The notes below the pieces were generated by a model. That model made no database searches, had not been told where the DNA came from, and saw only the letters and a program-made list of their open reading frames with translations. This document shows positions 1 through 64,000 of a stretch of DNA of 64,000 nucleotides, one piece after another (positions within the stretch are counted from its first letter, which is position 1; the number at the start of each line of letters is the position of its first letter). The stretch is from Nemertoderma westbladi. Taxonomy: Eukaryota > Animalia > Xenacoelomorpha. Position numbers and translations under genes: made by a program. The stretch spans positions 1 through 64,000 of the forward strand of contig JAUCBJ010006179.1 of the NCBI GenBank assembly GCA_032718475.1, read 5' to 3'.

Positions 1-46
1 GTCTCCTAAGAGAAGTCATGGAAGAAAGCCCGAGGAAAGAACAAGT

Positions 47-1849
47 GTGCACCACACAGCACAGGTTAAAGTAAGTAACATCAAGCCCAAATGTGTATTG
101 TGCGACGGGCCATATCGCTTGAGTGGGTGTGATGAATTCCTGAAGAAATCCCTTAAGAATAGATGTGATGTCATGTGGGATAAGCAGTTGTGTTATAATT
201 GTCTCAGACGAGGACACCAACGGCGGACCTGTTACTCAGATGCTAGGTGTGCTAAGTGTGGCGCGAAACATCATATCTTGCTGCACACAGAATTTGAAAG
301 AACCCGCACAAGTCAGGTAAGTGAGCCCGAACTACATGTCCAATTCGGTGATGTCAACGACACTGACCACAGCTCTGAGATGGAAGGATTCTACACCGAC
401 GAATTCTCCGACGAATTCTCCGATGAAAACGAATCCTGTTATATGACAAACACCGCGGTGTATCGAGCGCTTATGTATGAGACTGAAACCGATAGCGAGC
501 TCCCCCTAACTATTCCGGAACGACAACCATCTTGGAAAGCGCCAACTTCCAACGTAGGAATCTGGGAATTTCCCGTAGTGCAGTTGAGAGTCAACGGGTT
601 AAAAAAGAGCTATATAGTGAACGCCCTCCTTGACTCCGGCAGCACAGGAACATTCATCGACAAAGAACTAGCCGAAGACATCTTTGCTGGACAACCCAAG
701 TTCCGAACTAAGTTGAACCTTTCAGAAATTATGCAGGTTTGGAAATCTACAGTAGCTACAGACTACTATGTAGGCGTGTTGTCCACCCCCCAGGATGAAC
801 TAGGAGAACACAGTATAAGGTCAGTAAAAATGGTGGCGATAAAGAACTTCACTACCAGCCAAGTGGAACCTTATAACTGGGATGAAGACGATTTCACCCA
901 GCAGCATGAGATACCTAGATTCAACACCGACAACCCAGGGGTACAGATACTCATCGGCCAAAATGCGCATGAGGCGCTTGAGACATTAGAGAAACGGCCT
1001 GCTCGACCGCAACCATTGCAAACCTATGCGGGAAGAACAAAAGTAGGTTGGTACTTCACTGGACCTTCCCGTAGGACACTCATGGAAAGGCTACCCAAAG
1101 ATCAGGTCAATCAGGTGAGTGAATGGGAAGAAGACATCAGTGAGGGAGAGACAACCACAACTGAGGGAACACCATACTCCTCAGATAATGACGATATTAA
1201 CTCTAATGTAGATCAATGGAGACATTGCCTTGGGACGATTAATCCAGCCGACATCGCTTCCAGAGGAGCAACTCCTCAAGAACTGATAGATACTCCAGAC
1301 TGGTTAGGTGGACCCGACTTCCTAAGTAAAGAAGAGGATGAATGGCCTCCTCATCTCACCACGGCTGAGATTAGACAAGCCAAGGGAGCGGAGAAAGTCA
1401 AACCTAAAACCCGGACGAGTAAATCAAAGTTATTTAAACCCGCGATTGATCTGTCTGTACTACACATTTCAGGGGACGACGCTGTGGGTCTAAACTCCCC
1501 CGCCACAAATAACTCTGTTGTGGAAATCAGAGAAAGAGACTGGAAATCTGGAACACCAGACGTCTCGCAGGGACTCTCACCTCTCCTGCAGGGAGCGATA
1601 AACCACTATAGCTCCTGGAATCGGCTTTGTAAGGCCGTCGTGTATTTGAAGCGATGTTTCTATCGTCACTATTCCAGGACGAAGAGGAAACCTGGAATTG
1701 TATTCGAAACACAACAACTCAATCGCCCAGTTGGTCGTTTATGTTTACTGGAAAGAGACAGAGAACTCTCCGGAAACTATGGAAGGCAAGATACTCTTCC
1801 CACGACCACCTCCCTAATCCAACCAACATCCAGGGACTCCCCAACGTAA
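47..1849 (+). pseudogene. pol: Deleted gag-pol of copy A: Gag zinc knuckles + aspartic protease + RNase H tail + integrase tail
   Basis: CYNCLRRGHQRRTC and CAKCGAKHHILLH (BEL Gag), ALLDSGS. Relative to copy B, RT and most of RNase H are lost at ~1197-1210 and integrase at ~1685; the frame stays open. Confidence 0.88.
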
Positions 1850-3562
1850 CAGCGTCTGGAGTGGGTGTGTGACTATATTATTTTATATGTTTTTATTATT
1901 TTTATATTTATGTATGTATTATTATGTACTTTTATTATAATCGTTTTCTTTAATTTTATTTAGTAGAATGTTATTTTAGCGATTATCTAGTAGATTAGTG
2001 CAATATATTTAGTCTTTATTACTTAATTACTTATATATATATATTTAGTGCAACGGCGAGAAATAATTCTTTTTCTCTTTCCTTACTGTCCGTATCATAT
2101 TATAAATACGTGACTACAGTAAGATGAAATATCCGTACTTATTAAAGTACAATAAAGCTCCTACTATATTCAAGTATTATTGGTAAGTAGAGTATTAGGA
2201 ATGCAAAGTTCAGATCCTCATGTCTCAGCTAAACCAAGCTCTGGGTAGACCTTGGAAACGACTTGCCTCTTCTCACTGACATTGCTTCTTGCAATATTGC
2301 TCTCATACCGTATATTAAATAATACATATAGTAGCGTGATGTCCCTTTAACAGTAGCGTAAAACGCAAAATCGATCTGTTAAACCCTTTGACCATCTGTA
2401 ATTCTAGTCGATTAAGATATCGCGGCACCCACCAATATACTTGAAAGACAAAATTCTAGAATCAGTGGTTAACGTCCCCAGACAAGGTCTGGAATAAATC
2501 GGTGCCCATCTTAAATATTAACTATTTAATATTTATAAAAATCTATTAAAACAAATATAATAGAGTAAATGCCGACAAATAAACTCTGAGGAGTTTGTAA
2601 ACCAAGAAAATCTAAAATCTGTTAAAATTCAGATCCTTTAAAATTCTAGTCGATTAAGATATCGTAGCACTTACCGATACTCTTAAAAAGACAAATTTCC
2701 CAGAATTCAGGATCCTAGTCCCCAGACATGCTCTGGAATAAAATTGTGTCTATTTAATATTAAATAATAAAATTTACGGGAATAAATTTAAATTCATATC
2801 CTCTCATGAATTTGATAAATTATCATTTTATGCAATTTATAACATTCCCAAAATTCCCTTAATTAATAGATCATGGGAGCGGAGATTCACCCTATTAAGT
2901 ATATTAGTGTGCGAGAATCTCCAATATATTGTCAATAGCCGAGAAAATTCATAAAATCATGTATAAAGGGGAATATTGACAATTAAAGAATTACTATTAA
3001 ATAGCATCCCAGATCTGTATGCATGAGAATTACCCTAATTCAACTGCTAGCTTTCCATAATGTCACCATGGCAACAACCACGCTAGAATTAGAAGCGAGT
3101 TAAAAGAGCAATAGAAAGCTTGCCCCATTGAATAGCATGCGGAATAAATAGCACACTGCTAGTATCCAGGGATACATAATAATAACGTGGCATTCTGGAA
3201 GGCACTTGACTAACGGACAAATGGCCCGAATGTGTACAATTTGTGACAGTTGTGTGGAATTTGTGCGTTTATAGGTGAATGTTACTACTAAAGTGTGTTT
3301 ACAGTAGCGAGTCGTAGTTGTGAAAGTAGCCCTACCTCTGCAGTAAGAACCTGAAGTAAATCTAAGCCCTTGGGACGGACAGTGGAGTGACTCGCGCTGG
3401 TATTGTTGTCGTTGTGTAGCTACTACGTTGGCGAAAGGCACATCGGCGACAGTACATCAGCGTTGAGGATCTTGCGCTGTCCGGGGACATCGAGGGGTAG
3501 GCAGCAACGACCGCTAGCCTAATTATAATTAATTATAATATCGATAAACTCATATAGCAGCT

Positions 3563-5112
3563 ATGACTGAGTTGATAGAAGATGATCTTGGTATCAGGGA
3601 GCGATATACCCTACCATTGCAAGCGTTTGCTGATAGTTTAATACGCGGCGACGCTAGTCAACCTAATACGGAGGACGATGGCCGTTATATCGAACTGCCA
3701 ATGTCAAAGGAACAACTCACGCGTGAATTGGACTATAGAAAATTCACCGCTCGCTATACGCATCGTAATGGTACGTATATGGACTTCTTAACTACTGGTC
3801 ATCCTATCGATTTACATGATACGGACGATGTCGACACCGAAAGGGAAATGGTCCTATTTAAATATCATACCCAGCGGAGTCGGAACGATAAACTGAGAAT
3901 CAAATGCGAAAATTCTATTCAAAATCGACTCGAAAGAGAAGACGTTAAAGAACCGGATAAATGCAGTGACTCCATTGTATATTTGGAATTCTTGAGAGAA
4001 ACATTGTAAAACTGAAGAAAGATCACCCGCGTTTCCCCTACAAGACGTGCGTCTTTGGTATTATTACAATGAATGTCCTAGACCGAACCAACAAACGGAA
4101 AGACATAAACATCCGCGGAAACGTTGAGCTAAACGCAGTTTTACTCGCTATATTTATGGGAGTTTCGAGCGAAACTTGTTCGATGTATCACCTACGCTCG
4201 CTCGACTCAAACGATCCTTAAATAAACCCATGATCAGAGTTCCGGAATACTCGGTCAGACCTCCTCATTCCCTGGTGAGACCTCAGACTCTTGATCCTAA
4301 TAGTATCACGGATCCTCCCGAGCTTACTCACTGTTCAAAGATCTAGTGTTACCCGAACAATTAGTCGGTGGCACTCCGGTTGTGGGCTCCCTAGATATTC
4401 GCCCATCTTACCTAGCCGGATTGGGACGCGGACACCTAATATCGCCATTCAACCGTATAATCGTCCCTGTTTAACCCGATACAACCTGTCACCGAGGTGG
4501 AGGAGAGAGTTGTACGAAACGCGTTGGGCACTATTCGTCAAAAGATCAGAAAAGCAACCTACGATTGTTCAGAGAAACGTAAATTGCAGCAGCAAGTCCA
4601 AGCGGTAAACGAATTAGCTTTATCTCAGTTCGATCAGGAAATCCAGAATCTCTAAGAAGATATCGAACTTGGATGACTCTACTTTCTGCAAGAGTTTTGG
4701 ATGAATGCTTTCAACGAAAAGCGGAGGAAAATCAGCTCGAGGAGAAGCATATCGATTCCGATAGAGCCCGAGAATGCGAGTTGGAAAGAATCATCAAACC
4801 GAGGAAATTTCTCACTACACACGGTCCACCTACCGCTCTCGTGCAAACGACCCGTCAGGGACCAGTAAGAGCTGCTGTCTTAAAACACGCTCTCAAGGTT
4901 GTTCGACCTCGTTCCACTGAGGTTGATACCGATCAACGGGTACCTCGACCGGCGGATACACCGACCGTAATCCTAAACCTTCCGATGCAATTGTATTGCA
5001 CCCTTCACCCAGGAGTTATAGCCCTCCTAGTAAAGTGGCTTGTCCCAAAGAGAAAAGGACTCTTGCTAGCCTCAAAAAACTGCGTAAACGCCATCCACGC
5101 AAGAAAGACTAA
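3563..5112 (+). pseudogene. ORF2 remnant of copy A (exonuclease and zinc-knuckle segment deleted)
   Basis: Starts MTELIEDDLGIRERY like 17569 and ends at the same 3' sequence as 21814; stops, frameshifts and deletions at ~4003 and ~4754. Confidence 0.85.
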
Positions 5113-5190
5113 CTGTTTAGAGTATTTTTATATTTTAGAAACTGTGATTTTTTATATTTTATAGAATTAAATCCCATTTTCTGGGAGCGG

Positions 5191-6354
5191 TGTCAAGGCT
5201 TTTGCGGATATAACTAGTCATTTTCCCCGCAAAGTACTGTGTATGTGTTTTAGCGGACATAAAAAGCCATTTTTTCTGTATGTCTACTTTAGCGGACATA
5301 ACAAGCCATTTTATGCCACAATACGCCAAATACTCTTAATACAGTGTAGTTCCGATGACGAAATCTATCAGCTGATTTAATGTTGATGTGGAGCTTTCTT
5401 AACTTTCTTTGTTCGGCTCGCTCGACCAATCAGGGCGATTTTCATTTTATATTGTACAGAAGCCTACGGGAAATCGCGCAATGCATGACGGTTTTTGTTT
5501 ACCTTTTCCTGAGCCCCAGAACATCGGCTTTAGCCGATGTTCTGTTCTGGCTTTAGCCGATTAGCTTTAGACTTTAGCCAAACATTAGAAAGGTTTGATT
5601 ATAGGAACGTATAACTGTTATCAAATCAAACCATACAAACTGGACAAACCAGAACATACATACTTGTCCTACCGCATTATTTTACTTCTGTTTACTGTCG
5701 GTTATTAATTGTTATAAGTTGATGGATATGTTGTTATATTTGGAGAATATCGATAAATAATCATAAACCCAATCTTCTTGATATACTGAAGGTAAGAGGG
5801 ACCAGTTACCTGTAGCAACTGCGACTTACATTATAGTGGTTTTGGAGTGAATTTAATGCTATTTCATAATCCCTACATGTGTCAGATGCTATTCTCCTTA
5901 TATATGATCAAATTTAGTGAAGGTCGGCAGATCAGTGTGCAGCAGTGTGCGGTAGTGTGCAGGAGTGTAACCGATAACAAAGCATTTCCTAAAGAATGCG
6001 CTTTATACATGAATCATTAGCCATCCCATTGTGTTTAGTGTAAGTCATAACTCTGTTTACATACTTAGAGCGCCACGTCTTAAAGGAACTGTTGATATTT
6101 CCCGAAAGTGAATAATATTTGTCAGAAATTATATATTAACGATCAGTCGAATAATACAGTAGGCCTACACCGCAATAAGGTCAGAGCTTCCAAATCCAGT
6201 CTCCCGGGTATATCCAGCGGGTGAATGGTCGCGCATAGACTGGCTTCGGCTAATGTAGTGTATCAAATACTCATCATAGGCTAAAGTCGATTTATAATCT
6301 AGAAGACACCTAAATTTGGCAGGTTAAACTGCTAAAGGTCTGAAAGCGCGAACA
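5191..6354 (+). repeat. LTR shared by copies A and B (1164 bp)
   Basis: TGT...ACA termini, preceded by purine tract GGGAGCGG; homologous to 21893-23071 and 52778-53945. Confidence 0.93.
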
Positions 6355-6366
6355 ATAACAGTTATA
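6355..6366 (+). promoter_or_regulatory. Putative non-tRNA primer-binding site, complementary to LTR 5610-5621
   Basis: ATAACAGTTATA directly follows the LTR end; its exact reverse complement TATAACTGTTAT is at 5610-5621 and 22323-22334. No TGG-type PBS is present. Confidence 0.55.
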
Positions 6367-6638
6367 GGATCTGTATTGCAACGTAGGCAATAAAGCTGAA
6401 GTACCGGTCAACCGGTAACTAGTAGGCCTAACTACCTAACCACCCGAACCGGTACTTACAGCAGTACAGGTACACCAGTATTATTTCGATTGTGATATAT
6501 TGTATATTATAGGCTGTTAGGGGATTAGGGATTGATCACCCCTTATTCCTTTGTATGGTTTACTTATTTCTGTCAGTTTTATTTATTTGTAGGTTAATAT
6601 TGAGCAGAAGACGTGTAAGCCTGCTCAGATTGTACAGG

Positions 6639-7219
6639 TAATTTGTAGGCTGGACTGTTGTCTGACTGTTGTTAAGTCTGAAGAGATTGCAGTGTGTGTA
6701 GAGTGTATGTCCGATAAAGTACTAGTTAGGAACGTAGGGGCTTCCAATGCTGTGAGGATAAATCCCCCCGAAAGAATAAGTCGTACTACTCGGTTAGAAC
6801 GCATACTAACTAACCATTTCGGAGTCTGCATATACTGTAGTTTGTTTGGGCTTGATAGTAGTCTGCCAGCGTTTGGTCTGTATTTTGTTTGTGTAGTCTG
6901 TACAGGTAGCGTAATATTTCTTATTTAGATAATTTGTAGGCTGGATTATTGCCTGGCTGTTGTTAGGTCTGAAGAGATTACAGTGTGTGTAGAGTGTATG
7001 TCTGATAAAGTACTAGTTAGGAACGTAGGGGCTTCCAGTGCTGTGAGGTAAATCCCCCCGAAAGAATAAGTCGTACTACTCGGTTAGAACGCATACTAAC
7101 TAACCATTTCGGAGTCTGCATATACTGTAGTTTGTTTAGGCTTGATAGTAGTCTGCCAGCGTTTGGTCTGTATTTTGTTTGAGTAGTCTGTACGCGTAGC
7201 GTAATATTTATTATTCAGA
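6639..7219 (+). repeat. ~291-bp tandem duplication in the 5' leader of copy B
   Basis: 6639-6929 and 6930-7219 are near-identical (both start TAATTTGTAGGCTGGA). Confidence 0.9.
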
Positions 7220-8438
7220 GTTTATGCGATTATTCGCAACATTCATACCCCCAAGTTTATTCCTACAGTAATTGTGCTTGTTATACATACCGTTATAGTT
7301 AAATTAACCCCGGTACTACATCAGGGCTGTTTGGCGTAGGTAAAGACTGGAGATTTTATGATTCGGTCACTCCGGCAAATACCGTGGTTCCTTTAGCTGT
7401 ACAAGTATTTCTAACTGCTGGTTATTTGTTATATAAGTACTTAATAGTACTAAGTACCTAATTTAGGGTTTAGTGTACAGTGCTTTCCGAAAGTAATTAG
7501 TGTGTAGGCAGTATATTTGTGTTGTAAACTGGTTAATAGGCACGTTGGCTCTGGTAGGTCGCGGTAATTAACTTCTAGGTAGGAACATTCCGTGATACAT
7601 AACGTAGTACTTATAGCGATATGGCTATAAGTCGTCAGACGGTGGTATTTTTTCCTATCTGGACAACACAGTATATTTACTACTGCTTTGTTATTTTCAA
7701 ATACCGTAGAATCCTGTCTGTTTGTAATAACCAGATATTCTAACCCTTTGTTAGGCTGGTTTGTAGACTTCTTGTAAAATTACCCTAAAAATTCGTACGT
7801 GTAATTTTTGTGTTTATTTAGAGATTGTAATCTCACCCCGAATTGTACGTAATTTGTAGTATTAAGTAACTTAGGTAAATTAGAATTATTTGTTTTAGTG
7901 TCCAACAAGTAGCACTTCACTGAGAGCGTACAGCTTCTGTGCGGTGACTCTTTCCCAGAAATAATAACATTTATTTCAAATATTGACAAAAACCCATTAT
8001 ACGGGTATATATATTATAAATCAACTCAAACCGATTTATAAAATAGTAGGCCTGTCATACATCAATTAGGTCTTAACATCAGTTGGACTACTGCTTAATT
8101 AACGGTAATAAAGTAAGGTAAAGTAACCAAGTAACCCTAAAATTCAGAAATTCAATTATTCTAAAATAATTGACATACTGGTATTCACGATAGGCTTATT
8201 ATATATTTATATATATTTGTGCTGAAATTACATACCGGTATTCTGTGACAAATCTAGTCTGTAATAATACTTATATATATACTATAAGCATACCGGTATT
8301 CTAATATATTATATATATATATCACGTTACACTGAGTAACAGTATCGGTAATTAATTACTAGGCTAACAGTTGATACTGAATTACTAGACTTGCTTTAAC
8401 TGTAATATAGCAGTAGGCATTCAATTGTACAAACAAAC

Positions 8439-11400
8439 ATGTCTGACACAAAGCAAAACCTGTCAGACAGTCTCCTAGATACAACCATCTGTGACCCAGA
8501 CAGGAGTGTGGAACGTGTGAGACCGAAGTTCAACTCACCTCCTACTGTAAGAAAGATCATTCCTCCAGTAGTAGTATCAGACCCTAGGCTAGTCCAACAC
8601 CGTAGGTCTATCATAGGCACTTGAGCTCAGGTCAAGCGGGACCAAGAAGCAGCAGAACAGCAGCAACACTCGAGCCGAGAAATTATTTCTCAACGGCCCG
8701 ACAGCTCCAGTAGTGCGGATACTGTAGAGCTGACACCCGAGCGCGGAGCAAAGATGGTAGATGCGGTTTATTCGGATCCCCTTCTCATCCTTCCTGCAGC
8801 CGTACTCACTAGGGTATTGATTGCGGTGGAGGAACACCAGATTGATTGGGCGAGAAGTAAGCGATCGACCAAGGATAGTTATGCGGGATACACAAGGGAA
8901 GAACTGAAGTCTATTGTCGAGTCGCAATGGAACTTCCCCGGACCCGGACTCCCGTTTGACTTATCGGAAGCTGCCTGGGAAGACATACACAGGATGGGAG
9001 TGACAAAAGAAACCAGCGATCCAGCCGTGTGGAAGAGGTCAGCAGCAGGATACGTACAGGGATTCTTCAGCTCTATGGAGCGATTAGAGGAACAACTGTT
9101 TCGACAACCCCAAGGACCTCAAGAGCAGGGAGAGCTGCTTTATCAAGTTAGAGAAAGAATTCTAAGAATCAGACTAATCTTATCGGCCTTTGAGGAGGCT
9201 TCGAAAAGAAGACAAGACACGTCGTTGCAAGTTGCCGTAAAGACTTGGTTTCAGCGGGTGAGTCTCAAAGTTCAAGGAACTGCCCCGTGGAAATCTCAGT
9301 TGGCTGAGTGGAAAGTGAAGTGACAGCAGAAAAACCGCATAAGAGGGATGCTATTGACATCTATCTGTCAGACTATCAACGATTTGTAGGTGACGAAGAG
9401 TTGAGGAGACGGCTGTCTGGACTTCGCCCTAATAGTGAAGGAGCCAAGCTGGTGTTGGACGCAATCGATGCGGATATGATAGCTGCGAACCAAGCTAAAT
9501 TTGATGAATGCCTCCGCATCGCTAGAGTCCAGGAAGAACAAGTAAAGAAAAAACGTATAGAAGACAGAAAGATAGCAGCAACGGCAGAGGCAGCGGCAGA
9601 AGCGGAAAGAAAAGCGGCAGAGGCAGTGGCAGAAGCGGAAAGAAAGCGAGCCGTGGCAGAAGCAGAACGAAGAGCATCTGAAGAGACCACCCAACTAGAG
9701 TTGGAAAATATTCAAGAGAATCAAGACTGCATAAATAAACAGTTAACAGCTAGTCAAATGCAGATGATGAGTCGATCTACTCCCAAAAGACAGGGATATA
9801 CATCATCTGATGAAGGCGATACCACCGATCCTGAAGGCGGAGGAAATAGATCTCGTCTAAGCAGACGTAGAAGAATGTCCCACCCTCAGAAATTGCCTAA
9901 TTTGCCCCCAGCTGTTAGAAGGCAACTAACTAACACAGACTTAGGTAGTACAGAACCCACAGACCAAATAATTAAAATAGAAAGGCTCCCTACTATAGTA
10001 GATGAGCCTGAAATAATTAGGCCTGTTCTCGAAGCCACCCCTTTGGTGATAGAGACACCTGTACTCCCAGAACCTACCTCTAAATTCCCTTTGCACAGTA
10101 CCAAACTACCTGTGCCCAGTAGGACTGTTCACGAGTCCGAACCCGTCCTGGACGCCGAGCGAGATATCAAGAATTTATCGCCTGTCGTCTCTCGCTCGCC
10201 CGCTGCTACGTTGGCGACTCCCGCTTCGGCGGTCGAGTGGGTAGCTGAGGGACGACGGGAGATGGGTCTCCTGCTCGGGCAGCTGAGGGAACACCGTCAG
10301 TGCTCCTCTCAGCAGGTCCGGGAGATGGAAGGAACTGTTCAGCAGTTCAAGGGAACAGTAAGGGAAAGTAGGTTAGAGTTGCAAGAAGTGCAGCAGAATA
10401 TCGCGTTAGAACGCGATAAATTAGTAAATATACAAAAAGGTATACCACCAACCCCGGTAACAATGTGTCAACCTGTTAAGTCTGAAGTATTTCATGCGCA
10501 AGGTGTGGAGCCTACACGCATCTATACTGCTAGTGAAGTAGAAACTCCTATAGTAAACCCTATTAAGGGTAATTATAAACCTGTTGACAATGATATTCCA
10601 TATAGACCTGATCATAATCTGAGAAATTTATATACCGATAACTCGATATTAAATAACACGATGGCCCAAGAAAGTTTTACGCGTCAAATGGCTAGAACCG
10701 AAGCCCGTCAAGCGGTAAAGGTGGGAGAGATCGTCAAGTTTAATGGAGATGAGATGAAATGGTTACCTTTTAATGAATATTACAAGGATAACATACAGAA
10801 CTCTGTGTTATCTAACGGAGAGAAACTTAGATTCCTCATCGAGTGCTTGGAAGGATCTCCCAAGTTAATGGCGTTAAGGTTTATTGGACATCCAGATGGA
10901 CTAAGACAAGTTTGGGATACCCTAAACATCAGGTATAGTAATAGGAATAACATAGCTAGGTATTTGTATGCAAAATTGGTAGCCCCCCGAAAGTTCATTA
11001 GCAGCGGGATTATAGAGTTTTCCGATGAGATTCAGGAGATCTGTAGACAATTAGATTGGCTAGGTAAGTCTCATGAATATCAGAGTTCTATGGTTATTGG
11101 AGCCGTGGCCTCTACTTTACCGAAGGGTGGAGTAGGTACACGCTGGGATAAGAAAGTGTTATATATGATGGAACAACAACTCCGACGCAAGGTGTGCGAA
11201 GTGTGGCGCAAAACATCATTTATCTTGTTGCACACTGAATTCGAACGAAACAGCCCGAGTCAGGTAAGTGATTCCGAACTACATGTCCAATTCAGTGATG
11301 TGAACGACACTGACCAAAGTTCTGAGATGGAAGGATTCTATACGGACGAATTCTCCGATGAAAACGAATCCTGTTACCTGATAAATACCGCAGTGTATCG

Positions 11401-14400
11401 AGCACTTACGTATGAAAAGGACACCGATAGCGAGCTTTCCCTAACTACTTCTGACCGACAACCATCTTGGAAAGCACCAACTTCCAATGTAGGAATCCGA
11501 GAATTTCCCGTAGTGCAGTTGAGGGTCCACGGACCTAAAAGGAGTTATATAGTGAACGCCCTCCTTGACTCCGGTAGCACAGGAACATTCATCGACAAAG
11601 AACTAGCCGAAGACATCTTTGCTGGACAACCCAAGTTCCGAACTAAGTTAAACATGTCAGGAATTATGCAGGTTTGGAAATCTACAGTAATAGCGGATTA
11701 TTATGTAAGTGCGTTGTCCACCCCCCAGGATGAACTAGGAGAACACAGCATAAGGTCAGTAAAAATGGTGGCGATAAAGAACTTCGCTACCAGCCAAGTA
11801 GAACCTTATAACTGGGATGAGGACGATTTCACCCAGCAGCTTAATATACCTAGATTCAACACAGATTACCCTGGAGTACAAATACTCATCGGCCAAAATG
11901 CACATGAGGCGCTTGAGACATTGGAGAAACGGCCTGCTCAACCGCAACCACTACAAGCCTATGCGGGAAGAACTAGAGTGGGTTGGTACTTTACTGGCCC
12001 TTCCCGTAGAACTCTTATGGAAAGGTTACCAAAAGAACAGGTATATCAAGTAAGTGAATGGGAAGTGGAGAGCAGTGAGGTAGACGACCCAACTGAGGGA
12101 ACACCATACTCCTCAGATAATGACGATATCCACCAACTCTTCGATGAGAAGAATACCATCGATCTCCTTACGGAAAACGAGACTTGGCAAAACCAAGTGA
12201 ACCTATGTCAACTCATTCGTCCATCAAGACAAGTTGACTATAACAACGAACTGAATGACGTAATCGAGCGCTATAACGCGAAGACTCGGGATGAACACGC
12301 CGTACGATACTTTACTCAAGAGGCTGTAGAGCCCAATTCCTACGATAAGGCCCTATCAGTAGAAGAAGAAAGAGCCAAGCAGATCCAGGAGTCAACTACA
12401 CGTTTTCTTAAAGATCAAGGTAGATATGAAATCGGTCTACCATTCCGAAAGCGAGAACCAAAATTCATAAACAACCGACCCTTGGCGGAGAAAAGAATTG
12501 CTCAACTACATCGACGCCTTACGGCAAATGCTTCAGCTAAAGAAATCTATCAGACTCAGTTGAAGAAATTTATTAACAACGGATATGCGGAGCGAGTACC
12601 GGAAGAAACACCTATAACTGAGAGAACGTACTATTTAACACATCATTACGTTCCCAAACCCGGTAAACCCCATGAAGTAAGGGTAGTATTTGACGGCTCC
12701 GCCCTCTACATGGGCCAATCCCTTAATTCCGAGTTGTTACCAGGACCCAACTTACTCCAATCCTTGTTGGGAATACTCTTAAGATTACGACAATATTCAA
12801 TCGCTTTCGCCTCCGATATAGAAGGCATGTTCTTACAAGTCAAGGCGCTAGATAGGGATCGAGATAGCCTATGATTTCTGTGGTGGCCGGAAGGAGACCT
12901 CAACCAGAAACCGGTGGAGTATTGGATGACCATCCAGGCCTTTGGGATCATCTCAAGCCCTTCAAACGCCTGCTCAGTGGTGCGCACCACTGCTGATGAC
13001 AACCGGGACGCCTTCTCAAAAGAGGTGATCGACAACATCAAACGGGATATATACATGGACGACAATTTAAAGTCCCTTCCATCAGTGGAAGAAGCCATTG
13101 ATGTCGCCAAAGGAACGGTAGAGTGCTTAAAAAGAGGTGGATTTCGATTAACTAAATTCACCAGCAACTCCCTTGAGTTTCTGGAATCGATCCCGGTAGA
13201 AGATCGAGGAGCGAAAGATCTAGACCTAATCAAAGATGATCTTCCAGAAACCAAGACACTTGGTTTGAAATGGGACACAGAGAGAGATATCCTGTTTTTC
13301 CAGCTAAAACAGCGAGATAATCCAGTTCGGACTAAACGGATTTGTTTAAGTATCCTGAGCACTTATTTCGATCCATTGGGATTTATTAGCCCAGTTATAT
13401 TGATTGCTCGGAGTTTAGTACAACAAATGTGGCTTGAAAACCACTCATGGGATGATCCACTTAAGGGAGAACTATTAAAGAAGTGGATGAAATGGGAAGA
13501 TTCTCTACCAGCCATCGAGAACTTTATAATTTCCCGTTCATATTTTGGTCATGTTCTCCCTACGTATTCCTATCAACTCCATGTGTTTGGAGACGCCAGC
13601 GATATGGGAATAGGTATAGTAGCCTACCTGAGAGTGGAAACTCCGGATGGAATCAAAGTCGCCTTGGTTACCTCTAAGGCATTGATAAACAACAAGTTGA
13701 AAGTTCCTCGAGCGGAGTTAAAAGCGGCTCTATACGCTACAGCCATCGGCCGAAATGTAACAGAACAGATCGAATATCCACTGGAGAAAACTGTCTATTG
13801 GACCGATGCTCTACTCGTGTTGGAGTATATAACCAATGAAGTCTGTCAGTTCAGCGTCTTCGTTACCAACAGAGTAGCCATTATACTTAGTCGTACGAAG
13901 ATGGATCAATGGAGACATTGCCCCGGAATGATTAATCCAGCAGACATCGCCTCCAGGGGAGCAACTCCACAAGAACTGATAGATACTCCAGACTGGTTAG
14001 GTGAACCCGACTTCCTAAGCAAAGAAGAGGAAGAATGCCCTCCTCATCTTACTACGGCGGAGATTAGACAGGCCAAGGGAGCGGAGAAAGTCAAACCTAA
14101 AACTCGGGCGAGTAAATCGAAGTTATTTAAACCCGTGGTAGATCTGTCTGTACTACACACTTCCGGAGACGACGCTTTGGATCCGAAACCCACAGCCACA
14201 AATAAGTCTGTTGTGGAAATCAGAGAGAAGGATTGGAAATCTGGAATACCAGACGTCTCGCAAGGACTCTCACCTCTCCTGCAGAGAGCGATATATCACT
14301 ACAGTTCCTGGAATCGGCTCTGTAAGGCCGTTACATATTTAAAGCGATGTTTTCATCATCACTACTCCAGGACGAAGACCAATAGTGATACCGCTCCACT

Positions 14401-15936
14401 GACATCTGTGCAGGTCCATGTTGTTAAAGATCTTCCCAAATATAAGATATCCGACAGGTTTCTGAAGGAGAAGATCAGTTATCAGGAGCATGAAGAAACC
14501 AATAAGCAGATGCTGAGACTCCTGCAATGCTATGAGGATTCCGATAAGTATTTCCTGTTGTTGAGAAATCCACAGATGCGCTTAAGGGATCGTTTCTCTA
14601 GCACAATGATAGATGGGTTGATACGTGTTGGAGGAAGATTAACTAATGCTCCATTATCCTTTGACACTAAGTTTCCCATACTCATTAGAAATCTTGAAAT
14701 ACAAATCAAGATGATTGTAGATGTTCACAGCAAACTTTATCATGCTGGTAGAGAACGAGTTCTTAGCGAAATTCGAACTCGCTATTATTTTTATAAACCC
14801 TGTAGAGCTCTGAACCAAGTTCTTAGGAACTGCATACCCTGTAGGAAAGCATTCAGTAGGCCTTTAACATAGCGAGAGGCAGAATTACCTAGGGAACGAG
14901 TAAGCTTCTATGAACCACCCTTTACTAATACCGGTGTAGATTTATTTGGCCCTATTGAAGTATATCGAGCTAGGACTATAGTCAAGAGATGGTGTGTCAT
15001 CTTTGTTTGTATGACTTGTAGAGCTATCCATCTCGATATGGTGAACGATTTATCTACCAACAGCTTCCTATTGAGCTTACGCCGACAGATCGCTCGCTTT
15101 GGAACTAGTAACACGATGAGATCTGATAAGGGAACGAACTTCATTGGTTTCAACAATGAAATCAAGGCTTACGTCAAAGATTGGAACCAAAGACAGGTGG
15201 ACGATCAGCTAAGGGTAACAGCGTCTAGCTGGACCTTCAACGCCGCCGACGCCCCTTGGTGGGGAGGAAGTTGGGAGAGATTAATCAGGAGCGTGAAGAC
15301 CGCATTTCACTTAATAGTGCCGTGCCGCACGTATCTCACCGACGAACTTTTGCGGACGTTAATGGAGGAAATCGCCGCCTATCTCAACGAGAGACCGCTT
15401 ATGCCAGTCTCATCGAGTCCCGTTTCCCTGGAAGCGCTAACACCCGCGCACTTCCTACTGAAGAAACCTGTAGCCATGCTCCCACGATCGGAAATCACAG
15501 ACGGAGACCAATACTGCCGGCAAACCTGGCAACTTATGCAGTTGTTATCCCGTCGTTTCGCTGACCATTTCGAAAAACATTATCTGCCCACGCTACAACT
15601 TCGAACTAAGTGGTTTGCGCAGCAAGAAAACGTCAGCGCTGGAGACAGGTCCTTATTGTGGATTCAGATCTTCCACGTAAGCGGTGGCAGACAGGTCGTA
15701 TCATCGAGACTCACATCTCGGATGATGGTTTGGTGCGATCGGTAGAACTCGTCGTCATGCGACGTAACTTTAAGAAACCGGGAATTGTCTTCGAGACACA
15801 GCAGCTCAATCGCCCAGTTGGTCGTTTATGTTTACTGGAAAGAGACAGAGAACTCTCCGGAAACTATGGAAGGCAAGATACTCTTCCCACGACCACCTCT
15901 CTAATCCAACAAACATCTAGGGACTCCCCAACTTAA
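8439..15936 (+). pseudogene. pol: gag-pol polyprotein of copy B (Gag, protease, RT, RNase H, integrase), disrupted
   Basis: KFNGDEMKWLPF/EKLRFL (BEL Gag), ALLDSGS, RVVFDGS, SDIEGMFLQV, YMDD, LHVFGDAS, WTDA, NPAD, HAG..CIPC, GVDLFGP, SDKGTNF, WGGSWERL. Stops at 8622, 12872 and 14870; frameshifts at ~9318 and ~15648. Confidence 0.95.
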
Positions 15937-16485
15937 CAACGTCTGGAGTGGGTGTGTGACTATATCATTTTATATTCTTATTATTTTATATTTATGTATG
16001 TATTATTATGTAATTTTATTATAATCGTTTTCTTTAATTTTATTTAGTAGAATGTTATTTTAGCGATTATTTAGTAGATTAGTGCAATATATATTAGTGT
16101 TTATTACTTAATTACTTATATATTATATATTTAGAGCGACGGCGAGAAATAATTCTTTTTCTCTTTCCTTACTGTCCGTATTACATTACAAATACGTAAC
16201 TACAGTAAGATGAAATATTAGTACTTATTAAAGTACAATAAAGCTCCTACTATATTCAAGTATTATTGGTAAAGTAGAGTATTAGGAATGCAAAATTCAG
16301 ATCCTCGTGTCTCGGCTAAACCAAGCTCTGGGTAGACCTTGGAAACGACTTGCCTCTTCTCACTGACATTGCTTCTTGCGATATTGCTCTCATACCGTAT
16401 ATTAAATAATACATATAGTAGCGTGATGTCACTTTAACAGTAGCGTACAACGCAAATAAATCTGTTAAACCCTTTGACCATCTGT

Positions 16486-16780
16486 AATTCTAGTCGATTA
16501 AGATATCGCGGCACCCACCGATATACTTGAAAGACAAAATTCTAGAATCAGTGGTTAACGTCCCGAGACAAGTTCTGGAATAAACCGGTGCCCATCTTAA
16601 ATATTAATTATTAATATTTATAAAGTCTGTCAAATTCAGATCCTTTAAAATTCTAGTCAATTAAGATATCGTAGCACTTACCGATACTCTTAAAAAGACA
16701 AATTTCCTAGAATCCAGGATCCCAGTCCCCAGACATGCTCTGGAATAAAATTGTGTCTATTTAATATTAAATAATAAAAT
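16486..16780 (+). repeat. Diverged direct repeat (~130-bp units) in the pol-ORF2 spacer
   Basis: AATTCTAGTC(G/A)ATTAAGATATCG...AAAGACAAA...TCTGGAATAAA occurs twice; also twice in copy A (~2400, ~2642) and in copy C. Confidence 0.8.
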
Positions 16781-17568
16781 TTACGGGAATAAATTTAAAT
16801 TCATATTTTAATGAATTTGATAAATTGTCATTTTTATGCAATTTATAACATTCCCAAAATTCCATTAATTAATAGATCATGGGAGCGGAGATTCACCCTA
16901 TTAAGTGTATTAGTGTGCGAGAATCTCCAATATATAGTCAATAGCCGATAAAATTCATAAAATCATGTATAAAGGGGATATTGACAATTAAAGAATTACT
17001 ATTAAATAGCATCCCAGATCTGTATGCATGAGAATTACCCTAATTCTACCGCTAGCTTTCCATAATGTCACCATAGCAACAACCACGCTAGAATTAGAAG
17101 TGAGTTAAAAGAACAATAGAAAGCTTACCCCATTGAATAGCATAGGGAATAAATAGCACACTGCTAGTATCCAAGGATACATAATAATAACGTGGCATTC
17201 TGGAAGGCACTGACTAACGGACAAATGGCCCGAATATGTACAGTTTGTGACAGTTGTGTTGAATTTGTGCGTTTATAGGTGAATGTTACTGCTAAAGTCT
17301 GTTTACAGTAGCGAGTCGCAATTGTGAAAGTAGCCCTAACTCTCCAGAAAGAACCTGAAGTACATCTAAGCCTTTGGGACGGACAGTGGAGTGACTTGTG
17401 TCGGTTATCGTTGTCGTTGTGTAGCTACTACGTTGGCGAAAAACACAGCGACGACGGTACATCGGCGCTGAGGATCTTGCACTGTCCGGGGGCAGAGAGG
17501 GGTAGGCAGCGACGCCCGCTAGCCTAAATATAAACTCATTATAATATTGATAAACTCATATAGCAGAT

Positions 17569-20500
17569 ATGACTGAGTTGATAGAAGATGATCTTGGTAT
17601 CAGGGAGCGATATACTCTACCTTTACAAGCGTTTGTTGATAGCTTGATACGCGGCGACGCTGGTCCAACTACTACAAAGGACGATGGTCGTTATATCGAA
17701 CCGCCAATGTCCCAGGAGCAACTTACGCGTGAATTGGACTATAGAAAATTCACCGCTCGCTATACGCATTGTAATGGTACGTATATGGACTTCTTAACAA
17801 CTGGCCATCCTATCGATCTACACAATACGGACGATGTAGACACCGAAAGGGAAATGGTTTTATTTAAATATCATACCCAGCGGAGTCGGAACGATAAACC
17901 GAGAATAGAACACGAGAATTCTATTCGAAACAGACTCGAAAGGGAAGACGTTGAAGAGCCGGATAAACGCAGCGACTTCAACGATTATCTGGAATTCCTG
18001 AGAGAAACATATCTCAATATTGCCAGTCAACAAAATCTAGAAACTCGATATCCTCAAGGTATACATCATGACCCTATGATAGAACTCAAACGACTCTATT
18101 TCACTATGATGTATCTTACCGCCGATTGACCGCTACCTGTCGTCCCAGATAGCTTCGAACAGATGGAGGAATATTGTAAAACTGGAGAACGATCACCCGC
18201 GTTTCCCCTGCAGGACGTGCGTCTTTGGTATTACTGCGACGAATGCCCTAGACCCAATCAGCAAACGGAAAGACATAAACATCCGCGGAGACGTTGCGCT
18301 AAACACAGTTTTACACGATATACTTATGGGAGTTTCGAGCGAAACCTGTTCGACGTATCACCTACGCTCGCTCGACTCAAATGATCCTTAAATAAACCGA
18401 TGATCAGAGTTCCGGAATACTTGGTCAGACCTCCTCATTCCTCAGTGAGACCTCAAACGCTTGATCCTAATAGTATAACGGATCCCCCTGAACTGTACTC
18501 ACTATTTAAAGATCTTGTGTTACCCGAACAATTAATCGGTGGCACTCCGGTAGTGGGCTCACTAGATATTCGCCAACCCTACCTAGCCGGATTAGGACGC
18601 GGTCATCTAATATCGCCGTTTAACCCATACAACCGTCCAGGCTTAACCCCTATACAACCCGTTACCGAAGTCGAAGAGAGCGTTGTACGAAACGCATTAG
18701 ACGCTATTCGGCAGAAGATCGGAAAAGGAACTTACGATTGTTTAGAGAAACGCAAATTGCAGCAACAAGTCCAAGCGGTGAAAGAATTAGCTTTACCCCA
18801 GTTCGATAGAGAAATCCAGAATCTCGAGGAAGACATCGAACGTGGACGAACCTACTCTTTACAAGAGTTCCTAGACGAGCGTTTACAACAACAAGCGGAG
18901 GAAAATCAGCTCGAGGAGAAACACATAGAAATGGATGAGAGAGAAGAAGCAGCTTTAGCCCAGCCAGAAGCTCAAATTCTTATGACGGATCTCTATTCTA
19001 AAACCATCATCCATCCTTCGATGGTTCCCCATTTTGGAGACAAACTCTTCGCCACGGCACAGCCTCAACCAGTTGATATCAACCTAAGATCTCGAGATCT
19101 CATCGCTGATGCTCCCATGTTGCAACGTCCGCCAATTGAGGCCGCTCGTGTCGATGGTATACTCGTTGAACCTCCGGACAATAGAGCGGATCTTGTCCGT
19201 CGTATGGTACACGATGTTAACATACGCGCTAGACCTTTACCGAACTCGTTTTATGGGATCAAAGATCACCCTTATTACGTCAATCTAATGCAATATTACA
19301 TGGTAAAACCGGAAGATCCTACACATAGTCTGAGGTTTCTACCACTAATAAATCCTCTCGATCTTGTCGAACTCTAACAACTGCAGAAACATCTAGATCA
19401 GTTAGTCAAAGTAAACTCATTTTGAAAACCCTATAATGTTTCCAGAATAGAGAAAGAGACAATACCTCCATATAATCTTGATGGATTCATCAAAACTCGA
19501 TTAGTACACTGGAATCTCGACATGTTATTCGAGGAGGAAAGAATACAACGATATGGAGATGTAGAAACATATACTACACAATATTTAAAGTATAGAGATC
19601 TACCTAATGCTAGCGAATGCGCTACCTTGTGGCATCCAGTGGGAATGACTCTAGAAAACGCTACTAAAGTGTGGAATGAGACTCTTAACGTTATCGAGAT
19701 GTATGGAGTTGTCACTTACGATAACGAAGGTAGCGTTCCGGTTGGAGAACTGGGAACTACGCGCATGATACATATACGAGGACTAGCTGGTTCTACCCAC
19801 GTATTTACTCGAGCGTATTCCGATGTGATTGATTATTCCTTTGAGACCCTTACCGAGATACAAAAGAAACTCCGACATAGACAATTCGAACTCGCGCAGC
19901 GTTACGTCACCGACACCGAGCGCAAACCGGCCATGGGTATCGATGGATCGATGTTACCCCAGCCCGTGCTCGAGATGTTGTTTAATGAAAGAATCCTTAA
20001 AATCGGCTCAGCTGTTTACGGAGATCTCCAAAACGACTTTCGGAACATGGAGAACATTCCATACCCTTTCGTTGATACTCAGCTGATTGCTCCCTGGGCA
20101 GAAGGCCGAGGTTTCTTCCGCGCTATGTATGCAAATACACCCAGCGGCATTACTAAAGTACAACGAACCTCCATCGGTCATCTTGCCTTTCAAGAATATG
20201 GATGGAATTTCAAAGTTGGAAATCCTATCAACTACCAACAAGTATATGGAGATCATTATTCTCGATTATACTTTGACGGACCATTGACCGCACCTGGCGC
20301 CGTTGATAGCTTTATGAGTGTTCCACTTCGTCCCTCCTTAGCTATATACACGATCTTTGAAAACGCCGCACTTGCCGGTTGGCTAGCCGATGTGTGCAGT
20401 CGTACCATACGCGCCCATCCCTTAATACTTGGAACCAAACTCGCCAAGCTAGATGAACACAATAAATTCATTCGCTTCGAATGTTTCAGGCGCTTTCTGA

Positions 20501-21814
20501 CTCCGTTCCGTAACGTTGATAGTCAGTTCAAGGACCGCGCTCTGACCAAACTCAGCCTAAGAGACTCAGCTGCGGAGAAGTTAGACAGCACGGGATTCGC
20601 CCTTTTCAAGGACGTTTGTATACAGAACTTACATTCATCTGTTATACAAAGACCTCGAATACCCACGGGTTATTCTGTCGTGGTTATTCTATTCGCTTGC
20701 GGAGACAGCCGCACCTATCTCAGCTATGCAATTGGAAGACGAACCAATATGCTTAGAATCTGAGGAGATTCAGCCTACAGCGCCCCGGAGCAGCGATAAC
20801 GACTACGTCTTGGAATGGTATCAAGGTCCACAATGTCTCACCGCATATGATTATCGGCACGCCAACTATGTTTCTCGAAAACGTTGCAGATTATGCGCAT
20901 CGAGAGATCATTTCACCCCTATGGACTCAGACGTACCCTGCTCCTATTTCCATGAACAACCTATGATGGAGATCTATTGTGCGTATTGCAGACTCAATAA
21001 CTCGCACATTTTTGCAGTCTGCCCCCAATTTATGACTCAATGCCACCACTGTCAACTTAAAGAACATGCCAGTTTTAATTGCCTTTTTAACCGCGATCTG
21101 GAAAGCGTAGATGAGATGATTACCCTGCGCTACATCCGAGCTTGGGAAGCGAACGCGGATTTACATTGTGAGTCACGCCATCGCTATTACCCTGGACGCG
21201 CCTACGAGGGAGTTTACGCGTTCCATCCTTATCTATTCGCGTCTGTTGAACAAAAAACACGCACACCGAGTTACGAACTAATGAAGCGTGTTCGTGAGTG
21301 TATTTCCACCAAATTTGTTCGAAAATATCTCAGGAACGTCAATCCTAACGATATTAATTCATACCATTTGATAAATTTCATCCGTCAAGACCCTGAGTAT
21401 AGCGATTTATTTGTCAACTCACACCCTGAGTTACAGGAAGTATCTCGACGGCCTTACGAATATCGAGCCCGAGAACGCGAGCTGGAAAGAACCATTAAAC
21501 CGAGGAAGTTTCTCACCACTCACGGTCCACCTACCGCTATTGTCCAGATGACTCGTCAGGGACCAGTAGGAGCTGCTGTCCTAAGACGCGCCCTAAAGGC
21601 CGTTAGACCTCGCTCTACTGAAGTTGATATCGATCAACCAGGTACCTCGACCGGCGGATACACCGATCGTAATCCTAAACCTTCAGATGCAATTGTATTG
21701 TACCCTTCACCCAGGAGTTATAGCCCTCCTAGTAAAGTGGCTCGCCCCAAAGAGAAAAGGACTCTTGCTAGCCTCAAAAAACTGCGTAAACGCCGTCCGC
21801 GTAAGAAAGACTAA
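17569..21814 (+). pseudogene. ORF2 of copy B: ~1400-codon protein with DEDDy (RNase D/WRN-like) 3'-5' exonuclease domain and C-terminal CCHC knuckles
   Basis: ORFs 17569, 18163, 18400 and 19522 share one frame (stops at 18127, 18382, 19375, 19423), with one frameshift near 20600-20720. Motifs: VVTYDNEG, LPQPVLEMLFNERILKIGSAVYGD, FVDTQ, SIGHLA, PLRPSLAIYTIFE; then CRLCASRDH..C, CAYCRLNNSHIFAVC, CHHCQLKEHASFNC. Confidence 0.8.
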
Positions 21815-21892
21815 CTGTTTAGAGTATTTTTATATTTTAGAAACTGTGATTTTTTATATTTTATAGAATTAAATCCCATTTTCTGGGAGCGG

Positions 21893-23071
21893 TGTAAAGG
21901 CTTTTGCGGAATTAGCTGGTTATTTTCCCCGCAAAGTACTCTGTAGTTGTTTTAACGGACATAAAAAGCCGTTTCCTTACTGTACCGGTGTTTTAGTGGA
22001 CATAAAAAGCCATTTCTTCTGTATGTGTACTTTAGCGGACATAACTAGCGATTTTATGTCGCAATAAGCCAAATACTCTAAACATTGGAACTCAGATGAC
22101 GACATCTATCAGCTGTGTCCACGTGTAACTTTTTCTTTGTTCTTTGTTCATTCTTTGTTTGGTCGACCAATCAGAGCGGTTTTCACTCTGTGTTGGACAT
22201 AGTATACAGAAACTCACGCAATTCAGTCAGTGTGTGTATTTTTCCTGATGCCAGAAGACCGGCTTTGGAATTTCTGTGTTTCAGGCTTTAGCCAAACATT
22301 AGTAGGCTTGATCATAGAAACGTATAACTGTTATCATAACAAACCAAACCAAACTGGCATACAGCCCATATCATACTATGCATACCTTTCACCGCATTAT
22401 TTTACTGCTATTTACTGTCGGTTATTATTGTATCAGTTGATGGAATATTGTTATATTTGGATAATATCGATAAATAATCATAAAACCCCAATCTTCTTGA
22501 TATACTGTAGGTAAGAGACAGGTTACATATAGCAATTGCGACTTACATTATATTGGTTTTGGAGTGAATCTAATGCTATTTCATAGGCACTACATGTGTC
22601 GGTTGCTGTTCTCCTTATATGTGACTAAAATTAGTGAAGGTCGGCAGATTGGTGTGCAGCATTGTGCGGTAGTGTGCATGAATGTGATAGATAACAAAGC
22701 ATCTCCTAAAGAATGCGCTTTATACGTGAATCATTAGCCATCCCGTTGTGTTTAGTGTAAGTCATAACTCTGTTTACATACTTAGAGCGCCACGTCCTAA
22801 AGGATCTGTTGATATTTCCCGAAAGTGAATAATATTTGTCAGAAATTATATATTAACGATCAGTCGAATAATACAGTAGGCCTACACCGCAATAAGGTCA
22901 GAGCTTGCGAATCCAGTCTCCCGGGTATATCCAGCGGGTGAATGGTCGCGCATAGACTGGCTTCGGCTAATGTAGTGTATCAAATACTCGTCATAGGCTA
23001 AAGTCGATTTATAATCTAGAAGACACCTAAATTTGGCAGGTTAAACTGCTAAAGGTCTGAAAGCGCGAACA
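21893..23071 (+). repeat. 3' LTR of copy B (1179 bp)
   Basis: TGTAAAGG...GCGCGAACA after PPT; CCAAT box at ~22167, Inr-like TCAGT at ~22223, splice donor AG/GTAAGA at 22510/22511. Confidence 0.93.
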
Positions 23072-23403
23072 TACTGTTACACTCACATAATTAGGAATAT
23101 GTACTGTATATAGTAGACCTAAACCCACATTATATCCTATATTATATTTAGTCAAACAAACCTTCCCTTTTTTCCCTTTCCTCTACGACTTCTAGACCTG
23201 CTTCCTTTTCCTCGGCGACTCCTAGACCTGCTCTTCTTTCCCTTCTTACTTCCCTTTCGTTTTTTACGTCTCCTTTTCTCCATTTCATTCCGGCTGGTGG
23301 AACGATTACCACTCTTTTATAGGCTCCTACTTTTCCTTTCATCTAAGGCCCAACTCGGCAAACTATCCAACCCCAAATCACTTTCTTCAGGTTGAACAGG
23401 CAT
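23072..23403 (-). pseudogene. Protamine-like gene copy 1: exon 1 (23403-23162) and part of the intron; nonsense codon; intron interrupted by BEL
   Basis: Reverse complement reads MPVQPEESDLGLDSLPSWALDERKSRSL* then the K/R-rich tract; paralog of 46606 with the same GTTTGT donor and intron sequence. Confidence 0.82.
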
Positions 23404-23878
23404 GATTATTTAAAATATTACCGATAATTACCTCAATAATGTCCTAAACAAAAAACTAAGTTTTGCCTAATTCGCCATGTCAACAACACCCATGACCATT
23501 TTATACTATGTTTTTTTTTTAATTAAATAATTATTGATGTGGATATTCTAGCCGGTAGATGGTACTAATATACTGCATCTTAGTTCAATCTGAATAATTA
23601 ATTCCACGTAGCTAATGTTATTTACTAGCTAGCAGATTTAATTAGCAAGTAAAAAAAATTGTATTAAAATTAAATATAAGACCAGCATGATATTGCCTAC
23701 CGCCTCGTAATTTAACTTGGTTTACACACACACTTTATTAATGATTAGACATTATTGAAATTGATATAGCTAGTATTTTTAATGGCAGCACACAGCGGCT
23801 CATTTATTCATAAAATCAAAAAAATAATATTACGTAACTTGTTTTGTATTATACATTTACATTATATACAAATACACA

Positions 23879-24945
23879 ATATGTGGCTGGCCACGAAAAA
23901 AGGGACTTATGTCGCAAAACCTGATTCTGAGATAGTCGCGTTCAAAGGTTCCCTCTATTTTTGAATAAATTTAATTGGATTATCAATTTAGAAATTAGGG
24001 AAATTCAAATTGGTTCTGATATTCAAGATACCTAGGAAAGAACTTATTACAGGAAGCAATATAAGATGTTGCAGTGTTGTATATAACACTGTTTTAGTGT
24101 TTTCATGTCTGAATTTAGGACTTTAATAAATGGTACTTAATACGAGTAGGTAGGCCTACAGTTATTTTTTAAATGTAATATGGCTGTCATTCTGTTAATT
24201 TCTATTCGTTAGTTCTGAAATTTTGTAAGCACCTACTGCGATATTAAGTGACACTGAAGAATGAATCTCAGACTGTAATGTTCAATAGTCTACCGCTAGG
24301 GGCGATAATGTTCTAGAATGTAAATTGCTTGTCATTTTGGTAATTCCTGTCCGTTTGTTTTGAAATTTTGTAGACAACTACAATATAAAATGACACTGGA
24401 GAATGAATTCTAGCCTGTAATATTCAATAGTCTACCGCTAGGGGCGATAATGTTCTAGAATGTAAAATTTTTTTGAAAAAAAGTTTATTTTTTTTGAAAA
24501 AAAATTAATTTTTTTGAAAATATTTATTTTTTTGAAAAAAATTTTAAATTTACAAAAAAAAAATTTTTTTTGGTTAGGGGCCTACATGTTTTTTTGAAAA
24601 TTTTGCAAAAATTTTTTTTAAATAGTTCATTAACAATATTAAGGGTTTCAAAGTGTTAAAAGTTTGATAAAAAGCCGAATAACATTGACCTGCCTAACTA
24701 TATATAGCAAGAATTGCTATATGATATTATTAATCTTTTCAATTTTTTTTAAAAACAAAATAATTTTGAAAGGAGCTACCCGATTCACCTTCACATAAAT
24801 CGCTATAACTATTTTTTGGAAATAGATATTGAGACACCATTTTTTTTTGTTAAAATCTCTGTAAAATTCTGCATCTCATAGGCCTAATAACTCAAAATCG
24901 ACCTCCGGTAACATAAGGTCCCTTTTCTCGTGGCCAGCCACATAT
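23879..24945. mobile_element. Non-autonomous DNA transposon (MITE) with ~33-bp TIRs
   Basis: ATATGTGGCTGGCCACGAAAAAAGGGACTTATGT at left, ACATAAGGTCCCTTTTCTCGTGGCCAGCCACATAT at right; internal ~140-bp duplication; non-coding. Confidence 0.82.
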
Positions 24946-25464
24946 ACAAATTTACCAGCACCATATTGAATGCATTCCATCAGATAATACTGTATATGTC
25001 CCACTTTCGAATGCCAATAGCTCAGCTATTTCCCAACCAAATTGAAATGTTTGTACATATTTCGAATATTAGCACCGCCAGCTTTCCGTTGGACCAACAT
25101 ATCGATAAGGTTGAAGAACAACTGTGGTGCAACTGGTGCTATTTCGTCGGAGAAACCTTTTTTAAACGCTTGTAGCTAAAGAATAATAGCGGAAATAAAA
25201 ATTCTGGCTCACCCACTCGGGAGAAGGGAGGTGAAACTACCTCATTTCAAATTCTATACAATCTCATTAAGATTTGTAGAAAGATTTGTGGGGGGGGGGG
25301 GGGGGGGGTGTGTCCAGGTACATGAATTTCGACACTATGTATATTCCGGGGCATTGCAGTGGGACGTACATAAAAAAAAACAGTAGATTCCTATAGATAA
25401 AAATTAAATTATTATAGTTATTAGGAGTCCAAAACAACCTTGCGCTTTTATCCACTCGTTCTCT

Positions 25465-27634
25465 ATGATGGCATCGTATTGGACGTTTCGAAGGAAAGTA
25501 CGGAAAGGTGTTAGAGAAGATGTAGGAAGTATTACTGAGGATGATGATATGATAATATCTGATAATGAAAACAGTAAAAATGTGAATAATAATTGTGACT
25601 GTGAATTTCCAATTCAACCAGTAATTATTTGTGATGATGAAATTGATAACATTGACACTTCTAGTTGTAGCTGTGATTCATCAGAGTCCTCTTTCTGCCT
25701 CTCAGATGACTTCAATAATGGTGAACTTGGTGACACTGGGGTACCATAAATAACCGTTACCGGTAGTGACGAACCAAAAACAAGTCCTACCGGTAGCTTA
25801 AAATCATCCTTGGCTTTGTGGGCTATAAAACATAATGTCACTCATACGGCGGCGAACGATTTGTTGGCAATCTTAAATGACAACCAGATTGGAGATCTAC
25901 CTAAGGATACTAGAACGTTGTTAAAGACGCCCAGGATTTCCAATGCCATATCTATTTTTGCAGATGAGGCTTTACCTTCTGGTCATGATGTGAATGCGAG
26001 CAATTTTCTCTATCGTGGTATCTCGAAATTCCTTGATAAATTTCTAAGTGAAGTCCTATCACTACATCCTACAATACATAATTCAACGGACCTTATTGAA
26101 TTAAAGACTAACATAGATGGTCTTCCGTTATTCGATAACTCAAAAGTGCAGTTTTGGCCAATTTTAGGAATTTTGAGTATATTAGAAATTGTTTCAAAAC
26201 CATTTGTAATTGCAATTTATTGTGGGGATGGTAAGCCGGGATCATTAGATAAATATCTCAATGATTTTGTTTCTGAAGCAAATGCTTTAAGCCTCAATGG
26301 TATTTATAACAACGATAAATTGTGGAAATTTCGGGTGCAATTAATTATTTGCGATTATCCAGCCAAAACGTATATTGCAAATAAAAGGCCATAATGGTTA
26401 TGCTGGGTGCGATAAATGCACATGTACTGGAACATGGTACAACAATCGAATGATATTTGCACAATGTGATAGTGAGCATAGAACTGAAGACTCTTTCCGT
26501 ACCAAAAAAGATGCAGCTCATCACATTTGCAGTACAGGTACACCACTCTTAGGTTTAAAACATTTCGACATTGTGAAGCAAACTCCGATTGATGGGATGC
26601 ATCTTCTTTATTTAGGTTATATGCGTAAATTATTGCTTGGATGGTTAAAGGGCCCACTGTACATCCGTCTGCAATCTAGAGATACACAAGCAATTTCTTC
26701 TGGTATACAGTATCAGTTGGGTTTAGTGCCATTAGAGTTCTCTAGGAGACCGAGGTCCATTGACCTTTTGGAACGTTGGAAAGCTACTGAATTCCGTCAA
26801 TTTTTACTTTTCATCGGGCCTGTTGTCTTGAGAAATGTCCTTACAAATGATAGGTATTGCCATTTTTTACTTTTACACTTATCAGCGCGTATTTTATCAT
26901 CTCAGCATCCATTTATTACCACAGAACAGGTAAAATATGCTGATAGCTTGATACAGGAGTACTTCCGGCTGGTTTCGGTAATATATTCCAAAGATATGTT
27001 AATCTATAACACCCATGGTCTTACTCACTTATCAGATGATGTCCTAAGATATGGCTCTTTGGAAAAATTCAGTTCATTCCCATTCGAATCTTATTTGGGG
27101 ATTCTGAAAAGGAGAATACGTTCATTCCGCAGTCCTCTGGCATAAGCTGAGAAACGTTTATTTGAAATTGATAGTGCCACCGGAACCACCACCATTTATA
27201 AACATATGAAAGAACTTCCGACACTTAAGCGCAGAATTAATATTATTATCGAAGATAGACATTCTTTTGCATCATATCGTGACCTCGAGTGTGAATTGTA
27301 TAAAATAAGTTTGAAAAAAGGTGAGAATATAGTTATGTGCAAAGAAACTAAGTCTATATTTATAATTTCGGAGATATTGAAACACTGCGAAGACGATAAA
27401 ATACAACTGAGAGTTTCCGAAGTACCACGGAAATACATAACTGACTTTTATACATATCCATGCCCATCCTCGAATTTTGATATCCTTTTAATTAAGTATA
27501 ACGTAATGGGTGACATACAGTATCCTACGAAGTTAGTAATGTTCACTTCTATTCGCTTCACTAAAATGTGTTGTCTTTACTATAACAATCACGAGACCTT
27601 TGTGTTGTTACCGCTCCTTCATACTGCTAAATAG
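25465..27634 (+). pseudogene. EnSpm/CACTA(CMC)-like DDE transposase, disrupted
   Basis: LPKDTRTLL, NIDGLPLF..QFWPIL, ICDYPAK, KGHNGYAGCDKC, DGMHLLYLG, WKATEFRQFLL, YNTHGLTHL, SSFPFES; stops at 25747 and 27143, frameshift at ~26380. Confidence 0.85.
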
Positions 27635-27729
27635 ACTAAATAAATTTAATTAATATAATCAGAATATTGAATATCTTGACTCTATTTTATAATTTGACTT
27701 TCCCATTGTACTATAATAAATTAATAGCA

Positions 27730-30700
27730 ATGCGGCGTCAAGAGTCCCCCTCTAGCAGTGTTTTCAACAAGCGATATGTTGTTGTTGAATTTCCTGTGCA
27801 AAAAGAGGTGGAATGGGGTCTTAGCTCTTGGATCCAGCATTTGGATGAGTCATCGAGAACGGGGTCGATTTATTGGCCACATAATGTCAACAAATTTCGT
27901 ACGAAGAAGGAGCCAGTTCATGCAAATGAGTTTTCGAAATGGACCATTTATTCCATTAAAGTTTTGGATTTTACAAGTAAGTTGCGTTTGGTTACATACA
28001 TGGTTATTTATTACTAATTTTGTACAGCCCAACTTCGTCCGTTATTATCTGTTACCACCTCAAAGTCCCTTAGTGGTTAAATCCGTTGCCTTGAATTCTC
28101 TCCTGGGGTCAATGGTTCGATCCCCGCATGGGGGACAGGGCAGATTTCGTTTCGGCACGAATGCTTCAAAGGGACTAGCCACGGCGCATCTCTGCCTTGC
28201 ATCCTTAAATTGTACCGCAGCTAAATGAGTTCCTGAGTTTCCTTCGGGCAGAATATATCTGGGGGACCCCACTGGAAATAAAGCAACCCCCCCCCCCCCC
28301 CCCCCCCATCTATATCCGGTAATTGAAAGTAATTTCACACATCACAAGATTCTGCACCTTTCTGCAAATATTGTATTTCACTATATACTGTACTATACGA
28401 TATTCTACGACTATCTGGCAATGGTGGAAGGAGAAACGGCGCCATACAATAATGAGGTTAATGATAGGGGTTTAAGAGTTGTGACAGCGTTACAGCGCAG
28501 TTGCGTAACCAAGGGGGTGGATGCTACTGTTATAGTTTTATTGTTCCACCCACGCGAAATTTGGGAACTTACTCTTGTTTTAAACCGTAACCCTCTGGTA
28601 TGTTTTTCATTTTTATTCCTCTTAAAATATACCTCTACTATCTTCCACTATTACCATACGAATAATTAGTAATATATATTTTAAGAAATTACAATTACAC
28701 CTAAAATCGCAAAAAACGTTTCAGCAAAGAAATGCCCCCTCCCCCGTTCTAAAAAATATTGAATTACAGACCACTGTTAGATATTTATTTCTAGGTTTCT
28801 TTATATTTATACTTTTATTTTATGATCTTAGCCTTCTTCGATCTTTCGACATTTGGAACCACTACCATCAACAACAACCACACTTGTCACTCAACCTGAA
28901 CTTCCCCATACAGTTGAGCCAATACTTGCCGGTGCCGCGACATCTGTAAGTACGGGTGTGGCGGTGTAATCTGTGCTGTAATATAATGTTATATAATTAT
29001 TAATCCATAGGCTAATATAGTTAGCATAATAGCGGAATTACGGAACACTTGCTGTGAGTAATAATTATCCAAGCCCAACAACTATAATACACCATACCAA
29101 TAGCCTTATGTCTACAGTATAATCTGTTATTAATTAGGTATTTTGTTTATTTCTGTCCGCGCAAGTAAGTGTTTTTAATTCGACCCTATGAAATGTGTGA
29201 TAAGTACCATTATCGCGAGCTGCTCGATGACATCTAAGTTATGCCGATGTTTTAAGTATCAACTGAGTGTTGGAGGTACTGTATCACCGAACTAAACTCT
29301 AATTAGCCTACATTGAAACCTAATCTAAATTTAACATATTTTATTTAATTTTAGAATTTGGAATCAACATTCAACTTTCAACAAAGCAATCTTACCACTC
29401 TTACCACATGTGATCCTTTATCATTACCGGTGCCTGTTGATAGCCATAATTATAACTCGGTATGTACTGATAGCAACTACTGTATCTTCATATTTTTTAG
29501 TTTTTCATTTCATATAGAGCAGATTTTTGTGAGGATTCCAAATCTGAGAACTGATTAGCAATATATCTATATTCAATATTATTATTATTATACAGCGCAT
29601 TACATTACCTTACCCGCTGATGGACAACTTTTAAAATCGAGCATTACTATTTATTACTACAGTATTACTATTTATTATTCGAAATTACACTAACGGTAAG
29701 GGCCCATTTATACTCAGCCGTACGACAACGTCGTGCGGCATCCGTGAGGTCAACGTACGGCCTCATCCATGGCCGTAAGGCGTCATGCATTCAATGATTC
29801 CAATACATTTAAATTTGTATCAAATATGTTGAAGAACAAGTTTTGTTAGGCCTGTAGAATAGTTATAAAAATCCTAGCTAGTATAGTAAAACAACAATTT
29901 AGTAAATTGCGGGGGGGGGGGGGGGGTTGCGGAAATGTTACTACTTTATTTCACTCCTTATGTACCGTATTAGTATGTAATATATTTGATTTTCATACTG
30001 TAGCTTTAAGTAATACTATGATAAATCTTGTAGTAGTGCTTTTTATCAAATTTTTAAATGTTAAAAAATTTAAAATGTGAACCAGATTTTATTTACTCGA
30101 AGTGCTTAGTTTTTGCTGTACATTAGTGTTTAAACGGGATTCCGGCAAAAAATGTAACCCCGGTTCCGATCCCGACTTTTTTGGAAAGGGATCCCGAAGT
30201 ATAAATAGTGAAGTAAAATTGTTGAATACCGGAAAAACCGGGAAATTTTTTTGTCAAAATCGCTCGCCTCCCTGCGTATGCGTAAGTTATGTTTCTCAAT
30301 CATTTATTAATTTAATATTATTGCAGATAACTGACAATGTTACAACTGCTAATATTACTCAAATCGCTCCGCCAAAACGATCATCCTCGACATCATTGAT
30401 TCTCGCAAAATTAAATGAGATAATACTGAAGCAAAAGGAGCACGACGTCATCTTAAAGAGGCTCCTAGAGGTGAAGGAAAATGTGTCCTCTCCAATCCCC
30501 GATGGCGATGATATTGATTTAAAGTTGCCACTAAAGTCTATCGACGACTTTCCTCAGATTGAGGAAATTTTGAAGGAGGGCAGCAGTAGGGACGTCCTAA
30601 AGCGTCGAGTTCGTGGGGTTGGTGACTCCTCCATGGGAGACAATACACGCGCCGCTATGCGGATGTTAATGACGGATGAGGTGGCGCAGAATGTTAATTG

Positions 30701-30878
30701 GCGTGGAAAAGGCGGGAAGGTTCCTTTCGGGGAAAAGTTACTATGTAATGTAATGACCGAAGGTCTAAGTAATTCCTCGCTATTTAAGGACGAAGTTGGA
30801 GCAAACCAAACAATTCATAAAATTATGAAAGTGTGGTTGAAACACGCCAAAGAACGATGTATAAAATCTCACCAATAA
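27730..30878 (+). CDS. Multi-exon accessory gene of the EnSpm-like element (DUF4806-like C-terminus); internal exons uncertain
   Basis: First exon 27730-27976 (YVVVEF..SSWI..YWP, donor GTAAGT); last exon from 30327 after TTGCAG (LPLKSIDDF, MRMLMTDEVAQNVNWRG, WLKHAKER). Confidence 0.6.
28050..28285 (+). mobile_element. tRNA-derived SINE
   Basis: A-box-like TAGTGGTTAA and B-box GGTTCGATCCC; core CCTTGCATCCTTAAA...GGCAGAATA shared with 48410-48530. Confidence 0.65.
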
Positions 30879-32675
30879 AAACTAACAATAATAACTCTAG
30901 TACTACAGTATGTATTACCAATATTGAATCAAAATTACGTATATATTGTATGTGAAGTATTAGGGCATTATTGAATAGGTCGGTAAAGTTGGAAGGTACA
31001 TTGAAATTAGGATTCCTTGAAAAGAAATCTTTAAGTTTGCGTTGCGAAAAATGCGAAAACTTTTTTTTAAACAATATTTTCTTAAGATGCAAAAAAACGT
31101 TTTAGAAACAATTTTTTAATTATCGTTTGTGACTGTGAGATAGCGCGACGGGGGTCTACGATTTCGTGATGATTTGTGAAAAAGGGGGAGGGGGGGGGGG
31201 GTCTAAATTGTAAAAAAAAGGGTGTGACGTAATTTAATAATCTGAAAAAATATTCTCTATTCTGCCTCCATCTTAACCTCAACGGTCTGTCGAACAAGTT
31301 TTCTTTCAAATGTCAAGCAATACGCTAAAGATTTCAAGAAAAATGCGGAGGGGGGGGGGGGGGCTTCACGTATCACCAGAAAATGACACTATATTACGGA
31401 ATTACGGGTCATAGTGTTAAATGAATAGTAATAATGTTAACATATTTTTACTAACCTCGTTTTATTGCGCGCAGTTAAATGAGGAAGCATTTTCAATTCC
31501 CTCATTTCTGAAGGCATTTAATTTAAATAATCCTTGTAAAGTTTAGAACCTAATTTCATGCAAATATAGAAGGAAAAATCAAACATTGTTTTTCAAAAAT
31601 GATGACAATGGAGACTTTAATTACCAATCGCTTGGTCTTAAAATTAAGCACTAAAGAATAAATAAAATTTTATGTTAATGACTATTTATATCACGTTGAT
31701 AAAAGGATAAAACGATTATAGGAAAACAGTAAAGTAAACGAGTAGACCTACTGTTTTCCTATAAAGTAATTTTATCAGTGTGTATAATTTTGTTCAAAAA
31801 TTGAAATATTTCTCTCCGACTTCCCGATGAGGCGTTGTTTAATACAACGTACCGTTAGCGGTACCGTACAGTGTTTATCGCCAACTGCTGTTTGATATGC
31901 TGATTGCAAGGCCTACTCCTAGAGTACTATGGTGCGCCATAGAATTTGACCCCATAAGTTTGGTTTACGTATAGGTGAGCGTACAAAAAACTGACAGAAG
32001 GATTGAAATGTTTCAATTTTTATATAATATGTTAAAAATGAATACTTGAAGAAAGTCTAAGAAGGCTCGGTGAAGAGGGTTATGATTGGATGTGGATAGG
32101 CTGTTTTCAATAATGCTCAGTTTATACAGTAGTTAGTTATATATAACGTTACGTATACATTGATGTGCATAGTTACTGTAGAAGTATAACTGGTGGGTGC
32201 TTAAAAATGTGTAATAAATTTATGTTAAAATCGAAAATGTTTAATCAATGACTTTAATAAAATCTAAAATACTGACTGAAATTAATTAATTAGTCATATT
32301 GTGCCAATTAGACTATTTAAACAGTCCAGCAAGTAAAGAAAAATTACCAAAATTAATATAAATGACCTTATGATAAGTGAGCGTGATCAGTGAGTTGTAG
32401 AATTCGCCTAACAAAGGGTGGCTTTTGCTAGAAGCCCAGCTACTGTAGAACGTGCCAATATGCACTGCGGCTATCCCAGATAAAACCTCATTTAATAATA
32501 AAAGGACAGCCGATGATATAACAAAAAGTCATTACTAATCCATCTGAGTAAATTACGTATATATTGCTTGTGGCATGTGGTGTGAGCTTATTATACAAGG
32601 CCGTGTTGTTTTCTAAGTTGTTGTCTTAAGGGTCAAATTATATATATAATTATTATTATAGGTTCATGACGAATA

Positions 32676-32926
32676 AAGACCAAAAAAAGACGTCAGTTAA
32701 TATTGAAAATGTACGTCTTTAATGGGTCAGGAAGACGTCATAATTGGTCTTTTCATGTCATTAAATGTCGTCATTTGCCGTCTTTAATATGACGTCTCTG
32801 AAAGACGTCTTTTTGACGGACTTAGGACGAGCAAAATGACGTCAATTAGGACGTCTTTTCCAAGGACGTCATTGACCAAAAAAGACGTCATTACGACGTC
32901 TTTTTGACGTCCGTGTGCTTATAGGG
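32676..32926. repeat. Transposon right end with clustered GACGTC subterminal palindromes, ending GTGTGCTTATAGGG
   Basis: About ten GACGTC motifs within ~250 bp next to a GGG terminus; probably the 3' end of the EnSpm-like element (matching left end not found). Confidence 0.6.
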
Positions 32927-33895
32927 TATAGCTAATGTTTTTTATTGTTGGTAGCAGTTTTAGTTGTGTTGAAAATGAATTTAGCTAAATTTAAATTTCA
33001 AAAATATTCCAGAATAAGCAAAAACTGTATATAAAATATTTTTATTTTTGAGTAAAATTTTTGAATAGCTAGTATTTTGATAAATAGAAGCTAGAATAAA
33101 AAATATTATAGAATGTTGACTATGTTCTACAGTACAGGCCACCAGAAAAAGCAGATTTCATCCAATGTGATCACATGTGAACACATTTGTTCTTGTCATC
33201 TGATTGGCAGGTTATGGCGAGTTATCTTCTAGATCACACAGCAGGAGGCTAACTTGCTGGGACCGACAAAGGATTTGTGTGCGGTGCGCCTGTATGTCTG
33301 ATCAGGTAGATGAGAGAGCCCCCAGGGCGTAATATTGCGGACATGGGCTGTATCGGTAGAGAGAGAACTACATACAAGACCACATGGAGGTTCATGGAGT
33401 GTATGGGAGTGGATGGGTGGGTATATGGATGGAGGAGCCTAGACCATTGAATAATTAATTTAGGGCAGGGAGATGTCGCGCCATTAGTCTGACACCGAGA
33501 GGGCACAGAGAAACACCAGAAGATGCCTTAACAGCACTAACTATAGGCCTGCCTACTAGACACTATAACCGCACACTACTGTATAAAGGTAAACAATATC
33601 CTTATCGCATTTCCAGCTGCAGTGAGTGACAGTTCGCGGCAAACAACAGAGAGTTTCCAGATTACTGAGCGTTTCAAAAGTATTCAATTGTATCCTTTGG
33701 CGAAAAAATGTTGGTTGTTGCCAATTCAATTATGTTCAATTGTCCCGTTCAACAACATTACACTGCTACACATTTGATCAAATGTGTTCACAATTGTACA
33801 AATCTGCGTTTTCTGGTGGCCTGTACTGTAGCAAATAAAATATAAAAGTCAAAGAAGCTTTAGCTCGTGGAAAACAATTGAATGGGGGTTTCGAC

Positions 33896-35442
33896 GGTAC
33901 TACTCTGTTATGGGTACCCACTTTTTAAACAAATTGTTTCATATGAAAATGGCTTTTATTATGAGGTTTTTTGTTCTAGAACAAATATTTAACTTTCTGC
34001 CAGTACGATGGTAGCTAGTAATTTTGATTTTGTATTAGCTAGTATTTTTTATTAGCTAGTTAAAAAAAATTTAATTGAAAAATTGAAAAAAAATTTACCA
34101 CGTTTTTTCTTGTAAAAATTTATTTTATTATGAGGTTTTTTTTATCTAGAACAAATATTTGACCTTCTGACAGTAAGATGGTAGCTAGTACTTTTGATTT
34201 TGTGTTAGCTAGTACTATTTATTAGCTAGTAATGTAAGATATACTGGTAATTTAATTCTCAATTATATATTTGCATGGAATAATTTATGAGTCATGGTGT
34301 AGCTAGTAATTTTTATTTGATAGTCAAAGTAGCTAGTAATTATTCACTAGCTAGTTTTTTATATTTTATACAAAATATAGTTTTTACTTATTTTACTTAT
34401 TTAGGCATATTTTAATTATTACTAGATTTATTTATCTTTTTATTAACTTGGGAGGTAAAATTATAATTCAAAATAATGCACATTTTTTTATATAATTATA
34501 TGCAATTAAATTTTATTATTATATTACATTGACCAAATCCATAAAACCAAAATTAAATATAAAACTGCACCAGCATCCCACCACCAATCAGAACAAAACA
34601 ATTAAGACAATAAAATTTAACATACAATTAAAAATGGTGCACCGTGAATTATTAATGGTCTGCGAGGTCATTCCCCCGCAGACCCGCACCATCCCCAAAG
34701 CCCAGCAGCGCCCTCCAGGGACGCCGGCCACCACGCAAACAGAGGGAGTTGGAGCGGAGGAGCGCGAACTGAAGCCGCCTCCGAACTCCCCCGAGAACGC
34801 AGGCTAGGCCACGATCCCGCATCCCCTGCCGCCGAGCCACAAGGGTCTCAGCGAGGTGGCTGATGAAGGTATCTGTTTTATCTTAATTTATCTTTTTATT
34901 AGTCACTTCGAGAATATATTGATGATATGGAAATTGTCTAAATAAAAGGGGCACTACAAAATTTATTTTGTAATTTTAAGATCACTAGCTACCTTTAAAA
35001 ACACTACCGGTAGCTACCATAATAAAAAATAATAGCTAACCTCTCTCAGAAGGTGAAATAATTTATGTTCTAGAACAAAAAACCATCTTGATAATATCCA
35101 TTAACATGGTCCAAAATATTATTTTGTAATTTTAAGATCACTAGCTACCTTAATAAAAAATAATAGGTAACCTCTCTCAGAAGGTGAAATTTATGTTCTA
35201 GAACGAAAAACATCATGATAATATGCAATAACATGGTAAAAAAATTGATCAAAAATTAGGTACCAAAAATTTGGTTTTGTAAGTAGCTACCTAAAAGAAA
35301 TCACTAGCTACCATAAAAAAACAATAGCTAACGTCTAACAGAAGATGACATTAATGTTCTAAAACAAAAAACCTCAAGATAATAGCCATTAACATGGTCA
35401 AATAAACGGTCAAAAAGTGGGTACCCATAACATAGTAGTACC
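33896..35442. mobile_element. Non-autonomous DNA transposon with 9-bp TSD (Merlin-like or MULE-like)
   Basis: TIRs GGTACTACTCTGTTATGGGTACCCACTTTTT / AAAAAGTGGGTACCCATAACATAGTAGTACC; GGTTTCGAC on both sides (33887-33895, 35443-35451); long inverted arms built from ~125-bp units. Confidence 0.85.
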
Positions 35443-35451
35443 GGTTTCGAC

Positions 35452-36720
35452 ATGACGAACTACAGTAGTACCCTATTTACGTTTCAAAAGACGAAATATT
35501 TCTCATAATAGGACAATCGAAGGTGAAACATCCCAACATCATGTACTGTTGTTTAATCGGCGCTATATGATGGATGAGTCGTGTCTGTTTTGCCGAAAAA
35601 CATCTGGAACACTAATCACTGGAGGACCTATTCGCATGAAGAACATCATAGCTTGTAGTGCAGCCCGTGAAATTGATAACCACAATGAGATTCTTCAGTG
35701 AAAACGATTCGGAACTGAATGTTATTTTTCACAAACAGCGCATTTCTGCATATACTTCGAAACAACATATAGAGCGTGAGTTAAAAAGACGACACATTTC
35801 CAACTCACAGAAATTACCAGAATCACACCTGTGAAACAATTGAGTTCTGATGTGCTAATAAAAAATATGAGTGCGATTGTGTCATATGTGGTAAAGTTTG
35901 TCTAACGAAAGATGATAGTCATCCTAATCGCATCCTAATCATCCTAATTTGGGTGTTACCCCACCACATATGCAATATATTTGCCTTGAGTGTGGATAAC
36001 ATGTTTGATTCTGGGTTAGTGGAAGATGATGAAGAACGTGAAGGTGATTTAAAACGACATAAAGAGGAAGGCACTAAGCAGCAGGATCTTGATGCCGGTG
36101 ATAGAATCAGTATACTTCGAACATTAAAAAAGTGCAGGGATCCATTTGGCTTTAATGACACTAATAAGTTGATCATATTGTGAACGGTCGTATAGCTCCA
36201 CCAGAAGTCAATGTCGATAATGCCGTAGAGTTGGAGTCGGCAAGGGCATTCAAATCAACTCTCCCAAATGGTTTCTACCAGAGAATAACACGCTCAGTTT
36301 TAACTATGGATTTGAAACCCTCACGTGGCAAACGTGGTTGCAAGACCTATGATATGGAGAGATTATAGGCAAATAGGCCTCTCATTCATTATACACCTCT
36401 ATGGTGGTGGCATATCCGATACTCTGAAGGAACTTCGACATAGGCTATTCACTACAAAGAAGCAACACCCTAAAGTATTCAACCTTGCCCCACACAGCGT
36501 GCCACTGTACAACATATAAAACGTGCTCGTTTGCAAGATCAGTTTGCAGTTCTTTTGAGGAGAGCTGCTGATGATCCTGCACCTCCACTGTTGGCTGTTA
36601 ACCATAGAAATCTTATTCAGAATAATTAACAAGAGCTGTGGCAATAGGTGCAAGGTCGCAGATATCTCAAAATAAAACCTTGTATGCCGGTTGCTATGGA
36701 AAGTTAGGTTAAGTGCTTTA
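35452..36720 (+). pseudogene. Highly degenerate large DNA-transposon coding remnant (possibly Academ-like)
   Basis: Broken frames with VNVDNAVEL, LKELRHRLF, LAPHSVPL..HIKRARLQ, resembling the LPPT..L..H..RA..Q tail of large animal transposases; many stops. Confidence 0.35.
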
Positions 36721-36851
36721 TAAAAAATTCCCCAAAGGTGCCGAAGTGGCACCCGGCGGATGTTGATTACTCTATGGTCCAACTAAAGTTTAAGCAAATA
36801 AAAATGCGTAATGACCCAAAGTCGCGGTGGAACCCTCTGTCTTCCTGACTA

Positions 36852-37140
36852 TTAGTATAAGTCATAACTCTGTGTGGTATTTAAAGCGCAGCATCTAGAG
36901 GAACTGCTGGTATTTCCCTGAAAATAAACATAGATTTTGGAGATTATATAGTAGAGATCAATCGAATAATACAAAGTAGCCTACCCCTCTCTCTGCCATA
37001 GAATTCAGTCTCCCACATACGGTGGGTCATACGCCACCCTAGACTGACTTCGGCTGTGGTCATATTTTGTATGGGCTGTCAGACATCATAAGACACATCA
37101 ATTAGCAGGTTAAACTGTTAAAGGTCTAAAAGCGCGAACA
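36852..37140 (+). repeat. 3' fragment of a diverged BEL-family LTR
   Basis: AAGTCATAACTCTG...GCAGGTTAAACTGTTAAAGGTCTAAAAGCGCGAACA matches the LTR 3' ends. Confidence 0.85.
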
Positions 37141-37358
37141 GAAAGGGAAGGTTTGTTTGACTAAATATAATATAGGATATAATGTGGGTTTACGTCTACT
37201 ATATACAGTACATATACGTAATTAAGTGAGTGTAACAGTATATGAATTGATATTTACAGGGGAAGAAAGGACATGGAAGATCGAATAAACATGGAAAGGG
37301 AAAGAAAATGCCGAAAGATAAAGTTCTTACAGACAAAATGTTCTTCAAAAAGCTTTAA
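37141..37358 (+). pseudogene. Protamine-like gene copy 2: end of exon 1, intron, exon 2 (37260-37358); 5' part replaced by LTR
   Basis: Closely similar to 46839-47195; exon 2 encodes GKKGHGRSNKHGKGKKMPKDKVLTDKMFFKKL*. Confidence 0.8.
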
Positions 37359-38512
37359 TATCAAACAGTTTATGATACCAGCCAACTGTGGCAGTAATTT
37401 AGACGATTTAAAATAAACAGATTAATTAATAAATTGTGCAGCAATATTATTTGAAACCCTATATTTTTTAAATTACCTATATAAAATCGATAGCTATATG
37501 TGATGGGAAATATAACGCTGAGTTTCCATTACATAAGGTTTACTGACTAATTAATATATATATCAATATCAGAACTTATAAAAGATAGTAACAAACTGCA
37601 TACTGCAGTACTATACTGCCAGACTACTACAGTAGTAAATGCTGATGCTGTACTAAATTTAAAAGTAGGCTGTATGCCTTATAAGAGTAAACTACCTAAA
37701 CCCTCACGGTAGGTCACACAGTATATATAACAACCACAAGGGACCCAATATGAAAAGGTCCTACAAACTGTCTTTTCTTGACAAAGTTTCAAAAAAAGTT
37801 ATTGGAAATCCCACTCATTGGATATAAACAAGCCCAGGAGTCTGCTTAAATTTAACCCAATAACAGTTTACCGAATTTATCGAGTTTAATCTAACTAACT
37901 GGCTTCGTGAACACATCTGCGATCATATCTTCAATGGAAAGATACTTAATAACAACAGTCCCATTCTCAATCACATCACGAACACAATGGTAATGATTAT
38001 CAATATATTTGTCTTCTGACATACTCCTGGGTGCTTGCTTATAGCTATCGCGGATTGGTTATCCTCAAAAATAGTAACCCAAGTCCAAGTCATAACCCAA
38101 CTCATTGAGCAACAATCGAAATGACGCTGCTTCTTGACACACGACACTAAGAGCAACATATTCTGCTTTGGCTGTGGATAATGCTACACATGTCTGCTTC
38201 TTCGATCCCCATGAGATAACAACTCTGCCTCTCATCAACTTAAAACAAAATCCAGATGTGGATTTCCAGTCCACTGTACAGCCCTCCCAGGGAGAATTTC
38301 CACCAAAAAAAAAGGTGAAAAGGTAAACATGGGTCATAAAAAAAGGTAAAAAAAAGGTGGTTAAAAATCAAACCTATACCCAGCATCCATATCCAAACCG
38401 TATCCAGAAAACAAATATTACATTTTGAGATAGATGTTATATATCATATTAACAAATCCAATATAATCTTCCATTATGTTAACATATCAGTTTATTAGGG
38501 CACCTAACTAAA

Positions 38513-40977
38513 CTAATCCTTATCAACTCGTTGCCTTTTCCTGCTGCTCGAAGTAGCCAGCTTCACATCTATATCAGAAAGTTCCTTTGCAATAGAGCAC
38601 AATACATTTTGATGGTCTTTGAGTTGAGTATCTGCTGACGCACGGGATTTATTCGCAATTGAAGCTGAGGTCAAGTCGCAACTGGCCAGAGCAAAAGCCA
38701 GTTGACTATCGGCGACTCTAATCATCGTTTGTACAGAGACACACAGGTTCGTGATAGTATTATGCTTCTTTGTCAGAGATGATTTGCGGAGTTTAAGCTC
38801 CGCTCTTACTTGCAGTTCACGCTCGCTTTCTTCATCTAAAAGCCGCTTTGTCTCGGCAGCTTTTTTAGTTTCAAATTTATACGCTGCTTCTTGTAGACGC
38901 TCAACATTATAGGCAGCCCATGCCTTAGAGGCAGATGCAAGAAGGTCGCTGGTGAAAGCGACATTGTGTGCACCCCCCACCCATTTCACTGCCTCTTGGC
39001 AGTGTCGCAATCCAATGATTGTTGACCTCTTCATGGATGACCGCGACTTATAGATAATTCTTCGATTATCTGCAAAACCTCGTTCAGGCCCGGCGTTTCC
39101 ATGTGTTATAGCAGCCATATTGGCTAAGAAGCGACTAACATTTTGATATGCTTTAACTGAAGTATGGACTCGCAGCTGGTTCTTTGTGTCACCCCAAAAT
39201 ACGCTCACATCCTCATCCGACACATTCAACTGGTCTTCACTAAGTTCTTGAGAAGCAAATTCTTCATATTCCTTGACTACAGTTTGTCCATCTATGGAGT
39301 CACTCGCAGCCACTTTTGGAAACAGCTGTGTCAGATACGTGAGGTAGCGCACACCTGCAGCTCCACCTTCAGCAGTTTGGGCGAGATAAGGATCAACAAC
39401 TTGTAGGGAATGAACAGTCTTGTCATTAATTGGGAGGTGATCCAGCAAATATTCTGACATCTTCATAAGAGCATGTCGAATGGCAATTTTCACTTCTGGA
39501 GTTTTCAGCAGATTGTCGGGATCATCGATGGTTCCAAGCTTAAAGTCAGAGCGCCAATTCTCAGACTTTTGGATTTTAAACTCCTTAAGTTTCTTCCCTG
39601 AAAGTTTCTTACCATTGAGGCGCAGGTTTGTGCAAAAGGTGTACAGAAGGTCATACACCAAATCATTGCTAAGGGAATATAATCTATGGATCTGAGGTGT
39701 GTATTTCTGGAGGGTGAGGAGAAAAGGGCGGAATATTGCACAGATATTCACGACTAATTGCAGCATGAGAGGAGTACGCTTGTCAAATATAACATTGTCA
39801 ATTTGTTTGAACCGGGCTGTCTTGACAAATTTAGCAGTTGATACATCCCGACTGGTTTTACAGCCTGCAAAGAACACTCGTAGGGCAGGAAGCTGCTCGA
39901 GTAGTCGTGCTGCTACTGGGCCTGTCATTAACCAGCGTGAATCAACATGGTGCAGAATTATATGCTGCTCCACATCTTCTGCTATCTGGACCAACCTAAA
40001 GTCTTCTCGCCGAGCAGAAGAATATTTGAATACAAAATGTACATCAGTGGCAAATCCATCAAAATCAAATAGACCAGCACTGGAAATCGCTGTAAGGAAA
40101 GTCCGAAACCCTGAATGTGCTGGATGCAGGGGACAAGTTCCAAAATCAAACAATGGAGAAAACCCATGTGACTCCAGGTATATATTCACTTTCCGGAAAA
40201 AAGCCTTGTTTACATTGGGACCATCCATGGATAAATAGAGCCAGGAAGACAAATCAATGTTGGAAAACTTCGAAAATAGATGTTCCTCAAATTTTTTCAC
40301 CATTATGTCCGAAGTTGCATGACCAAAGAAAATGGATTGCAGAAACGTTTATAACTCGCCCCTTCTGTGGTGAAAAAAATTGTGCATAAACATCACACTG
40401 TTTCTCCACCTTCGCGTTTGTGGTCTCATCAAAGTGAATACCAAAGATAAAACCATCAGAAATTAACTAACAGCTGCACCTTCTTCTGGGCGAAATAAGG
40501 ACCAAGGCCGTGTCCAACAATGTAACTCGCTTTAGTTTGTTTAAGCTGCATCCCTTTGATAACACTAGACGAACACTAGGCTTTCAAAATTATCACACAT
40601 TCAGCCTTTGTGCATAGGTCTTTTGGAGACAAGATATGGCTAATTAAAGGTTGCGTAGAGGTTGAGACCTGCACCTCCAAGGGAACCATATTCGAACTAA
40701 TACTCGATTGGGATGGGATTGTAGGTGGACCAAGGGTTAATGTCGGTGTTTGGCAGATAGATTGTACATTCCGGATGTGTAGAGGTGTGGCATGGTGAAC
40801 GCGAAGAGCGGAAAGGCCACTGCTTTTAACCGACACGGTTTTATTGCAGGCAATGCAGTGAGCCAATCCAGAATCATTCTGAACCGGCCGAAACACTTTC
40901 CCAACTGTCAGCTCTGGGGATGTCCTGAGTTTTTCGTGCTCCCACTCTACTCGCCATTTGGAAGCGTTGGATGGCAT
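38513..40977 (-). pseudogene. hAT-like transposase with BED-type zinc finger, disrupted around 40440-40580
   Basis: CIAC...H..T..H finger, IHFDETT, SMDGPNVN, CPLH, RW, NAGPERGF; C-terminal 596 aa open. Confidence 0.82.
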
Positions 40978-41011
40978 GGTATAATAATATTTTAAAGTTA
41001 TAAGATATAAG

Positions 41012-41560
41012 TTTAATATTATAAAGTTATAATTATAATGCCAGATAATGCCAGAATGCAGTACAACTGTACAGTGTGACAGTAGACGGTAGTGCTGCCT
41101 AATACAGTATGAATACATCAAATCAAATCAAAACATTATACAGCCTACAGAACAGACTCACTGATATCTTTCAGTTTCTGTACGCCTATTGAGTATTGAC
41201 AGACTGAGTCTGAGTGTGTACTGCAGTACTGTGTACCAAACAGAAAAACAGAATGAGTAGGCCTATTGGCCATACAACTGTAGTCATAATATTTAATATT
41301 ATAAAGTTATAATTATAATGCCAGATAATGCCAGAATGCAGTACAACTGTACAGTGTGACAGTAGACGGTAGTGCTGCCTAATACAGTATGAATAAATCA
41401 AATCAAATCAAAACATTATACAGCCTACAGAACAGACTCACTGATATCTTTCAGTTTCTGTACGCCTATTGAGTATTGACAGACTGAGTCTGAGTGTGTA
41501 CTGCAGTACTGTGTACCAAACAGAAAAACAGAATGAGTAGGCCTATTGGCCATACAACTG
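41012..41560. repeat. ~280-bp tandem duplication upstream of the hAT transposase
   Basis: 41012-41280 and 41292-41560 are near-identical. Confidence 0.9.
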
Positions 41561-43571
41561 AAGTCCTACTAGTAATATTTGGATAAATAATATAAATTGG
41601 AAACGCGCCTGTACCATTAAGATTGTATAACACGACTTTACATATTGATATATCAATATCATCTGGGGTTGTTAAAAAAAAGGTAAAAAAGGTAAATGGC
41701 TAGAAAAAAGGTAAAAAAGGTAAAAAAAGGTGCAAGTGGGAGCACTGACTGTATCACCGGCCCAATCTGCATCACTGAATCCTTCCAACACAATCCCATC
41801 TTCATTCCCCCTTCTATAGGATAATTTCTTGTCAATGGTTGACTTCAGGTAATGCAAAACTCTCTTCGTGGCAACCATATGTTCAGTTCCTGGATTGAAA
41901 TGAACCTGGATAGAACACCACCAACAACATATGAAATATCAGGTCTTGTAAAAGTCGATAAAATTAATAACCCACCAACAATACTTCTGTATAATTCAGA
42001 ATATTTGGGATCAATTTTCTCGGAAGGTGAATTCTGAGAACTAATAAAATCAATACAGGGTGTACTAACTGTCTTACCGCATTCCGAATTTCTTTAACAT
42101 TGTATTAATAAACAGAGTTTGATCCAATGAAATTGAATCCTTATCCCGAGTGATCTTCATTCCAAGATACCATCTCAACTGACCTTTATTATCACAACTA
42201 AAATCGCTGGTGAATTGTTTAACAAATTCGTTGACTCGAGATTTAGTACCTCCAATACCTAAATCGTCTACAAAAACCACAATAAATAATAAACCACCAT
42301 TGGTTGATTCATAAATAAACAAACAGAAATCCAAATCACATCGTTTAAGTCCTTTACTACTCAAATATCGGTACAGTGTATCATACCAACTCGCTGCAGC
42401 CTGCTTTAAACCATATAGAGCTTTACTCAACTTACAATACAGAACATCAAATTTTATTTTCCAAAATTTTCCGTATTTTTCAAATACTTTTGGCTGTTCC
42501 ACATAAATTTCTTCACTAAGAGTAGCATTCAAGTATGCACTTTTCACGTCAACATGTGAAATCTCATATTCTTTAAGTGCTGATAGAGCTAACATGGTTC
42601 TAAACTTAGTGGGCATTGAAACATGAAGGAACATTTCCCGATATATGACCCCGATATTGTGGATTATCATCAAATATAAAACCACCATAATGGTCTGGTC
42701 TGTTATGAGCACGTTGAGGTCTTCCATTGACATTGTCTGGTTGCTGATCAACCTCCTCGACATTCTCCACAATATCGTCAACATTAAGATTATCACAATC
42801 TCTTCCGATAGCATCAACTGACCACATGATCTAGATCATGTGGTAGATCATTACACTCACTATCATCGAAGAATTCACTCAACTCTTCAAACAAAATATC
42901 ATTTGCTTCATCCGATGATTCTACACTTCTAGTAGTTTCCCCTTTTGATTCGTTGAAAGTAACACTGAGTGTAACATAGACTTGATTATCACAAAATACA
43001 AGATAACCTTTGCTTTGACTGGCATAACCTACAAATATACCCTTTCTTCCTTTGGGATCCAACTTGTATCAAGGTCACATATCTTTAAAAACAACCTATG
43101 AACCAAACACTCTAATGTTCCGAATATCTGGCTTAGTACCATAGAAGCGTTCATAAGGGGCGAGGTTATTAGGAAGCAATGATGTTATACATCTATTCCG
43201 CACATAGCAGGCAGTTTAAACCCAAAACTGTTTCAAAAGATTAGAATCGAGCAACATCGCACGAGCTGCTTCAAAAGCATCCTGAATAATCTCTCAGCCA
43301 TACCATTATGCTCTGGGGTGTGGGGTACAGTGTACTCATGATTAATTTTATTCTCTACACAAAATGCACTCAATATCTTTGAAGAATACTCACCACCACA
43401 ATCCGTACGAAGATTTTCAACAACCAACTCCGGTAATCCGACTTCAGCAATATATTGTTTGAATTTATCCATTGCCTCCGATTTGGTCTTGATAAAATAC
43501 ACAGTAGCAAATCTGGAGAAGTCATCTATAAAAGAAATTACATACCGATAACCACCAAATGACTCAACTTC

Positions 43572-44013
43572 AATTGGTCTACAGAGATCAGAATACACCA
43601 ACTCAAGTGGTTTTTTCGTTGTCCTCTTCGTCTTCTTCGGGATTGAGGCCTTAATTATCTTGGACATAGAACATGGTTCACAGAAATCCAACTTGCTATT
43701 CGCCATATTTTTCATACATGGCAAACTTGAAAATAATTGTCTCAAATCAGTCTTATTGACATGACACATTAAATGAAGGCATAGGGCACAATAATTGGTC
43801 TACAGAGATCAGAATACACCAACTCAAGTGGTTTTTTCGTTGTCCTCTTCGTCTTCTTCGGGATTGAGGCCTTAATTATCTTGGACATAGAACATGGTTC
43901 ACAGAAATCAAACTTGCTATTCGCCATATTTTTCATACATGGCAAACTTGAAAATAATTGTCTCAAATCAGTCTTATTGACATGACACATTAAATGAAGG
44001 CATAGGGCACAAT
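43572..44013. repeat. 221-bp tandem duplication in the Copia integrase N-terminus
   Basis: MCHVNKTD...SDLCRPI is encoded twice (43572-43792, 43793-44013). Confidence 0.92.
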
Positions 44014-44535
44014 AATTATCATTATTGTCTTCCTCAATGTTTGTATTATCATCATTACATTTTGAACACGCTGCCACCGAATAACTGCAATTCTCAATAA
44101 AGAACAAATCACTATTGACTGTAAGTGGAATTCCGCCGCAGTTGCGTCCACTGCCACTCCCGCCACAGGGCACCCTCGGCCGGAAACACCAGTGATTGGG
44201 GCGGGGCAGGTTGCTGCCCCCTGCGGACATTGTGATTTAAAATGACCTACTTCATGGCAGATATAGCATTTCCCCTTAAATTTCGAAATTTTGCTTGCAG
44301 TTGCTGCAACCAAGGAATTATCTTGCAAATCTGATACAACATTCTTGGCCTTACAAAAATCAGCATAGTTTATCAAGGCCAGTCGAACTTCATCAAATGA
44401 CTCAGAATCAATAAAATTTCTCGCAGTAACGAAATTGTCATATTCTGATGGCAGACCATTGAGGATCACATTTACTAACATTGTATCACTCACTCTGTCA
44501 CCCAGGTTGGAATTTATGTAGAGTTTGCTCAACAT

Positions 44536-46112
44536 GTGTGGCGCGGATTAAGGATCCTGGCGCGTAGTGACAGGGGCGTGTGGCGCGAATTAAGGATCCT
44601 GGCGCCTAGTGACAGGGGCGTGTGGCGCGCATTGAGGATCCTGGCGGTCCTGGCGCGAATATGGATGTAGGGTTACGTTAGGACAGTAGGAGGTAGCGTA
44701 GCAGTGCACTGGCAACACATCCCACTCTACAGGTCTATTTGAAATTATTCCATAGGTTTAAAAAGGTTGAAAAATGTCCGCTCGCTTCGCACCTACCTAC
44801 CAGCCTACTCTTAGCACTGTCTGGCTGTGGACAAATGGAAACGGACAGATTGAGCATGACCATTCAGCAATTAAAAACATGACTTGTTTCAAAAGTTTTT
44901 CAATTGTCAGATTCTTCAAACCAATAAGACCATGACAGCCTGCATGATTCAGCAGAATTCCCATGCTCGCTACGCTCGCAATTTAATTACATCTGCATTT
45001 CTGTATTTGAAAACAGTCGGTTTGCCTACTTTAAATGCTGAAATGTTAAAATTTTCGTGCTCGCTATGCTCGCATCTTGATCACATCTGCATTTAAAAAC
45101 AGTCAGTTAACGTTGACCTACTACTACTACAACTACCAACTACCAACTTACTTAACGAGCAGCGCGCATATTGAATGTTAACCTAACTTACTTAACGAGC
45201 AGCGCGCATATTGAATATTTTTGGGTTGTCTTAATCTGTTGTTTCATGCATTATTTTCAATATTACTTATTTTTTGAACTTAAACTTATACATTGCATAA
45301 TCTACAGTTAGACCTATTCATTAACCTAACTTTAATCTAACTTACTTAACGAGCAGCGCGCATATTGAATGTTTTTGGGAATGGATAGTACGCATATGGG
45401 GGTTGCTAATGTGTCTTTGGCTGTATATTACCTTACTTGTTATACGGCGTTGAAACTGAGCGTTTTGAGGTTTTTGTTTTTATAATAATAGTACGAGAGC
45501 TACTTAGAGACACGATTAGATTTTTACTTTATGTAAGTTTGGATTAAAATCTATTTTATTCTGGAGACTTTTGTTTTTTGATTTTGTTTTCGACTTTGTT
45601 TATATTATATTACATATAGGACCTACTTAGAACTATCTATTCTATTAGTGCTTTATTTAGGTGGCGGGAATTTCGAATTGAATTTAATTACTCCATTATG
45701 CTTTATTAATATAATAGGTCTGACGTAGCCCGGTAGGGCGAAAACGTTCACCAAATCCAGCGTTTTCATTACAATATTCAGCCAGTGTAGACCCCTAATA
45801 CTTACCTATATGCTATATTTTGCTTATGGTAATTTATTATTACTACAACTACAGCACTATCTGACTATTACTGTCACACTGTACATATGTTAACATAATT
45901 GGAAAATTTACTTGTTCGCTACGCTCGCATTTTAATGTTAAAATACTGTAGGACTACAGCATTATAAACTGATAAATTATTACAATTAAGCAATTACAGA
46001 ATTACTGCAAAATTTCATAGTCAATTGTTGGCTTGGCGCGCATTAGATATCATGGCTGGCGCGATTTTCGTTTAACCAGAACGCGTGTGGCGCGCTTTTT
46101 GTCAGTAGGCCT
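44536..46112. mobile_element. Probable non-autonomous DNA element remnant(s) truncating the Copia 5' end
   Basis: Three ~42-bp units (TGTGGCGCG..AGGATCCTGGCG) at the left, TGGCGCG motifs again at 46030-46095, three AACTTACTTAACGAGCAGCGCGCATATTGAAT copies; no paired TIR found. Confidence 0.4.
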
Positions 46113-46278
46113 ATTCCATATAGGTCTGTCACCACATTCAGTAATATTAATGGAAATTTCTTTAGCTCGTGTAACATAATCATTGACATTTTCGCTTGCC
46201 TTTAATTTTAAACACATCAATTGAGACATTAATCCGTTTCACCCATTCCGCCAGTTGTCTCGAAAGAGACGTGGCTGT

Positions 46279-46332
46279 TAATAGCCATTAACATGGTCAA
46301 ATAAAAGGTCAAAAAGTGGGTACCCATAACAT
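46279..46332. repeat. Isolated right-TIR fragment of the 33896-35442 element family
   Basis: TAATAGCCATTAACATGGTCAAATAAA.GGTCAAAAAGTGGGTACCCATAACATA matches 35380-35434. Confidence 0.8.
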
Positions 46333-46605
46333 ACTGTCGTAATGCCGAATCCCGTTAACGGATATACCTACCACCAAAACCGCCTACCAAATACAATTTT
46401 GTTTTAGCCAATAAGATAATCAGGAGAGTATTGCTCAAATCAACCAACCAAAACTAAGTTCTGGAATTCAAACGATGATATATATAATAGAACGACACAT
46501 CAACCTATTTCATTTAGGAGAAAAATTATTTACAAGAGAGATTCTGATAATATTTTTTCTTTAGGAAATACTGTACATAATTTTTAGTAAATACATTGAA
46601 AAAGC

Positions 46606-46989
46606 ATGCCTGTTCAACAGGAAGATAGCGATTTAGGGCTGGATAGTTTGCCGAGTTGGGCCATAGATGAAAGGAAAAGTAGGAGCCTATCAAAGAGTGG
46701 TAATCGTTCCACCAGCAGGAACGAAATGGAGAAAAGGAGACGTAAAAAACGAAAGGGAAGTAAGAAGGGAAAGAAGAGCAGGTCTAGGAGTCGCCGAGGT
46801 AAAGGAAGCAGGTCTAGAAGTCGTAGAGGAAAGGGAAAGAAAGGGAAGGTTTGTTTGACAAATATAATATAGGATATAATGTGGGTTTAGGTCTACTATA
46901 TACAGTACATATTCCTAATTACGTGATTGTAACAGTATATGAATTGATATTTACAGGGGAAGAAAGGACGGGGAAGATCGAAGAAATGA
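46606..46989 (+). CDS. Protamine-like basic protein, 91 aa (exons 46606-46848 and 46957-46989)
   Basis: Acidic leader MPVQQEDSDLGLD followed by KRRRKKRK, SRSRSRR x2 and GK repeats; phase-0 GT-AG intron of 108 bp; AATAAA at ~47109. The sperm-protein role is inferred from composition only. Confidence 0.72.
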
Positions 46990-48284
46990 TGAAAATGAAA
47001 GAAATTGCCGAGAGATAAAGTTCTTACAGACAAAATGTTCTTCAAAAAGCTTTAATATCGAACAGTTTACGATACCGGCCAACTGTGGCAGTAATTTAGA
47101 CGATTTACAATAAACAGATTAATTAATAAATTGTGCAGCAATATTATTTGAAACCCTATATTTTTTAAATTACCTATATAAAATCGATAGCTATTTGTAC
47201 TATTAGAAATCACTAGCTGCCTGGTAAAACAATAATGAAAAAAAACACTAGCTAACTAATATAAGAGAGTTATAATAGGTCTACACAATAACATACTTAC
47301 CAAGGACTAACATAATATTGACATATTCAGGGGAGGGCACTCCCCCAGTATGCGTTAATCGAAGTAGAGTCTGGTTCATCTTATTATATTAAAATTTAAT
47401 TAGCTTATAATATAGGCCTACACCAGTTTTATGTGACCAAGTTGGAGTACGGCTGCGCTGTATGGTGTGACATCTCTCATAGGTTGCTCTGATCTCTTAG
47501 ACAACCTCGGAACTGATATCCTTAAACTAGCTACTGTAGCACCGAAAAGGAATGCAACCTACAGCCCTTCTCCTCAAGACCGGATGCCATTATTTTGTCT
47601 AATGTCGTTTTACAAAACTGTCCACGGCCTTACACAAACTTATCTTTTTAACAAATTTATTCACCTACACAGTAGTTGGCGAAAAATAGTACTCGTCACA
47701 CTTACCCCCTAACAACAGTCACAAACACCTCAGAAATCAGTTTTAACTAACAATTATAACGTCCATATTTCGCATATTATATCATATATATATCATATAT
47801 TATATCATCCATATTTCGTGAATATATATAACACCCTGTTTAAGCTAATATAAATAAGTATTACCTTGCTAATAAATATTAGGACCCCACTATTTATGAT
47901 TAAAATTTCATGCGATTAGGATTTGTATAATAATTTAGTGTGCCTCCCATACCTACGTAGGTTGTGGGTGGTGGAGACTTGTTCCAAATTAAGACAATAG
48001 AATGAGTACAATGTAATTTGTGGACATGTTAGGCAGGGGGGGGGGGGGGGGGATTCTGAATACCGTTAACAGAATTAATACGCCGTTAGTTTATTACATC
48101 CAATCAACCACCTATAATATAATTTAATCGGTGGGTTAACTAATTCTAGAATTTAGTCTTCATATATAAATAACAAACATTGAAAAAAGTTGTCATACAC
48201 GAATCGCTCTATTAAATTTGTAACACAATTTAAATTAAATAGGATAGATAATAATAACAGGTACTGTATCCGTGTTGGGACGAA

Positions 48285-50120
48285 ATGGCTGCGAAGAAGA
48301 AAGGGAATAGAAGCAGGTCAAGGAGTCGTAGAGGGAATGGGATGAAAGGGAAGGTTTGTTTATTTATTTTAATATAAATATTTATGTTGGGAAATATTTC
48401 TCTGTCACATCCTTGTCGTTTAGCCCATAATTGGGTTCAAGTTAACCCGGTTTCATCACTGCGCCTTGCATCCTTAAACGATCGCTAAAAGAGTAAGTTT
48501 CTTCTAGGCAGAATACAGTAGTTCTGGGGGAATCGAACTGGAAATAAGTGATTCTTTGTGCGTTTTCCCTGAAATAATGTACAAAGATAACTTTACTTTT
48601 TTAGTTTACTTTCGTGACTCGGTTCTCATTAAAAATCGTAATAACTATTTATATACAGTACTTGTGTGTAAAGTAGCACTTTACAGTGTGATGATCCGAG
48701 TGGCTTTGTTACACGAACGAAAGTTAGTGAGTGAGTGAGTGAAAATAAAGCCACGAGGATCAGAACACTGTAAAGTACTTTGCAACAAGTACTGTATGTA
48801 TGTAGTTTTATTCCAAAATTTTAACATTACGAAATGATTGTATATATATTATAAGTGATAGAAACAGGACAAATTAAATTATTTGCTGTATAAATAAATG
48901 TAAAAGTGACATAAATTATGTTATAAATATGTTAGCTTATATTTATGGTGGCGTGTGGAGCCATGTTATAATAATATAGCTAGGACCAACTGGTTATTAA
49001 TAGATATACCCCGCCTACCGGTAGGTAATGCAGTAGGCCTATCTGGCTGTCAGGCAAATTTCTACCTATTATTTACGTAGTAACCAATGACGGCGTTAAG
49101 TAATGTCCACTAAGGGGACATTACTTAACGGATAACACCAAATACAATACTAAATGTACAGGCCAATAGAATGCTGTAATTTCCTCAAAAGTTGTAAATT
49201 GCTAAATAACAACTCGCTGTTAATACTAACGGCGTTGAGTAATGTTACAATTTTGGAACAAATTACTTTGCAACAAGACAAGTATGTATGTAGTTTTATT
49301 ACAAAATTGTAACATTACGACATGATTGTATATATATTATAAGTAGTAGAAAATGCACAAGTTATATTAGTTGCTGTATAAATAAATGTAAAAATGACAT
49401 ATAAATAAGTTAGCTTATATTTATGGTGGCGTTTGGAGCCTTGTTATAATAATAAGCTAGGCCCTACTGTTTATTAATAGCTATACCCCGCCTATCGGTA
49501 GGTAATGCAGTAGGCCTATCTGGCTGTCAGGCAAATACCACCTATTGTTTACGTGGTAACCAATGACGCCGTAACTTTACAGCTCGCCGTCATTGGTTAC
49601 CACATAAACAAGGGACATTACAACACCCACTCCAATACTAATTATACAGGCCAATACAATGCTGTAATGTCCTTTAAAGTTGTAAAGTGCTAATAACAAC
49701 TCGCTGTTAATACTAGCGGCGTTGAGTAATGTTACAATTTTGGAATAAAATCATTTTACAAAATGCTCAATACAATTCTTTCAGGGTAAGGAAAGTCGAG
49801 GAATCGCGAGAAGAGGTGGAAACGGAAAGAAAATAGGGAAGATCCTGAAGACGAAGAAACATCGACGGATTCTGGCTCGAGAGTTGGGAAATCGGAGTGT
49901 AAAGTACATCCCTGGAATAGGAGAAGTATTCGGAGGTAGTCTCGCCAATAATGGATTCACACGCGCCTACCAGGTCTTAGCGAAGTACATTCTACTAAGA
50001 GAGAAGCTGGAAGATTTCCATCTGTGGCTCTCCAAGATCTGTGGGGACCACTTTTACAAGGCCTATTCCCGTCGAGCTCATAGAGCTATATCGATCATGT
50101 GCGAAGCATACTACTCGTAA
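48285..50120 (+). CDS. BANF1-like: BAF (barrier-to-autointegration factor)-like protein with protamine-like basic N-terminus, 134 aa (exons 48285-48353 and 49785-50120)
   Basis: TKKHRRILARELGNRSVKYIPGIGEVFGGSLANNGFTRAYQVLAKYILL...FHLWLSKICG...MCEAYY aligns end to end with BAF (SQKHR..PMGEKPV..LAGIGEVLG..L...GFDKAYVVLGQFLVL...F..WLKDTCG...WCDAF). Exon 1 encodes MAAKKKGNRSRSRSRRGNGMKGK; phase-0 GT-AG intron. Confidence 0.85.
48410..48530 (+). mobile_element. Diverged SINE fragment in the BAF-like intron
   Basis: GGTTCAAG B-box-like motif and CCTTGCATCCTTAAA...GGCAGAATA..TCTGGGGG, as at 28195-28265. Confidence 0.5.
48653..49745. repeat. Intronic inverted repeat (48653-48797) and ~489-bp diverged tandem duplication (48776-49258 / 49265-49745)
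   Basis: Arms ATACAGTACTTG..CTTTACAGTG..GTGGCTTT / AAAGCCAC..CACTGTAAAG..CAAGTACTGTAT; duplicated units start TACTTTGCAACAAG. Confidence 0.78.
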
Positions 50121-50769
50121 ATGTTAACAGCCGACTCGAGTAAATAAGATAGATTGAGCCCACATATCATTGGATAGTTATGTAACCAGATCTAAATATT
50201 TATTTGCTGTTTGTAGCATTGCATTATATTTAATTATTAATACAAAACTACTCAATTCCGCGCCATCACATGAAATATTCATTCTGTCCACGGTAATTTT
50301 GATTTCGTACGAGCTTGTTGTTCTATTTACTGTTTGTATCGTAAGAATGGTTTTTTTTTTTTTTTTTTTTATTTTTATTAGAATATTTTTATAAAATTTT
50401 TTAATATATCTTTAACTTTAAATCTCATTCGGTCGAATAATTACCGAGTCGATAGCTAATAATTATTGACTTGTGTATTTAATAGAAATGTAATACTGTC
50501 AACGGAATAACCGCCCCCAAATAATTCCAATACTTTTAACGGAATAAATAATTCTCACAAATCGCCCACAAATAATTCCAAAAAAATAATTACAACACTG
50601 TTAACGGTCCAACCACCCCTAATCATTCATTTATGTTTAAAAATACAGAATTCTCGAAAAATACAGCTTGCCAACACATTGTTACTATCAATTAAAAATA
50701 AAAGCAAATACGTAATAATGATAATTCTGCTCTAATATATACACCATGTCCCGTAATATAGTGTCATTT

Positions 50770-51903
50770 TCTGATGACAACTAGTTCCACTCACCGTCGA
50801 TGACCCCATCGACTTACAATCGACCGGCATCAGGTCAGGTCAGGTATTCTAGGTCATTGATCAAGAAAACTTGCCAACTCCATGCAGCATAAAGGAGGTG
50901 CCATCTGTAGCTGCATAGACTCTCTTACTAGGGCAAATCTGGTCCTGTAACTAGGACCCCCTTCGTTCTGGGATAAGGACGCCCTTCTTGGTTCGGGATT
51001 AAGGACCCATATACTTGGCTGCAGGGGTATATGGCCTGGCCAGGCAGATGGTGATCAACCAATGGCTGGTCAGGAGTAGAGTGTTCTCATGTCCACTCTG
51101 AGTACACTTCACTGCGACCTGCACCTGGCATCAGGGGTACAGGACATGACCCAGCAGATGAGCTGCACAGCCAATGGTGGGTCATGTGCGCGAGAGTAGA
51201 TATGGGTGATGGGCCTCATATCTGACTCCACTGCGACACCCACCCTGTGGAATGGCAAACCAGGGTGTGGTATTTGCCCCGAGAGCTGACTCGGCAAAAA
51301 AGCACCCCCCAACCCCCACTATGGATTACATTAGCAATGCGGAGGTCCGGCCACTAGAGGCCAGTGGAATGACTGGACACAATCGGTCTCACAGGCATCA
51401 GTTATCTCCTGACCGGCTGCCTGTCTCACCCCCTACTGGAGAGAGAGCGGCAAACAATTCTTTGAGTCCCTTTCCTGATGACCTTTCTGGCCCAAACCCT
51501 GGGTCACCAGAGAGGCCAGATTGTGAGGGGGAAAGGGATTCTGGAGTTGGAGGCTACTCTCATGTTCCACCCCGACCAACAAAGCCATTGGTGAATCTGA
51601 GGCAAGTCACTAGACTAGCCTCAGTAAACACCCTAACACTCGGGTCCCCAATGCGACAAGGTGAGCTGACTGCCTTGGCAGATAAGCTTTCTCTTAGTGC
51701 AGTGGGTGTTCAAGAGCACCGAATGCAGACTGGACAGACTGATGAAGTTCTGATTAAGGACATGGGGGGCGGTGGGCGACTCGCCCTCGCTTCAGCAGAT
51801 GATAGTGGCAATGGTGGAATTGGTCTATTGATGAATCCAACTGCACATGCAGCATTGGACAAAATAGACCAAATCTCTAACCGCATCATCCGTTGCCACT
51901 TCT
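50770..51903 (+). mobile_element. RTE-like non-LTR retrotransposon 5' fragment (UTR + N-half of APE endonuclease), 3'-truncated; left boundary approximate
   Basis: RLASVNTLTL, AVGVQEHR, GGIGLLM, ISNRII motifs in ORF 51252-51908; GC-rich leader. Confidence 0.8.
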
Positions 51904-52773
51904 ATTAATTAATAAATTGTGCAGCAATATTATTTGAAACCCTATATTTTTTAAATTACCTATATAAAATCGATAGCTATTTGTACTATTAGAAATCACT
52001 AGCTGCCTGGTAAAACAATAATGAAAAAAAACACTAGCTAACTAATATAAGAGAGTTATAATACTGTAGGTCTACACAATAACATACTGTACTTACCAAG
52101 GACTAACATAATAATGACATATTCAGGGCAGGGCACTCCCCTAGTATACGTTAATCGAAGTAGAGTCTGGTTCATCTTATTATATTAAAATTTAATTAGC
52201 TTATAATATAGGCCTACACCAGTTTTATGTGACCAAGTTGGAGTACGGCTGCGCTGTATGGTGTGACATCTCTCATAGGTTGCTCTGATCTCTTAGACAA
52301 CCTCGGAACTGATATCCTTAAACTAGCTACTGTAGCACCGAAAAGGAATGCAACCTACAGCCCCTCTCCTCAAGACCGGATGCCATTATTTTGTCTAATT
52401 TCGTTTTACAAAACTGTCCACGGCCTTACACAAACTTATCTTTTTAACAAATTTCTTCACCTACACAGTAGTTGGCGAAAAATAGTACACATCACACTTA
52501 CCCCCTAACAACAGTCACAAACACCTCAGAAATCAGTTTTAACTAACAATTATAACTTCCATATTTCGCATATTATATCATATATATATCATATATTATA
52601 TCATCCATATTTCGTGAATATATATAACACCCTGTTTAAGCTAATATAAATAAGTATTACCTTGCTAATAAATATTAGGACCCCACTATTTATGATTAAA
52701 ATTTCATGCGATTAGGATTTGTATAATAATTTAGTGTGCCTCCCATACCTACGTAGGTTGTGGGTGGTGGAGA
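51904..52773 (+). repeat. Duplicate of 47118-47976 (3' flank of the protamine-like gene)
   Basis: Near-identical over ~860 bp, from ATTAATTAATAAATTGTGC to GGTGGTGGAGA. Confidence 0.93.
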
Positions 52774-52777
52774 TGAG

Positions 52778-53945
52778 TGTTCGCGCTTTCAGACCTTTGG
52801 CAGTTTAACCCGCCAAATTAGGATGTCTTCTAGATAATAATTCGCTTTTAGCCTATGACAAGTATTTGATTCACTACACTAGTCGAAACCAATCTGTGCG
52901 CGATCATTCACCCGCTGGATATACCCGGGAGATTGGGTTCGACGGCTTAATCGTATTGCTATGTAGGCCTAATGTATTATTCGACTGACAGTATTATATA
53001 ATCTCTGACAATATTATTCACCTTCGGGAAATATTAACAGTTCCTTTAGGACGTGGCGCTCTATCTATATAAACAGAGTTATGACTTAAACTACTCACAA
53101 CGATATGGCTTAGTTATAATTCACATATATGGCGCATTCTTTAGGAAATGCTTCGTTATCAGTCTCACTCATACACAATGCTGCACAATACTGCACACTA
53201 ATCTGCCGATCTTCACTGATTTTAGTCACATATAAAAGGAACACGGACCGAATCATGTAGGGTCTATCAAATAACATTAGATTCACTTCAAACCACTTTA
53301 TCATAAGTCACAATCGTTATATGTAACCTTTCTCTCTTACCTTCGGTATATCAAGAATATTGGGTTTCGGGGTTATTTATCGTTATTCCAAATATAATAA
53401 TTCATCAACCATGTTATGAAGAACTGACAGTAAATAGCAGTATAACAATATAAAAGTATGCAAGAAAGACCAAACATCAGTTTGTTAGTTTGGATTGATA
53501 ACGGATATATGTCCTTATAATTAAGCCTACTAGTGTTAGACTAAAACAGAAAAGCACAAAATATTTCCAAGCCGTTCTCTCCTGGCTCAGGACAGAAAGA
53601 CCAACAACACTGAACACTGATAAGAATAACCTTATTTACAAAGGCTTCCACCCACCACAGAGAAAGAGCATACAGATAGGAAATTCAGTTCAGTAGATCT
53701 GTGATAGGTCGAAATCAAAATCAACTCAAATCTTATTGGCAGATACAGAAAGCAGGGCTGTGGGGCAACTTTCCCAAGCTGGTTGGACAATCAAACGTAG
53801 CCCAGATCCCTTCGCACAGCAAATCAGCCAATCAGCCGGTAGCTTGCGCTATTCGAGCTAGAGATCCCTTTTAGAGTATTCCAGCGCCCTGGGGGGAACT
53901 GGTTAGCAAAGCAAACGAATCAGTTATCCCACAAAAGCTTTTACA
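52778..53945 (-). repeat. 3' LTR of copy C (1168 bp)
   Basis: TGTTCGCGC...TTTTACA on the + strand, i.e. TGTAAAAG...GCGCGAACA on the - strand. Confidence 0.92.
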
Positions 53946-54023
53946 CCGCTCCCAGAAAATGGGATTTAAGTCTATAAAATATACAAAATCACAGTTTCTA
54001 AAATACGAGAATACTCTAAACAG

Positions 54024-55524
54024 TTAGTCTTTCTTGCGCAGACGGCGTTTACGCAGTTTTTTAAAGCTAGCAAGAGTCTTTTTCTCTTTGGGGCGAGCCA
54101 CTTTACAAGGAGGGCTATAACTCCTGGGTGAAGGGTGCAATATGATTGCATCAGAAGGCGTGGGATTATAGTCGGGGTATCCGCCGTTTCAATATGTTTC
54201 TCCTCGAGCTGATTTTCCTCCGCTCATCGTTGGATACGTTCGTCTAAAACTCTCGCCGAGAATAGGGTCGTCCAAGTTCAATATCGTCTTAGAGACTATG
54301 GATTTCCCAATCGAACTGGGATAAAGCCACTCCGTTTACCGCTTGGACTTGCTGTTATAATTTAGGTTTATCTGAGCAAACATAGATTTCTTTTCTGATC
54401 TTTGTAGAATAGCGTCTATCTCTTTTCGTACAACGCTCTCCTCCACCTTGATGACAGGTGGTATCGTGTTAAACGGGAACGATTCCGATTATACGATTGA
54501 ATGGCGATATCGGGTGCCCGTGCCCCAATCCGGCCAGGTAAGATGGGCGGATATTTAGGGAGCCCACAACCTGAGTGCCACCGACTAACGGTTCGGGTAA
54601 CACTGGATCTCTGAACGGTAAGTACAGCTCGGGAGGATCCGTAATACTATTAGGATCGAGAGTTTGAGGTATCACTTGGGAATGAGGAGGTCTGACCGAG
54701 TATTCCGGAACTCTGATCATGGGTTTATTCAATGATCGCTTAAGGCGCGCGACCGTAGGTGATACGTCGAAAAGGTTTCGCTCGAAACTCCTATAAGTAT
54801 ATCGCGTAAAACTGTGTTTAGCGCAGCGTCTCCGCGGATGTTTATGCCTTTCGCTTTGCTGGTTAGGTCTGGGGCATTCGTCACAGTAATACCAAAGACG
54901 CACGTCTTGAAGGGGAAACGCGGGTGATCGCTCTCCAGTTTTACAATATTCCTCCATCTGTTCGAAGCTATCTGGAACGACAGGTAGCGATCGATCGGCG
55001 GTAAGATACATCATCGTAAAATAGAGCCGTTTGAGTTCCATCATAGGATCTGGATGTATACCTTGAGGATATCGAGTTTCGAGGTTTTGTTGACTGGCAA
55101 CATTGAGATAGGTCTCTCTTAGGAATTCTAGATAATCGTTAAAACCGTTACGTTTATCAGGTTCTTCAACGTCTTCTCTTTCGAGTTTGTTTCGAATAGG
55201 ATTTTCGCATTAGAATTTTGGTTTATCGTTTCGACTCCTCTGGGTAGGATATGTTCGACATAGTCCGTATCGTGTAAATCGATAGAATGGTCAATGGTTA
55301 AGAAGTCCATATACATACCATTACAATGCGTGTAGCGAGCGGTGAATTTTCCATAGTCCAATTCATGCGTAAGTTACTTCCAGGAAATCGTAGGTTCGAT
55401 ATAACAACCATCATCCTTCGTAGTAGTTGGACTAGTATCACCGCGTATCAAGCTATCAACAAACACTTGAAAGTAGATTATATCGCTCCCTGATACCAAG
55501 ACCATCTTCTATCAACTCCGTCAT
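54024..55524 (-). pseudogene. ORF2 remnant of copy C (exonuclease and knuckles deleted at ~54187)
   Basis: Homologous to 17569-18930 joined to 21652-21814. Confidence 0.85.
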
Positions 55525-57175
55525 ATCTGCTATATATGAGTTTATTAATATTATAATGAGTTTATATTTAGGCTAGCGAGCGTCGCTGCCTACCCCAATC
55601 CGCCCCCGGACAGTGCGAGATCCTCAGCACCGATGTGTCGTCGCCGCTGTACTTTCGCCAACGACGTAGCCGCACAACGACAACGACAACCGGTACAAGT
55701 CACTCGACTGTCCGTCCCAAAGGCTTAGATACACCTCAGGTTCTTACTGGACAGTTAGGGTTACTTTCCCAATTGCGACTCGCTACTGTAAACACACCTT
55801 AGTAGTAACATTCGCCTATAAACTCACAAATACCACACACACAACTTGTCACAAATTACACACACTCGGGTCACTTGTCCGTTAGTCAATGCCTTCCAGA
55901 ATGTCACTGTATTATTATGTATCCTTGGATACTATCAGTGCACTATTTATTCCCTATGCTATTCAAGGGGACAAGCTTTCTATTGTTCTTTTACTCAATT
56001 CTAATTCTAGCGTGGTTGTTACTATGGTGACATTATGTAAAGCTAGCGGTAGAATTAGGGTAATTCTAATGCATACAGATCTGGGATGTTATTTAATAGT
56101 AATTCTTTAATGGTCAATGTCCTGTTTTATACATGACTTTATGAATTTTATCGGCTATTGACTATGTTTGGGAGACTTTCGTACACGCATACGCATAATA
56201 ATATAAATCTCCGCTCCCTTGATCTATTAATTAATGGAATTTTGGGAATGTTATAAATTGCGTAAAATGGCAATTTATTAAATTCATTAAAAGACATGAA
56301 TTTAAATTTATTCCCTGAAATTTTATTATTTGATAATTAAATTGACATATTTTGATTCTAGAACATGTCTGGGGACACAAGATCCTTAATTTTATGACAA
56401 TTGTCTTTTTAAGAATATCGGTAAATGCTACGATATCTTAATTGACTAGAATTGTTGAAGGATCTGAATTTTACAGATTTTGATCTATTAGATTTGCAAA
56501 TATTAAATAATTAATATTTGAGATGGGCACCGATTTATTCCAGAACTTGTCTGGGGACGTTAACCACTGATTCTAGAATTTGTCTTTCAAGTATATCGGT
56601 GGGTGCCGCGATATCTTAATCGACTAGAATTACAGATGGTCAAAGGGTTTAACAGATTTATTTTGCGTTATACGCTACTGTTAAAGGGACATCACGCTAC
56701 TATATGTATTATTTAATATACGGTATGAGAGCAATATCGCACGAAGCAATGTCAGTGTGAAGAGGCAAGTCGTTTCCAAGGTCTACCCAGAGCTTGGTTT
56801 AGCCGAGACACGAGGATCTGAACTTTGCATTCCTAATACTCTGCCTACCAATAATACTTGAATATAGTAGTGGCTTTATTGTACTTTAATAAGTACGGAC
56901 ATTTCATCTTACTGTAGTTACGTATTTATAATATAATACGGACAGTAAGGAAAGAGAAAAAGAATTATTTCTCGCCGTCGCACTAAATATAATATAAGTA
57001 ATTACGTACACAATAAACACGAATATATTGCACTATTCTACTAAATGATCGCTAAATAATATTTTACTAAATTAAATAAAACGATTATAATAAAATTACA
57101 TAGTAATACATACCTAAATATAAAAATAATAAAATAATGTAAAATAATAGAGTCACACGCCCACTCCGAACAATA

Positions 57176-58305
57176 TTAAGTTGGGGAGTCCCTAGATGTC
57201 GGTTGGATTAGGGAAGTGGTCGTGGGAAGAGTTTCTTGCCTTCCATAGTTTCCGGAGAGCTCTCTGTCTCTTTCCAGTAAACATAAACGACCCACTGGGC
57301 GATTGAGCTGTTGAGTCTCAAAGACTATCCCTGGTTTCTTAAAGTTACGCCGCATTACGACGAGTTCTACTGATCGCACCAAACCATCGCTCGAGATATG
57401 AGTCTCGATGATACGTCCTGTTTGCCATCGCTTACGTGGGAGATCGGGGTCCATAATAAGCACCATGTCTCCAGCGCTGACGTTTTCTTGCTGCGCAAAC
57501 CACTTAGTTCGAAGTTGTAGAGTGGGCAGGTAATGTTTCTCGAAATGGTCAGCGAAACGACGGGATAGCAACTGCATAAGTTGCCAGGTTCGATGGCAGT
57601 ACTCATCTCCGTCTGTGATCTCAGATCGTGGGAGCATGGCTACGGGTTTCTTCAGTAGAAAGTGCGCGGGTGTTAGCGCTTCCAGGGAATCAGGATTTGA
57701 AGAGACTGGCATAAGCGGTCTTTCGTTGAGATAGGCGGCGATTTCCTCCATTAACGTCTGCAATAGTTCGTCGGTGAGATAAGCGCGACAAGGCACAATA
57801 AAGTGGAACGCAGTCTTCACGCTCCTAATCAATCTCTCCCAACTTCCTCCCCACCAAGGGGCGTCGGCGGCGTTGAAGGTCCAGCTAGACGCTGTTATCT
57901 TTAGCTGATCGTCCACCTGTCTTTTGTTCCAGTCCTTTACGTAAGCTTGAATTTCGTTGTTGGCGCCAATGAAGTTCGTTCCCTTATCCGATCTCATCGT
58001 GTTACTGGTTCCGAAGCGAGCGATCTGTCGTCGTAAACTCAACACGAAGCTGTTGGTGGATAGATCGTTTACCATATCGAGATGGATAGCTCTACAAGTC
58101 ATACAAACGAAGATGACACACCATCTCTTGACTATAGTCCGGGCACGATATACTTCAATAGGGCCAAATAAATCCACACCGGTATTAGTAAAGGGTGGTT
58201 CATAGAAGCTTACTCTTTCCCTAGGTAATTCTGCCTCTCGCTGTGTTAAAGGCCTACTGAATGCTTTCCTACAGGGTATGCAGTTCCTAAGAACTTGGTT
58301 CAGAG
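57176..58305 (-). CDS. pol: BEL/Pao integrase of copy C (open frame, N-terminally interrupted)
   Basis: CIPC, GVDLFGP, SDKGTNF, WGGSWERL, LNERPL, LTPAHFL, DGLVRSV; no stops. Confidence 0.9.
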
Positions 58306-58376
58306 ACTTGGTTGATAAAACAATATAGCAATAGTCTGATATCAACACCTGATAACTAGGCCTACTGAACTGTATC

Positions 58377-61300
58377 ATGCCTGTTGAACGTACACCGGTT
58401 AAACTCAGAAGCCGTGTACCTCGTCCCCAAGCGGCCGTCCCTGTTAGGCCCTATAGGCTTACCCTCTCAGGTAAGTCCAGGTCAAAGGCCACAATCCTGC
58501 CAGGGACCACACCAAACGAGCCTCCTACGAGTGGTGTTGCCCCGGTCGTGTGGATGTCTGCCACAGCGGTTTCTTCTCTATCCGATCCCCTGACTACAAA
58601 CAAACCAGGGACTGTTTCCGCAGGCTGGAACTGTCTTGCGGGTTCTACAATGAAGGCGGAAGCCGCAGCGGGTTCCTCGATGACGAATAAACCCGGAGTG
58701 AATTCCTCGACGTCGTTTAAACCAGGAGTGGATTCCTCGACGACGAATAAACCCGGAGCGGATTCCTCGACGATGAATAAACCCGGAGCGGATTCCTCGA
58801 CGATGAATAAACCCGGAACGGATTCCTCGACGATGAATAAACCCGGAGTGGATTCCTCGACGACGAATAAACCCGGAGCGGATTCCTCGATGACGAATAA
58901 ACCCAGAGTGGATTCCTCGACGACGAATAAACCCGGAGCGGATTCCTCGACGATGAATAAACCCGGAGTGGATTCCTCAGTGACGAATAAACCCGGAGCG
59001 GATTCCTCGACGACGAATAAACCCGGAGTGGATTCCTCGACGACGAATAAACCCGGAGCGGATTCCTCGACGAAGAATAAACCCGTAGTGGATTCCTCGA
59101 CGATGAATAAACCTGTAGTGGATACCTCGACGACGGATAAACCCGGAGCGGATTCCTCGATGACGAATAAACCCAGAGTGGACTCCTCGGCGATGAATAT
59201 ACCCGGAGCGGATTCCTCGACGACGATTAAACCCGGAGCGGATTCCTCGACAACGATTAAACCCGGAGTGGATTCCAGCAAAAGTGCCTCACTGGATTCA
59301 TTGATGACGTATAAACCCGGAGCGGTTTCCTCGACGCCAAATATACCCGGAGAAGTTCTCTTGGTGATGGATAAACCAATAAATGGCCCAACTGCTGTGC
59401 TGACTCAGGATAGCCCGGGTATCCATACAGCAATGACCCTGAGTCAGGGCAGCGGGGTGTGGCAAGATGGACCTCGCCTTGATTCAACCAAATGTAGTTA
59501 TGGAGGAGTCAGTGGTGTTTGGCAAGGGGGATCAACAAGTTCTGCAGTAAGAAACCCAACACATGGCCCGACTGCTGCACTGGCCCAGGATAGCCCGGGT
59601 ATCCATACAGCAATGACCCTGGGTCGGTGCAGCAGGGTGTGGCAGGATGGACCTAGCCATGATTCAACCAAATGTAGTTATGGAGGAGTCGGCGGTGTTT
59701 GGCAAGGGGGATCAACAAGTTTTGCAGAGAGAAACCTAACACATGGCCCGACTGCTGCACTGGCCCAGGATAGCCCGGGTATCCATACAGCAATGACCCT
59801 GGATCAGTGCAGCAGGGTGTGGCAAGATGGACCCAGCCATGATTCTACCAAATGTAGTTATGGAGGAGTCGGTGGTGTCTGGCAAGGGGGATCACCTAGT
59901 TCTGCAGAAAGAAACCGAACACATGGCCCGACTGCTGCACTGGCCCAGGATAGCCCGGGTATCCATACAGCCATGACCCTGGGTCAGGGCAGTGGGGTGT
60001 GGCAAGATGGACCTAGCCATGATTCATCCAAATGTAGTTATGGAGGAGTGGGTAGTGTCTGGCAAGGGGGATCACCTAGTTCTCCAGAAAGAAACCCTAC
60101 ACATGGCCCGACCGCTGCACTGGCCCAGGATAGTCCAGGTATCTATACAGCCATGACCCTGGGTCAGGGTAGTGGGGTGTGGCAAGATGGACCCAGCCAC
60201 GAATCATCAAAATGTAGTTCTGAACGAATCAGTGGAGTTTGGCAAGGGGGATCTAGTTTTGCAGAAACTAGCGCACATAAATCAGTATCTGCTCCCCCAT
60301 TCACATCACCATCTCCTATCAGGTCTAATTTGTCCAACACTCATACATCAACGAACCCTTACGCTTACACCTCAACCAACAATACAGCCGCCACTAGTCA
60401 CCCTATAATGTCTACCAGCATTAACTCCACAACCTACCCATTTAATGATGTTAGCGTGGTCAATGATCAGGTTGTATACACACATGCAAAGACTACGCCT
60501 GTAGGAGTCTATTGCAGTAACAAACTAACCACAAATAATGGTATCATATTAGCTGATCACCGTTCATGTAGTGATAAATACGATATATTGGTCGAAGATT
60601 GTCCATCATGTATTAATTTGGAAGATGATAACATTAATACAATAATTTATAAGTCCGTGGATGAAGGTAAGTCAGGAGATAAAGTGGATATAAATCCAGA
60701 TAGCGATCAGCAGCTTTCTGGATCTCGTGGTCTGATCACTACTCCATGCACTCAGACGAAAATTTCGGATTTCTATAAGTCACCAGCTGATGTAGTTGTT
60801 AATAAATGTGTAGTTGCCTCACATGTATCAAACCCCAACTGGAATACACCATCAACTGATGTTATTGAGATCGAAGTATATCCCAATGAGCCACATTCAG
60901 CTAATGTTGATCAACATCTGGAGATCATCACTTATCTCAAATGTTTGTCTATTGCCACACCAGGCAGAGTTATTCCTACCCCGGGTTTATTGCGGACTCT
61001 CTGCGGTACTGAGTGGCTGAATGATGAAATTATAGATGGTTTTCTAGGTTTGCTTGAATGCCAACGTCCACACACTGCTGCTATTCCATTTCAACTCACT
61101 CAGAAAATCCATTCAGGAAATTGGGATTATCTCAGTGCCATTATGTACATTGCACCAAGATACATTGGTCGCCATCTTGAAATCCCACCTACCATTTTGT
61201 TCTTTCCAGAATGTTTGAACCATCATTTCATTTTGCATGTAGCTGATGTCCCAAACAAACAGATTTATGTTCTTGACTCATTGAATTCATCTATGCCAAC

Positions 61301-63200
61301 CAAAACCACGTTTGGGTTGATAAATATCCTTAATAAGATAGATGAATTAAATCCCTGGGATTCCTCCTGTCGCCCTAAACATGAATGGACTGTTTCCACA
61401 AAATACACTGACTGGCCAAAGCAGCATAATGGCTACGATTGTGGCGTATTCCTCTGTCTTTATGCGACTGCTGTGACACAAAATATTTCTAAACTTACGG
61501 ATATTGTGTATGATAGTTTAAGTTCGAGGGATTGGCTGTACAAATGTCTTGATCAGTACAAGTTGGCCTCGCATGGACACAAAGACATCACAATAGACAC
61601 CGATAAACTTACACTTCAACAGCCTACACTACTCTTGCCCCCTCCTGGTCGGCCTGCAACTAACCCCAAGTTTGATTTCAACCCAATCACAAAGACTATG
61701 ACCAATCCAGTCAACAAACTCCAAGAGGGAATCTCTCTGGTCAATGATTCTGATGGTTCGTTCCCTTCCTACAAATTGGCCAACCTTATAGCTTTTTTAC
61801 ATCTGTCAAAGAAAGATATTGTTAAGAAATTATTACCTAAGAAGAACGATTTTCTGCAAGACCTCAGGAATACTCTATTTAAAGATATTCGCCGTTTGCT
61901 ACACCCAACGCAGGTTGTTTCCCTCGATCTTCACATCAGAAGTGCGAACAAAGAATTAGTAGCTGATATCTGTGAATTCATTATATCTCTTAAAGACTCA
62001 CGTATCACTGAATCTTGCCGCAAGCGCCTGCGTCGTGTGACAACGCCTAAGGAATCTGATAAATCTTTTATATCTTTAAGATCTGATCTCTTACAAGCTG
62101 TAGAGACCCTGCAGGCTCGTATAGCCAAGTTGGAAAGCACTAACACATCCCTGGGGCAGCAAGTGTCAAACCTTCATGATGACCTTTCCCATGAGCGCCA
62201 CTGTAGATTAATCCTTGAGGCTACAATAAATAATTGCCATGACTGGAGTTATTTCGTCCCTCAGGGCACTAAGAAGTCCAATTCTCCACCTAGTAACTGC
62301 AGATTACCCTTTTCTACCAAAATTAATATGGAGCCTCAGAGGCCAGTTTCCAATTCAGCAGAAGAAACCAAACGTGGATGTCCATCTCTCGCTAGTATAC
62401 CAAATAACAAACACATTGATTCAACCAATAATATCGTTACATGGCCTTCAAGGAAAAAACAAGCTGGTCATTCTAACTCATACAATCATTCCAACCCGGC
62501 TGTATCATCTGTGACCCATGTCACTAAGTCCAACTTTTTGCCTGATGATGCTTCCAAAGTTTCAAGAGACTGGAATTCCAAAAAACTTGTTCCTACTGAC
62601 AAACCCCAACCAAAGAACCCCTTAGATCTAAATCCTATTCAATATAAACAAGTAAGAAGAACCGGAATTGCAACCTCGAATAAGTTTCAACCTCTGTGTT
62701 CCATTTCTATAGATGAAACTTCAGAACCATCCAATATACAGCCTGTACATAGTGGTTCATTACCCTATCAGCCTGAGCCAATAATTGAACCAAATTACAG
62801 TGCTCTCAAAAGATCAGTGTATAACTCCTCTGGAAGTAGCAGATCTAGCTATTTGATTTCTAACATACCCGGTGATCAGACAATTCAGGATGTTATCAAT
62901 TGGCTTGCTGAAAAGAACATCACATTAACATCCTTCACTGATATTCGTTATTCATCATCCTGTAAATGGAGCGTCATAATTATCACTAATGAGCGTTACG
63001 ACTGCATTACTCTCGACGACTTCTGGCCCGTAGAGATTTTTGGCTGTTCTATAAACTTATCTATGTACAATTCAAAGCAAACCCAAATTTCCTCAGTTCT
63101 AAGTAACTTCTCTGAGCAACATATTAGTCAGTCCAAGACCTGTTCGCATTCATCAACCACTTCCCATCATCGTGCCCCTATTAAGCGGAACCATATTTAG
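58377..63200 (+). CDS. LINE ORF1 protein: 10-aa and 60-aa tandem repeats, Ulp1/SENP (C48) cysteine protease, coiled coil, possible RRM-like tail
   Basis: WLNDEII, NHHFIL (His 61224), VLDSL (Asp 61275), PKQHNGYDCGVF (Cys 61440); heptad LLQAVETLQARIAKLESTNTSLGQQVSNL; C-terminal YLISNIP..FWP. Confidence 0.85.
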   Translation: MPVERTPVKLRSRVPRPQAAVPVRPYRLTLSGKSRSKATILPGTTPNEPPTSGVAPVVWMSATAVSSLSDPLTTNKPGTVSAGWNCLAGSTMKAEAAAGSSMTNKPGVNSSTSFKPGVDSSTTNKPGADSSTMNKPGADSSTMNKPGTDSSTMNKPGVDSSTTNKPGADSSMTNKPRVDSSTTNKPGADSSTMNKPGVDSSVTNKPGADSSTTNKPGVDSSTTNKPGADSSTKNKPVVDSSTMNKPVVDTSTTDKPGADSSMTNKPRVDSSAMNIPGADSSTTIKPGADSSTTIKPGVDSSKSASLDSLMTYKPGAVSSTPNIPGEVLLVMDKPINGPTAVLTQDSPGIHTAMTLSQGSGVWQDGPRLDSTKCSYGGVSGVWQGGSTSSAVRNPTHGPTAALAQDSPGIHTAMTLGRCSRVWQDGPSHDSTKCSYGGVGGVWQGGSTSFAERNLTHGPTAALAQDSPGIHTAMTLDQCSRVWQDGPSHDSTKCSYGGVGGVWQGGSPSSAERNRTHGPTAALAQDSPGIHTAMTLGQGSGVWQDGPSHDSSKCSYGGVGSVWQGGSPSSPERNPTHGPTAALAQDSPGIYTAMTLGQGSGVWQDGPSHESSKCSSERISGVWQGGSSFAETSAHKSVSAPPFTSPSPIRSNLSNTHTSTNPYAYTSTNNTAATSHPIMSTSINSTTYPFNDVSVVNDQVVYTHAKTTPVGVYCSNKLTTNNGIILADHRSCSDKYDILVEDCPSCINLEDDNINTIIYKSVDEGKSGDKVDINPDSDQQLSGSRGLITTPCTQTKISDFYKSPADVVVNKCVVASHVSNPNWNTPSTDVIEIEVYPNEPHSANVDQHLEIITYLKCLSIATPGRVIPTPGLLRTLCGTEWLNDEIIDGFLGLLECQRPHTAAIPFQLTQKIHSGNWDYLSAIMYIAPRYIGRHLEIPPTILFFPECLNHHFILHVADVPNKQIYVLDSLNSSMPTKTTFGLINILNKIDELNPWDSSCRPKHEWTVSTKYTDWPKQHNGYDCGVFLCLYATAVTQNISKLTDIVYDSLSSRDWLYKCLDQYKLASHGHKDITIDTDKLTLQQPTLLLPPPGRPATNPKFDFNPITKTMTNPVNKLQEGISLVNDSDGSFPSYKLANLIAFLHLSKKDIVKKLLPKKNDFLQDLRNTLFKDIRRLLHPTQVVSLDLHIRSANKELVADICEFIISLKDSRITESCRKRLRRVTTPKESDKSFISLRSDLLQAVETLQARIAKLESTNTSLGQQVSNLHDDLSHERHCRLILEATINNCHDWSYFVPQGTKKSNSPPSNCRLPFSTKINMEPQRPVSNSAEETKRGCPSLASIPNNKHIDSTNNIVTWPSRKKQAGHSNSYNHSNPAVSSVTHVTKSNFLPDDASKVSRDWNSKKLVPTDKPQPKNPLDLNPIQYKQVRRTGIATSNKFQPLCSISIDETSEPSNIQPVHSGSLPYQPEPIIEPNYSALKRSVYNSSGSSRSSYLISNIPGDQTIQDVINWLAEKNITLTSFTDIRYSSSCKWSVIIITNERYDCITLDDFWPVEIFGCSINLSMYNSKQTQISSVLSNFSEQHISQSKTCSHSSTTSHHRAPIKRNHI
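58671..59270 (+). repeat. Coding minisatellite, 20 x 30 bp (DSSTTNKPGA/V)
   Basis: Unit GATTCCTCGACGACGAATAAACCCGGAGCG in exact 30-bp register. Confidence 0.95.
59382..60260 (+). repeat. Coding tandem repeat, ~5 x 180 bp (60 aa)
   Basis: GPTAALAQDSPGIHTAMTL..VWQDGPSHDSTKCSYGGV.GVWQGGS units at 59382, 59562, 59742, 59922 and 60102. Confidence 0.95.
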
Positions 63201-64000
63201 AACATCTGTCCAGCGATCTAGTCATGGTACACCTTTAAGAACTCATGCTCCATCTGTTATAGACACACTATGTCTAACAACTTTTAATTGTCATGGCTTT
63301 AGATCCTCCTCTGATTATATTCATAAACTTTTATCAAACTGTGATGTGCTCGCTCTCCAGGAGCACTGGCTTGATGATCTTGAAGCAAAAGAATTACTCT
63401 CCAATATTAACAGTGATTTCAGTTGTACCTATAAAATTAGTAACTTGATGGATAATCCCTCTAGAGTTCGGGGTGCCGGTGGGGTGTGCCTCTTTTACCG
63501 CACTGACACATTCACCAGAGTTGTTCCTATAAGTAGTGGTGAAGACATTGTTGGCATTTTGGCTACTACAAAAAACAATATTTCACTACTGATTCTTTCT
63601 TGGTATGGTCCCGATTCTGGGAAAGCTGCAAAGCTCTATGATGACTTTCTTGGACGTTTGGGTAATTTGATTTCCAGCAATAAACTGTCCATCCCCTTAC
63701 TCCTCTCTGATGCTAATGCAGATTTTGGTGACAAGCAAGGTCCGCGTTGGCTACAGCATAAGGAAAGTGTTAATGGAAAACGACTTCGACACTTCATGCA
63801 TCAGAATAATTTAACTGCCATTGATACATATCATGATTTTGTTGGCCCACTGTACACTTTTTCTGGTCATGGACGCTCCTACATTGATCATATAATTGTG
63901 GATGAGTCATTAGTTAATCTAGTCATCTCCGGCAGTGTCCTGGATTCCGACCCTACTAGTCTCTCTGATCATTTACCAATTTCTGTCGAATTTCGTTTGC
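63103..64000 (+). CDS. LINE ORF2, APE endonuclease domain (partial, missed by the ORF track)
   Basis: Open frame with TTFNCHG, ALQEHW, RGAGGV, WYGP, SDANA, YTF, SYIDHI, SDHLPI. Confidence 0.9.

Follow-up and report, generated by a model that had tools for sequence, protein, structure and literature searches.

Which kind of gene occupies the env position of the BEL/Pao retrotransposon in this 64-kb stretch of Nemertoderma westbladi DNA (the window), and what might the element gain from it? The gene, here termed ORF2, is hosted by copy 2 of the three copies found (Table 1), which is 17.9 kb long and bounded by TG...CA LTRs at 5191-6354 and 21893-23071, with a polypurine tract ahead of the 3' LTR. 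The LTR end seen at 5191-6354 recurs at 23071, 37140 and 52778. Because the 5' LTR is common to copies 1 and 2, no target-site duplication is readable. The domain order PR-RT-RH-IN with a Pao-type RT/RNase H fits BEL/Pao, and gag-pol matches PF05380 (Peptidase_A17; E 1e-36), PF03564 (DUF1759; E 1e-10, in the gag of copy 2) and PF17921 (H2C2). The gag pattern of BEL/Pao elements is DUF1759 plus three Cys-His boxes; copy 1 has three such boxes, one with a His change, and those of copy 2 are partly deleted. Relatives of pol number 1878 at E<=1e-20, with PF05380 present in all 120 of those listed. The nearest RT/RH proteins are 40-45% identical, and the named hosts among the matches listed are fish, echinoderms, cnidarians and a nemertean.

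Table 1. Features of the BEL/Pao copies and of ORF2 in the window.
Feature	Position	Strand	Remarks
Copy 1	1..6354	+	Internally deleted; RT and integrase parts gone; triple gag Cys-His boxes present
5' LTR of copy 2 = 3' LTR of copy 1 (tandem)	5191..6354	+	TGT...ACA ends
Broken gag-pol, BEL/Pao type (inferred start)	8439..15936	+	Pfam and motif positions
gag-pol parts	protease 11561; RT YMDD 13052		Also DUF1759, Peptidase_A17/RNase H, H2C2
Integrase core residues, then DUF5641	14936/15122/15272	+	Within gag-pol
Non-coding spacer, 1.6 kb	15937..17568	+	92-95% identity between copies
ORF2, env position	17569..21814	+	About 1414 codons in copy 2
N-terminal part of ORF2, 695 codons	17569..19653	+	0 Pfam families; purifying selection
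DEDDy/RNase D-like 3'-5' exonuclease domain (predicted)	19654..20412	+	Motifs, profiles, model
Catalytic motifs	ExoI D19720, E19726; ExoII D20023; ExoIII Y20347, E20359
Frame-change break, private to copy 2	20684..20693	+	Public-run contigs
Three zinc knuckles	20885..21082	+	Cx2Cx4Hx10C, Cx2Cx5Hx4C, Cx2Cx4Hx4C
Basic tail, putatively NLS-like	21722..21811	+	14 K/R among last 30 residues
Polypurine tract	21885..21892	+	Identical in 3/3 copies
3' LTR of copy 2	21893..23071	+	89% identity to 5' LTR over aligned columns
Copy 3	52778..58320	-	Integrase frame open; 5' part replaced by LINE

With Gag-PR-RT-RH-IN, Peptidase_A17, DUF1759, DUF5641, triple gag boxes and LTRs of about 1.2 kb, the element resembles other BEL/Pao members (Belpaoviridae). 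It differs from them in length, as 4.2-10 kb is usual (PMC3118150), and in an extra ORF that is nuclease-like, not env, which a few members have (PMC3118150). A canonical primer-binding site was not seen either: in a search for the TGG motif, no TGG-type site follows the 5' LTR end at 6354. The spacer preceding ORF2 has an AG dinucleotide shortly before the conserved ATG and is presumed to supply an internal promoter or a splice acceptor for the gene. Rfam gave no match within 5000-24000, and a promoter scan performed at chance level with a bacterial model that is unsuited to an animal.

ORF2 lies between the integrase (Pfam DUF5641) and the polypurine tract, and its ATG at 17569 is kept in all three window copies. 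In copy 2 a first frame, interrupted by stops at 18127, 18382, 19375 and 19423, reaches about 20683, and a second one continues to the stop at 21812-21814. The initial annotation had postulated one frame of about 1400 codons between integrase and polypurine tract, and this reading holds, given four stops and one frame change; apart from one of the stops, all of these are private to copy 2. At the site of the frame change, depth drops to 88/21/35 and loose ends occur in all three public runs. Since the frame change is thus a private break, the ORF2 frame of the family is probably longer than 1414 codons. The frame has no evident introns, and copy 1 retains the basic tail, its last 57 aa being 95% identical. 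A charged, helical-looking stretch was recognized by eye near 18680-18980 in the N-terminal part.

Copies 1 and 3 are deleted within ORF2 (about 18930-21461 and 18935-21651, respectively, in copy-2 coordinates). The initial claim that remnants exist in all three copies therefore stands for the ends of the gene (17569 to about 18930 plus the last 160-350 nt), and it fails for the exonuclease and the knuckles, which are gone from both. These two copies have three one-base frame breaks and one stop in ORF2 in common and diverged neutrally afterwards. Copy 2 was also considered as the frameshifted copy at 18624-18870; this was rejected, as its frame is free of stops in that stretch and third positions account for 16 of the 23 changes on its branch. 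The evidence that the family as such carries the exonuclease domain comes not from copies 1 and 3 but from its multicopy presence in public runs, where 4558 (X1), 1643 (X3) and 49 (X4) contigs align to 19600-20800; depth sums over these runs are not taken as copy numbers.

ORF2 is under purifying selection on a par with pol. Between window copies its dN/dS amounts to 0.19, 0.16, 0.11 and 0.15, compared with 0.09-0.19 for pol. Among the variant sites listed from the public runs, those shared in the exonuclease region are third-position in 23 of 27 cases, as opposed to one of the seven sites private to copy 2 (Fisher p 0.001), and none of the 34 sites listed (137 further rows exist) falls inside the five catalytic codons. 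The initial annotation had named a dN/dS near 1 and a host gene fragment found only at this locus as outcomes that would speak against its reading; the values of 0.11-0.19 and the multicopy sequence are the opposite of both.

The exonuclease motifs proposed at the outset were all found at their assigned positions, and in an alignment with 76 bacterial domains they coincide with columns that are invariably D, E, D, Y and D. ExoI D23 and E25 are invariant in 78/78 rows and both lie in model strand 19-27. ExoII D124 is likewise invariant, its region being the one matched by NCBIfam, by hhalign and by all 25 blind matches described below. Accurate alignments place the ExoIII tyrosine in register, but the placement of ExoIII varies with the alignment: it was wrong in untrimmed L-INS-i runs and correct in only 3/10 fast MAFFT runs. 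The ExoIII acid is E in both the window protein and P0004, the sole homologue found, and D in 76/76 bacterial rows, so that the canonical Y-x3-D does not occur. By its motifs the window exonuclease is a variant, not a canonical, DEDDy member, and because the D>E exchange is common to P0004, we regard it as a lineage trait rather than decay.

Assignment of the domain to the DEDDy (RNase D-like) exonucleases, as initially made, is very probably right, even though Pfam returned nothing for the segment at E<=1 and single-sequence searches found no match in PDB or in a word-index search of longer proteins. NCBIfam matched RNase D (E 0.0032), and in the ESM Atlas PF01612 was present in 24/30 matches (score 0.92); the ESM features agree with a DnaQ-type fold independently of the family-assisted model considered below, and such a match is what the initial annotation had demanded of its reading. 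A two-sequence profile of the window exonuclease and P0004 was used for a blind search of 301 bacterial genomes, and 25/25 matches lay inside DEDDy domains, 24 of them in RNase D-size ORFs and one in an ORF of about 1000 aa. With hhalign the probability was 92 and the score 49, while none of 60 shuffles exceeded 21.5; with the stand-alone bacterial DEDDy set alone the probability was 0.6. Profile matches free of circularity are confined largely to the ExoII region, at 47 columns, or 126 when P0004 is taken alone. A PDB profile search, which is not significant by itself, listed EXD2 (E 1.3) together with RNase D (E 2.3) and two unrelated rows. Searches with the two-sequence profile turned up no additional relatives in the protein database, JGI metagenome contigs or viral contigs, none in prokaryote genomes by pattern, and one row only in PHROGs (E 0.36); tblastn against plasmids and phages gave only rows at E>=4. 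Structure prediction from the single sequence with AlphaFold yielded no usable fold (pLDDT 33). The family-assisted model (pLDDT 67) was built with 76 family rows, hence its fold matches are partly circular: in VIA-align the top rows (Z 13.6/13.4) were all DnaQ-fold enzymes, with Z 13.4 and an rmsd of 3.2 over 157 residues for 1yt3, and Foldseek found none in PDB at E<=0.001, the best being RNase D at 1.1e-3.

Downstream of the exonuclease, the three Cx2C..H..C knuckles and the basic tail were confirmed. P0004 is an unnamed ENA protein of 648 aa in a singleton cluster, about 30% identical to the window protein, in which an exonuclease with all five catalytic positions kept (D-E-D-y-E, ExoIII E included) is followed by three knuckles in one ORF. 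Thus, it has the exonuclease-plus-knuckle layout in common with ORF2 and is without the long N-terminal part. Its knuckles match those of the window (pairwise E 9e-5) and those of the HIV nucleocapsid (E 1e-4); a match to Air2 is weak (E 0.064). The ORF2 knuckles are of a type that binds RNA, and the array may do so here.

The cellular enzymes RNase D, EXD, WRN-exo, Nibbler (Mut-7) and Rrp6 (PF01612; 1yt3, 6k17, 2e6l, 7jw6, 3saf) have the order and spacing of ExoI-II-III in common with the window domain, as well as P-x-x-DTQ, PL-x6-Y-x3-[D/E] and, in the family-assisted model, a similar predicted fold. The window domain differs from them by an identity of only 11-23%, two insertions of about 30-40 residues, the ExoIII E, an HRDC domain that was not found, and a score below the Pfam cut-off. 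The bdelloid rotifer lineages Juno and Vesta are gypsy-like, not BEL/Pao. Their LTR elements carry DEDDy ORF3s (Rodriguez, Kenefick, Arkhipova 2017, PMC5408684), which qualifies the uniqueness of an LTR-element exonuclease implied by the initial annotation. By the description in this source, the ORF3s resemble ORF2 in being separate RNase D-like ORFs in the env position, without a transmembrane domain and with one acidic residue changed from D to E. Their motif is given as DEED, that of ORF2 is D-E-D-y-E, and ORF2 encodes a protein of at least 1400 residues that also has a basic tail and an array of three knuckles. DEDDy ORFs also occur in the Penelope-like Terminon/Athena retroelements (PMC6431247, PMC5408684), and Dada DNA transposons (DDE) of Laccaria and Ectocarpus have, by the account in PMC3706591, a DEDDy domain inside the transposase with DEDD kept, unlike the separate ORF of the window. 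Common to all is a DEDDy 3'-5' exonuclease as a transposon accessory, in different element classes. Such accessories are therefore already known, and their carriage by BEL/Pao, for which we found no published report, extends the concept.

As a tentative best explanation, we propose that ORF2 is a selected BEL/Pao accessory whose product, a 3'-5' ribonuclease bound to RNA, acts in trans and blunts host small-RNA silencing. Expression would proceed by way of a sub-genomic RNA that the 1.6-kb spacer makes possible, the knuckles of ORF2 would hold RNA, and the D-E-D-y-E site would bind two metals and is probably active. As RNase D enzymes are nearest in sequence, RNA is the likely substrate. Action in trans would be in keeping with the ORF2 defects common to copies 1 and 3 and their neutral divergence thereafter. 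The targets, the least supported step and one we hold with some hesitation, might be small silencing RNAs or unmethylated precursors trimmed at their 3' ends, so that silencing of the element would be blunted. In favour of a role related to defence, DEDDy domains recur in elements of unrelated chemistry, which would suggest an advantage that all transposons share rather than one tied to a single step of reverse transcription. Against the proposal, mature piRNAs are 2'-O-methylated, which blocks many DEDDy-type enzymes, and in rotifers DEDDy ORF3s are described without a clear link to copy number (PMC5408684).

As a replication cofactor, by contrast, the exonuclease would be active and would shorten the element's RNA, primer or cDNA from the 3' end, or else serve in proofreading or in the removal of dead-end cDNA, within the particle or the nucleus. 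Such a role, possible though rather doubtful here, has been proposed for the rotifer ORF3s and the Dada exonucleases (PMC5408684, PMC3706591), and it accords with the nucleocapsid-like knuckles, with the missing TGG-type site, which hints at unusual priming, and with an exceptional element length that a cofactor may help to sustain. Against it, descriptions of most BEL/Pao elements mention no such gene, ORF2 is separate and outside the packaged Gag-Pol, and none of the 120 nearest pol proteins listed has an exonuclease in frame, a count that a separate ORF would escape. The domain could also be an RNA-binding adaptor with little or no catalysis, comparable to Egalitarian, EXD1 or Maelstrom, that holds on to element RNA in order to transport it, import it into the nucleus or protect it. 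The tied structural matches of the family-assisted model include EXD1 (Z 12.6) and Egalitarian (Z 12.0), both homologues carry the ExoIII D>E exchange, and the roughly 700 N-terminal residues with their helical-looking stretch could bind partners. We nevertheless consider an adaptor unlikely, as all four acids and the tyrosine have survived a divergence of about 70%, the catalytic codons are free of the variants listed, and the pseudo-nucleases Maelstrom and EXD1 are described as having lost their catalytic residues (PMC5408684).

Far less probable is a captured host gene, a passenger insertion without a role in the element, or a chance resemblance of motifs. The single sequence without Pfam or PDB match and the loss of the domain from two of three window copies would suit these readings, which are largely refuted by multicopy presence, third-position bias, a dN/dS like that of pol, a frame without evident introns, and blind matches that all lie in DEDDy domains. 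An envelope-like protein, as encoded by other 3' ORFs of BEL/Pao, is suggested by position only, in a group with a few env-bearing members (PMC3118150), and its likelihood is close to nil. The maximum Kyte-Doolittle value over 19-mers of ORF2 is 1.19, so that no transmembrane segment was detected, as initially noted; Pfam returned no env family, and nuclease, knuckles and basic tail are present instead. This identity is ruled out unless a membrane anchor was encoded in the segment that copy 2 lacks at its private break near 20684.

The repeated and unexplained capture of DEDDy domains by transposons now reaches BEL/Pao, a major LTR superfamily of animals whose extra genes were previously described as env-like. 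Compared with the low-copy rotifer cases, it does so in an abundant family with clear purifying selection and natural ORF2-less sublineages, and because the domain is uninterrupted in copy 2 and in P0004, the role of a transposon DEDDy enzyme becomes directly testable. To our knowledge, element-encoded suppressors of piRNA silencing have rarely been described in animals. It is a bolder and rather improbable extension of our proposal that the 'DEDyE'-plus-knuckle lineage of animal transposons is a dedicated suppressor of piRNA/siRNA silencing that over-trims small RNAs. If true, retrotransposons of animals would have their own equivalent of the silencing suppressors of viruses, and the very high abundance of the family and its ORF2-less parasites would be explained.

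Self-comparison of the window, whose DNA is repeat-rich and eukaryotic, revealed three copies of one LTR element, with copies 1 and 2 sharing the LTR at 5191–6354 in a tandem arrangement. This LTR is followed by a short palindrome; a TGG primer-binding site was not found after it. The gag-pol of copy 2 is assigned to BEL/Pao by its Pfam families (DUF1759, Peptidase_A17 with E 1e-36, H2C2 and DUF5641). Triple gag Cys-His boxes are retained in copy 1 and partly lost from copy 2. The deletion that removes the reverse transcriptase (RT) from copy 1 (12129–13904) was present as a joint in four of four sequencing runs examined, which suggests a non-autonomous subfamily. The end of the family LTR recurs at 37140, where a partial LTR (36852–37140) terminates, and at 52778. 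Together with that at 23071, these ends adjoin pieces of another repeat region, 46553–47977, at differing positions, possibly reflecting insertion preference or local duplication.

Features of the window
Feature	Coordinates	Strand	Remarks
Copy 1	1-6354		self-comparison
Copy 2	5191-23071		self-comparison
Copy 3	52778-58320	-	self-comparison
Copy 2 LTRs	5191-6354 and 21893-23071		TGT...ACA; 89% identity over aligned columns
Polypurine tract	21885-21892		identical across 3/3 window copies
Zinc knuckles (three)	20885-21082		sequence motif
Broken ORFs, series	25408-28949	+	no clear Pfam match
hAT-like transposase remnants	38516-40348, 40579-41127	-	weak Dimer_Tnp_hAT and zf-BED matches
Copia-type retrotransposon remnants	42077-43799	-	RVT_2 E 1e-34, rve E 8e-12
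Repeat stretches tied to LTR ends	23071-23455, 46553-47977, 51904-52773

The second frame of the element, ORF2, starts 1.6 kb downstream of pol at ATG 17569, which is kept in all window copies. In all three copies, the spacer before it contains an ancient ~163-nt duplication (16458–16783, 75% identity). The frame of about 1400 codons joined in the initial annotation was recovered in copy 2 as about 1414 codons with four stops (18127, 18382, 19375, 19423) and one frame change near 20684. Stops 18127 and 18382 are absent from the other window copies covering these sites, and in the public run X1, 98–100% of depth at 18127, 18382 and 19375 carries a letter other than that of copy 2. Depth, which is 10^4–10^5 nearby in X1 and X3, falls at 20685–20693 to 88 (X1), 21 (X3) and 35 (X4), and each of the three runs has loose ends at 20683, which identifies the frame change as a break private to copy 2. 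The family ORF2 is probably one longer ORF. That it belongs to the family because remnants exist in all three copies did not hold for the exonuclease and knuckle region, which is wholly missing from copies 1 (~18930–21460, copy-2 coordinates) and 3 (~18935–21650). These two deletions start at most 5 nt apart (about 18930–18934) and end about 190 nt apart.

ORF2 is real and under selection. In pairwise Nei–Gojobori comparisons of copy 2 with copies 1 and 3 (own script, transitions uncorrected), the dN/dS check proposed initially gave 0.19 (433 codons), 0.16 (147), 0.11 (246) and 0.15 (115) for ORF2 segments and 0.41 (53 codons) for its tail, with 0.09, 0.18 and 0.19 for pol as control. Exonuclease-region variants were collected from aligned public contigs (4558 from X1, 1643 from X3, 49 from X4). 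Among the 40 of 177 variants listed, 34 lie upstream of the break and were counted; 24 of these fall in third positions (binomial p 1e-5), namely 23/27 among-copy sites vs 1/7 sites private to copy 2 (Fisher p 0.001); the five catalytic codons contain none of the 34. One-base frame breaks at 18624, 18647 and 18870 and a stop at 18826 are common to copies 1 and 3; between 18648 and 18869 the changes of these two copies are distributed across the three codon positions, whereas 16/23 changes on the copy-2 branch are third-position. Thus, a sublineage lost ORF2 yet persisted, which fits either action in trans or dispensability.

The exonuclease domain (19654–20412) is well supported, and we consider it very probable that it is of the DEDDy type. 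The segment alone found no match in Pfam or PDB sequence searches. With phmmer, a single protein among 1.84 billion representatives was retrieved (E 2.8e-4), P0004, an unnamed singleton of 648 aa. It aligns across ExoI (IDVE/YDNE), ExoII and ExoIII, has the identical ExoIII pattern PL-x6-Y-x3-E, and carries three knuckles within its exonuclease ORF, as does ORF2. NCBIfam gave an RNase D match (E 0.0032). In the ESM Atlas, PF01612 accounted for 24/30 matches of the copy-2 domain (score 0.92; 152 shared features, fewer than typical for close family members) and 25/30 of P0004 (0.94), unnamed basidiomycete proteins ranking top. A two-sequence profile of both domains, searched blindly against 301 bacterial genomes, yielded 25 matches, all of them weak (E 8e-5 to 0.01) and all inside DEDDy domains. 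Against an RNase D alignment, hhalign returned probability 92 and score 49, compared with scores of at most 21.5 for 60 column shuffles, 12.5 for the reversed profile and at most 27.5 for 17 other element segments; the stand-alone DEDDy set alone gave a probability of 0.6. Profile comparison thereby upheld the DEDDy claim of the initial annotation, with blind-search and hhalign matches centred on ExoII.

Motif register was assessed with 94 bacterial domains, reduced to 89 after motif trimming, to 84 distinct ones and to 76 by leaving out 8 with long insertions. In 15/15 accurate MAFFT runs (5 subsets in three modes, two of which are one algorithm), D19720, D20023, Y20347 and E20359 each fell on an invariant column (D, D, Y and D, respectively). 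ExoIII E20359 was in register in only 3/10 fast runs, and off register in L-INS-i runs including the 8 long-insertion rows. AlphaFold failed to fold the single sequence (pLDDT 33) and reached pLDDT 67 with the family alignment. The latter model matches diDNase, RNase D, EXD1, Nibbler, WRN, Egalitarian and Rrp6 (Z 13.6–11; rmsd ~3) as well as Pandoravirus exonucleases, matches that are partly circular.

The first 695 ORF2 codons have no Pfam match. Following the domain are the knuckles, whose P0004 counterparts match HIV nucleocapsid (E 1e-4), and a basic C-terminal tail. As noted from the outset, no transmembrane segment is evident: no 19-residue window of the protein exceeds KD 1.19, and by this hydropathy maximum the protein encoded by copy 2 is not env-like.

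DEDDy domains are known from other transposable elements. PMC5408684 describes them in ORF3s of the rotifer LTR elements Juno and Vesta as well as in Athena/Terminons; the motif is given there as 'DEDD changed to DEED', and no activity is demonstrated. PMC3706591 places them in Dada transposases. Passages of PMC6431247, PMC5718144 and PMC6338049 restate this, the last terming DEDDy a well-known accessory domain. For BEL/Pao, PMC3118150 gives a length of 4.2–10 kb and env in few elements; copy 2 measures 17.9 kb. A search for the term 'exonuclease' found no occurrence in PMC3118150, PMC8556966, PMC6238403 and PMC5348765, and no DEDDy ORF in BEL/Pao was found in literature-search listings or in the papers named here; Repbase, Dfam, GyDB, subscription journals, figure alignments or supplements may contain one. 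Among 1878 RT/RNase H relatives, the best 120 (40–45% identity; named hosts are fish, echinoderms, cnidarians and a nemertean) include none with the exonuclease domain in frame. The hosts of these relatives suggest that the element, too, resides in an animal. Apparently new here are the superfamily bearing the domain, the architecture and the ExoIII glutamate. The rotifer domains are described as DEED, whereas copy-2 ORF2 has a lineage-specific D>E in ExoIII.

In the likely scheme, a sub-genomic transcript would give rise to a large protein that binds RNA and, acting in trans, trims RNA 3' ends at its DEDDy site. The exonuclease is probably active, judging from its residues, because four acids and the tyrosine are kept over ~70% divergence; RNA is the favoured substrate because RNase D is the nearest match and knuckles are present. 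That DEDDy domains recur in LTR, Penelope-like and DNA transposons tentatively favours a benefit shared by all transposons, e.g. opposing small-RNA silencing, over a nuclease serving replication, which is only somewhat less probable, and over a non-catalytic adaptor, which we consider unlikely.

A LINE-like element (58356–64000, + strand) is inserted into copy 3. Its open first frame of 1614 codons, with 30-nt and 180-nt tandem repeats, encodes a domain resembling Ulp1/SUMO proteases (PF02902, E 9e-6, above the cut-off), and an AP-endonuclease domain (PF03372, E 9e-12) stands at the start of the next frame. It is tempting to speculate that deSUMOylation by the ORF1 product of a LINE might likewise counter SUMO-dependent silencing.

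Follow-up and report, generated by a model that had tools for sequence, protein, structure and literature searches.

A tailed BAF paralogue as a candidate sperm chromatin protein beside protamine-like genes in Nemertoderma westbladi

BAF proteins and the parentage of protamines

The origin of protamines is a long-standing question, to which the usual answer is histone H1. Protamines are usually short and rich in lysine and arginine, with RS repeats and little acid, and are encoded in rapidly duplicating clusters. A route from H1 through PL proteins to protamines has been argued for molluscs, an annelid, tunicates, a liverwort, and spiders (PMC11607694, available sections). In Drosophila, a general chromatin fold, the HMG box of Mst35A/B, was co-opted in a duplicating gene set; the proteins are described as less basic, and a fold-less sister is not the point there (PMC13148410, available sections). 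Mouse BAF-L (BANF2) is a testis-abundant BAF paralogue that was implicated in the histone-to-protamine exchange in one knockout; fertility was normal in another BAF-L study cited by the same authors (PMC8877947, available sections). BAF is mentioned neither in the main text of PMC13148410, nor in the available part of PMC11607694, nor, by a search for the term, in PMC12216123. In the literature searched, which left out supplements and most subscription papers, no BAF was described as protamine-like or as a sperm nuclear basic protein, and nothing was found on Lys/Gly-rich protamines; mouse BAF-L came nearest, and sperm proteomes could list BAF.

The DNA analyzed here is a window of 64,000 nucleotides of Nemertoderma westbladi (GCA_032718475.1; contig JAUCBJ010006179.1, positions 1 to 64,000, forward strand). 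It contains one gene in which a BAF domain follows a basic tail and, adjoining it 1.5 kb upstream, an intact gene for a very basic protein that lacks the domain. As in the H1-derived PL proteins, a DNA-binding fold with a basic tail is found beside a very basic protein that has no fold; the fold is a winged helix there and BAF in the present locus, and no match to an H1 family was obtained. The locus shares with Mst35A/B a general chromatin fold in a duplicating gene set, but the fold is a different one. BAF-L offers the parallel of a testis BAF paralogue tied to protamine exchange, but it is described as a histone and protamine partner without a protamine tail or a basic DNA-packing role (PMC8877947, available sections). 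We tentatively read the gene as a two-exon, divergent BAF paralogue with a protamine-like tail, probably a sperm chromatin protein, and its neighbor as probably derived by loss of the fold; our confidence in this reading as a whole falls somewhat short of even.

The BAF-bearing gene and its product

The frame of the BAF-bearing gene begins at ATG 48285; joining 48285-48353 to 49785-50120 gives 134 codons without a break, and the stop codon lies at 50118-50120. The spliced 134-aa ORF of the first-pass annotation is thus borne out as an open frame (ATG, phase-0 donor, acceptor, and stop), while the 48353/49785 junction itself is predicted from sequence. The coding part of exon 1 (48285..48353, +) consists of the ATG and 23 K/R/S/G-rich tail codons with an SRSRSRR motif, and ends in the phase-0 donor. 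The donor context is identical at 46848, 37150, and 23162 (-), in agreement with the earlier claim of a donor common to the protamine-like genes. Exon 2 opens with about 20 basic-tail codons (49785..49844, +), in register with the BAF-less exon 2, and the likeness ends there. The sole Met of the exon-2 frame is near the C-terminus and none precedes the BAF domain, so an upstream coding exon is needed.

The predicted intron (48354..49784, +) is a GT-AG intron of 1431 bases in phase 0. It has taken up at least three insertions: a palindromic element of ~165 bases (~48643-48807) and two tandem elements of ~490 bases, reaching out to ~49750, with 25-base terminal inverted repeats and an internal hairpin (copies 82.6% alike). 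Without the inserted elements the intron measures ~323 bases. Rival acceptors are present at 48423 and 48604, with pyrimidine tracts as good as that at 49785; their products would be 40 and 46 aa, respectively, and the unspliced frame gives 30 aa. These features fit a gene that is silent or wrongly modeled, in which the insertions divert splicing or the intron is kept, the product is a basic peptide of 30-46 residues, and the BAF exon has only recently fallen out of use. Such a reading could also draw on the absence of canonical poly(A) signals (no AATAAA or ATTAAA in 50100-50400), on the broken state of two of the three neighbors, and on the alteration of several invariant BAF residues. We consider it very doubtful: the in-register match to the paralogues starts exactly at 49785, the frame is unbroken despite deep divergence, and the fold model is confident over the domain (pLDDT 85-96). 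A 341-base contig (depth 4) from one sequencing run of presumed type, in which 0.10 of the words were present, covers 49740-49849 with 0 differences and is unspliced across the acceptor, which is compatible with DNA or pre-mRNA. Assembly of contigs over 49740-50300 gave 0 joints and 0 loose ends.

When neutral decay of the 402-base frame was simulated at 0.2 substitutions per site, 2% of runs kept it open if no indels were allowed, and 0 of 3000 did so once indels were included. By this measure the intact frame, beside an intron that took repeated insertions, shows long-term maintenance; it says nothing of present expression. Over the 27 codons of the tail that can be compared with the intact neighbor, dS was ~0.8 and dN ~0.2 (dN/dS ~0.25, Fisher p 0.008). 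These estimates show purifying selection on the tail, and exon 1 carries the signal (dN/dS 0.15, p 0.015); exon 2 alone has none (0.41 against 46957, p 0.2; 1.6 against 37260).

The BAF domain (49842..50120, +) is complete and intron-less and corresponds to residues 43-134, with residue 43 aligned to Met1 of canonical BAF. The full domain named by the first-pass annotation was recovered by the Pfam search and structure prediction that it had proposed. PF02961 was the only family match of exon 2 (64 bits vs a cut-off of 25, E 1.7e-17, profile positions 4-70 of 88), and an H1-type winged helix was absent. Human BAF chain 1ci4 was retrieved from the PDB by sequence (E 1.9e-11), with the alignment running out to human residue 87, and the Atlas grouped exon 2 with BAF clusters (score 0.96). 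The AlphaFold model has five helices and a mean pLDDT of 83, with 85-96 across the BAF domain and a low-confidence N-terminus; its input was a 93-row alignment of BAF homologues, which biases the model towards the BAF fold. The top eight Foldseek matches of the model were all BAF (1ci4: E 8.8e-05, TM 0.82 by target). A word-indexed protein search with exon 2 returned four candidates, none of which passed. No tRNA or Rfam matches were found, and metagenome scans for relatives gave 342 pattern matches, 0 confirmed, and in a second scan 0 matches.

Compared with BAF/BANF1, the tailed protein has the same domain and fold and has kept the helix-hairpin-helix DNA-binding residues; it differs in the 42-45-residue basic tail on a separate exon, in the net charge of the domain (+10 vs -1), and in its partner-binding surfaces. 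Identity to human-type BAF is 29/89 residues, and is ≤35% to any of the aligned homologues. By hand count, 14 of 20 conserved columns are kept vs 15 of 69 others (p 1e-4), an agreement favored by the retrieval of the homologues with a BAF-bearing query. In helix 1 and the helix-hairpin-helix, residues K6, H7, R8, G25, I26, G27, V29, and R75 are unchanged; at the positions that we take to be DNA contacts, L30F, N70H, K72A, and Q73Y are altered. The DNA-binding motif appears intact, and binding is predicted. Among 92 aligned homologues the mean net charge of the domain is +1.8 ± 2.9, with a maximum of +8, so that +10 is outside their range. Changes on the dimer face (G47A, L50I, K54E, W84M) and in loops (F10I, E13R, P14E, K18R) are rare among homologues. 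G47 is the dimer centre, and G47E abolishes DNA bridging by BAF dimers (PMC5638020 and PMC6212729, available sections). A homodimer of the tailed protein is plausible, since Ala at position 47 is found in 6/92 homologues as well. The lamin-contact and LEM-contact residues of BAF are listed in the available part of PMC6212729. At these positions only two of six lamin contacts are identical (A12 and A87 kept; V11L, P14E, E83I, F88Y) and three of eight LEM contacts (F39, L52, and W62 kept; Q48K, L58D, E61L, R37N, V51L). Loss of lamin and LEM binding is suggested at most, because position 58 varies widely among homologues.

With phmmer, 132 BAF hits at E ≤0.001 were obtained from 1.84 billion cluster representatives (a single protein for each 50% cluster), and none has a comparable basic tail. 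The first-pass annotation had regarded such a protein as not known to be described, and its view holds for these hits and for the literature searched. Gene callers often overlook a short first exon, and tailed BAFs may exist elsewhere. Several of the hits (P0001-P0004, P0006, P0007, P0010, P0013, P0014) have two BAF domains in tandem; unnamed assembly products account for some of these, and others may be annotation fusions. The tree proposed earlier, against the canonical BAF of the species, was run with BAF homologues only: 91 of the 132 hits and the query were taken in and 41 left out (40 unaligned, mostly long, multi-domain, or partial; one <70 residues). In this quick tree (92 rows, 89 columns) the BAF domain forms the longest end branch of all rows (1.7), which is deep; 2/88 inner branches are supported, and it remains an unplaced long branch also with respect to the vertebrate BANF2 clade.

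The whole 134-aa protein contains 17 Lys and 17 Arg (25% K+R), with a net charge of +26 and a pI of ~11. The "~45 basic residues" of the first-pass annotation is wrong as a count and is the length of the tail: residues 1-45 carry 18 K+R, of 34 overall. The best 40-residue window has a net charge of +16, compared with a maximum of +9 in the 132 BAF hits.

Protamine-like neighbors and the order of events

The intact BAF-less gene (46726..46989, +) has an exon 1 at 46726-46848, a 108-base intron, and an exon 2 at 46957-46989, with AATAAA downstream at 47109 and 47125. Its 51-aa protein is 61% K+R and 27% Arg, with five RS, one acidic residue, a net charge of +30, and a pI of 12. It is small, unstructured, and very basic and has RS repeats, and so matches the protamine-type profile; the rule of thumb for P-type proteins is 30% Arg, and its 27% is just below. 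With exon 1 of this gene, a family search gave no match and no H1 family, a word-indexed protein search found nothing, and the Atlas gave nothing usable. If translation of this gene began at an ATG farther upstream, the protein would gain a partly acidic leader of 40 residues (46606-46725); where the 23-kb copy has TATAAAA, the sequence is TATCAAA. The stretch may represent either a weakened promoter or the leader of a precursor. The corresponding 81-codon exon 1 from in-frame ATG 46606 was set aside because the ATG context at 46726 matches that of the BAF gene and because the 23-kb copy carries both a stop and a TATA box in the matching stretch.

The other copies are incomplete. A 3′ fragment (37140..37501, +) contains ~10 bases of exon 1, the intron, and an exon 2 from 37260 whose frame is open for 32 codons; it is 94% identical to the 46.8-kb copy and is preceded by a retrotransposon end. 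A 5′ fragment (23071..23455, -) has a TATAAAA ~35 bases before ATG 23283, a one-base deletion before the donor, and an intron cut at 23071 by a retrotransposon end, so that the copy (23283-23071, -) has no exon 2. A further stretch (51904..52773, +) is a 97.7% copy of 47118-47977, which comprises the intact gene's 3′ end together with the spacer leading to the BAF gene; it ends at a third retrotransposon end and is the trace of a further cluster duplication. The cluster is small and unstable. Of the protamine-like copies, only the one at 46.7 kb is intact; the 37260 copy cited by the first-pass annotation and that at 23.2 kb are fragments. "Family" was too strong a word for a window with a single BAF-bearing gene, a single intact gene without BAF, and two fragments.

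The BAF-bearing and BAF-less genes are supported as paralogues by sequence likeness on both sides of the intron, as the first-pass annotation had held. Over its last 51 bases, exon 1 is identical to 46798-46848 at 42/51 positions and to the 23-kb copy at 38/51; over the 17 codons aligned to 46798-46848 there are five synonymous and four non-synonymous differences. For exon 2, identities over the first 57 bases number 38 with 37260 and 35 with 46957. In ungapped scans of the window (~127,900 positions each; 127,888 for exon 2), the paralogue matches were the best non-self matches for both exons, and the best unrelated positions reached 33/51 and 31/57. The gapless alignment to 37260 reported earlier was reproduced (38/57 bases in register, reached by 0/20000 codon shuffles; 8/19 residues, shuffle p 0.003), but it is the exon 1 match to 46798 (42/51) that appears to be the stronger evidence. 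No significant likeness to the BAF-less copies was obtained for intron sequence past the donor or for the 5′ flank and 3′ UTR, with scores reached by 595, 1491, 438, and 1100 of 2000 shuffles. Successive 15-base bins of exon 2 against 37260 have 9, 9, 12, and 8 identities, then 2, 2, 4, and 4, and the drop at 49845 is where canonical BAF begins.

The two histories offered by the first-pass annotation, in which a BAF duplicate gained a tail and later copies lost the fold or a protamine exon was fused to BAF, both stand, with a slight lean to fold loss on sequence grounds. In the second history a protamine-like gene took in BAF coding sequence in frame in exon 2, as a retrocopy or by recombination with a divergent paralogue, giving a chimeric gene with the same likely sperm role. 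We hold this to be only a little less likely than fold loss, and the evidence is divided. The likeness to the protamine-like copies ends within a few bases of BAF Met1, as capture predicts, but a clean boundary is expected in either history if partial folds are selected against. The BAF domain has no intron, as in a retrocopy; the locus is rich in retroelements and rearrangements; the window has three BAF-less copies vs one BAF-bearing; and three tail positions are Asn or Met vs Lys in the intact neighbor. The 3′ part of the BAF-less copies was suspected of holding a BAF remnant, but a frameshift-tolerant profile detected none behind either exon 2, with 54/60 and 60/60 shuffles equal or better (positive control, 0/60), and the idea was dropped. 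Its absence agrees with capture, and fold loss would therefore need a deletion or replacement.

Capture would require that the donor BAF was already very divergent. The divergence of the BAF domain (end branch 1.7, ≤35% identity) appears far deeper than the tail split (total dS ~0.8). The depth argument is soft because of possible gene conversion, the small number of codons (27 only), the unsettled tree, and a comparison made without the species' own canonical BAF; gene conversion between close neighbors could make the tail split look younger. A second argument comes from the end of the BAF-less frame. At the 11 sites at which the exon-2 starts of 37260 and 46957 differ, the BAF gene agrees with 37260 at five, with 46957 at two, and with neither at four, and at both GGA/TGA sites it agrees with the open 37260 frame; the stops at 46987-46998 in the intact BAF-less gene are therefore likely derived. 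The older BAF-less frame, reconstructed from 37260, ends in 13 codons unlike protamine, which also speaks against capture. It is on the divergence depth and the derived stops that our slight lean to fold loss is based.

Under fold loss, a BAF duplicate would first have gained an upstream basic exon; one copy would then have lost the domain, its frame running on into non-coding DNA, as at 37260; and the run-on frame would have been trimmed by stop codons, as at 46987. Three TGA are present among the four codons of 46987-46998. Between 46957-47076 and 37260-37379, 11/60 bases differ in the first 60 and 2/60 in the next 60, a pattern pointing to conversion or rapid change where the coding part ends.

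A protamine-like gene whose sister retains a BAF domain would mean that fold-less protamines can have a parent other than H1, and that composition alone cannot assign one. BAF would then join histone H1 and the HMG box as a third fold behind sperm DNA-packing proteins, with a tailed BAF and a fold-less descendant in one cluster; we put this forward as a tentative possibility, well short of even. If capture is true, the locus still holds an undescribed chimeric chromatin gene. In either direction, DNA cross-bridging and charge neutralisation in one chain would amount to a packing design.

Proposed function and the mobile DNA of the locus

A sperm DNA-packing role of the tailed BAF is likely, as judged from composition only, and the sperm setting is taken from the composition of the neighbor. 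The protein belongs to the BAF family by its domain and is most likely a PL-type sperm protein outside the H1-derived PL class. The BAF domain would bind and bridge DNA duplexes, and the K/R tail would neutralise and condense the bridged DNA. The altered lamin/LEM surface would free the protein from nuclear-envelope partners, and phosphorylation of the RS repeat, a switch familiar from protamine biology, could serve for release. The product might instead be functional outside sperm, as a lineage-specific chromatin or nucleolar protein (in another compacted nucleus, or binding foreign DNA) whose RS/K tail is a localisation or RNA-binding segment. The link to sperm is by composition alone, whole-protein K+R is just 25%, and known BAF roles concern general DNA cross-bridging (PMC5638020, available sections). 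This alternative is unlikely in our view, as the paralogue of the tail has the protamine profile: 51 aa, 61% K+R, RS repeats, one acidic residue, and a rapidly duplicating cluster.

Mobile DNA makes up most of the window and includes, among others, a copia element, a hAT-like transposase, and pol domains of BEL/Pao elements, a type known from animals. Three ends of one BEL/Pao-associated repeat (23071, 37140, 52778), probably ends of LTRs, border parts of the protamine/BAF cluster; they sit inside an intron (23071), at an exon-1 end (37140), and in the duplicated spacer (52778). Insertion may have been biased, or the cluster may have been rearranged through LTRs. The BEL/Pao element at 8625-23071 (+) has a very long first frame (1188 aa), and related copies are at 234-6354 and 52778-58450 (-). 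On the 3′ side of its pol (18385-21814) are several long frames without a Pfam match, one of them Cys/His-rich, a cargo that is unexplained. Broken frames include a transposase-like one at 25750-27634 (+), presumably EnSpm-like by its motifs and without a Pfam match, and copia gag/integrase/RT at 42074-44547 (-), with Pfam matches. A frame at 51210-51908 (+), without a Pfam match, is by its motifs presumably LINE endonuclease-like. The hAT-like transposase (38513-41127, -) has 23-35% identity to its 33 hits, 31 of which are unnamed, a sign of a poorly sampled host lineage. At 58356-63200 (+), adjoining a Pao copy, a 1614-codon frame with tandem repeats encodes a Ulp1-type C48 protease domain (E 8.7e-06) and is probably transposon-borne.
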